A stretch of DNA of 64,000 nt from Dehalococcoidia bacterium. GTDB lineage: Bacteria > Chloroflexota > Dehalococcoidia > Lucifugimonadales > UBA3495. Location of the stretch: positions 2,985,240-3,049,239 of the forward strand of contig CBDDED010000003.1 of assembly GCA_965226825.1 (NCBI GenBank). The letters are read 5' to 3'. Below the pieces are notes generated by a model. The model did no database searches. It was given only the letters and a program-made list of their open reading frames with translations, and was not told where the DNA came from. Position numbers and translations under genes: made by a program. Each line of letters begins with the position of its first letter. The first letter of the stretch is position 1. Shown here in pieces: positions 1 to 64,000 of the stretch.

Positions 1-497
1 CGGCTGCGCCGACCCCGCCAAGGCCACCGCGGCGGCGTTGATCATTATCTCCTTGGACCGCTCTGCCACTATTTCGGGCAGCGAGTCGTCGGAGCTGCGT
101 TCCCAGATATATTGAACTAAACGGCGGGTGAAAGCCTGAGCCACGAGAGCCCGTTCCTGTGAAGCGCATCTCGACCCCTTAGCAGGGTGGGCAACAGGGG
201 CCGCGGGGGATTTCCGGGAGCATACCGGAGCATTCTGGCTGCTGCAACTTCGGTACAGGGATCCTGAGTCCGGCGGGGCGAGAACGGGGGTGGCAAGTGG
301 GAATAGCAGTGGTTACCTGCGAGGCCGGCGCGGCGGCCAAATCGGGCGGAGCCATTTGGGTTTACTTTGGATTGCAAGTGTGTTTTAGTAAAATCTCGAC
401 CCACCGGCCCAGGCAATCTGAAACCGGGCAGTCGGGGACCCGGAAAATCGCTGGCAATAAAGCAATCACAGCCACACTGGCTGAGGAGTTTTCGAAC

Positions 498-1271
498 ATG
501 AGCTACGAGGTAATTGAAGTTGACAGGCAGGACCGTGTGGCCGTGGTGACCCTGAACCGGCCCGAGGTTCTCAACGCGTTGAGCTACCAGTTGGTCCGGG
601 AACTGGACGAGGCCGTCACCGAGATAGCGGAGGACGACGGTGTGGGAGCGATCGTTCTAACCGGCACGGGGGAGCGGGCATTTTCCGCCGGAGCCGACAT
701 CCACGAGAACCGGGAGCTTGGGGACGAGGAAAGGGACCGCATCACTACGGAGCGCGCGGACTTCACCTGGCGTTTGGCCGCGAGCCCTAAACCCATAATC
801 GGAGCCATCAACGGGCTGTGTTACGGCGGCGGGACCGTTATGGCCACCAGCCTGGACTTTCTGATTGGGTGTGAGCGCTCCAGTTTTCGGTTTCTGGCGG
901 TCAACTACGGTCAGATGAACGCCACCTGGAGCCTTCCCACCATGGTTGGTTGGCCCCGGGCCAAGGAACTGCTCTACAGCGGTCGCGAGGTTTTTGCGGA
1001 TGAGGCCTACCACATTGGCCTGCTGAACCACCTGGTGCCCTCCGAACAGTTGATGGATAAGGCGGTGGAGGCTGCCGCCGGGATTGCCAAGAACCGGGCA
1101 GAGGGCGTGGCCAACATCAAGCAAATACTAATGGAGCACACCGGGAATTCTCTGGAGGAACAATTCAGGGACGAAGTGGACGCTCGGGCCGGCCGGTTTC
1201 GAGGCCTCTCGGTGGAAGAGGGCTTCAAGGACTTCCTGGACCGGAAGGGTCGGAAACCCAGGGTTTCGTAA
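498..1271 (+). CDS. enoyl-CoA hydratase/isomerase (crotonase family)
   Basis: Internal ATG at 498 of ORF 297..1271 gives MSYEVIEVDRQDRVAVVTLNRPEVLNALS, a typical crotonase N-terminus, followed by FSAGADI and GLCYGGG motifs. Confidence 0.9.
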   Translation: MSYEVIEVDRQDRVAVVTLNRPEVLNALSYQLVRELDEAVTEIAEDDGVGAIVLTGTGERAFSAGADIHENRELGDEERDRITTERADFTWRLAASPKPIIGAINGLCYGGGTVMATSLDFLIGCERSSFRFLAVNYGQMNATWSLPTMVGWPRAKELLYSGREVFADEAYHIGLLNHLVPSEQLMDKAVEAAAGIAKNRAEGVANIKQILMEHTGNSLEEQFRDEVDARAGRFRGLSVEEGFKDFLDRKGRKPRVS

Positions 1272-1437
1272 GGCAACGGCGAATCCGGATGTGCGGTCGA
1301 AGCGCCGGGTTCGCTCCAAGCGGCTCGCTGCTATCAACCCACCTGGGTTGCCCCGAGGTGGTCGCCGGCGGTGAGCCACCAACCGCCACCGCCGGGCCGC
1401 GGCGGGGTTGAACCAGACGCCATCGCTCCGGACGGCT

Positions 1438-1463
1438 CTGTTGCATTAGCGGGGTAGCGTAAC
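1438..1463. repeat. Left terminal inverted repeat of GIY-YIG element
   Basis: CTGTTGCATTAGCGGGGTAGC (1438-1458) is the exact reverse complement of 2170-2190. GTAAC extends the match after a 3-nt indel. Confidence 0.85.
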
Positions 1464-1486
1464 CCCTAGCACACAAGGAGGATGCC

Positions 1487-2170
1487 ATGGCACTAAACCA
1501 CGAAGAGCGAAAGGCGACGGCGGACCAGTGGGCACAGCCTGAGTTCTATTACAGCTACATCCTCCGATTTGAGGACGGCGGCTTTTACGTTGGGTCTACC
1601 AACAACCCAGCGGCTCGCTTCACCGAACATGCGGTGGGCGTTGGGGCGGTCGCGACGGCAGGGCGGCGGTTCAAGGTGTGCTTGGTGCACCAGTTCGGCA
1701 CCCGCAAAGAGGCCGAGTACAACGAGAGTCGTATCCAGCGAGCCCTCGCTAGAGGACCTGTCAACGTCGAGGCGATGGTCGACAACTTTGGCCGGATCTC
1801 TTCGATGATACGGCCCGAGAAGACGCTACGAGAGCTTGAGGATGAAGATCGTGCCTTCCAGTTGGAGATGAGAAGCCACTACCACATGCTCCAGGGCAGG
1901 GCTGGTGGCTTCTGGAGCGTAGGCGTTTTTTCTCGGACCGCCTGCGGGTGGGAAATCCCGCCCAAAATCACACCGCATGGTGGGGTCATCTCTGCCGAGA
2001 GCGTCCACTATCCGGCGCATGGTACGGGTCAGTGGCCCACGTTCATCCAAACTGCTCGCGAAGAAGAAGCACTGAGAGCGGTCGGAGGCCGTCCTAAAGA
2101 AGTACCCGTCTGTCGTCGGTGTCTAGACAAGGTGCCCCAAGAACCTACGGAGGAATCCGTTGTTACGTAG
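1487..2170 (+). CDS. GIY-YIG domain nuclease (227 aa) with Cys-containing C-terminal region
   Basis: AAGGAGG at 1475-1481, 5 nt before the ATG. N-terminus YYSYILRFEDGGFYVGSTNNPAARFTEH fits the GIY..YIG..R..H pattern. C-terminal ..TACGW...VCRRC.. could be a zinc-binding DNA-binding part. The stop codon lies inside the right TIR. Confidence 0.8.
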   Translation: MALNHEERKATADQWAQPEFYYSYILRFEDGGFYVGSTNNPAARFTEHAVGVGAVATAGRRFKVCLVHQFGTRKEAEYNESRIQRALARGPVNVEAMVDNFGRISSMIRPEKTLRELEDEDRAFQLEMRSHYHMLQGRAGGFWSVGVFSRTACGWEIPPKITPHGGVISAESVHYPAHGTGQWPTFIQTAREEEALRAVGGRPKEVPVCRRCLDKVPQEPTEESVVT

Positions 2171-2190
2171 CTACCCCGCTAATGCAACAG
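2163..2190. repeat. Right terminal inverted repeat of GIY-YIG element
   Basis: GTTACGTAGCTACCCCGCTAATGCAACAG; the inner 21 bp are the reverse complement of 1438-1458. Confidence 0.85.
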
Positions 2191-2623
2191 AACCCTCCCG
2201 ACGGCTCGGAGATACGCTTGCTCATCGACGACCGCCACGGCGCAACACGCGGTAGCTTGGTGGAGGTCACGCTGCCGGCGGGCCAGGTTTCTCGCCCCGT
2301 ATTGCGCCGGACCGTCGAGGAAGTCCGATATGTCCTGGAAGGCCGGGGCCAGGTCTGGCGCTGTCCGGCTGGCGCCCCCGCTGAATCTGCGCCGCCGGTG
2401 GATGTATCCCCCGGTGACGCTGTAAGCATCCCCACAGGGTGGCGATTCCAGTTCAGTTCCGCCCACCAAGCTGGGCAAAATCAAGAACCTTCGTGATCAG
2501 GTTCACCCTGGCAGCGTAGCCCCTCCTCGGGGGCAAGTCTGCTAATCTTTGCCGGACGCTCCTGCGAGTAGCGCCGGGGAGTGCGACTCCCCGCTCCCAA
2601 GTGTAGGTGAAGAGGGTAAGGCA

Positions 2624-3352
2624 ATGTCACCGAGCGTGGTTACGTGGAATGTCCAATGGGCTACGCCCGCCTCACGCCGGACCCCTGAGATCCTGAGCCG
2701 TATCGATCGACATGCCCCCGGCGTCGTATGTCTCACCGAGACGAACGACCAACTGCTGTCTCAAAATGGGCACACTATCTGCTCCCGGGCCGACTACGGG
2801 TACACAATCAAGGAAGGTCGGCGGAAGGTTACGCTCTGGTCGAGGGAACCTTGGGAGCAAGTCGATGATGTGGGAATCGATTCTATGCCGCCCGGACGGT
2901 TTGTGTCCGGAGTCACCCAGACATCCGTGGGCGAAGTTGCAGTCATAGGAGTCTGTATTCCCTGGTTCGGGTCACGGACTGAGGCTAAACGAAAGTTGGA
3001 ACGCAAGATGCAGTGGGAAGACCATGAACAGTATCTGGCCAGCCTCGCTGAAGTTCCAGGACTGGGTTCTGCAAAGCGTCTGATATTGATGGGGGACTTC
3101 AATCAGATTGTCGGACCCGGCAGCCGCGCTCGCCCTGAACTTCGGTTGGCGCTTCAAGGAGCCTTTCCGCCAAGCATGACAATTGCCACATCGGGTCTTG
3201 CCTTCCTGGGACGCGGAAGCATTGACCACATTGCACTGAGTGAGGATTTGGTAGTCGAGTCCCTGGATGTAATCGGCAACATCCACGACGGGAGGAAGCT
3301 GTCAGACCATTTTGGAGTGGTTGCCGGCGTGTCTGCCCGACAGTTACGATAG
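2624..3352 (+). CDS. endonuclease/exonuclease/phosphatase (EEP) family protein
   Basis: MSPSVVTWNVQW.., ..VVCLTETN.., ..LMGDFNQ.., ..GSIDHI.., ..LSDHFGV match the ordered EEP catalytic motifs. The internal ATG at 2624 is preferred over the ORF-track start at 2549. Confidence 0.8.
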   Translation: MSPSVVTWNVQWATPASRRTPEILSRIDRHAPGVVCLTETNDQLLSQNGHTICSRADYGYTIKEGRRKVTLWSREPWEQVDDVGIDSMPPGRFVSGVTQTSVGEVAVIGVCIPWFGSRTEAKRKLERKMQWEDHEQYLASLAEVPGLGSAKRLILMGDFNQIVGPGSRARPELRLALQGAFPPSMTIATSGLAFLGRGSIDHIALSEDLVVESLDVIGNIHDGRKLSDHFGVVAGVSARQLR

Positions 3353-3380
3353 CGTATATTTGCCAAACAGGCGCCTTGCG

Positions 3381-3574
3381 GCCGGGATAGCCAAGAACCG
3401 GGCCGAGGGCATGGCCAACATCAAGCAGATATTGATCGAACACACCGGGAATTCGCTGGAGAACAATTCAGGGATGAAGTCGAAGCCCTGGCCGGGAGGT
3501 TTCGAGGCATGTCGGTGGAAGAGGGCTTCAAGGATTTCCTGGACCGGAAGGGTCGGAAACCCCGGGTTTAGTAA
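3381..3574 (+). pseudogene. crotonase gene 3' fragment (duplicate of 1078..1271), frameshifted
   Basis: AAGIAKNRAEGMANIKQILIEHTGNSLE matches the C-terminus of 498..1271. It then loses frame through a small deletion; there is no 5' part. Confidence 0.8.
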
Positions 3575-3998
3575 GGCAATCGCGAATCCAGACGTGAGGT
3601 CGAAGCGGCGGGTTCGCTCCGTGGGGGTCGCGGCTATCATCCCGCCCGGATATCCCCGAGGAGTAAGCTAGTGGTGAGCCATCAACCGCCACCGCCGGGC
3701 CGCCGCGGGGTTGAACCCGACGCTATCGCTCCGGACGGCTCGAAGATACGTTTGCTCATCGACGATCGCCACGGCGCTACCCGCGGCAGCCTGGTGGAGG
3801 TCACTCTGCCGGCGGGCCAGGTCTCCCGCCCGGTGTGGCACCGGACAGTCGAGGAAGTCTGGTATGTGCTGGAAGGCCGGGGCAAGGTCTGGCGCTGTGC
3901 GGCCGGCGCCCCCGCTGAATCTGTGCCTCCGGTGGACGTGTCTCCGGGCGACGCTGTAAGCATCCCCACAGGGTGGCGGTTCCAGTTCAGTTCCGCCC
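3381..3998. repeat. Segmental duplication, copy B
   Basis: Colinear with copy A (1078..1438 + 2208..2464). Contains a decayed crotonase 3' fragment and the 5' part of the intact cupin gene. Confidence 0.85.
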
Positions 3999-4102
3999 CC
4001 GAAACTCCCCTCCGGTTCCTCTGCTTCACCACCCCACCCTGGCCCGGCGCTCACGAAGCCGTGCCATCGGAGGAAGGTGGTCTGGGCCAGCCAACGGTTT
4101 AA
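3671..4102 (+). CDS. cupin domain protein (143 aa)
   Basis: Intact ORF with GTG start. GSLVEVTLPAG...HRTVEEVWYVLEGRG...GDAVSIPTGWRFQF resembles the two-motif cupin beta-barrel pattern. Confidence 0.7.
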   Translation: MVSHQPPPPGRRGVEPDAIAPDGSKIRLLIDDRHGATRGSLVEVTLPAGQVSRPVWHRTVEEVWYVLEGRGKVWRCAAGAPAESVPPVDVSPGDAVSIPTGWRFQFSSAPETPLRFLCFTTPPWPGAHEAVPSEEGGLGQPTV

Positions 4103-4174
4103 TTGGGCCCGGCTTAATGAGGCTCGGCGGGCCGCTCGGAAAATGCAACTGCCCGCTGAAGCCGGATTCGGCGA

Positions 4175-5560
4175 TCAGTCATTGTCAAACTCTTCGGGCA
4201 TCAGGACAAATTCGGGGTAGGATTCAATGCCCAATTCCGCGGCGTCCTGACCCAACTCTTCTACCTGCCGCGACACCCTGGCGCCCATCGTCAGGGCCAT
4301 TACTTTCCACAGCACCCACGAGGTCCCGAACACGAAAACTCCAACGGCTGCCACCCCGGCTAGCTGCGCTAGAATGTTGCCGCCGGCGGCGATACAAACA
4401 GCCAGGGTGCCCCAAATGCCAGCGAACAGGTGGGCTGGCACCGCTCCTACTACATCGTCCAGCTTGACAATCTCCAGGAGCTTGATGGCGCAGGTGCACA
4501 GGACCCCACCAATGGCGCCGATGACGACCGCCCAATAGTGGTCGACGAAATCCGGGCCGGCCGTAATCGATACCAGCCCGGCGAGCGCGCCATTCAGGCA
4601 GGCAAACAGGTCGATGCGCCCAAGGACTGGGCGTGCGATCAACAGGGCAGCGATGGACCCGGCGGCGGCGGCCAGGTTGGTGTTGACCAGGACGATGCTC
4701 ATAGCCACCGCATCGGAGGCGCTGCCCAGCGCCAACTGTGATCCGCCGTTGAAGCCGAACCAGCCGAACCACAGGATAAAAACGCCCAATGTCACCAATA
4801 CGACATTGGAGGGTGGGGTAGCCCGGACCGCGCCGTCACGGCGGAATTTGCCGAGCCTTGGCCCGACTACCACCATACCGGCAAGGGCTGCCCAGCCTCC
4901 GGTGCTGTGCACGATAGTTGAACCGGCGAAGTCCTGGAATCCCAACTGGTCCAGCCACCCTCCGCCCCAGGTCCATGCGCCGACGATGGGATAGATGGCG
5001 GCGGTGAGGAACAGCGTGAATAGGAAAAATGCCCACAGCTTCACGCGTTCCGCCAGGGCCCCCGACACTATGGACGCCGCGGTGGCCACAAAAACCATCT
5101 GGAAAAACCAGTCCGACATAACGGAGTGGCCGGCGTCAACCACGGTCTGGAGCGCGCCCTCATCTCCGGCCAATAAGGCTATCTCGTCGGCGGACGGTCC
5201 GTAGAGGAAGTGAAATGACCCGATGACATACTGGACATCGACGTACATCAGGTTGTAGCCGATAAAGAAGTAGGCCAGGCCGGCGATGGAGTAGAGACCG
5301 ATGTTCTTGAGGCAGATCATGGAGGCGTTTTTGGTGCGGACGGAGCCAGCCTCGAGCATAGTGAACCCGGCGCACATCCACATGACCATCGCTCCCCAGA
5401 TCAGGAACGAGAAGGTGTTGATGATGAACTGCGTCTCATCGCTAACGCCGGCCGCATGAGCAACCGACGGCCACCCAAAGAGGAAACCCAGGGATAGGAG
5501 CACTGCTACCGCCAGGAAGGCAACCCGAAAGTGTTGAGGAATGACTTTTAAAATCATCAT
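4175..5560 (-). CDS. amt: ammonium transporter (Amt family)
   Basis: 461 aa, multi-TM, with a signal-like N-terminus. Contains Amt motifs such as AGFTMLEAGSVRTKN and VHSTGGWAALAG. Confidence 0.92.
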   Translation of the reverse strand: MMILKVIPQHFRVAFLAVAVLLSLGFLFGWPSVAHAAGVSDETQFIINTFSFLIWGAMVMWMCAGFTMLEAGSVRTKNASMICLKNIGLYSIAGLAYFFIGYNLMYVDVQYVIGSFHFLYGPSADEIALLAGDEGALQTVVDAGHSVMSDWFFQMVFVATAASIVSGALAERVKLWAFFLFTLFLTAAIYPIVGAWTWGGGWLDQLGFQDFAGSTIVHSTGGWAALAGMVVVGPRLGKFRRDGAVRATPPSNVVLVTLGVFILWFGWFGFNGGSQLALGSASDAVAMSIVLVNTNLAAAAGSIAALLIARPVLGRIDLFACLNGALAGLVSITAGPDFVDHYWAVVIGAIGGVLCTCAIKLLEIVKLDDVVGAVPAHLFAGIWGTLAVCIAAGGNILAQLAGVAAVGVFVFGTSWVLWKVMALTMGARVSRQVEELGQDAAELGIESYPEFVLMPEEFDND

Positions 5561-5815
5561 CCGTACCCGAAGGTCTGCATTGCGAATGACCGGCGTTAGC
5601 TTACCAAAAATTTAGCGTTTTGGGCCTCTTGCGCCGCCGGTATCTGCGGTTCACCAGATGGGGGTTCGAGCCTACGCAGCAGGTATGTGGAGGTAGCCAG
5701 GGCAGCTCAGCAGTTGCTCGGGGCAATATCACCCGTGTCCGGCGTTGGATTTTGAGCGGGAGACGACGCGCGGCTCGGCCTTGGTGGGCCCAGCTTCTAT
5801 GCTGAGTGTCCGGGC

Positions 5816-7084
5816 TCAGGGAATAAAAAGGTAGACGACGGGTAGGCTGGCAACATCGGTGACGCTGGAATTGGTATGGTGCGATACGTGAACGTGCCCG
5901 GTGCCGCAGTCGCCACAGGAGATGGCCCCAATGATGCCGCTGAAATCGCTGGTGGCGGTGAGGGCGTCCCGGAGCTTGGCGCGGTCGATGAATAAAGTAT
6001 TCCCATCGGCAACGGGCACGTCGTCTACCGCCCGGAGGAGAATAGTGGCGGCGTCATAGGCGTGAGCCAGGTAGGCGGATGTTGGCGCCCCACCGTACTT
6101 CTCGCGATAGTCGCCGAAGAGTTCTTCGCCGCTCTTGCCGGTCGCCTCGTTGTTGTTGCCGGTGAAATGGGATTCCGGGCCTGGGAAGTAAACGCCGTCC
6201 GACTCCGGAAGGGAGAGGAAATTGGAGACCAGCAGGGCCGAGCCGCCGATCAGCGTCACTCCTTCGAGCCCCGAGGTTTGGTCGATTTGGCGGACTATAT
6301 GTGCGCCCTCGGCGGGGAAAAGCGGGGAAAAGCGGGGGAAAAAGCCCGTCGGGCGAGCCGGCGGCAATTTAGGTCAGGACGGGGAGCATGTCCGGGTCGC
6401 CTCTGTTGGTGGCGACAGTGGCGACGGAGCCGCCAAGCTCCTCGAAGGAGGCAGTGAAAGCGCCGGTGAGGCCGGATGTGTACGGGTCACCATCGTGAAT
6501 AGCAGCCATGGTGCGCAGACGGCGTTCGTTGTAAGCAAAGATGGCTACCGCCCGTGCTTGGTAGAGATCATTGTGGGCAGTCCGGTAGTAGCCGGGATGG
6601 TAGTTGGACCCCGCGGCGCCGTTGAGGTCGGAAGTAAGCGAAGGGGACGTGGTGGAGGGAGCGACCATCACGAGGCCGGCCTTGCTGAGCATCGGCGAAG
6701 CGGCGGCGGCAGCGACTGAGCATGAAGCGCCAATGACGCCGACGACTCGGGGGCCGCTGGGCACAGAATTGGCCGCGGCGCGGCCTCCCTCTCCGGTTCA
6801 GAGACAGTCGAGGCCTGCGCCCATCGAGACATTGTGCCCTTGTTAGGCCATAGTCCGCCAACGCGAGCATGACACCCCGCTGACTGGGAACGCCCAGATC
6901 CCCGATACCCGACAGCACCGCCATACAACGAATCTGTATATCATCGCCGGGAGCCACTTCCACGGCGCCAAGGGGGCCCGCTTCGAATTTCTCCGTGCCG
7001 CAGGAAACCCAGGCAAGCGCCACGAGAGAAAGCAGGCCAAGAAGGAAAATGGGCTTGAAACCGGGGCTGTGGAACCTTCGGATA
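5816..7084 (-). pseudogene. ABC-type (LivK-like, branched-chain amino acid type) periplasmic substrate-binding lipoprotein gene, multiply disrupted
   Basis: Recognisable pieces lie in three frames: signal/lipobox ..LLSLVALAWVSCG; ..PRVVGVIGASCS..; ..GLEGVTLIGGSALL..AYLAHAYDAATILL. In-frame TGA and TAA codons and at least 2 frameshifts are present. Confidence 0.75.
6312..6343. repeat. Tandem decamer GCGGGGAAAA x3 (imperfect) inside the SBP pseudogene
   Basis: Directly visible. It coincides with one of the frame changes of the pseudogene. Confidence 0.8.
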
Positions 7085-7147
7085 TTTTAAAATCCCCGGT
7101 CCGTGGCGCTCCGGTCGTGGCACTCCTGTCGTGGGAGGCCAACAGCC

Positions 7148-7391
7148 GGGTCTTTCGATGATAATCGAATCCCCCGTGGCTCTTGCCGCAACGGGAATCT
7201 GGAGCCCATTTTGACTCCTACCCCGTCATTCTCGCCGCAGCGGGAATCCAGAGCCCTTTTCCCTATCCAACCTGGGGCGTGTCTGAAGGAATGTTCCAAG
7301 TGGGACGTCGACCTGTCCATCCGGCGCGTCTTAGTTGGCATAACAGTCTTGTCACATAATCAGGGTTCTGGATTCCCGCTGCGGCGAGAAT
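7148..7391. repeat. ~269-bp nested-TIR MITE-like element (three REP units), left part up to the IS110 insertion point
   Basis: Together with 8841-8864 it is the reverse complement of 59615-59883 along its whole length (about 85-90% by eye). Confidence 0.8.
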
Positions 7392-7612
7392 TGCCATGGC
7401 CTTGTCCAGGCCACACATGAGGATGAAAATGGGGTGGCGTCGGCTGGCAGAGTAGGCGGTTGTCATTGGCGCCTTGAGCCCGTGCGAGAATTTGCCTCGG
7501 TGACCTGTAGGCACCCATGATTGTAGCCCCGCTTTGGCGGTGAGCACGAATAGTAACGTCTTGAATTTTAAGGTCGCCCGCCGGCTGGCAGCATTCGAAT
7601 TGGAGCTTGGAG
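7392..7612 (+). ncRNA. Candidate IS110 bridge (guide) RNA region in the 5' non-coding end
   Basis: 221 bp between the IS left end and the recombinase ATG. It contains GCGAGAAT (7484-7491), identical to the 8 nt of target immediately left of the insertion point (7384-7391). No structure model was run. Confidence 0.3.
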
Positions 7613-8822
7613 ATGGACAGCATCATAGAGAGGTGTTGCGGGCTGGACGTGCACAAGAAGTCGGTGGTGGCTTGCGCCGTCACCCCCGAGGGCCAGGAAG
7701 TCCGCACTTTCCGCACCATGACCAAAGACCTTCTGGAATTGTCCGACTGGCCAAGGACCACCGGGTGACCCACGCGGCCATGGAGAGCACCGGGGTCTAC
7801 TGGAAGCCGGTCTACAATCTGTTGGAGGCGGACTTCACCGTCTGGGTGGTCAACGCACACCACATGAAGGCGGTGCCGGGGCGCAAGACCGACGTGAAGG
7901 ATGCCGAGTGGATCGCCGATCTGCTGCGACATGGTCTGTTGCGGCCCAGCTTCATCCCGGACCGACCCCAGAGCGGGAACTGCGGGAACTGACCCGCTAC
8001 CGGCGGAGTCTGATCCAGGAGCGCACCCGGGCGGCGAACCGGATTCAACAGGTGCTGGAGGGGGCTAACATCAAGCTGGGATCGGTGGCCTCCAACGTGC
8101 TGGGGGTATCGGGACGGGCCATGCTGGCATCGCTGGCGCAGGGGGAGGAAGACCCCAAGGCATTGGCCGACCTGGCCCAGGGGAAGCTCCGGGATAAGAT
8201 TGGCGAACTGGAGGAGGCGCTGCGGGGCGTAATGGGCCCGCATCAACGCTTCATGTTGAGCCGCCTGCTGCGCCACTTCAGTTTCCTGGACGAGGAAATC
8301 GATGCTCTGAGCGAGGAGGTGGCCCAGCGGGTGGACCCTTTTGAGGAGATAGTGGCGGCGGTGGACGCCATTCCGGGGGTGGGGCGGCGCACCGCCGAGG
8401 TCATCGTGGCGGAGATGGGCACGGACATGAGCCGGTTTCCCAGTGCGGGCCACCTGGCTTCCTGGGCCGGGGTGTGTCCGGGGAACAACCGGAGCGCGGA
8501 GAAGCATAAGCGGGCCCCCACGACAAAGGGCAACAACTGGCTGAAGCCGGCCTTGGTGGAGGCGGCCAAGGCGGCGGGACGGACCAAGACCTATCTGGGG
8601 GCCCAGTACCAGCGCCTCGCCCGGCGCATCGGGGCCAACCGGGCGGCCATGGCAGTAGCCCACTCCATCGCCGTCATCCTCTACCAGGTCATCAAGACCG
8701 GAAAGCCCTTCTTAGACCTGGGCCAACAGTACTTCGAACAACGCCAAGGCGCCGCCGCCACCCGCCGGTATGTCCGCCAACTCGAACGCCTCGGCCACCA
8801 AGTCACACTACAACCAGCCTGA
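7613..8822 (+). pseudogene. IS110-family DEDD recombinase/transposase gene with two frameshifts
   Basis: MDSIIERCCGLDVHKKSVVAC.. (frame 1) shifts near 7750 to ..THAAMESTGVYWKPVYNLLE.., and again near 7965 to ..ELRELTRYRRSLIQERTRAANRIQ.. and the C-terminal ..IPGVGRRTAEVIVAEMG.. domain. Confidence 0.85.
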
Positions 8823-8840
8823 ACACGCTATTTTCATAGT

Positions 8841-8864
8841 AATGACGGGGGACAATCGAAAGAC
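8841..8864. repeat. Right remainder of the REP/MITE interrupted by IS110
   Basis: AATGACGGGGGACAATCGAAAGAC completes the unit begun at 7361-7391. Confidence 0.75.
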
Positions 8865-9066
8865 ACTAAGGCCAACAGCCGGGACCATCGCCTCCACACA
8901 CCGGAGGACTCTTCGAAGCTAACTACATCAGAAGGTTGGCCCTCTGTAAGAATGACGGAACGCGTGCGCGGTTGGGCATCTGGCGACCTGCCGTAATATT
9001 CGATTCAGAATTCGCCCGACGCATTGGAATGGGGTTGCCCCGTTGCCCGCGTTACCCTTCAAATTG

Positions 9067-9999
9067 TCACCGGATCACCAACACCGGTAGGCTGGAGTGG
9101 CGCACCACGCGGTCCGTTACGCTGCCCAACACCAACCGCCCTATGCCGCTGCGGCCGTGGGTGGTCATCACCACCAGGGAAGGTTGCTCCATCGCTTTGT
9201 CTATGATGACCTGGGCTACATTCTGGCTCAGTTGATGGTAGGTGGCTACTTCGTGAACGTTGTTGACTGCCAGCCGGCCCTTTACACCGGACAGGTATGC
9301 GCTCACCTCGCCGGCGTCGGCGTCCACCATTTCATTGGCCGACATAGGTGCGGAGTCCGCAGCGGCCCCCATCCGGAGAGTGGCGGCGCTCAGATGATGG
9401 CGATAGTAATCTGCAGTTGGCGTAACCCGCAGCAGCGATATGGGGACGGTCAATGCGGCGGCCATCCCCGCGGCGTGGGGCAGGGACAGCTCCGCACGGG
9501 CGGACCCGTCCAACGGCACCAGCACCGTCTTGAGCGAAGTTTCCGCCGATGCCGGGTGGGCGGCATTGGCGCGGACGATGAGCATGGGGTTGGAGACAGT
9601 GTGGAGGACCTTGTCGGCGACGCTGCCCAGCGCCCAGCGGGCGATCCCGCCTCGCCCGTGGGTTGACATCACAACCAGCGCATCCGGGTCGGCGCTGGCC
9701 AGGGCGACGATGGCGTCGGACGGCGCGCCGTACAGCAATGAAACGGATGCCGCATTGCCAGCCGCCTCCAGGCGTTCCCGGATGCTCGTCAGGTAGGTTT
9801 CCGAACGCCGCCATGCATCCGACAGCATCTCGCTGACGACCTGACTCGTGTGCCGGTCATGCACCGCCGGCGGCAGAATGTCGTAGGCCTCAATCAGTTC
9901 GATGGGGACTGACATCGAACTGGCGACGAACTGGCAGAAGGGCAAAGCCTGCTCGGATAGCTCCGACCCGTCCAGCGGAACGATTACTTTGGAATACAT
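9067..9999 (-). CDS. universal stress protein, tandem UspA domains
   Basis: MYSKVIVPLDGSELSEQAL.. and a second ..TVLVPLDGSARAE.. half, each ending in ..THGRxGIxRxxLGSV....S..PVLxxR. Confidence 0.88.
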   Translation of the reverse strand: MYSKVIVPLDGSELSEQALPFCQFVASSMSVPIELIEAYDILPPAVHDRHTSQVVSEMLSDAWRRSETYLTSIRERLEAAGNAASVSLLYGAPSDAIVALASADPDALVVMSTHGRGGIARWALGSVADKVLHTVSNPMLIVRANAAHPASAETSLKTVLVPLDGSARAELSLPHAAGMAAALTVPISLLRVTPTADYYRHHLSAATLRMGAAADSAPMSANEMVDADAGEVSAYLSGVKGRLAVNNVHEVATYHQLSQNVAQVIIDKAMEQPSLVVMTTHGRSGIGRLVLGSVTDRVVRHSSLPVLVIR

Positions 10000-10135
10000 G
10001 GTGATTGCTCGCCCCCTGGTCCGTATTGAAAGGCATCTGATGAGCAACGATAGATTACCATTAACCGGAGCGATGGGTTAGTAAGTCCGCCAGGGCAATC
10101 GCATTTACAAAGCCAATACGCGAGTAACCCCCACG

Positions 10136-10315
10136 CGTCTTTCTCGCCGCAGCGGGAATCCAGAGCCCTTCCCCACATCCACGTACGTGTGGCAATGCAG
10201 GAGTGGTCTACATGGGACCGGCCTGCTTGGCTGGGAGGCGAGGCGTCCTACGTATCCTAATCAAGTCTATTGAGGGAAGGGCTCTGGATTCCCGCTGCGG
10301 CGAGAAAGACGGGGG
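10136..10315. repeat. MITE-like unit: inverted pair of REP motifs around a ~110-bp core
   Basis: ..TTTCTCGCCGCAGCGGGAATCCAGAGCCC (10136-10168) and GGGCTCTGGATTCCCGCTGCGGCGAGAAAGACGGGGG (10279-10315) are inverted copies. Confidence 0.75.
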
Positions 10316-10378
10316 TGGGATTGTGCTCCCATCCTTGCTTCTCCTACTCGCGGGAGGGAGGACATTTAGGGCGCACTA

Positions 10379-10545
10379 GCCGCAGCGAGAATCTAAAGCC
10401 CTGATCATGCGCCAAGACGGTTGAACCAACCAAGACGCGTCGGGTGGACAGGTCGACGTCCCACCTGGACCATCCCTGCAATCCCCCATCATATCGGATG
10501 GGAGAAAGGGCTCTGGATTCCCCCCGCGGGGAGAATGACGGTGGG
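10379..10545. repeat. MITE-like unit with the same core as 7258-7360 and 59666-59772
   Basis: Core ..CTGATCATGCGCCAAGACGG..GACAGGTCGACGTCCCACCTGGA.. lies between a diverged inverted REP and a forward REP. Confidence 0.7.
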
Positions 10546-10624
10546 GGATTTAATGACACCTGCGGCGTGCCTGGTGTGGTACGCTTTTCGGCGGAAATGA
10601 GACGCCGCAAATCCGGAGCCAGAC

Positions 10625-11830
10625 TTGGCAGAGTCGGTCAGTAACCGCCACCACTGGACAACCCTTGTAGTCACCCTGTTGCTGGGGTTGCCCGCCGCCG
10701 CGCTCCTGTTTTCGGGCAGTCACATCAATCCACTCGCCGCCGCCTGCGTATACGGAGTGGGTATTTTGGCCGGCGCTTCCCTGGGCCGCCGAGGTGGCCG
10801 AACTCGACATTTCGGCGTCTCTGGCTATCGCTATTCTCGCCTTGCTCGCCATTCTCCCGGAATATGCCATCGAGTCGGTGCTCGCCTGGGACGCCGGCGC
10901 GTCGTTCAATACCGAGACTCGAGAAATCACGGCAGAGACGCAATGAGTGGCGGCCAACGTAACCGGGGCCAACCGGTTGCTTATCGGCGTGGGTTGGTCC
11001 GTCGTTATCCTGATCTACTGGCTCAAACACCGGGGCGTTCTGGATTTGCGTGGAAAGATGGGGCCCGCGGTGACCTTTCTGACGGTAGCAACGCTTTTGA
11101 CATTTGTCATCTTCTTCAGGCGGGAGTCCATATCCTGCTTGCGGCGGCTCTCATCGGCATCTACATCGCCTACGTGTGGATCAGTTCCACCAGGCCTGCA
11201 GAAGAGCCCGAACTCATCGGCGCTGCGGCGATGATCGGGGCCTTGCCCGCGAAGTGGCGCCGGACGATGGTCGTTTTTTTGCTCGTGTATGCCGCGGGCG
11301 TAATCGTAATCGCCGCGGAGCCCTTTGTGGAAGGACTCGTAGAGGCTGGCGAGGGCTTGGGCGTAGACGATTTCATACTCATCCAGTGGGTCGCGCCGCT
11401 GGCTTCCGAGACCCCGGAGATCATCGTGGCCGTGCTCTTCGGCTTGCGGGCCAATCCCGCTGCTGGTCTGACGGTGCTGATCTCTTCTGAAGTTAACAAG
11501 TTCACCTTGCTGGTAAGCAGCATGGTTGTGATATTCAGCGCATCGGCGGGCCAGATAATCGCATTCCCATTGGACGGCAGGCAGGCCATCGAGTTCCTGC
11601 TGACGACCGCGGTTGCTTTGTTCGGTCTTGTGTTGATCGCCAGGCGGACTGTCGACTGGCGGGCGGGGTCGGCGTTATTGGGCCTGTTCGTTGTTCACCT
11701 GTTCTTCCCTCAGCCGCAACACCGCTTGTGGATCACGTACGGGTATTTTGGACTGACGATATTGCTGATCATCCTGGACTGGCGCCGGGTCAAATTCCTG
11801 GTCCGCGAGGAGCGGCAGCAACCGGATTAG
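10625..11830 (+). pseudogene. Ca2+/cation antiporter (CaCA, Na_Ca_ex repeats) gene, disrupted
   Basis: The protein-like sequence switches frame near 10790 (..WAAEVAELDISASLAIAILALLAILPEYAIE..) and back near 11100. It carries an in-frame TGA at 10944-10946 (..ETQ*VAANVTGANRLLIG..). The C-terminal half is good (..APLASETPEIIVAV..). Confidence 0.7.
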
Positions 11831-12066
11831 CGGCCGCCCTCCAGGATATGGTCACGTCCATACCCAGGGCGGCGGCGCGGGATGAAGGCACCCGGACCAA
11901 GGATAGGCAGTAGTGGGGATGGTGGGAAAAGTCGGCGTCCGCTGCGTTTAATTCAACAGCGGCTATTGGTCTAATTTGGGGCGGGTCAAGCACCGGGGGC
12001 TCAGCGTTGGGCCATCAGAAGGCTGGGTAACCGCCCAAGTTGGTAGTCTGGCGGGAGTGCGCTCCC

Positions 12067-13347
12067 TCAGCTGAGGCCGAATTGGTCTCTGGCGTTTCCG
12101 CACATCATCTGGGCGATGATGGGGGGATCTATGTCTGCCTGGGTGAGGGCTTGGATGGCATCCCAGGCGCTGGTGGTGTCATGGTGGGGGTAGCGGGAGC
12201 CCCAGACGATTTTCTTGGCGAAGGAGTGCGGCAGCTCCTGGATCAACCGCTCCTCGGCGTCGAAACCGAGCATGACGCGGCCCTCCTCCCACATTTCCTC
12301 CGGGTCTGTCCTGACCGGGTAGTAATGTTGAAGAGGAATCACCCGCGTCGAAGCCTCCATTTTCTCCAGGACTTCTTCCATCCAGGACGCCTTCCCGTGG
12401 GCTACCACCACCTTCATATCGGGGAACCGCTGCATAACCGTATAGCCCACTAACGTGGATGCGACGAACAGGTGGTTGTCGAGCCAGTGGGAGAGTATCG
12501 GCGCCACCGGATGCCCCATCGGGACCATCCCGGTCGCCGGAGATACCCGGTTTCGGTCGCCGGTGCTACCGCCCGCGTCGGGGCCTCCGCCACCGCCCCC
12601 CAGGGCGTTGGTCTGCGAGAGCCGCCCCTTGACCTTTTCGATGAAGGGACCGTGGGACGTCCACTCCGGGTTCCACAAACCGGCGGCAGGGTGCACCGCG
12701 GCGGCCATCCCTAAACTTTCCAGTTCATTCCACAGCGGCTCGTAGTAGGGGTGAGTGAGGTACCGCCCCTCCATGAACATGGGGCGGATGAATGCGCCGC
12801 GGAAACATTGGATTCCGGCGGCGCGTCGCAACTCCGCCAGGGCGAAGTCCATGTTCCCGAGGGGGACCATCGCGGCAGCGAAGAGGCGGTCGGGGGCTGC
12901 CTGGCAGAAGTCTGCAACCCAGTCGTTGTATGCCCGCGCCAGGGCGTAGGCTACGTCCGGGTCTTCGACCAGGTGGAAACCTTCGGCGAACCACGTGGGG
13001 TAAAGGAAGGTCTGGTCGATACCCATGGCGTCCATGTCCCGGAGCCTCGCCCGCGGGTCCCAGGCGCCTTCACTCATTGGATGGCGGACGTCCGGGTCCA
13101 GTTCACCGACGGAGTCCCAGGTCATTCCGGGCTTCCAGATGGCGTGTCGGGGGATGTTGGGGTTGCCGCTGTCCCGAAACACCTGGCCGTTGACTTTCAG
13201 GTACGAGTCAAACCGTCCTTCTTCCCGCCAGAGGGCGTGTTTGCCCAGGACGCGGTACTCGGGTTCCAGGTATTTCTCCCACAGCTCCCGGGGCTCCACG
13301 ACGTGGGAGTCGCTGTCGAAAACCTCGAAGTCTTTCCTGGTAGTCAT
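12067..13347 (-). CDS. amidohydrolase-2 family metal-dependent hydrolase
   Basis: N-terminus ..FEVFDSDSHVVEPRELWEKYLEPEY.. is typical of the PF04909-type family. 426-aa intact ORF. Confidence 0.8.
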   Translation of the reverse strand: MTTRKDFEVFDSDSHVVEPRELWEKYLEPEYRVLGKHALWREEGRFDSYLKVNGQVFRDSGNPNIPRHAIWKPGMTWDSVGELDPDVRHPMSEGAWDPRARLRDMDAMGIDQTFLYPTWFAEGFHLVEDPDVAYALARAYNDWVADFCQAAPDRLFAAAMVPLGNMDFALAELRRAAGIQCFRGAFIRPMFMEGRYLTHPYYEPLWNELESLGMAAAVHPAAGLWNPEWTSHGPFIEKVKGRLSQTNALGGGGGGPDAGGSTGDRNRVSPATGMVPMGHPVAPILSHWLDNHLFVASTLVGYTVMQRFPDMKVVVAHGKASWMEEVLEKMEASTRVIPLQHYYPVRTDPEEMWEEGRVMLGFDAEERLIQELPHSFAKKIVWGSRYPHHDTTSAWDAIQALTQADIDPPIIAQMMCGNARDQFGLS

Positions 13348-13372
13348 CGTTCGCTAACCAATGGAATTCCGG

Positions 13373-14761
13373 CTACCAGCGCGTCACAGAGGATTCCGGC
13401 TTGAGCGACTCCCTGATTTCGTCCTGGTCAGGCCACCAGTCCGGGCGTTGGATCTCGGTTACCCGTTCCCGGATGATCTTGCTGGGAGGCTCGATGTTGT
13501 AAAGCCTGCGGGCGTTCGCCCCCAGGAACCTGGCCTGATCGGCGATTGGCAACTCACAGGCTTCCATTGTCTCGATAGCTCTCCAGGCGTCGTCTCCGTC
13601 GTGATGGTACACGTCCGAGGCCCAGGCGAGGATATCGCGGTAGAAGTTTGGCAGGCGCGAGGGCGGCGCCTCGTCTCCTTCGAACCCGGTGACGCAATGC
13701 TGGAAGAAGGTCTCGCTGGGCAGTTGCTTCAGCGGGGGCAGCATGCGGTCGTTGCGGTAGAGCCGGTAGGTCTTGTCGCACTCATCCAGCAGGAAGCTGA
13801 GCCAGGTAGAGGAGGCCTCAAACACCGCGGCTTGAATCTTTGGATGCCTCTCGAAGAACCCGGACATCAGCACCAGGGTAACCCAAAGGGCCGCCTCGGC
13901 CTGAAAGTTCTGCACGTTGGTAAGGAGGGTGTGGGGTAAGCCGGAAGTGGAGACGGCCCTCCTGATAAGCTCCGCGCCCGAATACTGGTCTGAGTAGCCC
14001 GGCGGTTTGTTGACTCCCGTGGCCGGGAAGGGATGCATGCCGTAGACCAACCCGGTATCCTCCAGGGCGTTCCACACGACTTCGTACTTGGGCTGAATGG
14101 GGTAGTTGCCCATGGCATCCATGGGTCGGATGAGGGCAACCCGGCAGCCTTGGGCGGCGACGCGATAGACTTCTTCGGCGGCATATTGGGGGCTTTGCAT
14201 GGGAATGAGGGCCGCGAAGAAGAGCCGTTCCGGGTCTTCCTGCGTGAACTCATGGGCCCATTCGTTGTAGGCCTTGCACATGGCCCGGGCCCCCAGGGCG
14301 TTCTGCAGCCAGGGGTAAGTGTCGATGCTGGTGGGAATAAGCATCACCTGGTCTATACCCTGGATGTCCATGTCCCGCAGCCGCGGCCCGGGTTCCTCGG
14401 CTCCGGCGTGGGCCAGGTAATCAGACTGCTCTTTGGTCAGGGCGGTCTCAGGATTGAGGTTGCGGACGTTGAGGGCGCGTTGAATGTCGTGCTTCAGTCC
14501 GGGACCGGCCAGCCGCACGATGTCGATGATTCCGGGGCCGGTCTTCGGTATCGGCGAAAAGCTGTTCACGTCGGCTTTCCCGTTGACCAGCAACTGGTTC
14601 GTTTCGGCGTGGTACCACATAGTGGACTTCAGAGCTTCCAGCTCATCTTTGGTGAGGTGGTCGGCGGCTTGGGCCCAAACCTTCGCCGGCTCCACGACGT
14701 GGGCGTCACAGTCGAACGTGGGGAAATCCTTGGTCATTGGCCTGAATCTCTGGACCGGCAA
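13373..14761 (-). CDS. amidohydrolase-2 family metal-dependent hydrolase (paralog)
   Basis: ..FPTFDCDAHVVEPAKVWAQ.., 462 aa, adjacent to and on the same strand as 12067..13347. Confidence 0.8.
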   Translation of the reverse strand: MPVQRFRPMTKDFPTFDCDAHVVEPAKVWAQAADHLTKDELEALKSTMWYHAETNQLLVNGKADVNSFSPIPKTGPGIIDIVRLAGPGLKHDIQRALNVRNLNPETALTKEQSDYLAHAGAEEPGPRLRDMDIQGIDQVMLIPTSIDTYPWLQNALGARAMCKAYNEWAHEFTQEDPERLFFAALIPMQSPQYAAEEVYRVAAQGCRVALIRPMDAMGNYPIQPKYEVVWNALEDTGLVYGMHPFPATGVNKPPGYSDQYSGAELIRRAVSTSGLPHTLLTNVQNFQAEAALWVTLVLMSGFFERHPKIQAAVFEASSTWLSFLLDECDKTYRLYRNDRMLPPLKQLPSETFFQHCVTGFEGDEAPPSRLPNFYRDILAWASDVYHHDGDDAWRAIETMEACELPIADQARFLGANARRLYNIEPPSKIIRERVTEIQRPDWWPDQDEIRESLKPESSVTRW

Positions 14762-14923
14762 GGCGGACCTCCTCTAGGCAATGCGGAGGGTTGTTTCGGG
14801 GGTATTGAGCCCAATCTAGCAAGAGGCGTTACCATTGTCAACGGACTGACCGGTTGCTTGGGCTAGAATCGTAGCAATACAATCATGGCGCTAAACGTTT
14901 AACTCGACAGGAGCAGGACTTCG

Positions 14924-15916
14924 ATGGAATATCGGAGATTTGGACCTACAGACATAACGGTATCGGCCCTGGGGTTTGGTTGTTGGGAGATGGGAGGCAC
15001 CTACGGAGACGTTACAGAGCCGGAAGTGGCGGCTGCCGTCAACCGCGCTATAGACCTTGGCATCAACTGCTTCGACACGGCCCCGGCATACGGAAGAGGC
15101 GAGTCCGAGATTCTATTGGGCAGAGCTCTGGGACCCAGACGGAAGGACGTGGTGGTGATCACCAAGTGCGGGGTTGGCTACCCCGACCGTCCAAAGGGCA
15201 GGGATAGCCGGATGGTGTCTATCTTTGCCTCGGTCGAGCAGAGCCTGCGGAACCTGGGGACTGATTACGTGGACGCTTTGCTCATTCACTGGCCGGACGT
15301 CAGCACGCCTTTCGATGAAACCATGCATGCGCTGGACAGCCTGGTGCGCCAGGGAAAAGTCCGCGCCGTTGGGGTCTCCAATTTTAGCATCGACCAGATT
15401 GAAGAATGTGAAGCCGTGCGGAGTGTCGACGTCGTGCAGTACGGCCTCAACATGTTTGACCGGCGCATGGAGCAGGAGATATTTCCCCACTGCCAGCAGC
15501 GGGGGACAGGCGTAATGGTCTACGGCCCGCTGGCATTTGGCCTGCTGTCCGGCGCATTTACCGCGGAAACGACGTTCGGGAGCAACGATTGGCGATCCAC
15601 CGGCGGGCGTCCGGGGTGGAACGTTGGAGTGTTTGCCGAGGAGCACTTTCAGCGAAACTTACATGTCGTGGAGGAACTGAAACCCATCGCCGCCGCACGG
15701 GGAAAAAAGATGCCGCATCTTGCTTTGCGATGGGTCCTGTCAAATCCCGCGGTAAGCGTGGCATTGGTAGGCACTCGCACCGTTCAGGAAGTGGAAGACA
15801 ACGTCGCCGGGCTGGAGTGGGCCCTGTCGGGAGCGGAAATGGAGCAGATTGACGAGGTGTTCGCCCGCTACGGCGTGGACACGCACCCGGACATAGTCAT
15901 AGACCCGCCGGAATAG
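14924..15916 (+). CDS. aldo/keto reductase
   Basis: MEYRRFGPTDITVSALGFGCWEMGG..FDTAPAYGRGESE..DALLIHWPD.. Confidence 0.9.
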   Translation: MEYRRFGPTDITVSALGFGCWEMGGTYGDVTEPEVAAAVNRAIDLGINCFDTAPAYGRGESEILLGRALGPRRKDVVVITKCGVGYPDRPKGRDSRMVSIFASVEQSLRNLGTDYVDALLIHWPDVSTPFDETMHALDSLVRQGKVRAVGVSNFSIDQIEECEAVRSVDVVQYGLNMFDRRMEQEIFPHCQQRGTGVMVYGPLAFGLLSGAFTAETTFGSNDWRSTGGRPGWNVGVFAEEHFQRNLHVVEELKPIAAARGKKMPHLALRWVLSNPAVSVALVGTRTVQEVEDNVAGLEWALSGAEMEQIDEVFARYGVDTHPDIVIDPPE

Positions 15917-16872
15917 GGAACCGGCGACTTGACCGGGATATTCTCACCGATGCCACCACACAGCACTGCATCTCTCTGATAATGGTCACGCCCAGCCAAG
16001 GCGTAATGAAACGTCATTCTTCTGTCAATGTAGCCTTGATTGTACGCGGTGAGCTGAGGGAAGAGTATCCTTGCGCCCGATTGGATGGCGGAGGACGCAC
16101 ACTGTGTCGATGCGGAGTTGGATTTCCCACGTAAGGGGCCCCAAGAGTTGTTTAAATAGAAGATACTTCAATTGGTAGTACCACTGCAGTAGAAGTTCTG
16201 GTTGTCAGCGTCGGCCTTGTCCAACGGAGAGGCGATGCGGGAGAACTGATCCTGGGCTGGAGCAAGGGCTCTGGCGGCGCGACCCCTATTACAGCGCACG
16301 GAACTAGAGAAAGTGGGCAAAGGAGCACTGTATACAAAATTCGAGTTGGTGGGACTCAGTGAGCCTGCCAGGATCTGCACTCACCACTGGGATGGGACGG
16401 TAAATGTAGCGGCAACAGCAGTTGTAGTGAACAGACCTCTAACTCGCAGAGCGTGGAGACGGAACCAAGCGTATCCGGACAACCATGCTGGACTTGCAAT
16501 AGCGCAGTCTTGGAACTTACCGAGGAACAAAGGGTGGCGGGTTCCAAGCGTCGCGAGAGCTAAGAAACCTCTGAATAAGTTGTTGGATTGCCCCAGACCA
16601 CGGCTTAGCTAGGCACGATTCCAACAGAGGATCGCCGTCGTTCCCGACTTGTTCAGAGGTTTCCTAAACATGTTGGGAGAAGAGTTGCTGAGTCCGCCAG
16701 ATGTGCCGGCTGTGGCATTGACACAGCAGGTTTGCCAACCTTTACCACAGCCGCGCTACATGGTTGCAGATGTGCCATGAGGACGTTTACGCTCCCGTAG
16801 CCGCAGGCGGCGGCTGGAGGAAGGTTGGGGTAGCGGATGTTCTGGAGCGAGCGGGGGAGTGAGGTTGGGTAT

Positions 16873-17988
16873 TTATCCCTGCTCCTCGGCCGGCCCAATT
16901 TCTTCCAAGGTAAGTGTCTTGCCTTTACGTATGGCGTGTACGACAACTTCGCGATCCCAAAGAGGGCGGACTATGTCGTTCATCATTCCTGGCGGAACGA
17001 TGATCCGGCTTGACAAATTTCCGTCGATGACTTGGATAGTATTATTGTTCCCTCGCCGAGCATCAGCGAAGCGTAAAGTCCCCTTCATCTCCACCGGCTC
17101 GGCAGGGGTCGCACGCGAATCGGCGAGGTTTGGGGACGGGAGTTCCGCCGCCGGCGTCGTCAACTCTACGGAACGTTCACTTCCGCCGCGTGTTGCGGTA
17201 AATCCTACCTGACGAAATCGTTCGCCATCGGGTGCTATATTTCTTGCTAAGCCGTAGAAATTTCGCAGATATGCTTGGTCAGGGATAAGATCTTGGATTT
17301 CGTCAACGCGGGATTTGTTGACCAGTTCTATCAGGTCCATAAACTCGTCCACGATGACAGCAGAAGGAGACATCCCCGGCAAAGGAGGCTGAACAGGGCT
17401 GCCGAATTGCATCATTACAGCGAAGCTGCCGTTTCTGGGTGGGGAAAGCAGCAACCGATGATTTTCCCGTATTTCCTTGGGAGGCCCACCCCTCTCTCGA
17501 AACGGCAGACCTTGCTTCCGCTCGGCTGTGCGGTAAATCAGTTGCGCTGAGGTATTAACACGCCCATATACCGCACCTAACTCGGCGACTCCCTTGCCCA
17601 CTTCGGGGCCGGATAGGCTGAATTGGAGTTGGGAGTCCTGGAAAACGATGCCTTTTAGTGCAAGGTGTCGATGAAAGTAAATGTTCTCCAAGAGGTCCCG
17701 TAATTCTTCAGCGATCTCCGGGTCGGGGTCGCCAGCAAGGGCGGTAGCCGCTATCTGTTCGGCTTGGCGAAACCGGCGGCAGTCCAATGCAAGTGAACCG
17801 GCACTACGGTGTAGGACCGACCACAGTAGTCCATCAGAGGCATCCAGTTCGGCGATGGCGGCTAGTTCGGACTCCAATGCCTGCACAAAGTATCCCTGCG
17901 AACGATCCGCGTCGCCGCGAGCACGTTCCCGTATAGCGCGGTCAGTGAACTCCATAGCTTGGTCGTGCAAATCCCTAACGCTGCTCAT
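16873..17988 (-). CDS. hypothetical protein (371 aa), no recognisable domain
   Basis: Long intact ORF in a lower-GC island. Its start overlaps the stop of the upstream gene (ATGA at 17985-17988), suggesting an operon. Confidence 0.6.
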   Translation of the reverse strand: MSSVRDLHDQAMEFTDRAIRERARGDADRSQGYFVQALESELAAIAELDASDGLLWSVLHRSAGSLALDCRRFRQAEQIAATALAGDPDPEIAEELRDLLENIYFHRHLALKGIVFQDSQLQFSLSGPEVGKGVAELGAVYGRVNTSAQLIYRTAERKQGLPFRERGGPPKEIRENHRLLLSPPRNGSFAVMMQFGSPVQPPLPGMSPSAVIVDEFMDLIELVNKSRVDEIQDLIPDQAYLRNFYGLARNIAPDGERFRQVGFTATRGGSERSVELTTPAAELPSPNLADSRATPAEPVEMKGTLRFADARRGNNNTIQVIDGNLSSRIIVPPGMMNDIVRPLWDREVVVHAIRKGKTLTLEEIGPAEEQG

Positions 17989-18566
17989 TTCGCTCTAACC
18001 TCGGCAAGTGGCCTGCCAAACTCAACCACTACCACGTAAGCTGGCAACCCCCGGACGTCTGACCGATTCGTCTGGTTCATTTTACGTTTGACCCGTGCCC
18101 TTATCCTGGAGTCGTTGCCAAGTTGAATGCCGGATACCTCCATCCTTCCCCTGACGATCAGGCCATTGCCTTGAAGTGCCTCGCGCAATGCCATGGTTGT
18201 CGCCTGTTCAGCCTCAGATATGTTGTTCAGGTCGTTGTCGCCCAGCCAATAATCAATTCCGGTGGTCTTGCGGGAGCGGAGGATGACAGCGTATCCGATT
18301 TCTCCAATTGCTAATAGTGCTGCTATGCCGGCTGCGCCATCCTCAGCGGCTTCATCAGGGTCATTCCAAGTCCGTTTGGCTTGATCAGTGGCTGGAGGCC
18401 AAGCCAACGTATAGGTTTTTCTGAAGTCACCGCGGACTTCGAAATGAACCCCTTGCTGGTGCAGATGCGACTCCAAACATACAGCCCCCGCTTGCGCCAG
18501 ATCGTTTCCCTTTTCTCGTGTTATGCCCGGAATATCATCGGTATCCAGTTTGTTCAAGTCCAGCAT
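17985..18566 (-). CDS. hypothetical protein (193 aa) with a weak restriction-endonuclease-fold-like pattern
   Basis: Helix with acidic residues (EAAEDGAAGIAALLAIGEIGY), then ..TGIDYWLGD.., then ..GRMEVSGIQ.. in the order E..D..ExS. This is only a loose resemblance to PD-(D/E)xK. Confidence 0.55.
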   Translation of the reverse strand: MLDLNKLDTDDIPGITREKGNDLAQAGAVCLESHLHQQGVHFEVRGDFRKTYTLAWPPATDQAKRTWNDPDEAAEDGAAGIAALLAIGEIGYAVILRSRKTTGIDYWLGDNDLNNISEAEQATTMALREALQGNGLIVRGRMEVSGIQLGNDSRIRARVKRKMNQTNRSDVRGLPAYVVVVEFGRPLAEVRAK

Positions 18567-18745
18567 TTATACCTTAGAGCCGGGTCTGTTTGATCATGGG
18601 ATACGGTCATTAAGAGCTCACAATTTCCTGCCTCGGAGATAGTCGTCGGATTTTTTGACCGTCGTCTTTCTGACAACTTTCCGCGCCATGGCAGGCATTC
18701 CCACTCCCGGGGTGTATCTACGCGGAGTAGGTGGGGCATCGCTCT

Positions 18746-18934
18746 TTAAGAGGTGCTCTTTTCCCCAATGACTTTCCCTATTCGGCGCCTTTTATCTACC
18801 GATTCCTTTTCTTTGTAAATCCGCGCCAGTGCGGCCTCTAGAGACACGCCCAGCCGCCGGTTATTATCTCGAGCCATCACCAATCCCATTGCCCTTACTT
18901 CGTGTTCTTCCTTCCTGATATTCAATTGCTCCAA
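18746..18934 (-). CDS. small hypothetical protein (62 aa)
   Basis: ORF upstream of, and on the same strand as, the two-gene unit. Charged and helical in appearance. Coding status uncertain. Confidence 0.3.
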   Translation of the reverse strand: MEQLNIRKEEHEVRAMGLVMARDNNRRLGVSLEAALARIYKEKESVDKRRRIGKVIGEKSTS

Positions 18935-19037
18935 TATCCAGAACGCTGTTGCCCGTCATGCTCCTTTCATCAGTATGGCAAACATGGCGTAAACGACCAA
19001 ACCCCACAATCAAACGGAACCACGGGCGTGGCCTGGA

Positions 19038-19817
19038 TCAGAACTCTGGCTGGCGCTTTTCCTTGAATGCCTGGATGCCTTCGGATGGGTGGGGAGAGGT
19101 GGCCACGTATTGGGCGAAAGCCATGATTTCGTTGGCGACTCCCTCCCGCAGCGGAAGGTCTTGCCCCCGACGGGCGATGGACTTGATCCAACCCAGCCCC
19201 GGCCGGCTCTTGGTCCGCAGGGGCGTCAGCAGCTTTTCCAATTCCTCATCCAGGTCTTCGGCCGGGGCGGCCCGCAACACCAATCCCCATTCTGCAGCCT
19301 CACGCCCGGAAAGCCAGCGGCCGGTGGTCAGCAGGTCCATGGCGCGTTGCATGCCGATCCTGCGGGGCAGTCTTTGGGTGGACCCTCCGCCCGGCATCAA
19401 CCCAAAATTCACGTGCTGGTCGCCGATCCGGGCGTCGTCCGCCGCCAGAGCCATGTCGCAGGCCATCATCAGCTCCAGTCCGCCGGCCAGGGCGAACCCG
19501 TGGACCACGGCGATAACCGGCACCGGTAAGGATTCCAACTGGAAAAGGCAGTCGTTGAATTGCTGAAGGTATGGCGTGAGCAGGTCCGGCTGGGCAAATG
19601 CCGTCTGGAAGTAGATAAGGTCGGCCCCAGCCGAAAAGGCGCGGCCTTCGCCGCGGATAACCAGGGCCTTGATGCTCTGGTCGTCTTGGACGTTGGCGAC
19701 GGCGCCCGATAGGTCTTCCAGCAAGGCGGGACTCAACGCGTTCATTGCATCGGGGCGGTTGAGGCCGATGGTGGCCACCGCGCCTTCTTTCTCCAACTTG
19801 ATGTTGGTATACTCCAC
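19038..19817 (-). CDS. enoyl-CoA hydratase/isomerase (crotonase family)
   Basis: MEYTNIKLEKEGAVATIGLNRPDAMNAL..RAFSAGADL.. Confidence 0.9.
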   Translation of the reverse strand: MEYTNIKLEKEGAVATIGLNRPDAMNALSPALLEDLSGAVANVQDDQSIKALVIRGEGRAFSAGADLIYFQTAFAQPDLLTPYLQQFNDCLFQLESLPVPVIAVVHGFALAGGLELMMACDMALAADDARIGDQHVNFGLMPGGGSTQRLPRRIGMQRAMDLLTTGRWLSGREAAEWGLVLRAAPAEDLDEELEKLLTPLRTKSRPGLGWIKSIARRGQDLPLREGVANEIMAFAQYVATSPHPSEGIQAFKEKRQPEF

Positions 19818-19884
19818 GGGTTCCTCCTGAGTGTTGAAAATGAAATCGGCTTAATATATCAGACGCCGTCAACGCTAATATGTC

Positions 19885-20111
19885 GTGACCCAACCTCAAA
19901 GCCAATCCACGCAGTTTTCTACTCTACGGATCAGGGTGCAACCCAAGGCCTCCAGGTCCAGGGTCGTGGGCTTCCAGGAGTTGGGTTTCCAGGCAACGGG
20001 TTCGAGCGAAGACGTGCTGCACCTTCGGGTCACCGCTCCGCCTGAGGAAGGGAAAGCCAACGCCGCAGTGGTCGCTTTGGTGGCGAAATCCCTGCGAGTG
20101 CCTCCCAGCAG
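19885..20111 (+). pseudogene. DUF167/YggU-family gene, 5' part (split by integrated element)
   Basis: ..LRIRVQPKASRSRVVG...LHLRVTAPPEEGKANAAVVALVAKSLRVPPS is the conserved YggU core. The reading frame leaves the family pattern right after 20111. Confidence 0.8.
20100..20111. repeat. attL-like core, GCCTCCCAGCAG
   Basis: An identical 12-mer occurs at 31605-31616, in the same reading-frame phase of the split gene. Confidence 0.75.
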
Positions 20112-20114
20112 GCG

Positions 20115-20393
20115 TTGTCAATAGAAAGAACTTATCAGTTTTTCATTAAGCTGGAGCGCCCAACCAAGGGACGCAAACCTGCAAACCCATCAATTACCAA
20201 CAAGGCCTACCACAACGACTACACCATCCAGGACCGAAAACGGCGTAGCGAACTTGGCAGATGCAGGAGTTGCCCCGAACCAGCCGTACCCGGACAGACT
20301 CGCTGCACCACTTGCGCAGAGAGGCACAACGAGTTAAGTCGTGCCTACCGAAAACGCCTCAAAGAACGAGAATCAGGGCAGGAAATTTCCTGA
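20115..20393 (+). CDS. small CxxC...CxxC (zinc-ribbon-like) protein, 92 aa
   Basis: ..GRCRSCPEPAVPGQTRCTTCAERHNELSRAYRKRL... It is the first ORF inside attL. The TTG start is uncertain. Confidence 0.4.
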   Translation: MSIERTYQFFIKLERPTKGRKPANPSITNKAYHNDYTIQDRKRRSELGRCRSCPEPAVPGQTRCTTCAERHNELSRAYRKRLKERESGQEIS

Positions 20394-20616
20394 TCAGATA
20401 CAACCCCAAATACCCCCAACATCAACTGCCCAAAGCTTCATGCGGTGATAATATACTCCCCGTATCTACCAATACGTCTACATCCTACCCCAGTACCCAA
20501 CGTTCAGCAGACATCCGAAGACACCAAATCGGGGAGACAATAACTGCGGGCACGTCCGAAATCTCCGACGACCACGCACTGACCAGCATGGAATTTAATT
20601 ACCAAAGGGATTAAAC

Positions 20617-21018
20617 ATGCCTCGAAAATCACCCGCGGGAATATCTACCAACGACCTGATCTTCAGTTCCTATATCGGAACGAACGACCAAGTCTTTCCT
20701 CACGTTCTCTCCCTTTATGTTGAACCAGGAAGCACCGTCGCAGACGTCACCTTCGGCAAAGGAGTATTTTGGAAAAAAGTACCAGTGGGAGTGTTCGACC
20801 TACGCCCTACGGACATCACCACCGGGACAGACTGCAAGAATTTACCATATGCCGACGGAGAGATTGATTGCGTTGTCTTTGATCCGCCATACATGCACAC
20901 CCCCGGAGGGACAGCTCATGTCGACCATCAAAACTACGACGGCGCCGGTGTCAACCATCATCCTCGCCAAATCCAGAGCCAACAGAAACTCGATCCAGGT
21001 CCCCCGGACCGCCAGTAA
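20617..21018 (+). pseudogene. N4/N6 DNA methyltransferase gene, truncated after the DPPY motif
   Basis: ..VADVTFGKGVFW.. (FxGxG-like) and ..DCVVFDPPYMH.. (DPPY). Protein-like sequence is lost about 20 codons later, so the 133-aa length is too short. Confidence 0.6.
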
Positions 21019-21109
21019 TCAGTTCACATAGCTTCGCTAAAGAAAATTCCTAATCCGAGCCATATGGAAACCTTAACGGATCAAGAGCCCCGCGATACAA
21101 TCTCCCACC

Positions 21110-21352
21110 GGAGCAGAACTGCTCTTTGAAATCTTCAACCAGCGCTAAGAGCGGGGCTCCATCCTGGTCACCACCAACCTGCCTTTCGATGAGTGGACCC
21201 AGGTGTTCGGATCGGAACGCCTGACCGGAGCGCTGCTGGACCGTCTCACCCACCATGTCCACATCCTGGAGATGAACGGCGACAGCTACCGCCTCCGGCG
21301 CAGCCGGGAGGACGCCGCCTCGCAAGCTCCGGACAAGCCGGAAGGCGCATAA
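21110..21352 (+). pseudogene. IS21 IstB helper-ATPase gene, C-terminal fragment with internal stop
   Basis: ..[61 protein letters not shown].. is the conserved IstB C-terminus. No N-terminal part and no istA are present. Confidence 0.8.
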
Positions 21353-21480
21353 CACACCGTCAAAACTGCTCCCTCCTACCCTGTAACGTCGCCACCTTGA
21401 CCAATTTTCTGCTGAACGTCAACAGGCCAGTGGTACACGGTTACTCCGCCACAGTGGTATGTTTTGTCGACGCCCTTGAC

Positions 21481-23134
21481 ATCCGGGCTCGAATTCGGGT
21501 AGATGAGGGGTTGGCGGCGGTCTGCAGGCGTTTTTGGGGGCGCCGATGGCGGCCTACAGTGGCTGCGGTGAGCGAGATGGCGGTGAGAGGGCACGGCAAG
21601 AGGCGCTCGCGGACCGGACTGGCGCGAGTTTGCGGGGAGGTTCAGTTTGCGGGGACGTTGGGACACTGGCGGACGGGCGCCGTCAGGCCGGGAGTGGAAT
21701 GGCTCGCAACCTGGCCAGGGCGCGACTGAACTGGGTTTCCCAGGGCCAACCCTTGGGAAGATGCAGGGTGAGGCGGCGTGCCGAGCGGGTGAGCCGTCCG
21801 GCCAGGGCGAAGACCCGCCGCCTGAGGGTCTTGGTGGTCACGATCTGCTCACCCAGGCCGATGCGGGCCGTCCAGCGGGCCAGGTTATGCGCCATCACCT
21901 GAACCGCCAGCCAGGCGCCGTTGGCGGCGAAGCACCCCGACGGCATGTGGTTCAGCCCGACGCCGTACTTGAGGTCGCGTATGGCGTTCTCGACCTCGGC
22001 GTGGCGGCGATGATCGGCCTCCAGTTCCAGCATCTCCCCGTCCCGGTCGGTGATGAAGCCGTGATAGCTGTATCTGGCGAAGAGGGCGAGCTGGGAACCG
22101 GGCGTCGGCTTCACCCGCCGGACAATGAGCCGCACCGGTGCGGCGTCCGGCTTGGTCTGGAACGGGGTGTAAGTAGTCTCGGCGACATCGGCGGCGCCGT
22201 CCATCCAGTAGGGAATGGGAGTCCAGTCCTGCTCTGGTATCGCCTCGATCAGGTCCCGCAGGCTTTTGTGCTGGCGGACGGTGATGGAGAAGCGGACATC
22301 CATTTCCCGGCAGGCGGAAACGACAGTGTGGGCGTAGAAGCCGCTGTCGGCCCGCGCCGTGAGTTGTCCGCTGGCTCCGCCGTAGCGCACCCGCCCCACC
22401 GTTTCACGCAGGAAGTGGGCGGCGCCGCGGGCGGTGTTGGCGCGGCCCTCGCGCAGCCGGGACATCAACACGTCGCCGGTGCCGGCGGCGATAGCCAGCA
22501 GTGGGTGATAGCCACGGGCGCCGGTATAGCCGTGGTGGCGTGCCCCCTCCTTGGCCATGCCGTAGGTTTCGCAGATGGTCGAATCCAGGTCGATGGTCAA
22601 AGGCGCATCGCCGGGTCCGGCCCCGGCCTGCCATGCCCGTGCCAGCAACTGGCGGCTCACGCGGTCGAGTTGACGGACGTGGCCCCAGCGAAAGCTGCGC
22701 AGGAAGGTCCCGAGGGTGGATGGCGCCTTGACCACGCAGCCGAGAACACCGACCGTCCCACCGGCACGCAGCGCATCGGCGTCGTCGATGCAGTCGCCGC
22801 CGGCCAGCGCGGAAGCGACCAGCGTCAGTAGCTTGTCCCCCGTGTTGGCCCGCCCCGGCGCGCCGCCGAGGTCGAGGTGACGGTCGACGAGTTCCCGCAG
22901 GCCCAGGCGCCGGGCGAGGGTGGCAGGAAGAAGCAGGCCGGCATTGGCCACCAGGCGGTGGTCGTCGAAGGTGATTTGGATCCGGTCGGGGTGGTTGCGT
23001 GGTAGCATCTAATGGGTGATCCTTTTCTGGGACTGTTTTTCTGTTCCAAAACCATTATCCCAGATTCAGAAGAGCACCTTTTTGCCCTTTCAGGAGGCCT
23101 CTCACACGCCCTTGTTCGGTGGATTGGGGCTTAT
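21481..23134 (-). mobile_element. IS1380-family IS, copy 1 (one terminus missing)
   Basis: Homology with copy 2 starts abruptly at 21481 (= 28470 of copy 2). The ~80 bp carrying the transposase-distal terminal IR are therefore absent. The other end, ..CGGTGGATTGGGGCTTA, is at 23117-23133. Confidence 0.75.
21683..23008 (-). CDS. IS1380-family DDE transposase (441 aa)
   Basis: MLPRNHPDRIQITFDDHRLVANAGLLLPATLARRLGL..GDCIDDADALR.. is characteristic of IS1380-type transposases. Intact ORF. Confidence 0.85.
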   Translation of the reverse strand: MLPRNHPDRIQITFDDHRLVANAGLLLPATLARRLGLRELVDRHLDLGGAPGRANTGDKLLTLVASALAGGDCIDDADALRAGGTVGVLGCVVKAPSTLGTFLRSFRWGHVRQLDRVSRQLLARAWQAGAGPGDAPLTIDLDSTICETYGMAKEGARHHGYTGARGYHPLLAIAAGTGDVLMSRLREGRANTARGAAHFLRETVGRVRYGGASGQLTARADSGFYAHTVVSACREMDVRFSITVRQHKSLRDLIEAIPEQDWTPIPYWMDGAADVAETTYTPFQTKPDAAPVRLIVRRVKPTPGSQLALFARYSYHGFITDRDGEMLELEADHRRHAEVENAIRDLKYGVGLNHMPSGCFAANGAWLAVQVMAHNLARWTARIGLGEQIVTTKTLRRRVFALAGRLTRSARRLTLHLPKGWPWETQFSRALARLRAIPLPA

Positions 23135-23294
23135 GAACCTGGTGCGCCAATTCCGCCGCCTAAAGGTAATCGCGTTACATCTGGGCGGATTCTACATGCT
23201 GGAGGTGGCGGAGCGGGAGTTGATTGGTCTGTAGGCGTCCCAGCGCGGTCTCGCGCCAAGAGGGCGTTTGAGGGGTTTATCCTCCCCCTCCGGC

Positions 23295-24365
23295 TTATCT
23301 GGTCAAGACCTGGGCCAAGCTCTCCAGGAAGCCGCCGATGTGGTCCTGTGTGATCAACCCAACGGTGCCCAGGCGGAAGGTAGTCTCGCTCAATGGACCC
23401 TGAGACTTGTAAATCAAGTACCCGCGCTCTTTCAAAGGCCGATGCAGGTCATTGTAGGAGAACCCGTCGGGCAGCATTACCGAGGTCATGGTGTTGGACA
23501 GGTTCTCTCGGGACACCAGGAAACTCAACTCCAGGGCTGCCAGTCCGTCGCGCAGCGAATGGGCGATGTCGCGGTAGTGGGCTATGCGGCGGTCCACGCC
23601 CTCCTCCAGCAATTCCCTGGCAGCCTCCCGGAGAGCATAAATGGTCTGGATGGGCGGCGTGAAGGGGGTCTCTCCTTCCTCTTCCCGGATCAAGGCGCCG
23701 ACCAGGTCGGTGGAAAAAGTCACCTGGCGCCGTTGGGCCACCACTTCCAGCAGCTCATTGGAGACCACCACGAAGGAGGCCCCGGGAATGCCGCGAAGGC
23801 ACTTGTTGGCCGACCCGATAATCAGGTCGACACCCCAACTGGGCAGGTCCAACTCCTCGCCGGCCACGCTGCTAACGGTATCCACCAGCACCCACTTTTG
23901 ACGGCCTTTGGCTATCTCGGCAACCTGGGCCAGGTCATTGAGGACACCCGTGGTGGTCTCGTGGTGGATCAGATACACCACATCGTGGGAGGTGGCGCCA
24001 ACCAACTCCTCCACTCGTTCCAGGGGCAGGGGAAGTGTCCAGTCGAAATTCTCCAGGGTGAAGGGAATCCCGAAGACCTGCGCGATCTGGGCGGCCCGCT
24101 CACCATAGACTCCATTGGACAGGACCAAGACGCCACTGGTAACGCCGGCCAGGGAGGTAATAGCGGCTTCGATGCCTGTGGTGCCGGAGCCGCTTAGCAC
24201 GGCGCAGGCGTATCCTTTGGGCACGCCACATACCTGAAGTAGCAGAGAGCGGGTTTCCAGCAGAAGCTCGGAGAACTCGGACTCACGGTGGCCAATGTCG
24301 GGCAGGGTGAGAGCCAGGCGAACGCGCTCGGAGATGTTGGCCGGGCCGGGCGAAAATATTATCAT
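23295..24365 (-). CDS. class-V aminotransferase, 2-aminoethylphosphonate:pyruvate transaminase-like
   Basis: MIIFSPGPANISERV.. N-terminus, 356 aa. It is the last gene of the pepM-ppd operon, so the function is assigned from context. Confidence 0.7.
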   Translation of the reverse strand: MIIFSPGPANISERVRLALTLPDIGHRESEFSELLLETRSLLLQVCGVPKGYACAVLSGSGTTGIEAAITSLAGVTSGVLVLSNGVYGERAAQIAQVFGIPFTLENFDWTLPLPLERVEELVGATSHDVVYLIHHETTTGVLNDLAQVAEIAKGRQKWVLVDTVSSVAGEELDLPSWGVDLIIGSANKCLRGIPGASFVVVSNELLEVVAQRRQVTFSTDLVGALIREEEGETPFTPPIQTIYALREAARELLEEGVDRRIAHYRDIAHSLRDGLAALELSFLVSRENLSNTMTSVMLPDGFSYNDLHRPLKERGYLIYKSQGPLSETTFRLGTVGLITQDHIGGFLESLAQVLTR

Positions 24366-24370
24366 CCCGT

Positions 24371-24943
24371 TCAGTCCTTCCGGTGGACGTTGCTCCGGAA
24401 CCGGTCCCTGATCTCGGTTGGCGGGTGGGACACCCGGGGAATACCCTCCACCGGGGCAATACCGGCCTTGACCAGAATCAGGTGGGGGCCCGGTACACCG
24501 GCCACCCCCAAAAGAGCGTCTTCCAAGTCTTCTATATCATCCACTCGCGCCACCTGCCGGTAGCCGCAGCTCTTGGCTACCTCGGCCAAGTCCACTTTGG
24601 AGCTAATGGTTGGCTGCCCTCCGGTGGACTCGTAGGATTCGTTGTCCAGGATAAAATGGACGAGGTTGCTGGGATTTTCGCCGGCGATGAGGGGCAAAGC
24701 ACCCAGGCTCATCAATGCGCTGCCATCTCCCTCCAGCACAAAAACCCGCTGCTCCGGCACCATCAGGGCCAGACCCAGACCGAAGGATGACAGGAGCCCC
24801 ATGGAGCCGATCATGTAGAAATTCCCGGGCCTGTCTTCGGTGAAGAATACCTCACGCGATATCATCCCCGTGGTGCTCAACACCAGGTCGGCGGGCCGGA
24901 CATGCGCCAGGATTTTCTCTATGGCCCTGTAGCGGCCGATCAA
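24371..24943 (-). CDS. phosphonopyruvate decarboxylase, beta (TPP-binding) subunit
   Basis: ..VFVLEGDGSALMSLGALPL..FILDNESYESTGGQ.. (GDG..N thiamine-diphosphate motif). A 4-nt overlap with the alpha subunit gene. Confidence 0.75.
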   Translation of the reverse strand: MIGRYRAIEKILAHVRPADLVLSTTGMISREVFFTEDRPGNFYMIGSMGLLSSFGLGLALMVPEQRVFVLEGDGSALMSLGALPLIAGENPSNLVHFILDNESYESTGGQPTISSKVDLAEVAKSCGYRQVARVDDIEDLEDALLGVAGVPGPHLILVKAGIAPVEGIPRVSHPPTEIRDRFRSNVHRKD

Positions 24944-25434
24944 TCCACCACTCCAGGCCTGATCAGCAGCGCTCCTGGTACCGATCGCCTGTGGATTTCC
25001 GCCAACAGCCGGTCCAAGGCGTACTCCAGTTGGTCCGGCTCCGGTACTTCGTAGGGGACTTCCAGAAGGTCAAAAATCTCCGGCGACTTCACACCCATGA
25101 TCCAATGCTCGGGAGCGTCGTTGGGTGGACCGCCATAACCTCGCCAGCCGACTACCAGCAGCACCGGAATCTTGTACATCAGGCTAAACGAGGTCAGGGG
25201 ATTTACGATGTTGCCGATTCCCGAGTTCTGCATCATGACGCCGCCCAGTTTCCCGGCGAAATAGGCGGCGCTGGCCACGCCCAGAGCCACGTCTTCCCGC
25301 ACCGCTGGCACGTAGCGCACCTCCGGGTCTTCCACCATATAGTTGTAGGATTGTTGAAACGTAGAGTCGGGCACACCGGAGAAGAAAGTCAAACCTCGCG
25401 CCTTCAGCACGTCCCAGAAAGCTCCTGCTTCCAT
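24940..25434 (-). CDS. phosphonopyruvate decarboxylase, alpha subunit
   Basis: N-terminal TPP-enzyme pyrimidine-binding-type sequence ..FFSGVPDSTF..MQNSGIGN... Located next to pepM. Confidence 0.7.
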   Translation of the reverse strand: MEAGAFWDVLKARGLTFFSGVPDSTFQQSYNYMVEDPEVRYVPAVREDVALGVASAAYFAGKLGGVMMQNSGIGNIVNPLTSFSLMYKIPVLLVVGWRGYGGPPNDAPEHWIMGVKSPEIFDLLEVPYEVPEPDQLEYALDRLLAEIHRRSVPGALLIRPGVVD

Positions 25435-25452
25435 GATCTAATAGCCGACCAA

Positions 25453-26472
25453 TTAGCCCGGTACGGCCTCTACCGCCGGTATCCCGGCGCCAGGGCCTGC
25501 TCCGTTTCTTCGGTTCTCCACCAGACGCATGTCCTCGGCCCGCTCCCGGTCTTTGCGGTTGATGCGGTCTAAGCCCACCGTGGCAAATATCTCGCCTACC
25601 GGCGCGCACAACGGGTCCACCTCCAGGCTGCGCCCGCTCTCCAGGATGGTCCGGGCCGCCTGGTTCATGGCTTTATAGGCGGCCCGGAGCAGATGGTTCG
25701 CGTGGATGATGATGTTGAAACCACACGCGACCAGCTCCGCGTCGCTGACGGTATTGTATGTGGTTGGCACGCTTACTAGGACCGGCCGGCGGCCCATGCG
25801 GCCGCACAGTGCCTCGTAGGCCTCCGCGAAGGCCAGAATGTCGTCGGGCCGCCGGTCGCTGGAGTGTACCATGAGGCCATCGGCCCCAGCCTGAATGTAC
25901 TGCTCTGCCCTTTCCAGGGCGTCCTCTAAACCTGCGCCGGCGATGAGGCTCTCCAGCCGGGCGATGACCATGAAATCATCGCTGATAACCATCTCTCTAC
26001 CCGCCCTAATCTTCTGGGCAAAGACCAACGGGTCCTCCAGGTCCTGGCTGGCGGACCCGTCGAGGCTGTTTCTCTTGGGAAACACCTTGTCTTCGATTAT
26101 CACGGCCGAAACACCCAACCGCTCCAGGTTCTTGACCATGTATTCGAACTGGGAGGCTTCACCGCCGGTGTCGCCGTCCACGATAATGGGCTTGGTAGTA
26201 ACATTGAGTATTTCGTCGATGGTGCGGGCGCGGGAGTCGTTGCCGACGATGGAGGCGTCGGGCAATCCCTTAGTGGCCGAGTCGGTGAGGCTGCTTTCCC
26301 ATATCCCGTCGTATTCGACAACCTGGCCGTTCATCTGGACCCGGGCATTTTCCACCACCAACCCGCTCAGGCCGCTGTGGGCTTCCAGGATACGGGCAAA
26401 TCCCTTCCGGGAGATGCACTCCCGCAAACCGCTGAGCCGTTCCCAGGGCCCGATTCTGTTTTCAATACTCAT
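25453..26472 (-). CDS. pepM: phosphoenolpyruvate mutase
   Basis: Isocitrate-lyase/PEP-mutase fold sequence carrying the PepM-diagnostic EDKxxxxxNS motif as IIEDKVFPKRNS. Confidence 0.85.
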   Translation of the reverse strand: MSIENRIGPWERLSGLRECISRKGFARILEAHSGLSGLVVENARVQMNGQVVEYDGIWESSLTDSATKGLPDASIVGNDSRARTIDEILNVTTKPIIVDGDTGGEASQFEYMVKNLERLGVSAVIIEDKVFPKRNSLDGSASQDLEDPLVFAQKIRAGREMVISDDFMVIARLESLIAGAGLEDALERAEQYIQAGADGLMVHSSDRRPDDILAFAEAYEALCGRMGRRPVLVSVPTTYNTVSDAELVACGFNIIIHANHLLRAAYKAMNQAARTILESGRSLEVDPLCAPVGEIFATVGLDRINRKDRERAEDMRLVENRRNGAGPGAGIPAVEAVPG

Positions 26473-26547
26473 ACGAACCTCCTCCTTTGTCCACTAGAGC
26501 CAGACTTAATAGGGGCGCCGCGCCGAATGGCTATGGAGTGTAGACAG

Positions 26548-27576
26548 TCAGGGCTCGGAAGGCTTCTCCGCTGTAACGAGCGCCAGTTGGGTAGGCAGGG
26601 CAATGGTTCTGGTATTTTGGAAACCCGAAGCCTCGAGCCACGAGGCTACCTCTTTGCCTTCCCGGTCGCCGGCACCGGGGTCGAAGGCAACCAGCACGTA
26701 CATGTCCTCGAAGGTGTCCAGCCTCTTTCGCTCGGCGCTCTCGTCAATGCGCATGTAGTCCTGGATGATTACCATGCCGCCGGGCAGCAAAAGGTCATAG
26801 GCCAGCCGGAACAGCTGGCGGCAGTCCTCTCCGGACTTGATCAGGACCACACCAGAGATGAGCACCACATCGTAGTCCGCACCCGCCTCCGCCTTGAAGA
26901 AGTCGCCTTCAAGCAGAGAAATCTGGCTTTGCAGGTTATGCTCTTCCACAAGGGTCTTGGCGATGATGAGGGGCTCTTTTTGGTCTAGCACGACGGCTTT
27001 GAGCTGAGGGTTGGCGGCGCATAAGGCGATACTGTAGCTGGCCGCTCCACCGCCCAGGTCCAGAAGCTTGCGCCGGTCCCGCAGGTCCACATTTTCCACC
27101 AAATGGTAGGCCTGCCCAGAGACGGCGCGGTTGTGCTGGCCCATCATGTAGTTGGTCCAGTAGGTGGGCGGGTCAACGAATCCGGTCTCGTAAGGCAACA
27201 GGGTCTTACCTTCGAGGATTATCTCGTCAAGTCGGCCCCAGGAGGCCCAAGTGTTGGTGTGGTGAAGGGCGTGGTCGCCCACATAGGCTTTCTTGGTTTT
27301 GACTAGGAATGATGAGGAAAGGGGAGAATTGCCGTATTTGTCCCCCTTGGTCTCCAGCAGGTCAAGGGCTACACACGAATCGAGAAACGCCTGGACATAT
27401 CGTGGAGAGGCGCCCAGGTTTTGGGCCACTTGGCCGTGGGTTAACTCCTGGTCCTCCAGCAGTGAAAATACGTCGAGCTTGATGGCAGCCCGCAGTATGG
27501 CCGAGTACCAGAAATTACGCGCCAACTCGTTGACGCGCTCCGCCTCCATGTGCGCGGGAGGGCTGGACCGGTCCAT
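26548..27576 (-). CDS. SAM-dependent O-methyltransferase (dimerisation domain + class I MTase)
   Basis: ..LLDLGGGAASYS.. glycine-rich SAM motif after a ~100-aa winged-helix-like N-terminal part. First gene of the phosphonate operon. Confidence 0.7.
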   Translation of the reverse strand: MDRSSPPAHMEAERVNELARNFWYSAILRAAIKLDVFSLLEDQELTHGQVAQNLGASPRYVQAFLDSCVALDLLETKGDKYGNSPLSSSFLVKTKKAYVGDHALHHTNTWASWGRLDEIILEGKTLLPYETGFVDPPTYWTNYMMGQHNRAVSGQAYHLVENVDLRDRRKLLDLGGGAASYSIALCAANPQLKAVVLDQKEPLIIAKTLVEEHNLQSQISLLEGDFFKAEAGADYDVVLISGVVLIKSGEDCRQLFRLAYDLLLPGGMVIIQDYMRIDESAERKRLDTFEDMYVLVAFDPGAGDREGKEVASWLEASGFQNTRTIALPTQLALVTAEKPSEP

Positions 27577-28096
27577 GCAGTTTCCTCCTCTGTGCTTTGG
27601 CGCCCGCTATCGTCGCTTTTGATGTTCCAGGCCGGTTACGTCCAGCCCCATAATAAAAATTAAATGCCAATAGACATTCGCAGGGAGTTTAGGGGCAATA
27701 CACCAGCTGATCCCGCCCCCAAGGGGACGGGAGTTAAAGGTATTTTTCAGGGAAGGGAAATTGAAACGGCGGCGCTAGGGGTCGAAAGGAAGGGCATGCT
27801 GGTATCTGGATTGCAAGTTGCTGCGGCGCGACCACCTGATGGGTGCCTTGCCGGTGCGACTACTCAGGCGGTTGATAGTCCCAGAATCGAGAGGGACTAC
27901 AACCGGTACGCTCGCACCTTTTATGCTACTTAGGACGGTCACATCTACATCCAGTCCCTTGGCGTACCCTACCACCCCCTAGAGAAAGGGGAGGTTTCTG
28001 ATGCTCGATGAGTGTAGCGGCGAGTGTAACAACGTTGACCCGCTTCGTCAACTTGTGCCCAACAGAAGCGAACCGCCATCACCGGTGCCTCCGTCA

Positions 28097-28387
28097 TCAG
28101 GGCTGATGAGCCGCCCCACCCTTGCGGGCGAACAACAGGCAATGCTCTACGGACTTGCTGTCGGTTAAATGTAGGAGAGCCGCCAGGTCGTCGGGTGAGT
28201 CGGGCCTGATTAGGGTTACTTTCTGCTGCCCTAGTATGCCCAGAATATCGTTCTCTTCGTAAAGCTGAAAGTTCCGCTCCATTCCGTAGTCCTGGTCGAA
28301 CACGGTGAGGATGCCACGCCCGTTCTTGAACATGAGCTGCAGGACGCCTTGGGGGCATAGTACCCGGGCCAGCTCGGGCAACACCAC
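28097..28387 (-). pseudogene. class I SAM methyltransferase gene, C-terminal fragment cut by IS1380 copy 2
   Basis: ..LPELARVLCPQGVLQLMF.. is the typical post-motif region. The ORF is open up to the IS terminus at 28390 and lacks SAM-binding motifs. Confidence 0.55.
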
Positions 28388-28389
28388 CT

Positions 28390-30123
28390 CTTAGCCCGAA
28401 TCCACCGGTGGACACTGATAGACGGCGTGAGGACAGCGGAAGGGTGGTGAGGGAGTTACAGACGCGATGATCCGGGCTCGAATTCGGGTAGATGAGGGAT
28501 TGGCGGCGGTCTGCAGGCGTTTTTGGGGGCGCCGATGGCGGCCTACAGAGGCTGTGGTGAGCGAGATGGCGGGATAGGACACGGCAAGAGGCGCTCGCGG
28601 GGACCGAGATGGCGCGAGTTGGCGGGGACGTTCAATTGGCCGGATGGCGGGTCAGTGGCAGACGGGCACCATCAGGCTCGGAGTGGAATCGCTCGCAGTC
28701 GGGTCAAGGCGCGACTGACCTTCTCCTCCCATGGCCAACCCTTGGGAAGATGCAGGGTGAGGCGGCGTGCCGAGCGGGTGAGCCGTCCGGCCAGGGCGAA
28801 GACCCGCCGCCTGAGGGTCTTGGTGGTCACGATCTGCTCACCCAGGCCGATGCGGGCCGTCCAGCGGGCCAGGTTATGCGCCATCACCTGAACCGCCAGC
28901 CAGGCGCCGTTGGCGGCGAAGCACCCCGACGGCATGTGGTTCAGCCCGACGCCGTACTTGAGGTCGCGTATGGCGTTCTCGACCTCGGCGTGGCGGCGAT
29001 GATCGGCCTCCAGTTCCAGCATCTCCCCGTCCCGGTCGGTGATGAAGCCGTGATAGCTGTATCTGGCGAAGAGGGCGAGCTGGGAACCGGGCGTCGGCTT
29101 CACCCGCCGGACAATGAGCCGCACCGGTGCGGCGTCCGGCTTGGTCTGGAACGGGGTGTAAGTAGTCTCGGCGACATCGGCGGCGCCGTCCATCCAGTAG
29201 GGAATGGGAGTCCAGTCCTGCTCTGGTATCGCCTCGATCAGGTCCCGCAGGCTTTTGTGCTGGCGGACGGTGATGGAGAAGCGGACATCCATTTCCCGGC
29301 AGGCGGAAACAACAGTGTGGGCGTAGAAGCCGCTGTCGGCCCGCGCCGTGAGTTGTCCGCTGGCTCCGCCGTAGCGCACCCGCCCCACCGTTTCACGCAG
29401 GAAGTGGGCGGCGCCGCGGGCGGTGTTGGCGCGGCCCTCGCGCAGCCGGGACATCAACACGTCGCCGGTGCCGGCGGCGATAGCCAGCAGTGGGTGATAG
29501 CCACGGGCGCCGGTATAGCCGTGGTGGCGTGCCCCCTCCTTGGCCATGCCGTAGGTTTCGCAGATGGTCGAATCCAGGTCGATGGTCAAAGGCGCATCGC
29601 CGGGTCCGGCCCCGGCCTGCCATGCCCGTGCCAGCAACTGGCGGCTCACGCGGTCGAGTTGACGGACGTGGCCCCAGCGAAAGCTGCGCAGGAAGGTCCC
29701 GAGGGTGGATGGCGCCTTGACCACGCAGCCGAGAACACCGACCGTCCCACCGGCACGCAGCGCATCCGCGTCGTCGATGCAGTCGCCGCCCGCCAGCGCG
29801 GAAGCGACCAGTGTCAGTAGCTTGTCCCCCGTGTTGGCCCGCCCCGGCGCGCCGCCGAGGTCGAGGTGACGGTCGACGAGTTCCCGCAGGCCCAGGCGCC
29901 GGGCGAGGGTGGCAGGAAGAAGCAGGCCGGCATTGGCCACCAGGCGGTGGTCATCAAAGACAATGCGGATCCGGTCGGGATTGTTCTGTGGCAGCATCTA
30001 TAGGGTGCTCCTTGTTTCCAGACGGTTTTCTGTTCCAAAACCATTATCCCAGATTCAGAAGAGCACCCTCCGGATTCTTCAAGGTCTGTCCCCAGGGCCG
30101 TCCTTCGGTGGATTCGGGCTAAG
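28390..30123 (-). mobile_element. IS1380-family IS, copy 2 (complete, 1734 bp)
   Basis: Perfect 18-bp terminal inverted repeats: CTTAGCCCGAATCCACCG (28390-28407) and its reverse complement at 30106-30123. No flanking direct repeat is visible. Confidence 0.85.
28672..29997 (-). CDS. IS1380-family DDE transposase (441 aa)
   Basis: Identical to the copy-1 protein except for about 4 N-terminal and about 5 C-terminal residues. Confidence 0.85.
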   Translation of the reverse strand: MLPQNNPDRIRIVFDDHRLVANAGLLLPATLARRLGLRELVDRHLDLGGAPGRANTGDKLLTLVASALAGGDCIDDADALRAGGTVGVLGCVVKAPSTLGTFLRSFRWGHVRQLDRVSRQLLARAWQAGAGPGDAPLTIDLDSTICETYGMAKEGARHHGYTGARGYHPLLAIAAGTGDVLMSRLREGRANTARGAAHFLRETVGRVRYGGASGQLTARADSGFYAHTVVSACREMDVRFSITVRQHKSLRDLIEAIPEQDWTPIPYWMDGAADVAETTYTPFQTKPDAAPVRLIVRRVKPTPGSQLALFARYSYHGFITDRDGEMLELEADHRRHAEVENAIRDLKYGVGLNHMPSGCFAANGAWLAVQVMAHNLARWTARIGLGEQIVTTKTLRRRVFALAGRLTRSARRLTLHLPKGWPWEEKVSRALTRLRAIPLRA

Positions 30124-31652
30124 GAATTCATTCAGCGCCAGCGCTGGATGCTAGTCGCCATCTACACCGACGATGCCCAAACCGGTCGTTCCAGCGATCG
30201 TCCCCGGTTCCTCGACATGATTTCAGACGGCACCCGCAACCGTGAATTTGACATCGTCGTCGTCTGGAAATTGAACAGATTCGCCCGCGACAAATACGAC
30301 AGTATCGTCCTTAAGAACAGGCTATCCAAAGCGAAAATTCAGGTTGTATCCATCAACGAACCCAACGACGGTTCTCCCCAAGGAATGCTCATGGAAGGAA
30401 TCGTCGAATCCATGGATGAGTATTATTCAGCCAGCCTCTCCCAGGATGTCAGACGCGGCACCAGACGTCTCGCCGAGCGCGGCTTCTACGTGAGTAGCAC
30501 AGCCCCCTACGGGTACAGAATCGTAGACGTGATGGACGGCGATAGACGCTGACATAAACTGGACCTGGCCCCCTCACTGCGCCCATTGCCAGGCGGATCT
30601 GGGAGATGGCCCTCGATGGAGTCACCGTCCACAAGATCATGAAAACCCTCAATCATGAAGGAATTCCCGGCCCACAGGGCGGAAGATGGGCCTATGGCAC
30701 ATTACGGAACATGCTGAAACATGAACAATACACAGGGACCATAGTACGCGGCCTCGCGGGCCCCCGCAGAGACGAGCCGGTCCGAACGCCAAACTGCCAT
30801 CCTGCATTCGTTTCTCAGGAGGAGCACGACCGCGTACAGACAATCATCGCCGAAAGAGCGCCTAAACTATCAAACCCCCGAGCAGTACATCCCCGACAAA
30901 CAGGAAGCAAGCACCTATTCTCAGAACTCAGTTGGTGTGAGAACTGCGGTCAAAAAGCGATCCACCAATCGGGCCACGGCGGCAAGTACGTATATGTCTA
31001 CTGCAAAGACTATAGCCAACAGGATCCAAGCGGGTGTACCTGCCCTCACCGCAACGTGAAGCATGTTGAGCCCAAGATCATGGACGCTCTCATGGAAGAC
31101 ATCCTAACTGAGCCCAACATCCAGAATCTCATCGACCGGATAAAGTCGGAGACGGACAAAACCCAATCAGGCCACCAACAAGACACCAATGCTCTCCACC
31201 AACAATTGGAAGAGGTGATCAAGAGACAAAACCGGGTCGAACTCGCCTATGAAACGAGCCGGATGTCCCTGGAAAAATACGTGGAGCGCATGGACGAACT
31301 CAATGAGCAACAGGCCAACCTGGAAGCTTTGAAGGCTGAAGCCCAGGCAAGCGTGGGAGACGAAGCAGCCATTCTGGAAAACCCCGAAACGGTCCTATCC
31401 TACGCAGAGCGGATCCGAGAATCTCTGAAAACCGCCGACCCCAGCGAGTCCAAGCCTCTCATCAAAAAGTTCGTCAAGCGCGTGCTGTTCGGCGGCGAGG
31501 GTCTCACCATTGAGTACAAGCTCCCACTACCCGAGGGAGGCCCATTCAGCGGATTGAGACGCCGACGCCTTGACCTGGGGAAGAAAGTTCCGTCTATCGA
31601 TAACGCCTCCCAGCAGCGTCAGCATAATCAAAGGGTTAATCTCGCGGGATAA
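30124..31652 (+). pseudogene. large serine recombinase gene: 5'-truncated by IS1380, plus in-frame TGA and frameshift
   Basis: Starts mid-domain (..LVAIYTDDAQTGRSSDRPRFLDMI..DIVVVWKLNRFARD..) without the catalytic-Ser region. PYGY.., stop at 30550 and frame change near 30570. Then the recombinase domain, Cys-rich zinc ribbon (WCENCG..CKDY..CTCPH) and coiled coil. Confidence 0.8.
31605..31616. repeat. attR-like core, GCCTCCCAGCAG
   Basis: Identical to 20100-20111. It lies inside the last codons of the recombinase ORF. Confidence 0.75.
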
Positions 31653-31716
31653 AGTCTTGCGGATCAATCTTCTTACCTTGGATGAAATCAAAGAGCGACT
31701 GGCGGCCTCCCAGTGA
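31617..31716 (+). pseudogene. DUF167/YggU-family gene, 3' part
   Basis: In the phase set by the 5' part it reads ..SVSIIKGLISRDKVLRINLLTLDEIKERLAASQ*. This matches the V.I..G..SR.K...I C-terminal pattern of YggU proteins. Confidence 0.75.
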
Positions 31717-31871
31717 GTCCCTGTCACTCCCGCCCAACCTGACCCCGTGGGCCGCCCCTTTTTGTGAGCGCCGTCAGGCCGTTATAATTGCCCTCAGAGG
31801 CCCGCATTAGATTAGGTCCTCTGGATTCCCCTCGCGGCGGTCTAACACTGCCGGGACAAGGAGCGTGACTC

Positions 31872-32363
31872 TTGCCCTACATGGATTTTGAGTGGATCCT
31901 TGAAGGCGCATTGGCGGCCGCTCGGGGGCCCACCTCCTCAAGAGACCTGACCTTCCTCAAACTCCAAGAGGTCAAGGCCATCATTCGCATGGAACCCGGG
32001 ACCATCTCGGGTGAATCCCATGACCTGGCGGACCTGTTTGAGCCGGTGGAGGACGGCCAGCCTCCGACCATGGAGCAGATCAGCCGGATGACCCGGTTTA
32101 TCGAAGCTGAAGTCGAAACCTGGGAGCATCCGGTGGCCGTAACCTGCCATGCCGGTTTGGGAAGGACGGGCACGGTGCTGGCCTGTTACATGGTCTACGT
32201 GGGCTACCAGCCCGACGCAGCCATCGATTACATCCGCCAGCGGCGGCCGGGGGCTATCGAAACCGCCTCCCAGGAGGCCGCGGTTCACGAGTACTACGCT
32301 CTGCTGAAAGATGAGGAACGGGAGCGGCGGCGCAAAGCGCTTGGAGCCCTGGGAGACCTTTAA
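31872..32363 (+). CDS. dual-specificity/tyrosine protein phosphatase (CX5R)
   Basis: Active-site motif VTCHAGLGRTG (HCxxGxxRT-type). Confidence 0.8.
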   Translation: MPYMDFEWILEGALAAARGPTSSRDLTFLKLQEVKAIIRMEPGTISGESHDLADLFEPVEDGQPPTMEQISRMTRFIEAEVETWEHPVAVTCHAGLGRTGTVLACYMVYVGYQPDAAIDYIRQRRPGAIETASQEAAVHEYYALLKDEERERRRKALGALGDL

Positions 32364-32421
32364 TTCCGCCCCGGGACCGGGACGCGGCGACACTCATCCA
32401 TTGGTCAGGAGATAACTGCCG

Positions 32422-32832
32422 GTGCAAATTCAACAGCGGTTCGTGGACGAAATGATAGCGCATTCCCGGGAATCCATGCCCAACGAATGTTGCGGGATTC
32501 TGGCGGGAGCCGGGGAGGCCGTGGAAAAGTCGTACCGGATGACGAATGTGGAAGCCAGCCCGTTCCGCTTCTCCATGGACCCTCTGGAAATCATGAAGGT
32601 GGATGAGGAAGCCGGAGAAATGAGTTGGGAACTCCTGGCCATTTACCATTCCCACACCCACAGTGAAGCGTATCCGTCGGACACCGACGTAAGAATCGCC
32701 GGCGGCACCAACGAGCTTTGGCCGGAGGTCCGCTATATCCTCGTTTCCCTCATGGACCTCGCCGACCCCAAGGTCCGCCTGTTCCGCATCAACCAACATG
32801 TAATCACCGAAGAAACGCTGCAGGTTGTCTGA
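32422..32832 (+). CDS. JAMM/MPN+ metalloprotease (Mov34 family)
   Basis: ..ECCGILAG.. and the JAMM motif HSHTHSEAYPSDTD (HxHx7Sx2D). Confidence 0.85.
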   Translation: MQIQQRFVDEMIAHSRESMPNECCGILAGAGEAVEKSYRMTNVEASPFRFSMDPLEIMKVDEEAGEMSWELLAIYHSHTHSEAYPSDTDVRIAGGTNELWPEVRYILVSLMDLADPKVRLFRINQHVITEETLQVV

Positions 32833-32926
32833 GAGGGCGGTTCCCAACTAGGCAATCGCATTTCAGACCGCTGGCGCGGCCTCCGAATAGCACCACACCA
32901 CGGCCGGGAAAAGGTCAGATGAAGAC

Positions 32927-33165
32927 GGGGGGTGGGGCTGATTTGCGGGCGTCGGATGGCTCGTCGGCGGTTCCATGACCGTATTGGTGCACAGCGGGGG
33001 CTCTGGATTCCCGTTGCGACGAGAATGACGGGGGTGGGGCCGCATTGCAGGCGTCGGACGGCTCGTCGGCGGCGCCATAACCATGTTGGCGCACAGCGAA
33101 GGCTCTGGATTCCCGTTGCGCGGAGAATGACGGGGGAACCGGGTTGGGGGCGTCGGACGGGCGCG
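32927..33165. repeat. Tandem ~104-bp REP-containing units (2 full + partial)
   Basis: Units ending in GGCTCTGGATTCCCGTTGCG(A/C)(C/G)GAGAATGACGGGGG. The spacer part resembles the units of the 54.4-55.0 kb array. Confidence 0.8.
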
Positions 33166-33179
33166 GTAGGATCCCCCGG

Positions 33180-34229
33180 TTATTGCGCCCCCATGGCGAC
33201 CACGACCCCGGCGCCGGCTACCCAAGCGGCGCACATCAGGACCAAACCGGTGACCGCGGCCCAGCCGGGCAGGCGATCTCTGCCCAGGATCAGTAGCAAT
33301 CCCGCCAGAATTAGCGCGACGGCAAGTCCTCCGGCCACAAAGTGGGCCGGTCCGGCCTGGTTGACCAAAATGCCGCCCCGGTAGAATGGGTCGGCATAGG
33401 CCAGGATGGATGCGTTGAACACGGCGCTGCCGAAAAGCCCCGCGACGCCCAGGTCAGCGGCTCCCATACGCGCCGCGGCGACGGCGGCCGAGAGTTCGGG
33501 CAGGGTGGTTATGACCGAGACCGCGAGAATTCCCAGTGTACTTGACGCCACGCCGGTTATGTCGGCGATGCGGTCGGTGCTCCACGCCAGGAATATGCCC
33601 GCTGCGATCACCCCGCAGGAGACCAGGAAAAACATCAACCAGGCCCGGCCCAGTGTCATCGAGGGCTCGCTTTCCGGCCCGGCTCCGCCGTCCCCCGAGG
33701 CGACAGCTCCATCCCCCGAGGCTACCACAGCCTGGGGACGTTTCTGGTAAACCACCCACATTCCTACTACATACACCACCAGCAGCAACACGGAAGAAAG
33801 GCCCACTTTCCAGTAGCCGACGTCCAGCTTCAACGCTCCAAACACCACGGCCAACCCGGTCATCGCCGCCGCCAGCACGATCAAATAACCTTGCTCCGGC
33901 GCAATTTGTCTCAGGAAACGCTGCCCACCGAACAGCAAGGCGACCATCGCAAAGATGAACAGGTCCAGCATATTGGCGCCCAGCACGTTGCCGACGGCCA
34001 GGTCCGGATTTGGCGGGTTCAGCCGGACGGCGGATATGTTGATGGAGAGTTCGGGGAGAGAGGTGGCCAGGGCGACCAGAATGCTGCCGACGAAGAGCCG
34101 CCCCAATCCGGTGAGGTCTGCCAACGCGTCGCCGTACTTGGAAAGGCCGGCGCCCAAGACCCAAACCGCGGCGGCGCTGGCAAGAAAGACGAACACCGCA
34201 ATGGCCAACTCACCACTCATGCTGGGCAA
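33180..34229 (-). CDS. Ca2+/Na+ (CaCA family) antiporter, intact
   Basis: 349 aa, multi-TM, with two alpha-repeat motifs: ..GNVLGANMLDLF.. and ..GSAVFNASIL.. Confidence 0.85.
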   Translation of the reverse strand: MPSMSGELAIAVFVFLASAAAVWVLGAGLSKYGDALADLTGLGRLFVGSILVALATSLPELSINISAVRLNPPNPDLAVGNVLGANMLDLFIFAMVALLFGGQRFLRQIAPEQGYLIVLAAAMTGLAVVFGALKLDVGYWKVGLSSVLLLVVYVVGMWVVYQKRPQAVVASGDGAVASGDGGAGPESEPSMTLGRAWLMFFLVSCGVIAAGIFLAWSTDRIADITGVASSTLGILAVSVITTLPELSAAVAAARMGAADLGVAGLFGSAVFNASILAYADPFYRGGILVNQAGPAHFVAGGLAVALILAGLLLILGRDRLPGWAAVTGLVLMCAAWVAGAGVVVAMGAQ

Positions 34230-34419
34230 CTCCTCCGGCAGCGCAGGATTTTGCTTTCGACAACGTCAAAGGTAATGCTTGGGAGAAAATCCGGGCGACA
34301 CTCAGGCGGGTTGGTCACCCTTGGACCGGCCATTGAACCGACCATCGAACGAACAGGGGGGCCAACCAGGCCGGAAGTGGAGCGCCGGGCCGGTAAGGCA
34401 ACCCGAAATTGGGAGGGGA

Positions 34420-35517
34420 TTACCCACCGGACCTCAAGGCCGAAATAACCAGGTCGGCCATCTCGGAGGTGCTGGCCGCGGCCTCGCCGGCGGCGATGTC
34501 CCTGGTCCGGGCTCCCTCGCCCAGCGTTTGGTCCACCGCCCGCTCAACCCAGGCGGCCTCTTCGGTAAGTCCCAGGGAGTACCGCAGCATCATGGCGACG
34601 CTGAGGATGGACCCAATGGGGTTGGCGATGCCCTGTCCGGCAATGTCGGGAGCGGTGCCGTGGATTGGCTCGTAGAACCCGGGAGTCCGCTCGCCGCTCA
34701 CGGGGACGCCGGAAAGGCTGGCCGAGGGCAGCAGTCCCATAGACGACGCCAGCACTGACGCTTCATCGGTCAGAATGTCGCCAAACATGTTGCCGGCGAC
34801 TATCACGTCAAACTTGCCGGGCTGTTGAATCAGCTGCATGGCGCAGGAATCAACCAGGATGTGCTCCAGTTCCACGTCGGGGTACTCGGGCGCCATCTGG
34901 GTAGCGATCTGACGCCACAACCGCGAGCACTCCAATACGTTGGCCTTGTCCACCGAGGCCAGCTTTCGCCGCCGGACCATGGCTAACTCAAAGCCGACCC
35001 GGAGGATTCGCGCAATTTCCCCTTCGCCGTAGCGCATGGTGTCCACTGCCGACCAACCCTGCGGCGTCTTGGTCCGCTGCTTGGGCAGGGCGTAATAGAG
35101 GCCGCCGGTGAGTTCACGGACCACCACCAGATCCACGCCTTCCAGGACTGAGGGTTTGAGCGCGCTGGAGTCGGCCAACCAGGGATAGACCTTAACCGGC
35201 CGGATGTTGGCGAAAACGCCCAGGTGGCTCCTCAACTGGAGTATTGCGTCTTCAGGGCGCACGGAGGCTGCGGGATCATCCCACTTGGGACCGCCGACGG
35301 CTCCAAACAGCACCGCGTCCGCTCCGGCGGCCAGGTCTGCCACCTCCGGTTGGAGGGCAATCCCGTGTTGGTCGATGGACACGCCGCCCACGTCACCGTA
35401 GGCGAGGTTGAACCGGTGCCCCGACAATGTCTCAAGTTCTTGAAGGACCCGCACCGCCTGGCTGGTGACCTCGGGACCGATGCCATCTCCACCCAACACG
35501 GCTATCTGAAATTCCAC
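34420..35517 (-). CDS. leuB: 3-isopropylmalate dehydrogenase
   Basis: MEFQIAVLGGDGIGPEV.. and ..NMFGDILTDEASVLASSMGLLPSASL.. Confidence 0.92.
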   Translation of the reverse strand: MEFQIAVLGGDGIGPEVTSQAVRVLQELETLSGHRFNLAYGDVGGVSIDQHGIALQPEVADLAAGADAVLFGAVGGPKWDDPAASVRPEDAILQLRSHLGVFANIRPVKVYPWLADSSALKPSVLEGVDLVVVRELTGGLYYALPKQRTKTPQGWSAVDTMRYGEGEIARILRVGFELAMVRRRKLASVDKANVLECSRLWRQIATQMAPEYPDVELEHILVDSCAMQLIQQPGKFDVIVAGNMFGDILTDEASVLASSMGLLPSASLSGVPVSGERTPGFYEPIHGTAPDIAGQGIANPIGSILSVAMMLRYSLGLTEEAAWVERAVDQTLGEGARTRDIAAGEAAASTSEMADLVISALRSGG

Positions 35518-35661
35518 GCTATTTCACCCTGAAAACCTGCTTCTTGCCTTTGATTCTCCACGAGGCTCGCCGGAGCAAACCGGGCCTCAGTATACAAACA
35601 AACCGCCAGGGCAATCAAACGAGGGGCGCAAGGGGTAACTGTTCGGGTTTGGGGCCGGGGG

Positions 35662-35704
35662 CCCGCTTTTGGAAAAGCTGCGCAAAACTTTTTTCGTTGG
35701 GCGT
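35662..35704. repeat. ~43-bp intergenic direct repeat, copy 1
   Basis: CCCGCTTTTGGAAAAGCTGCGCAAAACTTTTTTCGTTGGGCGT; a near-identical copy is at 37229-37269. Confidence 0.7.
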
Positions 35705-35765
35705 GGGGGGATGACCGCGGTGCCCCGGGGTTGGGGCGTCACGGTACTATCACAGTCATATACGG

Positions 35766-36992
35766 TCAAATTGGGATGGTGCCCCAGCTATAGCCTTCGA
35801 CCGTGCCGCCATAGGCCCGGGCCCGGCGTCCTTCCTTGATGAGTTCGACCCAGTAGGGTAACTCCGTTGAATCCGGCGGGTCGACCCCCAAGTCCGGCGG
35901 GGACCGGTCCTCCGGGTACTCATCCTCCCCGGCCCGGCCCGATGAGACGTACAGATGCCGGGATGCTATGGGGAGCGCGGGGCCGTCTTTGGGTCCGGGC
36001 CGGAGCGCCGGATAGTCTTCGCCAGCCAGGGCGGCTTGCTTCCGGTGGTATTGGGCGGCGGCCCAGGCGGCTATCCTGGCGGCCTGCTCGGTGCCGAATT
36101 TCCTGAGCAGAGCTTTGTAGCCGTAGATGTTTTCGGGTTGGGGGCAGTCGTCGGGGAACTTGATCAGGTGGTCGCAGCCGTTGTGGTCCTGGCCGGTAGC
36201 CTTGGCAAGCTGCCGGGCATCATAGCGGAAGTCGTAGAGCGTCTTGTGGACTGCGCTGGCTGCCTCCTTACCACCGGAGATATGCTCCAGGGCGGCAGAG
36301 CCTTGGGTGTCGAAGTGGTATTCCTCGTCATCATAGGACCGGAAGTCAAAGGGGCCGTACTCCGTTTCGTAGCGGCTATAGCCAGCGGGGTAGCCGGCAT
36401 AGCGGCCCTTCAGGATGTGGGTCCAGGAGCGGGGCGCCGGGGGGCGTTTTTCAGCCGGGGCGGACTGCTCCGGGTCGGATTCCTGGGTGGCCGGGTTGCC
36501 GGTGTCGGGAGGGGTCGCGGTGTCGAAGCCGCGGCGCAGGAGTTCTTTAGCTGCTGACAGGCGGTGGTGGGGTTTGAAGTCGGGGATTGTGCCCTGCATG
36601 ACGTCGATCAGGAAGCGGACTGTGGTGCGGCCGTTGTCGGTCTCTTCACGGATCAGGGCCGCTAGTTCCTGGTGGAGGGGAGCGGTTTCAACGCCGAGGA
36701 CGCCGAGGGCGCGGGGGTTTTTTCGTGTTTGGGCGGCGGGGCTATTTTCGTTGATGAAGGATTGGGCCGTGTGGAAACCGAGGGTAAGGAGTTGACGGGC
36801 GGCGTCGAGACGGTGGCAGGGCTTGGAATGTTCGAGGAGGCCCTGCATGACTTCGATGAGGAAGCGGACTATTAGGCGGCCGTCGTCGGTCTCCTCGCGG
36901 ACTATGTCGGCGAGGGAGGGCGTGGTGGCTTCCGGGTTGTCGGCCTGGTTTTCTGTGTTAGAGAACATTGGTTCGATGATAGGGAGATGCAT
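35766..36992 (-). CDS. hypothetical protein (408 aa) with internally duplicated N-terminal module
   Basis: Two ~95-aa repeats (..IVREETDDGRLIVRFLIEVMQG..HRLDAARQLL..GF.. and ..LIREETDNGRTTVRFLIDVMQG..HRLSAAKELL..GF..), followed by a unique Tyr/Asp-rich C-terminal half. Confidence 0.6.
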   Translation of the reverse strand: MHLPIIEPMFSNTENQADNPEATTPSLADIVREETDDGRLIVRFLIEVMQGLLEHSKPCHRLDAARQLLTLGFHTAQSFINENSPAAQTRKNPRALGVLGVETAPLHQELAALIREETDNGRTTVRFLIDVMQGTIPDFKPHHRLSAAKELLRRGFDTATPPDTGNPATQESDPEQSAPAEKRPPAPRSWTHILKGRYAGYPAGYSRYETEYGPFDFRSYDDEEYHFDTQGSAALEHISGGKEAASAVHKTLYDFRYDARQLAKATGQDHNGCDHLIKFPDDCPQPENIYGYKALLRKFGTEQAARIAAWAAAQYHRKQAALAGEDYPALRPGPKDGPALPIASRHLYVSSGRAGEDEYPEDRSPPDLGVDPPDSTELPYWVELIKEGRRARAYGGTVEGYSWGTIPI

Positions 36993-37087
36993 TCGGGGGT
37001 GTCAAGGGGTGGGTGACGTGAATGAGTGGGTTGACGGAGTGGGTGCGGGGAATGGCAGGGAAGGGCGTCCAAACCATGTCCGAAGAC

Positions 37088-37185
37088 GGAAAGGGTCTCT
37101 GGATCCCCGCTGCGGCGAGGATGACGGGGGGTGGGGATGAAAGGGTCTCTGGATCCCCGCTGCGGCGAGGATGACGGGGGGGTTG
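37088..37185. repeat. Two tandem REP units (variant GGGTCTCTGGATCCCCGCTGCGGCGAGGATGACGGGG)
   Basis: Directly visible, with a period of ~54 bp. Confidence 0.8.
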
Positions 37186-37228
37186 GTGGGGTGGGTTCCA
37201 GTTACGACGGGCAGGGCGGGGGTGGCGA

Positions 37229-37269
37229 CCCGCTTTTGGAAAAACTGCGCAAAACTTTTCGTTGGGTGT
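37229..37269. repeat. ~43-bp intergenic direct repeat, copy 2
   Basis: CCCGCTTTTGGAAAAACTGCGCAAAACTTTTCGTTGGGTGT. Confidence 0.7.
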
Positions 37270-37415
37270 CTGTTGGGTTGGTGTAGCGAGGGTGTTTTCT
37301 TGCCAGTGTGGTGGTGGTGGTCTATGATTCCGAAATCCCCACTCTTGGGATGCAACCCGGGGATGCCTCCGGCGGAATTCGCCGGTGGTGAGCCGCCTAA
37401 GCGAGGAACGTTTCG

Positions 37416-38864
37416 TTGGCGCAGCTACAGTTCACACAGTTCCTCGAAGACCTGCGCGAAATTGTCGGCGAGAGAAATGTCATCTCCCATCCTGACGATT
37501 TGCTCGTTTACGAATACGACGGCTCCATTGACCGCGGTATGCCGCGGGTGGTGGTGCTGCCGGATTCGGGACAAGAAGTCTCCCGGGTGATGGCCCGGGC
37601 TTACCAGGAAGGGATACCCGTCGCCGGGAGAGGCTCCGGGACCGGACTGAGCGGCGGCGCAATCTCGCCACCGGACGGGATGCAGATTTCCTTCTCCAGG
37701 ATGAACCGGATTTTGCAGGTGGATACAGCCAACCGGGCCGCCGTGGTGCAACCCGGCGTGATTAACCTGGACCTGGATAATCACGTTCATAAATTCGGCA
37801 TGCGCTATGCCCCGGACCCGTCAAGCCAGCGGGCGTGCAGCATCGGGGGCAATGTGGCCGAAAACGCCGGCGGTCCCCATTGCCTGGTGTACGGCTCCAC
37901 CACTAACCACATTCTGGGTCTGGAGGTGGTCCTGGAAGACGGTGAGATGGTCCGGTTGGGCAGCCTGACCACGGCACCGGTGAGAGAACAACCCGGCTAC
38001 GATCTTCGGGGAGTTTTCGTGGGTTCCGAAGGTACGTTTGGGGTTGCTACCGAGGTGGCTGTCCGGTTGCTGCCCGTGCCGCCCGCGGTCAAAACCTTTC
38101 TCGGCATTTTCCACGGAATCGATTCCGCGTGCACCGCCGTGTCGGCAATCATCGCGCAGGGGATAGTCCCGGCGGCCCTGGAGATGATGGACTCGGTGAC
38201 CATCCGGGCGGTGCAGAAAACCACCGACGCGGGATTTCCTGACGACGCCGGTGCAGTGCTGCTCATCGAGTTGGAAGGACTGCCGGAAGAAGTTGAGGAC
38301 GTGGGGGTCCAGGTAGAGGCATGCCTGTGGGACACCGGGGCGGTCAGGGTCAACGTGGCCCTGGAGGAGGAGCACCGGGCGAAGTTGTGGGCGGGCCGGA
38401 AAAGCGCTTTTGGAGCTTTTGGCAACATCGCCCCCAACCTATACCTGGTCGATGGAGTGGTTCCGCGCACCAAGCTAACCCAGGTACTGGCCGACGTGGG
38501 GGACATTGGACGGGACTACGGGCTAACCATTGCCAACGTGTTCCACGCGGGAGACGGCAACCTTCACCCGTGTATTCTGTTTAATGAACGCGAGCCCGGT
38601 ACGCTGGACCGGGTGATCGAGGCCGCCGGGGAAATGCTCAAGGTCTGCGTGGCCGCCGGGGGGGCGCTGACCGGCGAACACGGGGTTGGCTTGGAGAAAA
38701 AGGAATACATGCCCTTGATGTTTACCGGTGAAGACATGGACGCCATGAAAAAGGTCCGTGACTCCTTTGCTCCGGCCAACCGGCTGAACCCCGGCAAGAT
38801 TTTCCCCGACGGGCAGCCGTATCAACCGCCTTCACACCGGGTAACGCCGGGAATGACGGTGTAG
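37416..38864 (+). CDS. glcD: glycolate oxidase subunit GlcD (FAD-linked oxidase)
   Basis: FAD_binding_4-type N-terminus and ..GDGNLHP.. plus ..GALTGEHGVGLEK.. C-terminal motifs. Followed by glcE and glcF. TTG start. Confidence 0.85.
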   Translation: MAQLQFTQFLEDLREIVGERNVISHPDDLLVYEYDGSIDRGMPRVVVLPDSGQEVSRVMARAYQEGIPVAGRGSGTGLSGGAISPPDGMQISFSRMNRILQVDTANRAAVVQPGVINLDLDNHVHKFGMRYAPDPSSQRACSIGGNVAENAGGPHCLVYGSTTNHILGLEVVLEDGEMVRLGSLTTAPVREQPGYDLRGVFVGSEGTFGVATEVAVRLLPVPPAVKTFLGIFHGIDSACTAVSAIIAQGIVPAALEMMDSVTIRAVQKTTDAGFPDDAGAVLLIELEGLPEEVEDVGVQVEACLWDTGAVRVNVALEEEHRAKLWAGRKSAFGAFGNIAPNLYLVDGVVPRTKLTQVLADVGDIGRDYGLTIANVFHAGDGNLHPCILFNEREPGTLDRVIEAAGEMLKVCVAAGGALTGEHGVGLEKKEYMPLMFTGEDMDAMKKVRDSFAPANRLNPGKIFPDGQPYQPPSHRVTPGMTV

Positions 38865-39065
38865 GTCAGGGGGCCCCCTCCCGGACGGCTGACGCGCATC
38901 GTTCATACTCATGATCGCCAATCGGAAGCGCCTGGAAACCCAGGCAAGGCGTCTGACCCAAGGCCTTTCAAGTGCCTCCCGTTATTCTAGCCGCAGCGGG
39001 AATGACGGGGCGGGGGTCGTCCCACACCCGGGGTGTCCCTGCCAGCACAATCTGCACTACACACG

Positions 39066-39206
39066 AAAAGGGCTCTGGATTCCCGCTGCGGCGAGAATGA
39101 CGGGAGTAGGGGACAAAAGGGCTCTGGATTCCCGCTGCGGCGAGAATGACGGGAGTGGGGGACAAAAGGGCTCTGGATTCCCGCGGCGGCAACAGTGACG
39201 GGGGAA
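39066..39206. repeat. Three tandem REP units (period 49 bp) between glcD and glcE
   Basis: AAAAGGGCTCTGGATTCCCGCTGCGGCGAGAATGACGGGAGT(A/G)GGGGAC x2, plus a diverged third unit. A partial REP lies at 38985-39010. Confidence 0.85.
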
Positions 39207-39288
39207 TTAATGACAATTGAAACACCCTGGGGCCTGACCTACGCCTAATGCCAGCCAGCATGAGCATCCACACCTTCCGGAGTGGCCC

Positions 39289-40710
39289 ATGACCGCGTCC
39301 TGGATCGAGCAACTGACCGACCTGGTTGGACCGACTGGCGTGGCCGGGGCCGAGGCCTTGCCCGGTTATGCCATAGACGGGCAGACGCCCTGGGCGGCGG
39401 TGCAGCCCGCAGACCGGGCCGCCGTATCCTCGGTCATGCAATGGGCCGGAGCGCAGGACGCCTCGGTAGCTCCCAGGGGCGGCGGCACCATGTCCGGGTT
39501 AGGAAACGTGCCGGCACGGCTGGATCTGGCCCTGGATTTGCGCAAATGCAGCCGGGTGTTGGACTTTCAACCCGATGACCTGACGGTGACGGTGGAAGCC
39601 GGAATGACGCTGGATGTCTTGCATGCCGCGCTGGCCCAGGGGCGCAAGTACCTTCCGTTGGAAGCCCCGCATCCGGCCAGTGCCACCATTGGAGGCATTC
39701 TGTCTACCAACTGCACCGGGCCAAGACGGTTTGCCTATGGCCTGCCCCGGGACTGGCTCATTGGCATTGCCGTGGTGTCGCCGGGCGGCGTGGAGTCCAA
39801 AGCCGGCGGCCGGGTGGTCAAGAACGTCACTGGCTACGACCTGAACAAACTGTATACTGGTTCCCTGGGCACCCTGGGGGTCATAGTTGAAGCCAGCTTC
39901 AAATTAACTCCGGTCCCGCTCCACTCAAAGGCCCTGATCGCCTGCTTCCAACCTTCCTCCGGGGGTGCCGATGCGCCGATCGGGGCGGCCCAAGCCTTGG
40001 TGAACCAGGGTTACTCTCCTCAGGGGATTCAAGTCCTGGACCTAACGGCGGCACGGCGGATAGCCGTTCCGGTCATCCAGGATATGATGCGCGGGACCGA
40101 CCCCGGCCCCTGGCTGGTCTTGGGATTTTACGAAGGGCGGGATGAGGCCGTGGTCCAGCAGCGCTCCTCAATAGGGGCCGACCTCATGGGTTTCCTGGGC
40201 GCCTTGGAAGTGGTCCAAGCCGGACAGGCAGACACCGACGCGCTTTTGGCAGAAACAACAGCCTTGGGGTGGGAGCGGGAAACCCCGCCGTATCTGTCAA
40301 TCAAAATCAACGTCCCTCCTTCGGCCATGCCGGCCCTGGTCATGGAGGCGGCGCAACCCCCGCCTTCGGGCCGCGCCCCCGCTCCAGCCATAGTGGCGGA
40401 TCCCGGTTTCGGCACGATTAAGCTCCTGTGGTGGCCAGATGCGGACCAATACCCGCAAGGTCCGTCAGAAAATGCGGGAGGGCCCGATAGCACGGGGCTG
40501 CGGGAAATACTCGAAACAATCCGAGACCTAACCCACCAAGCCGGGGGGACCGCGGTCGTCGAGCAGTGCCCCCTGCCGTTAAAACGCGGAATTGACGTGT
40601 GGGACGGTTCGGCCTACGGCGACCGGGAGGTCGAAATAATGAGGGAGATCAAAGGGAAATTCGACCCAACGGGCATCCTCAACCCCGGCCGTTTCCTGGG
40701 AGGGATCTGA
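39289..40710 (+). CDS. glcE: glycolate oxidase FAD-binding subunit GlcE
   Basis: FAD-binding PCMH-type sequence (..RGGGTMSGLGN.., ..VKNVTGYDLNKL..). Lies between glcD and glcF. Confidence 0.8.
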   Translation: MTASWIEQLTDLVGPTGVAGAEALPGYAIDGQTPWAAVQPADRAAVSSVMQWAGAQDASVAPRGGGTMSGLGNVPARLDLALDLRKCSRVLDFQPDDLTVTVEAGMTLDVLHAALAQGRKYLPLEAPHPASATIGGILSTNCTGPRRFAYGLPRDWLIGIAVVSPGGVESKAGGRVVKNVTGYDLNKLYTGSLGTLGVIVEASFKLTPVPLHSKALIACFQPSSGGADAPIGAAQALVNQGYSPQGIQVLDLTAARRIAVPVIQDMMRGTDPGPWLVLGFYEGRDEAVVQQRSSIGADLMGFLGALEVVQAGQADTDALLAETTALGWERETPPYLSIKINVPPSAMPALVMEAAQPPPSGRAPAPAIVADPGFGTIKLLWWPDADQYPQGPSENAGGPDSTGLREILETIRDLTHQAGGTAVVEQCPLPLKRGIDVWDGSAYGDREVEIMREIKGKFDPTGILNPGRFLGGI

Positions 40711-42038
40711 TGATTCTGCCGGACTTGACGCCATCGGGCTTGACGCCATCGGGTTTTGCGGGGGCCGACGCGCCGGTAGAGGCTGACCTTTACCGGTGTG
40801 TCCACTGCGGCCTGTGCCTCAGCGCCTGTCCCACCTACATCCAACTGGGCGTGGAGACAGAATCGCCGCGAGGCCGGTTGGCGTTGATGAAAGCGGTCAA
40901 CGAGGGGCGCACACCCATCACCGACCGCATCGCGTCCCATTGGGACCTGTGCCTACAGTGCCGGGCCTGTGAAGCCGTTTGCCCGTCGGGAGTCCCCTAC
41001 GGCCGGATCATGGAACAAACCAGGGCCCAGGTTTTGGACCAGGGAATGCGGTCGGACAACATGAAGACCATCAGCCGCTGGTTTCTCCGGGCGGCTCTGC
41101 CCCATCCGGGGCGGTTGCGGTTTGGCGCGCACCTGCTCCGGGCGTACCAACGTTCGGGGTTGCAGTGGCTGGTACGGAGATTCGGTCTGCTCCGGTTGTT
41201 GCCGGGAGCGTTGGGCCGCTTCGAGTCGCAGATTCCGGCTCTGGGTGGCCGTTTCTTCGGCCCATCGGACCAGGTCCACGCGGCCAAAGGTTCCAGGCGT
41301 ATGACAGTCGGCCTCCTTTCAGGCTGCGTTATGCCGCTGGTCCACGGCGACACGATGGATGCCTCGGTGGAGGTGTTGACCCGCAACGGATGCGACGTAG
41401 TAACACCCAAAGGTCAGGGCTGCTGCGGGTCGTTGAACGCTCACAGCGGCGACCTGGAATACGCCCGAATTATGGCCCGCCGTAACATCGATATTTTCCT
41501 TCAGGCCGGGGTGGACCGGGTGGTGGTTGCTTCGGCGGGTTGCAGTTCGACCATGAAGGAATACGGGGAACTGCTGGCCGACGACCCGGCCTACTCCGCC
41601 AAGGCCGAGGTTTTCGGCGCCAAGACGGTGGACATCACCGAGTTTCTGGCACAACTGCCCCTGGAGCAGCCCCGCGGCCGGGTCGAGCGGCGGGTGACCT
41701 ACCAGGACCCCTGCCACCTGGCCCATTCCCAGCGAATCACCAAGGAGCCCAGGGCCGTTCTCGCTGCGATACCGGGCCTGGAGTTGGCGGAGATGGAGCA
41801 GGCCAGCATGTGCTGCGGGAGCGCCGGATATTATTCGATAGTGCAGCCGGAGATGTCGCAGGGCCTGCTGGCCCGCAAGATGGACCACATCGTGGCGACC
41901 GGGGCGACCCAGGTGGTTACGGCCAACCCCGGCTGCATGCTCCAGATAGACCGCGGAATGCGCGAGCGCGGCCTTCCCGGGGCTGTCTGCCACGTGGTGG
42001 ACGTTCTGGCCGAGGCCTACCGGAACGAGAGCGGGTAG
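40710..42038 (+). CDS. glcF: glycolate oxidase iron-sulfur subunit GlcF
   Basis: The start overlaps the glcE stop (TGATG). Two 4Fe-4S motifs (CVHCGLCLSACP, CLQCRACEAVCP) and CCG domains (..CCGS..). Confidence 0.88.
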   Translation: MILPDLTPSGLTPSGFAGADAPVEADLYRCVHCGLCLSACPTYIQLGVETESPRGRLALMKAVNEGRTPITDRIASHWDLCLQCRACEAVCPSGVPYGRIMEQTRAQVLDQGMRSDNMKTISRWFLRAALPHPGRLRFGAHLLRAYQRSGLQWLVRRFGLLRLLPGALGRFESQIPALGGRFFGPSDQVHAAKGSRRMTVGLLSGCVMPLVHGDTMDASVEVLTRNGCDVVTPKGQGCCGSLNAHSGDLEYARIMARRNIDIFLQAGVDRVVVASAGCSSTMKEYGELLADDPAYSAKAEVFGAKTVDITEFLAQLPLEQPRGRVERRVTYQDPCHLAHSQRITKEPRAVLAAIPGLELAEMEQASMCCGSAGYYSIVQPEMSQGLLARKMDHIVATGATQVVTANPGCMLQIDRGMRERGLPGAVCHVVDVLAEAYRNESG

Positions 42039-42125
42039 GGCCAAGCCGGTGACACGGATAGAAGTTGGCTTTGACGGCTCTGCAAGGACGGGACCAACGC
42101 AAAGAGTACCCAGGACAACCACAAA

Positions 42126-43316
42126 TTGAGAATCGCCCTGTGGCTAAGCGTGCTGGTTGCGCTGGCCCTAATCTTGGCCTGCGGAACCCCAACAGCTACT
42201 CCGACAGAGCTACCTCTTACCGAGACCCAGGAGCAGTCTCCGTCTACACCGGCAGAGCAGTCAGCGACCGGGACCCCGGAGCCGACCACAGGCACGTCGA
42301 CAATGCCACCGCTTACCGACATCCCAAAGCCAACGGCAGCTACGACGGCAGAGCGGCCAGCGACGTTGACCGTGGAGTCGCCTGCGGAAACGACGCCGGG
42401 ACCGCTGGCAACGGAGGTTTCAGAGCGGCCAGCGGCGACACCGGCGGAACAACCGGCGACCGATTCCACTTCGAACGATCCATCTGCGCTTCTCGCAATG
42501 CTGCCAGCCGGGGCCTCGCAGTTTACGTTTGTTAACCTCGAAGCCGCAATGGAGAGGCCTGCTTTTCGCGAGGTGGTTGAGTTTCAACTCAGCGACTTCG
42601 TTAACCTGGACGAGATACTGCTTGCCGAGGAGTTGCTTCGCTCCACGCACGTCAGCGCTATAGTTATGGGGGATTTTTACACCCGGTTCGAATGGGCCTG
42701 CATCTTAAGCGGCGATTTTGCTCTGGTTCAGGGCGCCCTGCGTTTGGCCGCCTCCGTTGATTCAGTGGGCGGTTTGTCTGCCAGCATGATTGATGCGCAC
42801 CGGGACGTGGAAATCTTCTCCCTCGTCAGAAAGACGCGTCGTTCGGAAATCCAAGTGTATCTGGCCATTCTGGACCGTAAGACGCTGGCAGCAAGCCAAG
42901 ACTTGGAACTGGTGAAGGAGATGATTGAGCGGCAGCGGGACGGCCTCAGCCTACCGCAGTCTCTTGCGGTAATGCTGGAGGAATGGGGACACCCCGATTA
43001 CCTGGATGCCTTGAGATTGGGAAGCGATCCTAACCAAACGTTGCCGGGCCCTCTGGGCGCCGCGAAGTACTACGCCTTCCACGCTACGCTGGGAGAAAAT
43101 GCGACCACTACGATGCGCGTTCTGCAACAGTTCAGCGACGATGACCAAGCCGCCGCTGCTGCCGCCTGGCTTGGTGAACAGGAGGATGCGTTCTGGCGGA
43201 GGATCGGTTACGGAAGCGGCGCCCAGATTGACCAGTGGAGAGCGAAAGGGCAGTCGGCCTACGGCGAGGCCAATGTTGCCGACGAGGATGTTCTTGGTCT
43301 GATTCAGCCCAACTAG
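42126..43316 (+). CDS. hypothetical lipoprotein with Thr/Pro/Glu-rich linker
   Basis: MRIALWLSVLVALALILACG lipobox signal, a ~110-aa low-complexity region and then a globular part. Confidence 0.65.
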   Translation: MRIALWLSVLVALALILACGTPTATPTELPLTETQEQSPSTPAEQSATGTPEPTTGTSTMPPLTDIPKPTAATTAERPATLTVESPAETTPGPLATEVSERPAATPAEQPATDSTSNDPSALLAMLPAGASQFTFVNLEAAMERPAFREVVEFQLSDFVNLDEILLAEELLRSTHVSAIVMGDFYTRFEWACILSGDFALVQGALRLAASVDSVGGLSASMIDAHRDVEIFSLVRKTRRSEIQVYLAILDRKTLAASQDLELVKEMIERQRDGLSLPQSLAVMLEEWGHPDYLDALRLGSDPNQTLPGPLGAAKYYAFHATLGENATTTMRVLQQFSDDDQAAAAAAWLGEQEDAFWRRIGYGSGAQIDQWRAKGQSAYGEANVADEDVLGLIQPN

Positions 43317-43497
43317 CCTGAGCAGGCCCGGCCGGCGCAGCCCGGTCGAGGGGGCTTGGGCTTTTCAGATCGGGCATCCCCCAAGTTTTACTTCGACCCT
43401 GGTTCCTTCCCTTTCGAGGCGCATGGGGGTGATTGCAGACTTTGTTTGTAGAACGGGCTCGAAGCAGGTAACAAGACGGCGGCGAGGGGGAACACCG

Positions 43498-43704
43498 TCA
43501 AGCGTTGTTTCCGTTGGCAGCGGGACTGGACTGCCTTTCCGACGGCGGGGGTTCGTCGAACGGACGGCCGTCTGCCCTGGCTTGATTGAACCTATTCAGC
43601 CAGGCTTCCCATTCTTGACGCTCCAGTTGACGTCCTCGCTGTTCGCCCCTTGCCTCCGCTCTTTTCCGAAGCCACTCCGCGAACCATTCCGAGAGCATGG
43701 ACAT
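43498..43704 (-). CDS. small protein, truncated paralog 1 of 44088..44492
   Basis: Shares ..LSEWFAEWLRKRAE..RGRQLERQEWEAWLNRFNQARADGRPFDEPPPSE.. with the other two copies. A stop codon sits 14 codons upstream of the ATG, so the TM region is missing. Confidence 0.45.
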   Translation of the reverse strand: MSMLSEWFAEWLRKRAEARGEQRGRQLERQEWEAWLNRFNQARADGRPFDEPPPSERQSSPAANGNNA

Positions 43705-43781
43705 AACCTCAACTACAACAGTTAGGAAAGTGGTTCTAAGGGGCGGCTATTGGCAGGTTGATATGGCGACGGGGAAAACGG

Positions 43782-44003
43782 TCAAGCAATGTGTGCGTAG
43801 GAAGCAGTTCTAGACTGCTTTTCCGACGGAGGGGGTTCATCGAACGGACGGCCGTCTGCCCTGGCTTGATTGAACCTATTCAGCCAGGCTTCCCATTCTT
43901 GACGCTCCAGTTGGCGCCCTCGCTCTTGCCCTCTAATCTCCTCTCCAATCTCCCTTAGCTCCCTTTTTTTCCGAAGCCACTCTGCGAACCATACCGAGAG
44001 CAT
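43782..44003 (-). CDS. small protein, truncated paralog 2
   Basis: Same conserved C-terminal module and the same upstream stop position as paralog 1. Confidence 0.45.
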   Translation of the reverse strand: MLSVWFAEWLRKKRELREIGEEIRGQERGRQLERQEWEAWLNRFNQARADGRPFDEPPPSEKQSRTASYAHIA

Positions 44004-44087
44004 GAAAATAACCTCTACTACAACGGTTAAGAGAGTGATTCCAAGAGGAGGCTATGCGCAGGTTGACAAGCCAACGGGGGTAACCGG

Positions 44088-44492
44088 TCAAGCGTTGTTT
44101 TCGTTGGCAGCGGGACTGGACTCCCTTTCCGACGGCGGGGGTTCGTCGAACGGCCGGCCGTCTGCCTGAGCCTGCTTAAACCTGTTCAGCCAGGCTTCCC
44201 ACTCGCGGCGTTCCAGTTGGCGTCCTCTTTTCTCCGCTCTTTTCTGAAGCCACTCTGAGAGCATGAAGATAACCTCTACGATAACTGTTGTGCTTACGAC
44301 TGATATGAGGACGAATGGGCTGGAATTACGCCCTATAGCGATGAAAGTCTCGAAAAAATTATCATGGGTACGGACGATGATTTCATACCACGACACGATT
44401 CCCGTATGCAATCCCACCTGGAGCGGGAAGAGGACCCAGAAAAATATGCGCCATGATGCAGGCACGATCCAAATGGATTCTCTGTCTTGCAA
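44088..44492 (-). CDS. small membrane protein (134 aa), full-length member of the tandem family
   Basis: Two hydrophobic segments (IFFWVLFPLQVGLHTGIV, FVLISVVSTTVIVEVIFML) followed by the conserved RGRQLERREWEAWLNRF..DGRPFDEPPP tail. Confidence 0.55.
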   Translation of the reverse strand: MQDRESIWIVPASWRIFFWVLFPLQVGLHTGIVSWYEIIVRTHDNFFETFIAIGRNSSPFVLISVVSTTVIVEVIFMLSEWLQKRAEKRGRQLERREWEAWLNRFKQAQADGRPFDEPPPSERESSPAANENNA

Positions 44493-44620
44493 GCAATCGC
44501 TCCGTTGCTATTTCCGTTGTTGGTGCATTTGTGGGCCATGATGGTAGCACATAGGTGTCACACTCTTGACGTGAGAGTGTTTGCGGTGCGATACACTCCG
44601 GAAAAGACATGAAATGAAGG

Positions 44621-45142
44621 GTGGTTAATTTGACAGAAGAACGGATTAACACCGAGGACGAGCCCCGGATCGCCGAGCGGGTCAAGTTCTGGGAAGAAGA
44701 GGACCGAATCAACCAGGAGCTAATTCCCCGAGTTATCCGCCAGCATGAATTGCTCACCAGCCACATCGCCGACCACGAAAACCTGCCTTTGATAGCGGGC
44801 AACGCCATTAGCGAGGCTTTGGCCGAAGCTCGGGAGGAACAGAGCCAGCAATTGGCAGCGGCTAGAGCCGAGCGGGAAGAGCAGGGCCGGCAGCAAGAAG
44901 CAGAATTGGCGGCGGTCCGAACCGAACGGGTAGAACAGAACCGTCGACACGAAGCGGAGTTGGCGGCGGCCAAGGCCGAGCGTGAAGAGCAGGACCGTCA
45001 ATACCAAACGTCATTGGCCGCGTTGCAAGAACAAACCCTTAAGGTGCGAAACCTGATCATCGGGGTCTCCGCCGGAGCCGCCGTCATCAGCGTCGCCGCA
45101 ATAGTTGTAGCTATTCTTTCCTACGTTGGGGGAACGGCATGA
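44621..45142 (+). CDS. coiled-coil protein with C-terminal transmembrane anchor (173 aa)
   Basis: Repetitive ..AEREEQGRQQEAELAAVRTERVEQNRRHEAELAAAKAEREEQDRQ.., then LIIGVSAGAAVISVAAIVVAIL. Start codon uncertain (GTG 44621 or TTG 44630). Confidence 0.6.
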   Translation: MVNLTEERINTEDEPRIAERVKFWEEEDRINQELIPRVIRQHELLTSHIADHENLPLIAGNAISEALAEAREEQSQQLAAARAEREEQGRQQEAELAAVRTERVEQNRRHEAELAAAKAEREEQDRQYQTSLAALQEQTLKVRNLIIGVSAGAAVISVAAIVVAILSYVGGTA

Positions 45143-46338
45143 CTATGCAATCATTAAGCTTGCTGCCGGCATTGCAGGAACTTCCTGGCGGCAACGACGG
45201 CACCCGCCAGTCATTTCGGGAGATTATGACCGGTTTGGTGAGCACCGACCGGGCCATGTACGCTGCAGAATTCGCCTCTGCCGTTTCCTTCGGGATGTGG
45301 CCCATTTTTGATGACATTAACGTTGACGATAGCCTAGCCGAATCCTACGCAACCCGCTGGCCTGACATGGCTACCGACCACTCTCTGCACGAAAAGTGGC
45401 AAATGTTGGTGGAGAGTGGACAGGGTACTGGAGAAAGTGAGTGGTTCTACAGTGGGCTAAAGGGGCAACTGGCCGAGTTTAAAGTCCCGGACCTGCTGAA
45501 ACAAGATGGGTTCACCAACATAGATTTCCCTCGAAACGAACAAGGTGAAATTAATCCCACTAATGAGGGCCACGATATCAGTGCTATTGCTCCTGACGGT
45601 CAGGAAGTCCTGATTCAAGTAAAAACCGGCGAATCACTCTCTTCCAGCGACTTCCGGAATCTTATGGTAGAAAACCCGGGCATTAATATTTGGGCAATTG
45701 GCACCGAGTATCACGACAAAGCTGTTAGGGCTGCTGAGTCTGTGCCGGACATGGTAGATAGAATAATAATGGAAATCGGCCCAGACCATGAAGTGGTGGA
45801 CGGGATCACCGATGGCCTAACCACGTTAAGCGCAAACATGGGCATCGACGTACCCGACGGCATTGTGCACATCGTCCCTTTCGCCGGCGCCATCTTTGCC
45901 GGCGCACGGTTGGTTTATAGCGTAATCAAGACCGAGGGGGAGTTCAGAGCGGTTGACCGCACAGCCAAAAACAAGATTCAGGTGGTGCAAAGCCTGACGT
46001 TGATGTCCCGAATGGGAATTAACACCGTTCTTTCAATCGCAGGAGGTAAGGGAGGTGCATTGGGAGGAACGGTGGCAGGAACGTTAGCTGGAACTGTGGT
46101 GCCGGGTGTCGGCAATGCTGTTGGTGGCACGGTTGGAGGGATCGGCGGCGGTATTGTTGGCGCGTTAGTCGGCTGGCGCATGGGGAGGTTCCTGAACCAG
46201 CACCTCCAGCCGCACATGCTCGACCTGGCCCTGAACATTACCGGGCTAGGCCATGACGACCTGTTCTACTACAAGAACAAGGTCCGCATTGACGAGGTAG
46301 CGTTTTCTATCCGACAAACCGCCGGGCAACTGGAGTAG
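45139..46338 (+). CDS. hypothetical protein (399 aa): N-terminal PD-(D/E)xK-like region + C-terminal glycine-zipper membrane region
   Basis: The start overlaps the upstream stop (ATGA). ..GQLAEFKVPD..EGHDISAIAPDGQEVLIQVKTG.. (E...D...QVK order). C-terminus GGKGGALGGTVAGTLAGTVVPGVGNAVGGTVGGIGGGIVGALVGW. Confidence 0.65.
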   Translation: MTMQSLSLLPALQELPGGNDGTRQSFREIMTGLVSTDRAMYAAEFASAVSFGMWPIFDDINVDDSLAESYATRWPDMATDHSLHEKWQMLVESGQGTGESEWFYSGLKGQLAEFKVPDLLKQDGFTNIDFPRNEQGEINPTNEGHDISAIAPDGQEVLIQVKTGESLSSSDFRNLMVENPGINIWAIGTEYHDKAVRAAESVPDMVDRIIMEIGPDHEVVDGITDGLTTLSANMGIDVPDGIVHIVPFAGAIFAGARLVYSVIKTEGEFRAVDRTAKNKIQVVQSLTLMSRMGINTVLSIAGGKGGALGGTVAGTLAGTVVPGVGNAVGGTVGGIGGGIVGALVGWRMGRFLNQHLQPHMLDLALNITGLGHDDLFYYKNKVRIDEVAFSIRQTAGQLE

Positions 46339-46390
46339 GTTCCTCGTCTGCCTGCTCTGCCGGCCGCCACCTGATTTTCCAGCCTGGCGG

Positions 46391-47578
46391 CTACGCTGCG
46401 TCGTCAAAACTTGCCAGGGCTTGTTGGGCGGCGGCTAGGCTGGCGCCGGAGGCAACCTCGAATTCCATGCCGGCCAGGATGCGTTCCAGGGCGGAGAGCA
46501 GGGCGAACACGTTGGCTTCTCTGGCCGATTCGCCCATCAGGCCGATTCGCCAGGCCTTGCCCCGCAGGTCGCCGAGGCCGCCTCCGATTTCTATGTTGTA
46601 GTCGTTGAGCAGCTTGCCCCGCACCCCGGCGTCTTCGATTTCCTCGGGAATCACCACGGTGGTCAGCGGGTTGAGCCGGTAGGCGGGATCGGCCAACAAC
46701 TCCAGCCCCATGGCTTCCAGTCCCGCTCGGAGCGCCCCGGCCGTCCGGGCGTGGCGGCGGATCCGGTTGTCTATTCCTTCTTCCATCATCATCCGCAGCG
46801 ACTCCCGCAACGCGTAGGTCATGGAGATGGGGGAGGTGTGGTGGTAGGCGCGGGTCTGGTTCCAATATTCCTGCAGGTCCTTGAGGTTGAAATAGAAGCT
46901 CTGGACCTTGGACTCCCGTTTATTGATGATCTCCATGGCGCGGGGGCCGATGCTGATTGGCGATAGACCTGGGGGTGCGCCAAGGCACTTCTGGGTGGCG
47001 CTATAGCACACGTCCAGGTCCCACTGGTCCATCTGGACCTCGTGTCCACCCAGGGAGGTGACGGCGTCAACCACCAGAAGAGCGCCGTGTTGATGCACCA
47101 CCTCGGAAACCTCGGTAAGGGGGGTGATCACGCCGGTTGAGGTCTCCGCGTGGACCACGCCGACGGCCTTGACCCGGGGGTGTTTGTCCAGTTCGTCGGC
47201 CAACGCTTGAACGTCAACCGGTTTTCCCCAGGGCGCATCCAGCGTGATGGTCTCCGCGCCGCAGCGTTCGGCGATGTCCGCCAACCTGTCCCCGAAGTAA
47301 CCGTTGCGGCAGACGATCATGGTGTCGCCACGCTCCAGGACATTGGCGCAGGCCGCCTCCATGCCGCCGGTTCCGGTGGATGATAGGGGAACAGTCATGT
47401 AATTTGTGGTGTGAAAGACCTGCCGGAGCATGTGCCCCACTTCATCCATGATCTGGAAGAACTTGGGGTCAAGGTGTCCGACCACCGGCTGGGTCATTGC
47501 CTGAAGCACCCTCGGATGGACGGTACTCGGCCCTGGTCCCAACAAAAGCCTGCTGGGCAGATCTGCTTCATTCATGTG
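46391..47578 (-). CDS. class-V aminotransferase (serine/alanine--glyoxylate aminotransferase type)
   Basis: MNEADLPSRLLLGPGPSTVHPRVLQAM... Internal ATG at 47578 preferred. ..SATQKCLGAPPGLSPIS.. contains the PLP-lysine context. Confidence 0.85.
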   Translation of the reverse strand, partial: HMNEADLPSRLLLGPGPSTVHPRVLQAMTQPVVGHLDPKFFQIMDEVGHMLRQVFHTTNYMTVPLSSTGTGGMEAACANVLERGDTMIVCRNGYFGDRLADIAERCGAETITLDAPWGKPVDVQALADELDKHPRVKAVGVVHAETSTGVITPLTEVSEVVHQHGALLVVDAVTSLGGHEVQMDQWDLDVCYSATQKCLGAPPGLSPISIGPRAMEIINKRESKVQSFYFNLKDLQEYWNQTRAYHHTSPISMTYALRESLRMMMEEGIDNRIRRHARTAGALRAGLEAMGLELLADPAYRLNPLTTVVIPEEIEDAGVRGKLLNDYNIEIGGGLGDLRGKAWRIGLMGESAREANVFALLSALERILAGMEFEVASGASLAAAQQALASFDDAA

Positions 47579-47759
47579 GGTGTCGGTCAAAAGGGTCCTC
47601 CTGTTAACCACCGATGAACTGAATTGTTCCTGCGGCGGGGCAATATCACGCTGCGCGGAACGATGGGTCCAGATTCCTTGCAACGTCTGAGTTGATGAGA
47701 CCAGGCAAAACACCGGGTATGTTTTGGCGAGTCGAAGGCCTGTTCATCCGGACGGGAGC

Positions 47760-48563
47760 TTAAACTACTGCCGACGTTCCACCGTCGATGTTGACGGCGA
47801 TTCCGGTGAGGTAGCTGGCCCGCTCGGATGCCAGAAATGCTATCACGTCACCAGCTTCCTCTGCTTCTCCCATCCGGCCCAGGGGCACACCACGGCGCGC
47901 TACTGTGTCGCCCCAGAATTGGTCGATGGACAGACTTGGGTCGGACTCTTTCAGCCGCGCGTACCGCGTCTCGTGTTGGCCGCTCTTGATGAGACCGATA
48001 CAGACCGTGCTGACCAGGATGTTGTCCTTGGCCAGGTCTTTGGACAAGCCCTTGGTGATAGCGATGCCAGCCGCCCGGGAAATGGAAGTAGGCATCGAGG
48101 CAGGCCCCGGGGTCCGGCCGCCCAGGTTTGTCACGTTGATGATCCTTCCGCCGCCAACTTTCCGCATTTCCGGCACGGCCATTCGTATGAGTCTGACCGC
48201 TCCCCAAACCTTCAGGTCAAAATCATACTCCCACTCTTCGTCGCTAACCTCTTCGAACTCTTTCGCCAGGGACGTTCCGGCGTTGTTCACCAGAATGTCC
48301 AGGCGGCCGTAGCGGTCGAGCGTCGTCTGCAACACCATGCGGCTGGATTCCGGGTCGGTAACGTCGGCAGACAGGGCCAGTACGTCACCTTCGGTAGCGG
48401 TCTTAATCTCCTGGGCCGCCGCGTCAAGCACCTCTTGGCGACGGGCCACAATTACAACCTTGGAACCTTCACGGGCCAGACTCAACGCCGCGGCCTTGCC
48501 GATTCCCTCACTGCCGCCGGTTATGATGGCAACCTTGTTTTCCAACCCCATGTCCATAAACAA
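47760..48563 (-). CDS. short-chain dehydrogenase/reductase (SDR)
   Basis: ..KVAIITGGSEGIGKA.. (TGxxxGxG) plus the NNAG motif. The start may be a few codons downstream. Confidence 0.88.
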   Translation of the reverse strand: MFMDMGLENKVAIITGGSEGIGKAAALSLAREGSKVVIVARRQEVLDAAAQEIKTATEGDVLALSADVTDPESSRMVLQTTLDRYGRLDILVNNAGTSLAKEFEEVSDEEWEYDFDLKVWGAVRLIRMAVPEMRKVGGGRIINVTNLGGRTPGPASMPTSISRAAGIAITKGLSKDLAKDNILVSTVCIGLIKSGQHETRYARLKESDPSLSIDQFWGDTVARRGVPLGRMGEAEEAGDVIAFLASERASYLTGIAVNIDGGTSAVV

Positions 48564-48683
48564 TTACCCCTGCTTAGATTAGTTGAACAGTAGACTAGTA
48601 TTCCAACGGCGTAAAGTCCAACACGTCGTCTGATTCTTCAGATTCGGCCGCGATCGAGCTTTTGCGATAAGTTCATTGAGTAG

Positions 48684-48727
48684 TTGTCAGGTCCAAATCG
48701 GCCGCGAAAATCGCCCTGCTAGATCAA
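48684..48727. repeat. ~45-50-bp direct repeat flanking the 48825..50048 gene, copy 1
   Basis: TTGTCAGGTCCAAATCGGCCGCGAAAATCGCCCTGCTAGATCAA, compared with 50250-50300. Confidence 0.6.
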
Positions 48728-48824
48728 CCGGCGTTGTAATACCGGCGCGAACCATGAAAAGCTAAAGCCGAGACGGCTGCCATGTCCATCCTCGTGAGTC
48801 GCGTCCCTTTCAAGTGGTGTCTAA

Positions 48825-50048
48825 TCATGGGGCGACTGGAGCCGGCGCGGCGGTGAACTCCTCTCCCACTGCCCAATAGGGACTTGAGCAAGCCGGCGTT
48901 ATCTCATCCAGCCCTCCATGCTCCACGGCCTGCTGGAAGGAGATGGCAAAAGCGCTGAACTGGACCTCATCTCCGACGCGTGCGACAACTCGCCCAGTTG
49001 CGTCGACTATCCCGACTACCCCATCTTCCACGTTCAGCGTAAAAGCGCTTGGCCAGATGATCAGCGCAGGCACCGGCATCTGGGAGCGGTCACTAATGCG
49101 AACAGCGGCATCGACCTCCAGGCATTTTCCGTTCAGCGCCAACGCTCCAACAAAGCGCTCCGCCTCCTGATCTGGCGCCAGCGTCCCATCCTGCCTGGGG
49201 AAGTAGACTTCAACATCCGGCAGGGCTTTGATCTTATTGGCCTGCCACACGGGTCCTGGACAGTCCCCGCCATCATGGTCGAAGAATCCGCCGCCCCCGG
49301 CAATTTCATCCCCAACCTTAACTATAATTCGACCTGCTCCATTGCGGACGTGGACCACGCCGTTGTGAACATGAGGGGTAAACCCAGCAGGCCAAATTAT
49401 CGTGGTGGAACTGTCTTTCAGGCGAAGGCACCGGCCGGCTAAAACCAGCTCTCCAATGCCTGCCGCAGTCATGAGCACCTGGGTACTCGCGATTACAGTC
49501 TTTTGCCTGAGGAACAGGACATCGGGGTCTGACAACCGCAGTTCGGTGGCCTCGTTCCTGGGATCGAAGGCGGTAACCTCGTCGCCCACCAGGAAATAGG
49601 GCTCTGCACAAGCCGCGGACAGCCCCTTTACCAATCCCAGATCCATGGCCTGCTGATATGTGACCGCGGCCCGGCTGAGTCGAACATGGTCTCCGACGTG
49701 CGCAGCGATCCGGCCTAGTCCATCGACTGTCCGCACCGCACCAAATTCCGCTTCGAGTCTGAACGCGCTTGGCCAGATGAGCAACCAGGATGGTCGGGGG
49801 TTGGCAGCATCATTGGAGGGAACTCCAGCACGGGAGGGAACTTCGGCGCGTAGACACCCATCGTTCAGGACCAACTGCCCGGCGAAGTATTCTCCCCCAC
49901 TGTCGGTTCCCAGCGGCGCGTCGTGCAGCGGGAAAACTATTGAAGAGGCCGACCAGGCCTCTGCCAACGGAGTGTCGAGCTTTGGGGAAATCTCTGTAGA
50001 CGATTGATCGAATTCCTGGCTGTCGCTGCATCCGGCGGCCACTACCAC
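48825..50048 (-). CDS. hypothetical lipoprotein with three internal ~120-aa repeats
   Basis: Repeat signature ..L(V/A)L(N/A)G(K/R)CL.....IIWP(S/A)(A/G)F...V.DG.V.(I/V)....GR(I/V)(A/V)..VGDE(V/I).. occurs three times. Lipobox VVVAAGC. The annotated GTG start lacks a signal n-region; an in-frame CTG at 50084 would give MGCLRLVIFSLLVVVAAGC. Confidence 0.65.
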   Translation of the reverse strand: MVVAAGCSDSQEFDQSSTEISPKLDTPLAEAWSASSIVFPLHDAPLGTDSGGEYFAGQLVLNDGCLRAEVPSRAGVPSNDAANPRPSWLLIWPSAFRLEAEFGAVRTVDGLGRIAAHVGDHVRLSRAAVTYQQAMDLGLVKGLSAACAEPYFLVGDEVTAFDPRNEATELRLSDPDVLFLRQKTVIASTQVLMTAAGIGELVLAGRCLRLKDSSTTIIWPAGFTPHVHNGVVHVRNGAGRIIVKVGDEIAGGGGFFDHDGGDCPGPVWQANKIKALPDVEVYFPRQDGTLAPDQEAERFVGALALNGKCLEVDAAVRISDRSQMPVPALIIWPSAFTLNVEDGVVGIVDATGRVVARVGDEVQFSAFAISFQQAVEHGGLDEITPACSSPYWAVGEEFTAAPAPVAP

Positions 50049-50249
50049 CAGCAGGCTGAAAATAACGAGTCGAAGGCAGCCCAGCCAGTGGCGGGTCGCA
50101 AACCAAAGGGGACCTGAAGTGGCTGAAACGCTGTCCGTTGCAAAGTCTCTAATGGGGGCACCCGTTTCGATATCTGGAAGCTACAGTTACCTGGAAGCTA
50201 CTGTTCTGCAACCACAGCACGTCAAGAAACGGAGGTTCATGGCCGTATC

Positions 50250-50300
50250 TTGTCAGGTTCCATTCGGCCGGCTGGCCGCGAAAATCACCCTGCTCGACAA
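50250..50300. repeat. ~45-50-bp direct repeat flanking the 48825..50048 gene, copy 2
   Basis: TTGTCAGGTTCCATTCGGCCGGCTGGCCGCGAAAATCACCCTGCTCGACAA (about 80% identical to copy 1, with a 6-nt indel). Confidence 0.6.
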
Positions 50301-50398
50301 ACTGTCGGTTCAAACCTAGATGCATGACTGAATTGAAGTGATTTCACCAGAAGACCTGCCTGCGGCGAACGCCTCAGCCATTCTGGGATTCGGACAGG

Positions 50399-51607
50399 TC
50401 AAATCTCCATTCCTGAAGCTTCAGCAACAACGTGGATGTCTTTGTCGCCCCGGCCGCTGAGGCAGACCAGGATGCTCTGTTCGGGCGATAATTCCCCTGC
50501 CAGCTGGGCGGCGTGGTAGATTGCGTGCGACGGCTCCAGCGCGGGGATGATCCCCTCAGTGCGCGATAGCAGATGGAATCCCTCGAGGGCCTGCTGGTCG
50601 TTGACGGCCAGGTATTCGGCGCGGCCGGCATCCTTCAGATAGCTATGCTCGGGCCCCACGCCGGGGTAGTCCAACCCGGCGGAGATGCTGTGGGCCTCTC
50701 GCACCTGCCCGTGTTCATCCTGGAGGAGGTACGACATGGACCCGTGGAGAACGCCCGGACGGCCGACGCTCAGGGTTGCCGAATGCTTGTCACCGTCGAG
50801 TCCTTCCCCGCCGGCTTCCACCCCGATCAAACCCACGGCTTCATCGGGGATAAAGGCATGGAAGGTCCCGATGGCGTTGCTGCCACCGCCCACGCAGGCC
50901 ATCACGTAGTCGGGAAGATGGCCTTGGGCCTCCAGGATTTGGCCTCGCGCCTCCTGACCGATGATCGATTGGAAATCCCGCACCAGCATCGGGTAGGGGT
51001 GGGGGCCGACCACGCTTCCGATCAGGTAGTGGGTCGTTTCCACGTTGGTGACCCAGTCCCGGATGGCTTCATTGATGGCATCCTTCAGGGTCTTGGCCCC
51101 CGACTCCACCGGCACGACTTCTGCTTCCAACAATCGCATTCGATACACGTTCAACGACTGCCGCCGCACGTCCTCCGCGCCCATGTAGACGAGGCATTCC
51201 AGCCCCATCATGGCGCAGACGGTGGCCGAGGCCACGCCGTGCTGACCGGCACCGGTTTCGGCGATGATTCTGCCTTTGCCCATATGCTTGGCCAGCAGGG
51301 CCTGGCCCAGGGCATTGTTTATCTTGTGGGCGCCGGTGTGGGCCAGGTCCTCGCGCTTGAGAAAGATCTTGGCCCCGCCGCAATGGCGGGTCAGATTTTC
51401 GGCAAAATACAGGGGTGTGGGCCGGCCGGCGTAGGTCGTCAACAACCGGGTCAATTCGGCCTGGAAATCGGCGCTCGCGCTGGCCTGTACGTAGGCCGAC
51501 TCCAACTCATCCAGGGCTGCCATCAGGGTTTCCGGGACGAATTTGCCCCCGAACATCCCAAAGCGCCCCCGCTGGTCGGGAAGGCTGGGCGAGTTATTGT
51601 CGGACAT
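50399..51607 (-). CDS. trpB: tryptophan synthase beta chain
   Basis: ..[16 protein letters not shown].., ..[16 protein letters not shown].. (PLP lysine), ..GGGSNAIG.. Confidence 0.95.
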
Positions 51608-52373
51608 GGTCAGATACCTCTACGCTGCTCCTACGCCGATGCCTGGACTCAGCCGGCGGCCTGAGCGAATCTCCCAACCCTCTGGCGACCTGGATGAAAT
51701 CTCTGATTTTGCCGGCGTCTTTAACTCCCCCGGTCTCCACACCGCTGGAAACGTCGACGCCCCAGGGCTGAACGTCCTCGATAGCCCGCCCGACCGTATC
51801 CGGCAGAAGTCCGCCAGCCAGAAGGAAGGAGTGGCCCCGGCGGGACAGTTCCGCGGCTACGCCCCAGTCAAAGCTCTCCCCGGTGCCACCGGGAATACCC
51901 TCTACCAACCGGTCGAGGGTGACCAAATTTCCGGCCAGTGAGTAGCTCTTGATCCGGTCCACCAGGGTTTGCCAAGCCGATTCGTCGGCGGTTGTATCGG
52001 CAGTTGCATCGCCGGTGAAGTCGGGTCCCTTGATACTGCTGGAGACGTGCACGACCTTAATGACCGGGCGGACGGCTCCGGCACAATACTCGGTGGACTC
52101 GCCGCCGCAGAGTTGCAGGAGGTCCAACCCGCAGGCATTGGCAGTGTGGTTGACTTCTTCCAGGGGTTGGTCGGCGAACAGACCCACTACCTTGGGAGCG
52201 GCAACCCCGTTGGCCTTTATCCCGGACACGATGGCCGCCGCTGTTGGAATGTCGACCCGGCGGGGCCTTCCGGGAACAAACACCAAGCCGATGTAATCAG
52301 CGCCGGCATCCGCGGCAACCACGGCGTCTTCCAAACGGCGGATGCCGCAAATTTTTACTTTAGGAATTGCCAC
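51594..52373 (-). CDS. trpF: phosphoribosylanthranilate isomerase (long form, 259 aa)
   Basis: [32 protein letters not shown].. and ..[15 protein letters not shown]... It carries an extra ~40-aa Thr/Asp-rich insertion and a C-terminal tail. Overlaps trpB by 14 nt. Confidence 0.85.
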
Positions 52374-53178
52374 TGGTTGGGGCCTCTTGTCCGGTTAACT
52401 CCCTTACCTTTTGTCCCACGTCCGGGGCGGTTACGAGGGCTTCTCCAACCAGCACAGCGTTCACCCCGACGGCCGACACCCGGCGAAGGTCGGCCGGGCT
52501 GAAAATGCCGCTTTCGCTGACAATGATCTTCCCGCGGGGAACCTTGGGCGCAACTGCTTCGGAAACCGCCAGGTCGGTGGTGAAGGTCCGGAGGTCGCGG
52601 TTGTTGATGCCGATGATTTCGGCGCCCGAATCCAGGGCGACGGCCAGTTCATCTTCGTCATGCACTTCAACGAGGCATTGCATCCAGAGTTCCTGACTGA
52701 GGCCCAACAACTCTTTTAACAGGTCTGGCTCGAGGATAGCCACGATCAGCAACATGGCGTCGGCGCCTGCGGCGCGGGCCTCATACACCTGGTATGGATC
52801 GAATATAAAGTCCTTCCGCAGCACCGGAGCCCGACCGGAAGACCCCGTGGACTTGATCTGGTCAAGGTGTTCCAGTTCGCCCTCGAACCTGGGGTCTGTC
52901 AGTACGGACAAAGCCGCCGCGCCGTTTTCGACATAGGTTCTGGCCAGGTCCAGCGGGTCAAAATTGGGACGCAGCAGTCCTCTTGACGGCGACGCCTTCT
53001 TTACTTCGGCGATCAACCGCACGCCACCGCCCAACAAAGCGCCCGACAAGTTCAACGGAGGCGGTTGCCGGGTGATTTTTTCCTGGAGGTTGGCGAGGGA
53101 GACCAACTCCTTCTGCCGAGCCAGTTCAGGCGTCTTGGCGGCTACTATGTCGCCCAGTATGTTGGCCGGTCCGGTCAT
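52360..53178 (-). CDS. trpC: indole-3-glycerol phosphate synthase
   Basis: Internal ATG at 53178: MTGPANILGDIVAAK..; ..IAEVKKASPS.., ..LSVLTD..F.G.. and ..IGINNRDL.. motifs. Confidence 0.92.
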   Translation of the reverse strand: MTGPANILGDIVAAKTPELARQKELVSLANLQEKITRQPPPLNLSGALLGGGVRLIAEVKKASPSRGLLRPNFDPLDLARTYVENGAAALSVLTDPRFEGELEHLDQIKSTGSSGRAPVLRKDFIFDPYQVYEARAAGADAMLLIVAILEPDLLKELLGLSQELWMQCLVEVHDEDELAVALDSGAEIIGINNRDLRTFTTDLAVSEAVAPKVPRGKIIVSESGIFSPADLRRVSAVGVNAVLVGEALVTAPDVGQKVRELTGQEAPTSGNS

Positions 53179-53292
53179 TGAACGATTGCCTGCCTCTGCT
53201 TTGATGCTACTACCTTTTGTGACACCCTTGGATGCGAATGGTGATCCCACCGGTCATGCCTCGGCTCTGGTCCGGGAAGCGGATTTGCTCGA

Positions 53293-54306
53293 CTAATCCA
53301 GCGTTTGGCTTAACGCCGCCAACCCTTCCAGTTTTTGCAGCGCTTCGCCACTGTCAATAACCGCTGCCGCTGCTGCTACTCCCTGGGGCAGATTGTCCAC
53401 TTTGTCTCCAGCCAACAACACGCCGGCCGAATTGAGCAAAACAGTGTCTCGAATCGGGCCTTTTTCGCCGTTGAACAGGCGGTGCATCGTGGCCGCGTTG
53501 GCGTCCTGGTCTCCACCGGCGATGTCCCCAATAGAGCAGGTGGGCAGGCCGGCGTCATCCGGTGTCAGCGTCCATCGCCGGACTTCCCCGCCTTGCAATT
53601 CCCAAACCGAGTTCTCTCCAGAAAGAGACAGTTCGTCCAGGCCGCCGTGGCCGTGGACCACCAGGACGTGGTGCGCGCCCAGCGTGTTCATCACCTGGGC
53701 CATCGTTTCGCCGATTTCAGGGATGCCCACTCCTAAAAGCTGGCTTTGGGCGCCCGCCGGGTTGGTCAGAGGTCCCAGGATGTTGAATACTGTCCGAATG
53801 CCGATCTCCCGGCGCACCGGTCCGGCATGACGCATCGCGGGGTGGAACGCCGGGGCAAACATGAACCCAATGCCCAACTCCTTGATGCAACGGGCTACTG
53901 AATCCGGGGCTAGCTCGAGCTTGACCCCCAGGGCTTCCAAGACGTCCGCGGCCCCGCAAGCGCCCGAGGCGGCGCGGTTTCCGTGTTTGGCAACGGTCAA
54001 CCCTGCGGCGGCGGCCACGAAAGCGCAGGCCGTGGAGATGTTGAAGGTGTTCTTGCCGTCACCCCCGGTGCCCACCGAGTCCACCAACGGTCCTTCCACC
54101 TCAACGCGCAGCGCCTTTTGCCGCATCACCGAGGCCATGCCGGCAATTTCCGGGACGGTCTCACCCTTCAATCGCAGGGCGGTCAAAAACGCGCCCAACT
54201 GGCCCGGAGTAGCTTCCCCATCCATGATTTCATTCATGACGGCGGATGCTTCCTGAAAATCCAGCGAGCGACCGGACACCAGGGCGTCTATGGCTTCACG
54301 AATCAT
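53293..54306 (-). CDS. trpD: anthranilate phosphoribosyltransferase
   Basis: ..VDSVGTGGDGKNTFNISTA.. and ..AKHGNRAASGACGAADVLEALG.. Confidence 0.95.
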   Translation of the reverse strand: MIREAIDALVSGRSLDFQEASAVMNEIMDGEATPGQLGAFLTALRLKGETVPEIAGMASVMRQKALRVEVEGPLVDSVGTGGDGKNTFNISTACAFVAAAAGLTVAKHGNRAASGACGAADVLEALGVKLELAPDSVARCIKELGIGFMFAPAFHPAMRHAGPVRREIGIRTVFNILGPLTNPAGAQSQLLGVGIPEIGETMAQVMNTLGAHHVLVVHGHGGLDELSLSGENSVWELQGGEVRRWTLTPDDAGLPTCSIGDIAGGDQDANAATMHRLFNGEKGPIRDTVLLNSAGVLLAGDKVDNLPQGVAAAAAVIDSGEALQKLEGLAALSQTLD

Positions 54307-54418
54307 TTACCAGTCTCGGAAGTTGGAATATTTGCACTCAATTTTGACCGAGACTTAGTATCTCGGAAGGCCCAAGTATATATCACGCTGAAAGACCCGT
54401 CATCGGATAGTGGCGATT

Positions 54419-54968
54419 AGAAAGGGCTCTGGATTCCCGTTGCGATCGGAAAGACGGAGGTTGGGCGCTGGCCGGCCCGCACGACGTGTCTGGGTTGCCA
54501 TAACCGTCTAGGCGCACGGAAAGGGCTCTGGATTCCCGTTGCGATGGGAAGACGGGGGTTGGGCTCTGGCCCGGCCCGCATGATGTGTCTCGGTTGCTAT
54601 AACCGTGTTGGGTCATAGAAAGGGCTCTGGATTCCCCCTTGCGGGGAGAATGATGGGAGTTGGGCGCTGGCCGTCCCACCCTGGCGTGGCTCTGTTGCCG
54701 TGACCGCAGTGGCGCATAGAAAGGGCTCTGGATTCCCACTGCGGTGAGAATGACGGGGGGTTGGGCACTGGCCGTCCCACCCTGGCGTGGCTCTGTTGCC
54801 GTGACCGCAGTGGCGCATAGAAAGGGCTCTGGATTCCCACTGCGGTGAGAATGACGGGGGTTGGGCACTGGCCGTCCCACCCTGGCGTGGCTCTGTTGCC
54901 GTGACCGCAGTGGCGCATAGAAAGGGCTCTGGATTCCCACTGCGGTGAGAATGACGGGGGTTGGGCAT
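54419..54968. repeat. Tandem array of six ~100-bp REP-containing units between trpD and trpG
   Basis: Units start at about 54420, 54519, 54618, 54719, 54818 and 54917. The last three are nearly identical, inter-REP part included. Confidence 0.9.
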
Positions 54969-54985
54969 TGGGAAAGCTGCTCCGG

Positions 54986-55567
54986 TCAGCCGGTCCACGA
55001 CTCGACTCGGTCCAGGAAATTTTGGAGGAGGGGCTTGCCCACCGGGGTCATGATGGACTCCGGATGAAATTGCACTCCCTCCACCGGGTACTCCTTGTGG
55101 CGCAAACCCATAATCAGGCCATTGTCGGTCCAGGCGGTGATTTCCAAACAGTCGGGCAATCCCTCCCGGTACACCACCAACGAGTGGTAGCGAATGCCGT
55201 CGAATGGGTCGGGGAGGCCGGCCAGCACGCCCTGGCCCGTGTGGTGGATGGTGGATGTCTTGCCGTGGCGTATCTCGCCGGCCCGGTCCACCGTGCCGCC
55301 ATAGACCTGGCCCATACACTGGTGCCCCAGGCAAACACCCAGGACCGGCAACCGGGGACCAAAATGGCGAATGACGTCGTTGGAAATTCCGGCCTCCCGC
55401 GGCGTGCAGGGCCCCGGGGAAACGACGATTCCCTGCGGAGCCATCGCCTCGATTTCTTCCAGGGTTATCTTGTCGTTCCGGACCGGAACCACCTCGGCGC
55501 CCAACTCGGCCAGGTATTGGTAGAGGTTGTAGGTAAAGCTATCGTAGTTGTCTATGAGTAACAGCAT
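54986..55567 (-). CDS. trpG: anthranilate synthase component II (glutamine amidotransferase)
   Basis: Internal ATG at 55567: [19 protein letters not shown]..; ..LGVCLGHQ.. (catalytic Cys); ..GVQFHPES.. Confidence 0.93.
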
Positions 55568-56007
55568 CACAGAACCTCTATAAACTCCAGCCAGTTGCCG
55601 TCGGGGTCCTGGGAGTAACAAACTTTCCGGTTCACGTTGCCTGCTTCATCGGTAAGCGAGGTTGGTGGGTTGACGTAGGTGAGGCCCCGCTGGGACGTTT
55701 CCTGGTAGAACCGGTCCATATCTTCAACGAAAAATGCCAGGTGGCTGGCTCCCAGGTCGTTGATTTTGATCGCCGACCTACCGCTGGGCGGGGAAATGTA
55801 CTGGATCAACTCCAACTGGTGGCCCTCATCCTTTTTCAGGAACGCGCCTTTGACGTGGGCGTTGGGGAATCCCAGTATCTGGTTGATGGTGTCACCCTCG
55901 CGTTCGATCCGGGTGGCAATCCTCATCCCCAGGACCTCGGAATAGAACGCAACCGATCTATCCAGATCTTCAACGACAAATCCGGTGTGATAAAACGACT
56001 TCAACAT
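55567..56007 (-). CDS. VOC (glyoxalase/bleomycin-resistance/dioxygenase) family protein
   Basis: [28 protein letters not shown]... Its stop overlaps the trpG start (TGATG) and its start is 3 nt after the trpE stop. Confidence 0.85.
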
Positions 56008-56010
56008 AAT

Positions 56011-57468
56011 TCACTCCTTGCCCTCGGCCAGGTCAATCGCCCTCAGCAGGGCCCCGGCTTTATGCCTGGTTTCCTGGTATTCATCCTCGGCGTTGCTGTC
56101 GGCAACAATTCCGCCGCCGGCCTGCACGTACATGACCCCGTCTTTGTAAATGCCGGTGCGCAGCACCAGGGCCGTGTCCATGTTGCCGGAATAGCTGAAA
56201 TAGCCCACCGCGCCGCCGTAGGCGCCCCGTTTTTCACCTTCTATCTCGGCGATAATCTCCATTGCCCTGATTTTGGGCGCGCCTGACACGGTCCCCGCCG
56301 GGAAGCAGGAACGCAGCGCGTCATAGGGAGTAAGTTCAGGCCGCATGCGCCCCTCCACGTGGGAGACCAGGTGCATTACGTGGGAGAAGCGCTCGACGTC
56401 CATCAACTGGGTGACTGACACCGTGCCGGGGATGCTTACCCGGCCAATGTCGTTGCGCCCCAGGTCCACCAGCATTATGTGTTCCGCACGTTGCTTCTCA
56501 CTGGTTTTGAGTTCCTCCTCCAGCGCGGCGTCTTCCTCGGGGGTCTGGCCGCGGGGGCGAGTGCCGGCGATGGGGTGGGTAGCGGCGATGCCGTCCTCAA
56601 CCATGACGACGGTTTCGATTGCGGCGCCGACAATCTGGAAATCGTCGAGCTGCAAATAGTACATGTAGGGTGATGGGTTGATGCTGCGCAAGCTCCGGTA
56701 CACCTGGAAGGGGTGGGCATCGGTGCGGCGGGAGAACCGCTGGGAGTTTACGACCTGTATCACGTCCCCGGAGTAGATGTACTCGATGCACTTGTCGATT
56801 GCATCCTCATACCCCTCGCGGTTGAAGTTGGAAACCACCTCTCCCGAGTCCTCCGACCTGCCGGGGTTGGACGACTGCAGTTCGGCGGGCAATTCCAGCG
56901 GCTTGGACAGCCGGTCGACCATTTCATCGATCTTTGCGGTGGCTGCGTTGTAAGCAGCCTCAATGTCGCCGTTCAGGTGGGCGTGGCTGACCACCTTGAT
57001 GTCATGTCTCAAGTGATCGAATACCAGCATGGTGTCGCCGAAGGTGAACACGGATTCGGGCAATCCCTGCGGATCGGCCGGCATCACTGGGACCCTGGGC
57101 TCGAAGTAGCTGATGGAATCGTAGGACAGGTAGCCAACTGCACCGCCGTGGAACGGGGGCAGGCCGTCGACAGGTATGAGGTTGAACCTGCTCATCTCTT
57201 CCTGGACCGGGGTCAAGGGGTCAACCTGGCCTTCGGGCTGGCCGGGGCCGGTCTTGATGACCCGGTATGGGTCGGTCCCGATGAAGCTGTAACGCCCGAT
57301 GCGTTCTCCTCCGGATACACTTTCCAGCAGGTAAGAGTAGGGCGGCCGGGCCACCTTCAAGTAGGCGGACACCGGGGTTTCCAGGTCGGCGTTGATCGAG
57401 CGGTACACCGGGACCAGGTTTCCCCGCCCGGCCATCGCCTTTACTTGTTCCAACGTTGGTTGGTACAT
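56011..57468 (-). CDS. trpE: anthranilate synthase component I
   Basis: Internal ATG at 57468: MYQPTLEQVKAMAGRGNLVPVY..; ..LLESV.GGE..GRYSFIG..; ..GAPKIRAMEII..E..RG.YGGAVGY.. Confidence 0.95.
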   Translation of the reverse strand: MYQPTLEQVKAMAGRGNLVPVYRSINADLETPVSAYLKVARPPYSYLLESVSGGERIGRYSFIGTDPYRVIKTGPGQPEGQVDPLTPVQEEMSRFNLIPVDGLPPFHGGAVGYLSYDSISYFEPRVPVMPADPQGLPESVFTFGDTMLVFDHLRHDIKVVSHAHLNGDIEAAYNAATAKIDEMVDRLSKPLELPAELQSSNPGRSEDSGEVVSNFNREGYEDAIDKCIEYIYSGDVIQVVNSQRFSRRTDAHPFQVYRSLRSINPSPYMYYLQLDDFQIVGAAIETVVMVEDGIAATHPIAGTRPRGQTPEEDAALEEELKTSEKQRAEHIMLVDLGRNDIGRVSIPGTVSVTQLMDVERFSHVMHLVSHVEGRMRPELTPYDALRSCFPAGTVSGAPKIRAMEIIAEIEGEKRGAYGGAVGYFSYSGNMDTALVLRTGIYKDGVMYVQAGGGIVADSNAEDEYQETRHKAGALLRAIDLAEGKE

Positions 57469-57528
57469 CGGTCTTCTCCAAAGATGCGTCGCCGCGGCCG
57501 GCCCCCTGGCTGTCCCAAGATTCCGGCC

Positions 57529-57563
57529 CAAAACAAAAAGCCCCGTCCACAAGGGACGGGGCT
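57529..57563 (-). terminator. Intrinsic terminator of the trp T-box leader
   Basis: Minus strand: AGCCCCGTCCC-TTGT-GGACGGGGCT followed by TTTTTGTTTT, about 60 nt upstream of the trpE ATG. Confidence 0.85.
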
Positions 57564-57840
57564 TTCCGTGTTGCCACCCTATTTTTCAGCCGGGCTCCCG
57601 AGATGTAGACGGAGCGTGCTGATTTCTCAACCGGCGGAGGAGTCCTGGTCCACTTGACCCCTAGTGCCGCGAGCCTTTAACGGCGCTCAACCGTCCCGGC
57701 CTAGCACGACCGTCATTCAGTGATGTACGGTTGTGATCGGCCTGCGGCTCCGGGGTCCATTGGAGCTTCTGCGCTTGGCGCCGGCTCTCACCTAACCCGG
57801 CTCTCTGTGCCTCGCTGGAAGCCTACTACTCCCCTTCACA
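57529..57840 (-). promoter_or_regulatory. T-box riboswitch leader with Trp (UGG) specifier
   Basis: Minus strand, in order: Stem I AGAGAG..GGUGAGAG (57806-57780), specifier ..AAUGGA.. (UGG = 57759-57757), F-box-like CCGUUA, T-box AAAUAGGGUGGCAACACGG (57584-57566). The alternative antiterminator is GGG[UGGCAAC]ACGG..CCGUCCC, sharing its 3' strand with the terminator. Confidence 0.85.
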
Positions 57841-58386
57841 GCCTTTAGATTATTCAATTTTAGTATCTTTCAGTATATGTATGCCCTGCCGTTGGTGTCA
57901 ATTTTTTCGTTGGAGGAGGGCGATCGACCAGAGCATGATACGCCAAGCGATTATTTACGAACCCGCACTCAAATGTGATGCAACACTTAACGTGATGGCC
58001 CTGCGCCAAGCGGCGTCACCGGCGACTGGCAACATGGCGGTGTTTGGCGCTCCGGGATGGGCCGTGTTTTGTAACGTGCATGAAACAGTGTTGTTGTAAG
58101 CTATTTAAAGGTCGAAGGGTCGTTATCGAAGGGTCGTTCCGACCGGCTAATCCCCCCGGTTGCGGTCGTCTCCAAGATTGGCAAGACGGTCCAGTTCCCG
58201 GTGGACCCAAAGGGGGGATACTGGAAAAAAACACTAAACTGACCGGCTGGATCGAGCCTCAGTTTCCGTGTTGCGGTGACCGTGCTTGTAGCTCTATACT
58301 TTTGATTAGAGTAACGTAACGACCACCGGGGCTCCCTTCGAATCCCAAAATAACGGCGCGTTCAGCGCCTAGCTGGAAGGATAGAG

Positions 58387-59406
58387 ATGGAGTATTACAA
58401 AGCTGAATACATTTGGATTGACGGGTCGGAACCGGTGTCCAAGCTCCGCTCCAAGGGCAAAGTAGTCGAGAAGGGGGAAGAGCCGCCTATCTGGGGTTAC
58501 GACGGCTCCAGCACGAACCAGGCCACCGGCGATAACTCCGACTGCGTGTTGAATCCGGTTTTCACCTGCAGTGACCCGATTCGGGGGGGCGACAACAAGC
58601 TGGTGATGTGTGAAGTGCTGCTGACGGATATGACCCCTCACCCGACGAACACCAGGGCGGCGTGCGCCGCCGCCGGGGAGAAGTTCGCCGATTTCGATAC
58701 CTGGTTCGGTATCGAACAGGAATACACTCTCTTCGACGGCATCAAGCCCTTGGGTTGGCCGGACAATGGCTACCCCGCCCCCCAGGGCGGATACTACTGC
58801 GGAGTAGGATCGGACGAGGTCCATGGCCGCCCGCTGGTAGAGGCCCACTTGGACGCCTGTCTCCGGGCGGGGCTATCGATAGGCGGGATCAACGGCGAGG
58901 TTATGCCCGCCCAGTGGGAGTTCCAGGTTGGGCCGGTTGGCGCGCCTGAAATCGGCGACCAGCTGTGGCTCGCCCGCTGGCTGCTGTACCGCCTCGGAGA
59001 GGACATTTTTATCGGGGACAAGAGGGGCGTGAGCGCGAAGCTAGACCCCAAGCCCGTCCAGGGCGATTGGAACGGCGCCGGCGCCCATACCAACTTCTCG
59101 ACCAAGCAGATGCGCGAGGCGTACGATCCCTGCGTGGCGGCGGCCGAGGCGCTTGGGGCAAACCACGATGAGCACATCGTCGACTATGGGCATCGGATCG
59201 AGGAGCGTTTGACCGGTCTCCACGAGACCTGCTCCTATAGGGAGTTCAGGTACGGGGTTTCGGACCGGGGGGCGTCCGTTCGTATCCCATGGCAGGTTTA
59301 CCGGGACGGCAAGGGGTACATCGAGGACAGGCGACCCAATGCCAATTGTGACCCTTACAAAGTGACCAGGCTCATTTTGAACACCGTGTGCGGAGCCGCT
59401 TCATAG
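58387..59406 (+). CDS. glnII: glutamine synthetase, type II (eukaryote-like GSII)
   Basis: 339 aa. MEYYKAEYIWIDG..LRSK.. N-terminus and ..GAGAHTNFS.. are typical of GSII rather than GSI. Confidence 0.88.
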   Translation: MEYYKAEYIWIDGSEPVSKLRSKGKVVEKGEEPPIWGYDGSSTNQATGDNSDCVLNPVFTCSDPIRGGDNKLVMCEVLLTDMTPHPTNTRAACAAAGEKFADFDTWFGIEQEYTLFDGIKPLGWPDNGYPAPQGGYYCGVGSDEVHGRPLVEAHLDACLRAGLSIGGINGEVMPAQWEFQVGPVGAPEIGDQLWLARWLLYRLGEDIFIGDKRGVSAKLDPKPVQGDWNGAGAHTNFSTKQMREAYDPCVAAAEALGANHDEHIVDYGHRIEERLTGLHETCSYREFRYGVSDRGASVRIPWQVYRDGKGYIEDRRPNANCDPYKVTRLILNTVCGAAS

Positions 59407-59457
59407 CCTAGCAACGAAGGGATCAGCCCTCCAGCATATCCCGTAAGGACCCCTGGA

Positions 59458-59489
59458 CTACCGGCCGATGCAGCGCCATCGGCCGGTAG
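59458..59489 (+). terminator. Perfect 13-bp-stem hairpin downstream of glnII (no U-tract)
   Basis: CTACCGGCCGATG-CAGCGC-CATCGGCCGGTAG, 52 nt after the stop codon. Without a T-run it may be an RNA-stability or bidirectional element rather than a canonical terminator. Confidence 0.4.
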
Positions 59490-59614
59490 TGCAAACCCCT
59501 GACCCGAGCAGCCTTAAGCCACGCGGCCCGGCGACGGCGGCACTCCACACTGCTTCGAAGCTTTCCTCTGATTTCACCGACCACGTCTGTCCCGACACCC
59601 CCGCCTGCCCTCGA

Positions 59615-59883
59615 GGGTCTTTCGATTGTCCCCCGTCATTCTCGCCGCCGCGGGAATCCAGAGCCCTGATTATGTACCAAGACGGTAATGCCAACTAACA
59701 CGCGCCGGGTGGACAGGTTGACGTCCCAACTGGAACATTCCAGCAGGCACGCATCCAGGTTGGATGGGGAAACGGGCTCTGGATTCCCGCTGCGGCGAGA
59801 ATGACGGGGGTAGGAGTCAAAATGGGCTCCAGATTCCCGTTGCGGCAAGAGCGACGGGGGATTCGATGATAATCGAAAGACCC
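59615..59883. repeat. ~269-bp nested-TIR MITE-like element (three REP units), uninterrupted copy
   Basis: Outer ends are GGGTCTTTCGAT.. / ..ATCGAAAGACCC. Inner inverted REP pair at 59634-59665 / 59773-59808, plus a third REP at 59828-59862. It is the reverse complement of 7148-7391 + 8841-8864. Confidence 0.85.
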
Positions 59884-60018
59884 TAACCCGGCCGCCCCAC
59901 CGTTAGACAGAGATTGGGGCCGATGCTATTATGAACTTTCTCCCCACACCCGCCTGTTCGGGCGCGTGTACATTTTTGGCCGCGGCCTAGGGTCAGTGGT
60001 TCTCGGATGAAGCGATAG

Positions 60019-60906
60019 GTGAAGATTAAAGACATTCTGGCGTCTGCCAGAACCATTTCCTACGAGTTCTTCCCGCCGAAGAACGCGGAAGGAATACCAG
60101 CGGTTTTCAGAGCGGTTGACCGGTTGACAGCCTTTCAACCCGATTTCGTTTCGGTGACATATGGAGCCGGCGGGACCACCAGGGGGTTTACCGAGGAGAT
60201 TACCAGGGGTCTCAAGGAGCGCTACGACGCTGAGGTGATGGCCCACCTGACCTGCGTTGGGCAGACCAAGGCGGAATTGAACCATGTCTTGGAGAGGTTG
60301 GACGGCGCGGGCATCGAAAACGTCATCGCGCTGCGCGGGGACCCTCCCCAGGGTGAGACCGCGTTCGTTCCGGTGGAGGATGGTTTTCAGCACGCTTCGG
60401 ACCTGGTGCAGCATATTCGAGAGAATTTCGAGTTCGGCGTTGCCGCTGCCTGCTATCCCGAGGGGCACCTGGAGTCGGGGGGCCTGGAAACCGACCTGCA
60501 GAATACCCGCTTTAAGGTAAATCAAGGCGTCGATTTCCTGATCACCCAGCTCTTTTACGACAACAGCGACTTCTTTGATTTCAGGGAACGGGCCCAAAAA
60601 GCCGGTGTCGACATCCCGATTATTCCGGGCATCCTGCCCATCCTGAGCGCTCCCCAGATCCGCCGGTTTACCTCGTTGTGCGGGGCCAAGCTGCCTCCAG
60701 ATTTGGACCGTAAACTGGAGGCTTGTGCGGACGACGATACCGCAGCCAGGGAGTTGGGCATTGAGTATGCAACCCGGCAGGTGGAAGAGCTGTGGGACAA
60801 TGACGTTGCGGGGATACACTTCTACGTTCTGAATCGGAGCTACTCGGTTTCAAAGATCCTGCAGAACCTGGGACTTCCCGGGCACGAGGCCTCCGCCGGG
60901 GATTAG
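60019..60906 (+). CDS. metF: methylenetetrahydrofolate reductase
   Basis: ..ISYEFFPPKN..FVSVTYGAGGTTR..MAHLTCVG..ALRGDPP.. GTG start. Confidence 0.92.
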   Translation: MKIKDILASARTISYEFFPPKNAEGIPAVFRAVDRLTAFQPDFVSVTYGAGGTTRGFTEEITRGLKERYDAEVMAHLTCVGQTKAELNHVLERLDGAGIENVIALRGDPPQGETAFVPVEDGFQHASDLVQHIRENFEFGVAAACYPEGHLESGGLETDLQNTRFKVNQGVDFLITQLFYDNSDFFDFRERAQKAGVDIPIIPGILPILSAPQIRRFTSLCGAKLPPDLDRKLEACADDDTAARELGIEYATRQVEELWDNDVAGIHFYVLNRSYSVSKILQNLGLPGHEASAGD

Positions 60907-61042
60907 CAAAACCGGTACAATCCCTAAAACCGGCACAATCCCAGGAAACTCACAGCTGATATAAAGGCGGCGCCCGACCGGGCCAAGCCGGTTGCCGGGC
61001 GACAGAGTTTCAAAAGCCCATACCGCTTCCGGTCTGCCGTTA

Positions 61043-61426
61043 ATGCTTACGACGGGTGTCGACATCATAGAAATTTCCCGGATCCGCCAAGTGTTGGAGC
61101 GCTACGGCCAGCGCTTTTTGAACCGGGTGTTCACTCCGGGCGAGATTGAGTATTGCCGGGGACGGGCGCCCAATCTGGCGGCCCGTTTTGCCGCAAAGGA
61201 AGCCGCAATGAAGGCCCTCGGCACCGGATACCGGGGCGTTAGCTGGAAGGACGTTGAGGTTGTCCGGGCAGAGAGCGGCGCTCCCAGCATCCAGCTTCAC
61301 GGACGGGCCGAAAGCCGGGCGCAACGCCTGGGACTCCAGGAGATGGCCCTGAGCCTGTCCCACTCCCGCGAATATGCCGTAGCCTCCGTGGTAGCCCAAA
61401 ACCAACCTCCGCCCTCCACGCCATGA
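61043..61426 (+). CDS. acpS: holo-[acyl-carrier-protein] synthase
   Basis: Internal ATG at 61043: MLTTGVDIIEISRI..RFLNRVFTPGE..FAAKEAAMKALGTG..LSLSHSREYA.. Confidence 0.9.
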   Translation: MLTTGVDIIEISRIRQVLERYGQRFLNRVFTPGEIEYCRGRAPNLAARFAAKEAAMKALGTGYRGVSWKDVEVVRAESGAPSIQLHGRAESRAQRLGLQEMALSLSHSREYAVASVVAQNQPPPSTP

Positions 61427-63006
61427 AAATTGTGACTGCTTCCCAGATGGTTGCCCTGGAGCAAGCTGCAGTTAGCCGCGGCGTCAGCAATGACTCCATG
61501 ATGGAAAATGCCGGATTGGCCGTCGCCCAGGCGGCTCGGAAGCAACTTGGCGGGGTTGCCGGCGCCAAGGTGGCGGTGCTGGTTGGCCCGGGAAACAACG
61601 GCGGCGACGGTTTGGTTACGGCCAGGCATCTCCGGCGGTGGGGCGCCGAGGTTGCCGCCTGGATGCTCACCGCCCGGCCGGATGTGGACCCGAAGCTGGA
61701 CGAAGCGCGCCTTTATGGGGTCCGGTTGCTCTTCCCTGCGGGAATCTCCGGAGACTCGGACCCGTCGCTTTCCGACCTGGATGCCTGGTTGTCCGGTTGC
61801 CGGCTGGCGGTCGACGCGGTTCTGGGCACCGGCAGGGCGCGGCCCCTGGACGGTTTGCTGGAACGGGCGTCAGGGCTTTTGTCCGATCATCGCTCCAGGG
61901 GCCGCCTGGCGGTGTTGGCCCTGGACATGCCCTCGGGCCTCGATGCCGACACCGGTGAGGTAGATCCGGCATGCTATCCCGCAGACTTGACGGTGTCGTT
62001 GGGGTTTCCAAAGGTTGGGCTGGTGACCATGCCCGGAGCCGCCCAGGCGGGACGCCTGGAAGTGGCGGGCATCGGGCTGCCGCCAGGGTTGGTGGAAGAG
62101 GTTGAATCCGAGCTTGGTCTGGACCTGGAATTGCTGACCCGCCGGTGGGTGGCCGAACGGCTGCCGGCGCGTCCCGCTGATGCCCACAAGGGCTCCTTCG
62201 GCCATGCTCTTGTGGTTGCCGGGTCTCGCAACTATGTAGGTGCGGCTTCTCTGGCGTCCCAGGCTGCGGTCAGGGTAGGCGCCGGGCTGGTCACGTTGGC
62301 ATCGCCCCGCAGCGTTTACCCGATTGCCGCTGGTAAAGTTACTGAAGCCATCCACCTGCCTCTTCCAGAAGATGAGGAGGGACGGACCCATCTGGATGCC
62401 GCCAAGGTTATTGGCGATTCCGCAGCCCGTTATACGGCGGTGTTGGCCGGCTGCGGGCTGGGGTGGTCCGGCGCCACGGCGGGGTTCGTGGAAGAGCTTT
62501 TGCTGGGCGACGCGGTCCGCGGAATTCCGTTGATTGTCGACGCCGATGGCTTGAACAACCTGTCCCAAGCGCCCGACTGGTGGCAGCGTTTGGGGTCGCC
62601 GGCTGTGTTGACTCCCCATCCCGGGGAAATGGCGACCCTGACCGGACAGGCGATTGCCGAAATTCAATCCGACCGGCTTGCCCAGGTTCTGGAATGGTCG
62701 TCCCGTTGGGGAGTGACCGTGACGCTCAAAGGGGCCTATACCCTGGTTGGCGAACCGGGGGGGCCGGTCAGGGTGTCGCCCTTTGCCAATCCGGGCTTGG
62801 CTTCCGGGGGCACCGGAGACGTGCTATCCGGGATAATAGTTGGGTTGATGGCCCAGGGACTGGCCCCCGGCGAAGCGGCGGCGTGCGGAGTGTACCTCCA
62901 CGGACTGGCCGGAGAAGCGGCGGTGGAGAGGAAAGGGAATGCAGGGACCACCGCCACCGACTTGCTCGATCTTTTGCCCGAGACCATAGCACAAGTCAAG
63001 CTTTAA
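61423..63006 (+). CDS. nnr: bifunctional NAD(P)H-hydrate repair enzyme (epimerase + ADP-dependent dehydratase)
   Basis: YjeF N-terminal domain (..GPGNNGGDG..) fused to a carbohydrate-kinase-like C-terminal domain (..GSRNYVGAA..GGTGDVLSG..). 4-nt overlap with acpS. Confidence 0.9.
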   Translation: MKIVTASQMVALEQAAVSRGVSNDSMMENAGLAVAQAARKQLGGVAGAKVAVLVGPGNNGGDGLVTARHLRRWGAEVAAWMLTARPDVDPKLDEARLYGVRLLFPAGISGDSDPSLSDLDAWLSGCRLAVDAVLGTGRARPLDGLLERASGLLSDHRSRGRLAVLALDMPSGLDADTGEVDPACYPADLTVSLGFPKVGLVTMPGAAQAGRLEVAGIGLPPGLVEEVESELGLDLELLTRRWVAERLPARPADAHKGSFGHALVVAGSRNYVGAASLASQAAVRVGAGLVTLASPRSVYPIAAGKVTEAIHLPLPEDEEGRTHLDAAKVIGDSAARYTAVLAGCGLGWSGATAGFVEELLLGDAVRGIPLIVDADGLNNLSQAPDWWQRLGSPAVLTPHPGEMATLTGQAIAEIQSDRLAQVLEWSSRWGVTVTLKGAYTLVGEPGGPVRVSPFANPGLASGGTGDVLSGIIVGLMAQGLAPGEAAACGVYLHGLAGEAAVERKGNAGTTATDLLDLLPETIAQVKL

Positions 63007-63216
63007 CCCCCGGCTCACCCGCTGGCGCAACCGGGATTTTCGTGTTTTAGCTACGATTTTGACCTTCGCCCAAACCCACCTTATGTTATACTGGGCTCGA
63101 GCAACTTAGAATAAACATTATCTTTTTACAAAGGATGAAGCAACAAATAATAGCTGCTCCAGTCCCGGTTTTGGGAGACAGAGCCCGAACTATTGGGACT
63201 ATTTTGGAACAATGCC

Positions 63217-64000
63217 ATGTCTTTGGAAGCTTTTCTTGACACGCTAGCAGAATCCGGAACGGACACACCGGCTTCGGAATTCGTCGAGTTGTCCGACCTA
63301 TCTCCTTCGGAATTGGGCGCATTCGTTCGCACCTGGTGCGATCTTTCCTTGGAACACCAGCGTTGGATAGTTTCCACCCTGGTGCAGTTGGCCGAAGGGA
63401 ACCCCGAATTGGATTTCGACGCTGTTTTCAAGATGTGCTTGAAAGACAGCGATGAAGTGATCCTTGAAAAAGCGATGGAAGGCCTCTGGGAGCATGAAGA
63501 ACGGTCGGTGATACCCAGCTTCCTCAGGATTCTCCGCTCGGACCATAGCGCGGCCGTGAGAGCCGCCGCCGCCGTTGCGCTGAGCAAATTCCCGTTGCTG
63601 GCACAAGAAGGAAAACTGTTGGCGCGGGACGGCGAGTCAATTCATCAAACCTTGATGGAAGTGCTTCAGGACCCGGAGCAGGATATTGACGTCCGCCGCC
63701 GCAGCCTGGAAGCGATCGCTCCTTTCAACACTTCGGATATCCGGCAGTTTGTCTGCTGGGCCTACGAAAACTCCGACATCAAACTGAAGTCCAGCTCGAT
63801 ATATGCGATGGGACGCACCGGCGAGCCCAGCTGGCTTCCGACCGTGTTGAAGGAATTGGATGACCGGGAGCCCACTATCCGCTACGAGGCGGCCCACGCC
63901 TGCGGGGAGTTGGGGGACGAGGACGCGGTGCCCTATCTTATCCCCCTGTTGGAAGATGACGACTACCAGGTCCAACTGGCTGGCGTGTTCGCCCTAGGTC
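63217..64000 (+). CDS. HEAT-repeat protein, 5' partial (runs off window end)
   Basis: Not in the ORF track because it has no stop codon. ATG 63217 opens a frame to 64000: MSLEAFLDTLAES...VRAAAAVALSKF...DVRRRSLEAIAP...IRYEAAHACGELGDEDAVPYLIPLLEDDD (PBS-lyase/HEAT-like repeats). Confidence 0.7.
   Translation, partial: MSLEAFLDTLAESGTDTPASEFVELSDLSPSELGAFVRTWCDLSLEHQRWIVSTLVQLAEGNPELDFDAVFKMCLKDSDEVILEKAMEGLWEHEERSVIPSFLRILRSDHSAAVRAAAAVALSKFPLLAQEGKLLARDGESIHQTLMEVLQDPEQDIDVRRRSLEAIAPFNTSDIRQFVCWAYENSDIKLKSSSIYAMGRTGEPSWLPTVLKELDDREPTIRYEAAHACGELGDEDAVPYLIPLLEDDDYQVQLAGVFALG

Follow-up and report, generated by a model that had tools for sequence, protein, structure and literature searches.

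A phosphonate gene cassette between two IS1380-family copies within a Dehalococcoidia integrative element

Results

The phosphonate genes and their upstream region

Five minus-strand genes lie between two IS1380-family insertion sequences (IS) in the 64-kb stretch of Dehalococcoidia DNA analyzed here (the window). Their HMM matches identify a methyltransferase, a PEP phosphomutase (PepM), a split phosphonopyruvate decarboxylase (Ppd) and a transaminase of the 2-aminoethylphosphonate (AEP) type; a leader and the relic of a further gene lie upstream of them.

23295-24365, minus strand: class-V aminotransferase, AEP-transaminase type (PF00266)
24371-24943, minus strand: Ppd beta half (TPP_enzyme_C, GDG...N; TIGR03297 positions 171-358, 195.5 bits)
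24940-25434, minus strand: Ppd alpha half (TPP_enzyme_N; TIGR03297 positions 1-155, 129.6 bits)
25453-26472, minus strand: PepM (TIGR02320, 333.1 bits, cut-off 319.55)
26548-27576, minus strand: SAM methyltransferase of the Methyltransf_2 family with dimerisation domain (profile match)
27577-28051, minus strand: leader (about 440 nt) and promoter-like motif (promoter scan)
28097-28389, minus strand: relic of a class-I methyltransferase, last ~96 codons (intact 234-aa gene in L004, L011 and L012)

An earlier note on this DNA had read these genes as the route from PEP through phosphonopyruvate and phosphonoacetaldehyde to an AEP-type product, and both the HMM matches and the residues of PepM bear this out. 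The PepM ORF carries EDKVFPKRNS, a sequence of the required EDKxxxxxNS form, and in an alignment to the references 1M1B and 5UNC it is identical to the Mytilus enzyme at D58, D85, D87, E114, K120, N122, S123, R159 and H190; all of the mutase residues on which that reading had been made to depend are thus present. Each Ppd half by itself scores below the cut-off of the full-length TIGR03297 model, and both sulfopyruvate decarboxylase models score lower than TIGR03297 and also under their own cut-offs. The top model for the aminotransferase is TIGR03301 (PhnW-AepZ) with 313.8 bits, which is under its equivalog cut-off of 360.8. The nearest solved structure to the Methyltransf_2 protein is DsyB (7WDW; E = 2.8e-31, aligned over the full length), and because DsyB is an S-methyltransferase, the O-methyltransferase label is not established. 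Purifying selection acts on all five genes (omega 0.07-0.30; 0.07 for the aminotransferase against L002), and in GC content and GC3 the cassette does not depart from the genome average. A search of the 64-kb window for nucleotidyltransferase, LicD-family and cytidylyltransferase-like genes found none. Probably, these five genes continue to produce 2-AEP or a methylated derivative of it.

Within the 520-bp gap that precedes the cassette genes, the motif TTGACG-17-TACACT (28051-28023) is invariant in seven loci, which include relatives at 71% amino-acid identity, and the DNA surrounding it has diverged. The five genes are probably transcribed from this putative promoter of the cluster's own, which lies ~450 nt ahead of the DsyB-like methyltransferase; given a conserved native promoter-like motif, the promoter that the earlier note had sought in the IS becomes unnecessary. 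The idea that the leader forms a riboswitch or another structured RNA was rejected (no Rfam match; a weak consensus fold of -17.7 kcal/mol over 483 columns). The class-I methyltransferase relic is decaying, unlike the five other genes (omega ~1.4 against L003). Its truncation point is common to the window and L003, where an IS5-like element adjoins instead, and, to judge by the TAA that lies in frame within the flanking 5-mer, the truncation is older than the insertion of the neighboring IS (copy 2, below). The CTAA that both loci have at this point may be either an IS1380 scar or native sequence.

The six-gene cluster and the relatives of the cassette

Dehalococcoidia possess a six-gene cluster that consists of a class-I methyltransferase, a gap of ~550 bp, a DsyB-like methyltransferase, PepM, PpdA, PpdB and the aminotransferase. 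It occurs with an intact first methyltransferase in L004, L011 and L012, and in part in L010, and elsewhere the ancestral cluster is found in ordinary chromosomal contexts. In L011, a more distant relative, LicD-family and cytidylyltransferase-like genes lie directly upstream of it. The window cassette is a cut-down relic of this conserved cluster; what had been described as a phosphonate operon "plus a methyltransferase" does contain the methyltransferase but is really the truncated six-gene cluster.

The cassette recurs at 95-98% nucleotide identity in other Dehalococcoidia genomes (L002, L003, L006-8), and the dS of its genes is 0.03-0.07 across genomes classed as different species. No flank common to the window and L002-L008 was found at either the DNA or the protein level; the cassette's neighbors in these bacteria are IS1380, IS5-like and IS21 elements and unrelated contexts. 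In L002, IS1380 elements again stand on both sides, at positions and in an orientation unlike those of the window, and the outer 5-mers, CTAAG and GTTAG, do not match each other. The upstream IS is inverted in L002 and of another kind in L003, and the cassette genes are conserved nonetheless. A metagenome scan with PepM returned only four loci, short or distant.

The two IS1380-family copies

Members of the IS1380 family have short terminal inverted repeats that begin with CC and make target duplications of 4-5 bp. The window holds two IS1380-family transposase genes, in direct orientation and 6,989 bp apart, which bracket the operon as previously described.

21482-23129, minus strand: copy 1, truncated, with intact transposase ORF 21683-23008
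23130-23134: target-type 5-mer beside the copy 1 IRL, CTTAT (ATAAG on the operon strand), native cassette DNA
28390-28394: target-type 5-mer CTTAG beside the copy 2 IRR, outside the IS (CTAAT there in L003)
28395-30118, minus strand: copy 2, complete, 1,724 bp, with transposase ORF 28672-29997
30119-30123: 5-mer CTAAG beside the copy 2 IRL, from the recombinase gene (intact allele CCAAG)

Both transposases (441 aa each) match NF033539, with 329.4 and 328.7 bits (cut-off 180), and also PF13701; exact look-ups of the two sequences gave no match. In reference copies of a 91%-identical IS the tips of the element are CCCGAATCCACCG...CGGTGGATTCGGG, and the IS proper ends at CCCG. Perfect 5-bp target-site duplications (TSDs) flank five of eight complete reference copies (TTTAG, CTTAG, TTTAG, TTTAC and CTAAT; YTWAR-like sites); the other three are without a matching one. 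Copy 2 is complete, as had been stated, but the bounds formerly given for it, 28390-30123, are too wide, and the 24-nt inverted repeat formerly described takes in, at either end of the IS, 5 nt of target that are nearly palindromic (CTTAG / CTAAG); the repeats proper are 19 nt long, with 17 of 19 positions matching. Copy 1 is without ~75-80 bp, including its IRR, and the right terminus of an IS21 remnant adjoins it at 21481/21482, replacing the outer end whose absence had already been remarked.

Comparison of the flanking 5-mers revealed no TSD at either window copy, in agreement with the previous description; the strong target preference of this IS makes matches at four of five positions uninformative. 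Copy 2 is flanked by two different truncated genes with non-identical 5-mers. Across the insertion point of copy 1, L003 has continuous native sequence (...CAGGTTCATAAG/GCGCGG), inside one arm of a 24-nt hairpin. The two copies have a mosaic structure: over nt 200-1300 they agree at 99.7%, but at the IRL end at only 71-82%, and recombination or conversion between IS copies has therefore been active here. This IS is also extremely abundant: about 8,000 homologues score E <= 1e-50, and individual contigs carry several. Strain L027 carries an extra IS1380 inside the methyltransferase relic; the flanks of this insertion are contiguous and show a TTTAC/CTTAC duplication, though the contig (L027/L030) is covered 4x and could be chimeric at an IS.

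The integrative element

The cassette and its IS copies lie within a larger insertion of ~11.5 kb.

20100-20111: 12-bp direct repeat GCCTCCCAGCAG, left copy, attL-like, bounding the insertion
20112-21109, plus strand: remnant of the element's left arm, with ORF 20115-20393 (92 aa, Cys-rich) and truncated ORF 20617-21018 (DPPY)
21110-21481, plus strand: IS21 remnant, an IstB C-terminal fragment with an in-frame stop; right terminus ...CCCTTGACA
30121-31652, plus strand: large serine recombinase pseudogene (Resolvase, Recombinase and Zn_ribbon_recom domains)
31605-31616: 12-bp direct repeat, right copy, attR-like, within the last codons of the recombinase ORF

The 12-mer occurs in the window at positions 20100 and 31605 only, and in the related strain L030 (on the same low-coverage contig) a single 12-mer joins both outer flanks, which is the empty site. 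The recombinase has lost its first ~63 codons, including the catalytic-serine motif YARTSS, and its frame is further interrupted by a stop codon at 30553 and shifts before 30606. The gene is nonfunctional, and its domains, the end repeats and the empty site are those of a large-serine-recombinase integrative element, the setting that had been claimed for the operon. An intact homologue (P0121) has 566 aa and 82% identity. At the equivalent chromosomal site, L031 has an intact recombinase whose homology to the window ends exactly at the IS tip and which reads CCAAG where the window has CTAAG. The block thus interrupts a gene that is intact in a relative, which upholds the general idea that the cassette was relocated by IS elements. 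In the related element whose recombinase is intact, the 3.4 kb upstream contain no cassette. A six-frame search of the window for the motif YxRxS[ST]xxQ of the recombinase 5' part found none.

Pfam searches of the left-arm ORFs gave no match; the truncated ORF 20617-21018 is a candidate DNA methylase by its DPPY motif. The IstB fragment matches PF01695 at profile positions 184-237 of 238. In L027 the IS21 terminus meets copy 1 elsewhere, at window 22331, and this indicates an adjacent deletion. We also considered an attP inside the recombinase gene, with the ORF continuing into 20115-20393 upon excision, and rejected it, as the homologues cover the recombinase part alone. The closest recombinase homologue stops a few codons past the core. 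No tRNA gene was found as an integration target in the window or in the loci.

Reproducibility of the junctions

Repeated IS copies invite mis-assembly, a danger raised in the earlier note, and collapse or polishing across repeats might explain why a 1.1-kb core is nearly identical in both copies. However, all the junctions recur in assemblies made independently from several samples, and a colinear long-read contig is among them. The junction between the copy 2 IRR and the cassette is spanned at 100% in L023, that between the copy 2 IRL and the recombinase in L024-L026, and that between the copy 1 IRL and the cassette in L001; L028 is colinear with the window from 29813 to 9040 at 99.8%. An assembly artefact is accordingly very improbable.

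Discussion

We consider it probable that the locus is a nest of mobile elements in which a now-crippled composite transposon carried the cassette into the recombinase gene of an integrative element. The integrative element (20112-31604), with its serine recombinase gene at the right end, would have entered the 12-bp site. A block made of copy 2, the 5.26-kb cassette and copy 1 would then have entered the recombinase at codon ~63, at the IS1380 target CTAAG, the likeliest route being composite transposition with the copy 2 IRL and the copy 1 IRR as its ends; the recombinase would have been killed by this event. Later an IS21 would have struck the outer end of copy 1, and linked deletions would have taken the copy 1 IRR, the 5' part of the recombinase and adjacent DNA of the element. 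Since those deletions removed the IRR of copy 1, the composite is now immobile as a unit. That transposition and not IS-IS recombination was the mover, and that the events had this order, seems to us most likely. Two copies of the same IS do surround the cargo, but both outer ends are not intact, and with regard to a composite target duplication, the far flank has been deleted in the window and the IS-cassette-IS block of L002 has non-matching outer 5-mers. The earlier truncation of the methyltransferase is a step that the composite model leaves without explanation.

The position of the missing recombinase segment bears on how the block moved. As the 5' part is absent to the right of 21482, the far end of the mobilised unit lay past copy 1, and since any mobilised unit extended past copy 1, that copy's own IRR is its natural second end. 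This argues against the ISEcp1-type mechanism that had been proposed, in which one-ended transposition would have run from copy 2 to a surrogate IRR' beyond the cassette, with the outward promoter driving the genes. The cassette does lie downstream of the copy 2 IRR in the direction of the transposase, and the element does belong to the IS1380 family. Nonetheless, among all the plus-strand CTAAG sites and IRR-like sites (at least 9/13) between 15000 and 28390, no surrogate rises above chance: no IRR-like sequence follows any of the four CTAAG sites, no IRR-like site has a CTAAG duplication, and the candidate suggested near 23144-23158 (at 23146, matching 9/13) is one of 26 such sites, where shuffled sequences give 20.7 +/- 4.5. 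Homology with L003 runs past this site to the insertion point of copy 1. Moreover, ~700 bp with the gene relic and the conserved native promoter-like motif separate the copy 2 IRR from the first intact cassette gene, and the inverted or different upstream IS of L002 and L003 has left the genes conserved. We therefore regard one-ended transposition as improbable.

Homologous recombination between IS copies is the more serious competitor of composite transposition, although we hold it to be rather unlikely: a solo IS1380 would have inserted into the recombinase and then recombined either with a cassette-adjacent copy or with a circle of IS and cassette. The mosaic copies point to conversion or recombination, the abundance of the IS offers ample substrate, and three of the eight reference copies likewise have no matching TSD; in addition, the downstream copy of L027 has the copy-2 isoform of the IRL end at the identical insertion site. 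Such a history requires at least two steps versus one for composite transposition, and no donor locus or circle junction was seen among the loci. The cassette would be IS cargo in either case, the mechanism alone being different. A resident operon, the original cargo of the element, with IS copies inserted on either side and the cassette never relocated, would suit both the very frequent insertion of this IS and the average base composition of the cassette. It is nevertheless hard to credit. Copy 2 connects the methyltransferase relic with the truncated recombinase, and no TSD is seen there; upstream of the intact recombinase in the related element there is no cassette; the ancestral cluster has ordinary chromosomal contexts elsewhere; and nothing that flanks the cassette in the other genomes carrying it recurs beside it in the window.

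A large part of the dissolved organic phosphorus in the sea is phosphonate. The distribution of pepM is known to be patchy, and the gene to be exchanged horizontally; to our knowledge, the vehicles of this exchange have seldom been resolved. The locus offers a nucleotide-level example, with its IS1380 pair, target rule, putatively self-promoted cassette, recombinase insertion, att repeat and empty site. We suggest only tentatively that the IS1380 composite is a vehicle, active now or until recently, that takes a minimal self-promoted AEP module from one Dehalococcoidia species to another and into integrative elements. If this were true, phosphonate production would be a transposable trait in an abundant Dehalococcoidia lineage, and the near-identity of the cassette between species would reflect such traffic. 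The two methyltransferases of the six-gene cluster hint at N-methylated AEP products, and the locus also suggests that the mobile version has lost part of the ancestral pathway. The kinds of mobile DNA found here were already known, and our understanding of how the IS or the PepM pathway works is unchanged.

Comparison with known systems

Composite transposons (Tn10, Tn5 and Tn9, for example) rely on two IS copies to mobilise the DNA between them. Like these, the window has a self-contained, putatively self-promoted operon between two IS copies with full transposases, and its block interrupts a gene at the canonical target of its IS. Unlike intact composites, it has copies that are direct and mosaic, one outer end destroyed by IS21 and no remaining mobility, and its cargo is a phosphonate pathway instead of a resistance gene; with the far flank deleted, no flanking duplication is visible. 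The ISEcp1-blaCTX-M units, also of the IS1380 family, move by one-ended transposition and provide an outward promoter. The window shares with them the family, the 5-bp duplications and a cargo downstream of the IRR in the transposase direction; unlike them, it lacks a surrogate IRR' that bears a matching duplication, its natural far end being a second IS copy, and the conserved promoter-like motif of its cargo is several hundred bp from the IS.

The phosphonyl tailoring (Pnt) and Lic-type surface decoration clusters use nucleotidyl activation and have a PepM-Ppd-aminotransferase core (Rice et al. 2019, PMC6697681). The window has the same core, and the L011 relative adds LicD-family and cytidylyltransferase-like genes; in the window cassette, by contrast, no such gene is present and the first methyltransferase is truncated. 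In Prochlorococcus and SAR11, pepM cassettes are part of the flexible genome; they occupy genomic islands and bear signs of horizontal transfer, and one genome has its cassette near a transposase (Acker et al. 2022, PMC8931226). The host here is instead a member of the Dehalococcoidia and the cassette is without a nucleotidyltransferase, and, unlike in those cases, the vehicle is resolved to the nucleotide, in its IS ends, its target rule, its att repeat and its empty site.

The Cassette Genes and the Six-Gene Cluster

The minus-strand gene row between the two IS1380-family copies, which an earlier note had read as a phosphonate (AEP-type) operon, was borne out by the ORF list and HMM scans. 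Its five intact genes, and the relic upstream of them, are as follows:

28389-28097, minus: class-I methyltransferase relic, the final ~96 codons left in the window
27576-26548, minus: Methyltransf_2 protein with dimerisation domain (ORF list and HMM scan)
26472-25453, minus: PepM (TIGR02320, 333.1 bits, exceeding the cut-off of 319.55)
25434-24940, minus: Ppd alpha (TIGR03297 positions 1-155)
24943-24371, minus: Ppd beta (TIGR03297 positions 171-358)
24365-23295, minus: class-V aminotransferase (top match TIGR03301 PhnW-AepZ, 313.8 bits, under the 360.8 cut-off)

Alignment against the Mytilus and Streptomyces PepM structures revealed that every catalytic residue and the EDKxxxxxNS motif are kept, and in the HMM scan both Ppd subunits score higher with TIGR03297 than with the sulfopyruvate decarboxylase models. 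Purifying selection acts on all five intact genes (omega 0.07-0.30 versus the homologous locus L002 and 0.06-0.12 versus L004); the relic evolves neutrally (omega about 1.4 versus L003). A second class-V aminotransferase lies 22 kb off (46391-47713, minus) and shares 28% identity with the cassette enzyme.

The relatives of the cassette come from Dehalococcoidia and Chloroflexota MAGs. At four more distant loci, L004, L010, L011 and L012 (PepM 71-88% identical), a six-gene cluster is conserved, in which a 234-aa class-I methyltransferase is followed by a gap of ~550 bp and then by the window's five genes. This first methyltransferase, lost from the window, has in L004 (6692-7396) a weak likeness to phosphoethanolamine N-methyltransferases; the nearest solved structure to the retained “O-methyltransferase” (26548-27576, minus) is DsyB (E = 2.8e-31, full length), the S-methyltransferase of DMSP synthesis, whose substrate is a small acid. 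Given these two likenesses, N-methylated AEP products would be a reasonable guess. Immediately 5' of the L011 cluster are LicD-family and cytidylyltransferase-like genes (1065-2465), which suggests that the native product would decorate a surface polymer; surface decoration through nucleotidyl activation follows the same logic (PMC6697681). The 64-kb window contains no LicD or cytidylyltransferase homologues.

Between the relic and the gene that follows it lies a TTGACG-17-TACACT motif (28051-28023, minus) that is invariant in 7 of 7 aligned loci, including relatives down to 71% amino-acid identity, amid strongly diverged adjacent DNA. Because of this invariance the cassette likely brings its own promoter, and the outward IS promoter that had been proposed would be unnecessary. 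The leader that follows (27577-28022, minus; about 440 nt) is conserved in length (410-455 nt across loci); it gave no Rfam match, and consensus folding revealed no convincing conserved fold.

The IS1380 Copies

The IS1380 transposase model recognizes two 441-aa ORFs (about 329 bits, cut-off 180), in agreement with the claimed bracketing by two direct copies separated by 6,989 bp. Homologues of the transposase number about 8,000 at E <= 1e-50; many of them are >88% identical, and a single contig can have several; the element is hugely expanded, with clusters that reach 8,726 member sequences. The IS ends were read from ten genomic copies (L013-L022) of a 91%-identical relative, eight of which are complete. 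This reference element measures 1,707 bp, with termini CCCGAATCCACCG...CGGTGGATTCGGG, and perfect 5-bp target duplications flank five of its complete copies (TTTAG, CTTAG, TTTAG, TTTAC and CTAAT); the other three have no matching duplication. The termini and duplications together identify the 5 nt outside CCCG as target sequence, with a YTWAR-like preference. On this basis, the two copies are delimited as follows:

28395-30118: IS1380 copy 2 proper, 19-nt inverted repeats (17/19 match)
21482-23129: IS1380 copy 1, with native ATAAG at the IRL and the IRR end missing

The 5-mers flanking copy 2, CTTAG and CTAAG, are not a target duplication; their likeness stems only from the near-palindromic nature of the preferred target. 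In place of its IRR end, copy 1 runs into an IS21 remnant at that remnant's right terminus; the IstB fragment of the remnant corresponds to PF01695 positions 184-237. No further copies of the IR core occur elsewhere in the window.

The earlier worry that these repeated copies had been misassembled was not sustained, as each junction is reproduced by independent contigs: that of the copy 2 IRR with the cassette by L023 (100%), that of the copy 2 IRL with the recombinase by L024 (99.9%) and L025/L026, and that of the copy 1 IRL with the cassette by L001 (99.6%). The long-read contig L028 runs colinear (99.8%) with window 29813..9040.

The Decayed Integrative Element

Copy 2 is followed on its right by a large serine recombinase gene, present only from the equivalent of residue ~64 of P0121 onward; P0121 is an intact 566-aa homologue with 82% identity. 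Besides its missing start, the window gene has an internal stop and a frameshift. In L031 the recombinase is intact at the same chromosomal site, with phosphatase, JAB, exchanger and dehydrogenase neighbors shared with the window. The homology between the two loci starts exactly at the IS tip, where L031 has CCAAG and the window the flanking CTAAG. A 12-bp direct repeat, GCCTCCCAGCAG, occurs in the window only at 20100-20111 and 31605-31616, its right copy falling within the recombinase ORF's final codons; in a related strain a single copy (L030 4359-4370) joins both outer flanks, as an empty site. Positions 20112-31604 are thus an insertion of ~11.5 kb. The segment is a decayed integrative element whose right end carries the recombinase, and the IS/cassette block sits within that recombinase gene.

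Beside the element is a strain-variable segment (L027 10794-13879 versus window 15922-19024), which encodes an nSTAND3 NTPase (682 aa) in L027 and, in the window, where its G+C is lower (0.52-0.55), three ORFs without a Pfam match. At several intergenic sites a dispersed repeat with core GGCTCTGGATTCCCGCTGCGGCGAGAATGACGG, also present in L024, L030 and L031, forms tandem arrays (periods 49-102 bp, <=5.6 copies):

32928-33136, 39066-39202, 54409-54971: repeat arrays
near 7221-7256, 10128-10319, 59630-59814: shorter copies

The Cassette in Other Genomes

The cassette was found in several other genomes at 95-98% nucleotide identity. L002 has an IS1380 on either side of it, the upstream one inverted at a TTTAC site within the relic and the downstream one 30 bp from the window's insertion site. 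The L003 cassette has no IS1380. Instead, an IS5-like element (6742-8088; DUF772 and DDE_Tnp_1, 21-nt IRs, CTAA duplication) adjoins the methyltransferase truncation at the very CTAA that copy 2 occupies in the window; downstream, the native sequence is unbroken and the copy 1 insertion point falls within one arm of a 24-nt hairpin. The truncation point is common to the window and L003; an in-frame TAA in the adjoining 5-mer indicates that the truncation is older than the insertion of copy 2 there. Near the IS5-like element are a tyrosine integrase and a tRNA T-arm-like sequence not called by ARAGORN.

One Dehalococcoidia genome (CBDCQN01) has three copies (L006, L007 and L008), all cut at PepM residue 104 and with ~260-300 bp upstream of the cut in common; two are 100% identical across 2.6 kb, and their downstream ends differ, each within the aminotransferase gene. 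Immediately upstream of the L007 copy is an IS21 element (IstA/IstB). No flanks are shared between the window and L002, L003 or L006-L008, at either the DNA or the protein level.

In another strain of the window's species (L027/L030) a third IS1380 has inserted into the relic, whose sequence is contiguous on either side of it (TTTAC/CTTAC), and the point where the IS21 terminus meets copy 1 is displaced inward by some 850 bp. On L030 contig ctg450927 (4x coverage) a 1.37-kb enoyl-CoA hydratase segment (window 18746-20111) occurs twice, at 4359-5724 and 16600-17171, and the copy 2 IRL meets window position 18746 (target CTTAA) rather than the recombinase. Either an IS has genuinely rearranged the DNA here, or the contig is a chimera joined through an IS.

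Origin of the Block

The anatomy is best fitted by a one-step composite transposition that would have carried the block into the recombinase gene; an IS21 strike and deletions would have come afterwards. Such a history would place a junction of recombinase codons 1-63, CTAAG and CCCGAATCCACCGGTGGAC beside the copy 1 IRR; this far end is gone, and for that reason composite transposition is not provable. Recombination between IS copies is clearly active at the locus: copies 1 and 2 are 99.7% identical at nt 200-1300 and just 71-82% in the first 200 nt, at the IRL end, with 78-94% near the IRR end. Such mosaicism suggests gene conversion between neighbors or, possibly, polishing across repeats. 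The earlier note had pointed to an ISEcp1-type one-ended capture of the cassette by the IS. This is disfavored, since there is no IRR' with a matching duplication, the IRR-like site at 23146 is a chance-level match, and any mobilized unit must have reached past copy 1.

Operons bounded by IS are a classic type of mobile unit. In marine bacteria, pepM cassettes that lie in genomic islands and bear marks of horizontal transfer have already been documented (PMC8931226). The locus is a well-resolved new example from the Dehalococcoidia of a mechanism that is not itself new.

Follow-up and report, generated by a model that had tools for sequence, protein, structure and literature searches.

A pair of overlapping genes lies between glcDEF and an aminotransferase gene in the window, by which we mean the whole stretch of 64,000 nucleotides that was analyzed.

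44630..45142, + strand: gene 1, tail-anchored coiled-coil partner (170 aa from TTG 44630)
45139..46338, + strand: gene 2, membrane protein with a restriction-endonuclease-like domain (399 aa, ORF call)

Gene 1 can also be read from GTG 44621 (44621-45142, + strand, 173 aa). TTG 44630 is the likely start, since AGGGTGG lies just 5′ of it and gene calls in relatives also give 170 aa. The stop codon of gene 1, TGA (45140-45142), overlaps the ATG of gene 2 at 45139. A first-pass annotation, made from the DNA letters alone, had described these two ORFs and their overlap, and both are confirmed at these coordinates; the features it had picked out (a repetitive coiled coil with a transmembrane [TM] helix, residues in E/D/QxK order, and a glycine-rich segment) are present as well, far beyond chance.

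Both ORFs are real genes and form a conserved unit. A partner homolog sits directly upstream of a homolog of the 399-aa protein in 74 of 77 loci, with 4 to 23 nt between the two or an overlap, which bears out the earlier suggestion that they are kept together. When all neighboring ORFs were clustered, no third conserved gene was found. Two large extra ORF clusters near the pair were set aside as antisense shadow ORFs of the pair itself.

The region had also been described as an insert of about 3 kb at 47-50% GC. The dip in GC is real, but its extent was overstated; values of 0.49-0.52 are confined to about 44000-44750 and 45250-46000 in the GC profile of the window. Nor is the pair a recent insert. 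Close relatives (L083 and L090-L092) also carry it between glcDEF and the aminotransferase gene, and so, with the pair inverted, do more diverged ones (L009, L037, and L072, where aminotransferase identity is only about 77%).

The coiled-coil partner

Three features make up most of gene 1.

44669..44791, + strand: N-terminal head motif IAERVKFWEEEDRINQELIPRVIRQHELLTSHIADHENLPL, the sole strongly conserved stretch in an 82-sequence partner alignment
44850..45001, + strand: 54-nt (18-aa) tandem repeat, an Arg/Glu-rich coiled coil (TRF)
45053..45127, + strand: C-terminal transmembrane anchor LIIGVSAGAAVISVAAIVVAILSYV (Eisenberg <H> 0.73, muH 0.03)

The repeat comprises 2.8 copies at 73% match in the TRF output, and its length differs among homologs. 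The hydrophobic C-terminal helix covers aa 145-169 in the numbering of the 173-aa reading, and the K/R residues on its N-terminal side suggest that the coiled coil would lie in the cytoplasm. We found 328 homologs of gene 1; at other loci, the partner ORFs range from 51 to 433 aa, fragments and N-terminal fusions included. The N-terminus is modular, in that some lineages add tandem VOC/glyoxalase domains or a PH-like domain before the head. Modular N-termini are common among sensors. A search with the 71-aa head alone returned only short proteins, and gene 1 had no match at threshold in Pfam, NCBIfam, PADLOC, PHROGs, or the PDB.

A predicted nuclease fold in gene 2

Gene 2 has a soluble domain set between hydrophobic helices, followed by a longer membrane and C-terminal module.

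45139..45309, + strand: N-terminal peptide MTMQSxxLLPALxELP, then hydrophobic helix segA (aa 39-57, invariant E44), from invariant columns of the family alignment
45310..45864, + strand: acidic soluble domain (aa 58-242), three short helices and then a PD-(D/E)xK-like core
45475-45477 (E113), 45574-45576 (D146), 45616-45624 (Q160/K162), and 45706-45708 (E190), + strand: candidate active-site residues
45865..45975, + strand: TM1 (aa 243-263, invariant R257; mean KD hydropathy 1.44), then the conserved basic loop KTEGEFRAVDRTAKNK
45976..46173, + strand: TM2, glycine-rich loop, and TM3, forming a glycine-zipper hairpin (alignments; sub-threshold Gly-zipper_Omp and DUF1269 matches)
46174..46335, + strand: conserved helical domain at the C-terminus; its motif DDLFYYKNK (46255-46281) is invariant or nearly so (alignments)

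The central domain is predicted to have a restriction-endonuclease-like fold. Foldseek matches to a full-length model (pLDDT 70, pTM 0.46) were of Rossmann type and meaningless, so the domain was modeled separately. The resulting AF2 model of aa 62-222 (pLDDT 85.3, pTM 0.76) has its core elements in the order alpha-beta-beta-beta-alpha-beta-alpha-beta (H101-122, E126-129, E147-150, E156-162, H169-178, E184-188, H189-201, and E209-213 in whole-protein numbering). E113 lies in helix 1, D146 comes before strand 147-150, and Q160-V-K162 stands at the end of strand 156-162. Across 88 homologs, E113, D146, and K162 never vary, and E190 hardly does. The domain therefore shows the core topology of PD-(D/E)xK proteins together with their conserved acidic residue and (D/E/Q/S)xK strand 3.

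Structural neighbors point the same way. PD-(D/E)xK proteins account for almost all of those named in the PDB (EcoO109I, AvaII, SfsA, ACE1/Cas4, Can2, YaeQ, PA endonuclease, EndoMS, and AdnAB) and in BFVD (MmcB-like, NOV_C, Mrr, RecU, VRR-NUC, and Holliday junction resolvases, at probabilities as high as 1.0), with Foldseek E-values that are all weak (at least 0.0026). Weak Pfam matches to Mrr_cat and NOV_C fall at aa 114-165, which is the motif region. Taken together, the domain model, its neighbors, and these weak matches support the PD-(D/E)xK-like fold that had been proposed from the letters.

Direct sequence evidence stays below curated thresholds. Mrr_cat (PF04471) reached at best 17.5 bits (P0024) against a gathering cutoff of 21, with weak matches in 5 of 22 family members, and NOV_C (PF13020) at best 13.3 bits against 22.1, with weak matches in 6 of 22; the window protein itself matches neither. 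An hhalign comparison of the domain profile with E. coli Mrr gave a probability of 1.3 and left the motif region unaligned, a single-sequence target of this kind having low power. Full-length and domain profiles found no match among PDB sequences, no Pfam or NCBIfam family matched gene 2 at threshold, and PHROGs matched its glycine-rich segment only. What the domain shares with Mrr_cat and NOV_C is an alpha-beta-beta-beta-alpha-beta core, an acidic residue in helix 1, a D before strand 2, and a (Q/S)xK strand 3. Unlike them, it is strongly acidic, lies between hydrophobic helices, and scores below the HMM cutoffs. The literature on glycine zippers with anti-phage, Mrr, or REase-TM terms yielded no account of such an architecture.

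Charge and membrane topology

The nuclease-fold domain has a net charge of about -25, or -13.5 charges per 100 aa, compared to -2 to -5 for cytoplasmic neighbors and -7.1 for the adjacent lipoprotein. So negative a charge is unusual for a nucleic-acid-binding domain, and by this measure its activity on nucleic acid is uncertain.

Which side of the membrane the domain occupies bears on the same question. SegA (<H> 0.56, muH 0.15) is TM-like to the same degree as TM1 and TM3; its hydropathy is marginal (KD 1.11), and AF2 confidence is low in this region. The mean number of K+R residues is 4.2 at the N-terminus, 1.4 after segA, 0.0 before TM1, 5.5 in the basic loop, 0.1 in the glycine-rich loop, and 1.4 after TM3. 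A three-TM topology, with the domain inside and the C-terminus outside, was rejected because it breaks the positive-inside rule. The charge distribution and hydrophobicity permit a topology in which the nuclease-fold domain may lie outside the cytoplasm.

One can envision from this a role other than immunity. The acidic domain would be a surface-exposed ectodomain between segA and TM1, and its diversification would come from use as a phage receptor or from recognition by a sponge or coral host or by competitors. The pair would then be a factor for the envelope or for symbiosis in a particular niche, with signaling to the cytoplasmic coiled-coil partner. The positive-inside pattern fits the corresponding N-in/C-in four-helix topology, segA is hydrophobic and non-amphipathic like TM3, and two distant relatives, P0249 and P0265, carry an additional N-terminal TM and basic loop ahead of segA. 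The charge density, beyond that of both the cytoplasmic neighbors and the lipoprotein, is also consistent with an outside location, as are the apparently host-associated distribution and recombining alleles described below with such a role. However, an invariant catalytic-type E/D/K triad is unexpected in a mere receptor or antigen, and segA, besides being marginal, is not confidently placed by AF2. Furthermore, a TM-like segment ahead of the domain is missing from P0248, P0251, P0255, P0257, and P0269, implying that the domain is cytoplasmic there, and a sponge or coral origin is verified for two loci only. We consider this role unlikely.

The C-terminal membrane module

The hydrophobic, glycine-zipper-like segments that had been noted in the 399-aa protein are indeed there. 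The glycine-rich segment covers aa 301-345 and has a GxxxG-type pattern; the window allele has a 17-aa Gly-rich expansion in the zipper hairpin. In the basic loop after TM1, D273 and R274 are invariant (88 sequences). Conservation in the family is highest in the C-terminal domain (mean pairwise identity 0.74), and identity across the membrane and C-terminal module is 0.69-0.74, versus 0.48 for the nuclease-fold core. This conservation, with its many invariant polar residues, suggests that the module does more than a simple anchor would need.

Recurrent weak matches link the hairpin to Gly-zipper_Omp (PF13488; at most 16.1 bits against a cutoff of 25 among the family members scanned), Rick_17kDa_Anti (PF05433), and DUF1269 (PF06897; at most 21.3 bits against 26.9 among those members). 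None of the members scanned reached the cutoff for any of the three. The likeness is a repeated small-xxx-small/GxxxG helical hairpin; those families, however, are small lipoproteins or membrane proteins that have neither a nuclease-fold domain nor a DDLFYYKNK domain, and the similarity is one of low complexity. DUF6861, matched by 7 of 22 members, was dismissed, the matches again mapping to the low-complexity glycine zipper. PHROG tape-measure matches (1e-6 to 1e-4) likewise fall solely on the glycine-rich segment, which is low-complexity sequence.

The tape-measure matches bring to mind SNIPE, a defense based on a GIY-YIG nuclease that is permanently anchored in the cytoplasmic membrane (Saxton et al., bioRxiv 10.1101/2025.11.03.685801). 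Both have a membrane-tethered nuclease-type domain, domains diversified between homologs, and a proposed link to the tape measure or to injection. SNIPE, however, is a single gene combining GIY-YIG with DUF4041 and an N-terminal single TM, whereas the pair has two genes, a PD-(D/E)xK-like domain, and a C-terminal glycine-zipper module; it matches neither the DUF4041 nor the GIY-YIG Pfam family and has no sequence match to SNIPE. By analogy, gene 2 could provide a direct, non-abortive defense, in which a nuclease tethered to the membrane, away from the chromosome, would cut foreign DNA as it enters by injection, conjugation, or transformation, and the glycine-rich helices and the partner would merely position or gate it. 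There is a precedent in the tape-measure-associated cutting of phage DNA during injection by a membrane-bound nuclease (bioRxiv 10.1101/2025.11.03.685801). The PD-(D/E)xK fold with its invariant E/D/K center, the membrane anchoring of the 399-aa protein, and the resemblance of its glycine-rich segment to membrane-inserting phage tape-measure segments are all consistent with this, and the acidic surface could hold the enzyme off host DNA. Nevertheless, we find a direct defense of this kind improbable. Conservation in SNIPE peaks in the nuclease and is lowest in the membrane-proximal region (bioRxiv 10.1101/2025.11.03.685801); here this is reversed, with the greatest variability in the nuclease-fold core and the strongest conservation in the membrane module. 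The net charge is hard to square with DNA binding, the tape-measure matches reflect low-complexity Gly-rich sequence only, and the domain, if extracytoplasmic, would miss DNA inside the tail-tube conduit.

Exchange of the core between alleles

The variability of the core has a sharp outline in the window.

45415..45834, + strand: swapped low-GC cassette in gene 2 (aa ~93-232), 420 bp, from blastn against L083

In L083, which is syntenic, glcD/E/F and the aminotransferase, SDR, and TrpB genes are 92-99% identical to those of the window and the partner is 88% identical; for the 399-aa protein, identity is only 56.5%. The cassette has no blastn similarity to L083, and both of its flanks are 88-89% identical. 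GC and GC3 are both 0.49 in the cassette, and GC3 is 0.66-0.67 in the remainder of gene 2. The lack of DNA similarity in the core between near-identical genomes, together with its lower GC, argues that the core behaves as a recombining cassette.

Other comparisons are consistent with this. Six close alleles represent four core types, with sub-domain mosaics, and in 8 of 64 pairs with flanks at least 85% identical the cores are less than 50% identical. Synonymous divergence of the cassette from relatives is saturated (dS 1.5-3.2). Between L083 and L090, the core has a dS of 0.06, yet the ends of gene 2 are at 0.39-0.47. Mean dN/dS is below 1 in every segment (0.13-0.47) and gene-wide never exceeds 1; point-mutational positive selection was not demonstrated. 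Judging from these sequence comparisons, the diversification of gene 2 is recombination of old alleles.

About 24 homologs match the partner at 87-100% identity; the 399-aa protein is matched by a single homolog at 99% and by no other above 66%. Changes in the swapped core are not accompanied by changes in the partner, so the specificity of the core would point to something external. Exchange of the core between near-identical genomes fits an arms-race-type pattern and is, in our view, the strongest argument for a conflict system.

An arms race could also be waged between bacteria, with the glycine-zipper protein as a bacteriocin-like membrane toxin of a polymorphic-toxin-like system and the partner as an immunity or delivery factor. 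Glycine zippers characterize some membrane-active bacteriocins (general background and the CoCoNuT paper), and cassette-type recombination is typical of polymorphic toxins (PMC3482391). We regard this as far-fetched, however, since the variable part is internal rather than C-terminal, unrelated metabolic genes stand downstream in place of a variable immunity gene, the partner does not follow the swapped core, and the protein shows no secretion signal, with neither a trafficking nor a pre-toxin domain recognized at threshold.

Neighborhood and distribution

The 141 immediate neighbors (the two nearest genes per locus at 77 loci) are chiefly amidohydrolases, CoA-transferases, SDRs, and monooxygenases; a few are Uma2, DDE transposase, HicB, methyltransferase, or HEC-01A genes. 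Defense genes are not enriched among them, and there is no support for a defense island. The context thus lends nothing to the defense reading of the first-pass annotation, the immediate neighbors being mostly metabolic enzymes. No model in PADLOC-DB v2.0.0 matches either protein; the best E-values, 0.022-0.037, come from short segments, and that of the CARF_TM model on the partner TM (0.037) is not significant. Widespread housekeeping contexts, which had been named as a finding that would count against a defense role, were seen only in part, as the partly conserved slot beside housekeeping genes in one clade.

More than 529 homologs of gene 2 were found, and the domain profile retrieved 352 clusters at 50% identity among 1.84 billion proteins. 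Carriers belong to Dehalococcoidia/Chloroflexota, Latescibacterota, Bryobacterales, Gemmatimonadetes, Thermoanaerobaculia, and Acidimicrobiales, and the family spans at least six phyla. Its patchy phyletic pattern suggests horizontal transfer. Paralogs or tandem copies occur in some genomes, and certain copies are split or survive as remnants. In JGI metagenomes, only five loci were found among 241 million records. A motif scan and tblastn found no relative in IMG/VR viral contigs, a scan that hinges on two exact C-terminal motifs and that divergent copies could escape. The MAGs that carry the family, mostly of uncultured bacteria, appear to be from sponge or coral symbionts, an origin verified for two loci only.

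A housekeeping or stress-response complex in the membrane (such as a scaffold, channel, or sensor of cations or of the envelope) would have no part in conflict, and the variability of its soluble domain would reflect weak constraint. Metabolic neighbors, the stable slot by glcDEF and the aminotransferase gene in one clade, and a dN/dS below 1 throughout are in keeping with such a complex, and the acidic domain could bind cations. It nonetheless seems very unlikely to us. Weak constraint fails to account for replacement of a cassette with clean breakpoints, foreign GC3, and a dS several-fold above that of the flanking genes, and it leaves unexplained why the E/D/K residues stay invariant when the rest of the domain varies. 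Patchiness across phyla, paralogs and decayed copies, and near absence from general metagenomes also argue against it.

Discussion

We tentatively propose that the two genes form an autonomous membrane module for biological conflict, most likely serving immunity against phages or other invaders. We imagine that gene 1, tail-anchored in the membrane, would use its variable-length coiled coil to hold a small conserved head in the cytoplasm. Gene 2 would combine two halves. The specificity half would be the fast-diversifying, cassette-swapped domain of restriction-endonuclease fold, with its intact E...D...(Q/S)xK center; the output half would consist of TM1, the basic loop, the glycine-zipper hairpin, and the C-terminal helical domain. 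The variable domain would recognize, and possibly cleave, an invader-derived molecule. The conserved membrane module might then oligomerize via its glycine zippers and perturb the membrane; alternatively, it might signal to the coiled-coil partner. Abortive infection, the comparison drawn at the outset, is one among several readings that fit.

Several observations weaken the case for an immunity module: no PADLOC match, metabolic neighbors, dN/dS below 1, a net charge of -25, weak Foldseek E-values, and Pfam nuclease matches below cutoff. In addition, the slot beside glcDEF and the aminotransferase gene has long been kept in one Dehalococcoidia clade, which gives the pair a resident rather than a mobile look and counts against such a module.

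How does the proposed immunity module compare with known systems? CBASS TM effectors and Cam1-type CARF-TM proteins couple a variable sensor to a conserved effector made of membrane helices, which presumably disrupt the membrane. The pair resembles these membrane-effector abortive-infection systems in joining a variable sensor-like domain to conserved membrane helices; unlike them, it has no linked cyclase, CARF/SAVED, or other signaling genes. Zorya ZorAB (bioRxiv 10.1101/2023.12.18.572097) is alike in concept, a membrane complex with a long, length-variable cytoplasmic coiled coil. Unlike Zorya, the pair has no ZorA or ZorB PADLOC match and no linked soluble nuclease or helicase, and its coiled coil is a separate tail-anchored protein.

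A bolder proposal, which we put forward as doubtful, is that the pair represents a new class of membrane-embedded immune receptor that has spread horizontally among unrelated phyla of the sponge and coral holobiont. The restriction-endonuclease-fold domain would serve as a hypervariable, cassette-exchangeable, acidic recognition module, possibly facing outward; the glycine-zipper part would be a conserved channel or transducer, and the tail-anchored coiled coil would act as a "ruler" with interchangeable sensor heads. Such a receptor would have no described counterpart.

Were the pair an immunity module, it would add a new defense architecture, a membrane-embedded protein of restriction-endonuclease fold with a recognition core exchanged between strains and a tail-anchored coiled-coil partner. 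Since the pair lies outside defense islands, discovery based on gene neighborhoods would overlook it. Even if the immunity reading is wrong, the structure is unusual, with membrane helices on either side of a PD-(D/E)xK domain that is strongly acidic and has its catalytic-type center intact. The pair also appears to be a niche marker, found across at least six phyla of apparently sponge- and coral-associated bacteria and almost absent from general metagenomes. That pattern would give a concrete, testable case of habitat-specific gene sharing within the holobiont, a setting of heavy phage exposure and enriched defense functions (PMC5649159).

A two-gene unit conserved across phyla

Both open reading frames (ORFs) of the pair were found where the first-pass annotation had placed them, including the ATGA overlap between the two:

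44621-45142, plus strand: gene 1, 173 aa; short head, 18-aa Arg/Glu-rich repeat, C-terminal hydrophobic helix
45139-46338, plus strand: gene 2, 399 aa

Gene 1 more probably starts at TTG 44630, giving 170 aa, because AGGGTGG precedes this TTG and 170 aa is the length called in close relatives. Its product, the partner, is indeed an Arg/Glu-rich repetitive coiled coil ending in a hydrophobic helix, as had been described, with 2.8 copies of a 54-nt unit encoding the repeat. Throughout its homologs the terminal helix is found, while the length of the coiled coil differs greatly and only the head motif, V.FWEEQD.INQELIPRVIRQ.ELLT.HI..H..LP, is well conserved. Some lineages have an N-terminal add-on. 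At several Dehalococcoidia loci (e.g., L064, L046, L009, L028, and L068), it is a domain of ~130 aa with a faint bPH_3 (bacterial PH) signal; in Latescibacterota it consists of two VOC/glyoxalase domains (Pfam Glyoxalase, 7.6e-16), in these VOC/glyoxalase/bleomycin-resistance-type fusions:

L018, 4855-5988
L020, 4682-5983
L048, 4765-5988

That the two genes belong together was borne out by a genome scan, in which a coiled-coil homolog lay directly before the 399-aa homolog in 74 of 77 loci, with 4 to 23 nt or an overlap between them. Clustering of all ORFs within 6 kb of the 77 loci did not reveal a third gene that is conserved; a luciferase-like oxidoreductase forms the next real cluster, present at 16. 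One locus (L017) carries two complete pairs in tandem (2310-4328 and 5386-7101), 78% and 82% identical. Dispersed double copies occur in OZ220741.1 (L024 and L048), CBDBHA010000002.1 (L045 and L064), and MAG S7_336 (L016 and L028), and their 399-aa proteins are only 32 to 73% identical. The 399-aa gene is split in L008, L032, L061, L064, L066, and L067, and a C-terminal remnant stands alone at three loci (L071, L073, and L075), that of L075, 44 aa long, following the aminotransferase at the site of the pair. These copies reflect either pseudogenization or frameshifts of long-read assembly.

The 399-aa protein has >529 homologs at 40 to 66% identity, none of which has a name or a Pfam domain, and the profile of the domain, run exhaustively as an HMM search, gave 352 clusters (50% identity) in 1.84 billion representatives. 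Neither protein of the pair matched Pfam, NCBIfam, or PADLOC. Profile searches of PDB sequences returned nothing, IMG/VR held no relative of the pair, and matches in PHROGs were confined to the Gly-rich stretch and were to tape-measure proteins. The architecture was not described in the literature searched. Across the libraries and literature covered, the family is undescribed; its component domains are of familiar types, and the combination is new.

A PD-(D/E)xK-like domain in a membrane protein

Family alignments and AF2 models gave the following parts of the 399-aa protein:

aa 1-38: conserved N-terminal peptide, MTMQSxxLLPALxELP
aa 39-57: hydrophobic helix (segA), E44 invariant
aa 58-242: acidic soluble domain, containing the nuclease-fold core
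aa 243-263: TM1, R257 invariant
aa 264-279: conserved basic loop, KTEGEFRAVDRTAKNK
aa 280-345: TM2, Gly-rich loop, and TM3, a glycine-zipper hairpin
aa 346-399: C-terminal helical domain, DDLFYYKNK invariant

The E...D...QxK series and the long Gly-rich hydrophobic segment noted earlier are both present. The full-length model was of middling quality (pLDDT 70), and the fold search made with it was discarded as noise. The isolated domain (aa 62-222) modeled well (AF2; pLDDT 85.3, pTM 0.76), as three short helices followed by alpha-beta-beta-beta-alpha-beta-alpha-beta. Nearly every named structural neighbor is a PD-(D/E)xK protein: the PDB gave EcoO109I, AvaII, SfsA, ACE1/Cas4, Can2, YaeQ, influenza PA endonuclease, EndoMS, AdnAB, and RPB5; BFVD gave MmcB-like, NOV_C, Mrr, endonuclease I, RecU, VRR-NUC, and Holliday junction resolvases. 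The E-values are weak (at least 0.0026), yet the enrichment is consistent, and on this model we accept a PD-(D/E)xK-like fold, in agreement with the first reading of the central part. Several members give weak Mrr_cat and NOV_C HMM matches on aa 114-165 (helix 1 to strand 3); the scores fall under the curated cutoffs, and membership in either family is not supported. Three residues are invariant in 88 sequences: E113 in helix 1, D146 ahead of strand 2, and K162 where strand 3 ends. E190 is nearly invariant. Homologs of ~528 to 540 aa (P0008, P0021, P0024, P0084, and P0121) carry the domain twice in tandem, and P0136 and P0169 have three matched stretches of it. Copy 1 of P0121 has lost both the motif D and K; copy 2 retains them.

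Given this fold, the protein might act as a direct nuclease in the manner of SNIPE, a membrane-bound GIY-YIG nuclease defense (Saxton et al., bioRxiv 10.1101/2025.11.03.685801) and the closest functional analogue. We consider this unlikely. In SNIPE the nuclease is the conserved part, whereas here the nuclease-fold core is the variable part. The net charge of aa 58-242 is about -25 (-17 to -32 in 88 sequences), or -13.5 charges per 100 aa compared to -2 to -5 in neighboring cytoplasmic enzymes, and such acidity is atypical for a nucleic-acid-binding domain.

Exchange of the core

The window is syntenic with four loci (L083, L090, L091, and L092), the shared order being glcD-E-F, 396-aa lipoprotein-like gene, variable stretch, pair, aminotransferase, SDR, and trp genes. 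Between the window and L083, protein identity is 99% for GlcD, 92% for GlcE, 97% for GlcF, 98% for the aminotransferase, 99% for SDR, and 99% for TrpB; it is 88% for the partner and 56.5% for the 399-aa protein. At the DNA level, 44578-45414 and 45835-47700 are 88 to 89% identical to L083, and 45415-45834 does not align to it. The nonaligning stretch corresponds to the nuclease-fold core (aa ~93-232), is of foreign composition, and is exactly the low-GC portion of gene 2 (GC3 of 0.49 versus 0.66 to 0.67 elsewhere in the gene). The low-GC insert reported before held in part: GC does dip to 0.49 to 0.52, but in two patches and not across 3 kb.

Six alleles with conserved segments at least 80% identical contain four core types, and P0003 is a mosaic inside the core itself. 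Among 88 sequences, flanks at least 85% identical accompany cores below 50% in 8 of 64 pairs, and flank and core identity correlate at just r = 0.49. For the partner, about 24 homologs reach 87 to 100% identity; for the 399-aa protein a single one does, at 99%, the next being at most 66%.

Divergence of segments by the Nei-Gojobori method
Segment; dS; dN/dS
Flanking genes (aminotransferase, GlcF); 0.05-0.37; 0.05-0.11
Gene 2 ends (aa 1-92, 233-300, 346-399); 0.10-0.85; 0.08-0.64
Core, window versus relatives; 1.5-3.2, saturated; 0.17-0.34
Core, L083 versus L090; 0.06; 0.47
Gene ends aa 1-92 and 346-399, L083 versus L090; 0.39-0.47; 0.17-0.28

Gene 2 thus combines old allelic lineages as an intragenic mosaic. 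Average dN/dS was in no segment >1. Variation in the partner does not track that of the core, and the specificity of the core is therefore aimed at something other than the partner; a bacteriocin-like module is a very improbable reading of the pair.

Membrane topology

Mean K+R counts are 4.2 for the N terminus, 1.4 after segA, 0.0 before TM1, 5.5 in loop 264-279, 0.1 in the Gly loop, and 1.4 after TM3. segA (<H> 0.56, muH 0.15) is TM-like to the same degree as TM3 (0.66, 0.15) and TM1 (0.47, 0.25). This pattern excludes three helices. It fits four helices, N-in/C-in, which would put the nuclease-fold domain on the extracytoplasmic side, and it also fits a two-helix hairpin with the domain inside; the odds are roughly even.

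Distant relatives point in opposite directions: P0249 and P0265 have an extra N-terminal TM and a basic loop ahead of segA, whereas P0248, P0251, P0255, P0257, and P0269 have long lysine-rich amphipathic N termini and no TM-like segment preceding the domain. The latter branch retains a GxKGKLFE...WDI...LQAKATDS core and C-terminal hydrophobic helices, and its apolipoprotein-like N terminus lies in the same polypeptide as the core. This N terminus may be the functional counterpart, in fused form, of the separate coiled-coil partner.

One can envision a domain outside the cytoplasm as a surface-exposed, variable ectodomain without an immune role. We regard this as doubtful; the exchanged domain still retains its invariant catalytic-type center.

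Genomic context and possible function

Most of the 141 nearest neighbors at the 77 loci encode amidohydrolases, family III CoA-transferases, SDRs, luciferase-like monooxygenases, and aminotransferases. Genes for Uma2, DDE transposase, HicB, methyltransferase, and HEC-01A are few, and there is no defense-island signal among the neighbors. In one Dehalococcoidia clade the pair lies between glcDEF and the aminotransferase even at ~77% aminotransferase identity; in L009, L037, and L072 it is inverted there compared to the window, and L075 has just its remnant at this site. A housekeeping membrane complex might hold such a slot, but this is quite unlikely for a patchily distributed unit with an exchanged core.

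The host MAGs are Dehalococcoidia/Chloroflexota, Latescibacterota, Bryobacterales, Gemmatimonadetes, Thermoanaerobaculia, and Acidimicrobiales. The sponge Aplysina aerophoba is the source of MPMM01 (L067), which is SAR202 bin22, and of MKWU01 (L088), its metagenome assembly (PMC5649159); the other MAGs are presumed, from isolate names, to be of sponge or coral origin. JGI metagenomes contained only 5 loci in 241 million records. The cassette-swapped core and apparently holobiont-restricted spread are what make the family interesting.

Overall, the pair points to a role in inter-organismal conflict, most plausibly immunity to phages or other invaders, because it is an autonomous two-gene unit, patchy across phyla, with paralogs and decayed copies, modular partner heads, and cassette exchange, and because the swapped domain keeps its catalytic-type center. 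The conservation pattern, in which the recognition part varies and the membrane part is conserved, matches that of a sensor acting through a membrane effector or transducer, and a simple tethered nuclease fits it less well. We put forward the sensor/effector immunity model tentatively. Against immunity stand the missing match to a defense system, the lack of a defense neighborhood, the long-held chromosomal slot in one clade, and the acidity of the nuclease-fold domain; defense systems outside islands are known to escape colocalization methods (PMC13092281). The first-pass observation was essentially right, and there is partial support for its interpretation (a nuclease-like fold fused to a membrane module, a conserved partner, and possibly abortive infection).

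Other features near the pair

Upstream of the pair, 43481-44289 is a structurally unstable spot, with a ~300-nt unit three times in tandem (181-nt core, 78 to 86% identical). Its small ORFs, without a family match, are

43498-43704, minus strand: 68 aa
43782-44003, minus strand: 73 aa
44088-44492, minus strand: 134 aa, also with hydrophobic N-terminal helices

They share the C-terminal motif RGRQLERQEWEAWLNRF(N/K)QA(R/Q)ADGRPFDEPPPSE. At this site, L083 has a single 143-aa copy and an IS66 transposase, and L091 has ORFs of 58 and 146 aa.

Mobile or defense-type genes entered the neighborhood of the pair in the otherwise syntenic L091 (a DndB-domain gene and a DDE transposase, 9830-13149, downstream of SDR) and L083 (two IS66 transposase copies, 1-182 and 8118-9431).

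The 396-aa ORF (42126-43316, plus strand) has a lipoprotein-like N terminus (LILACG) and a Thr/Pro/Glu-rich linker, and had no match in Pfam, NCBIfam, PADLOC, or PHROG. It is limited to the closest syntenic relatives, and its dN/dS (0.34 to 0.55) is the highest among the locus genes compared.

Relatives of the 407-aa ORF (48825-50048, minus strand) have no Pfam match on record. It appears to contain an internal duplication (WLLIWPSAFRLEAEFGAVRTVDGLGRIAAHVGDHVRLS versus ALIIWPSAFTLNVEDGVVGIVDATGRVVARVGDEVQFS) and is 90% identical to its L083 counterpart, compared to 99% for the adjacent SDR and TrpB.
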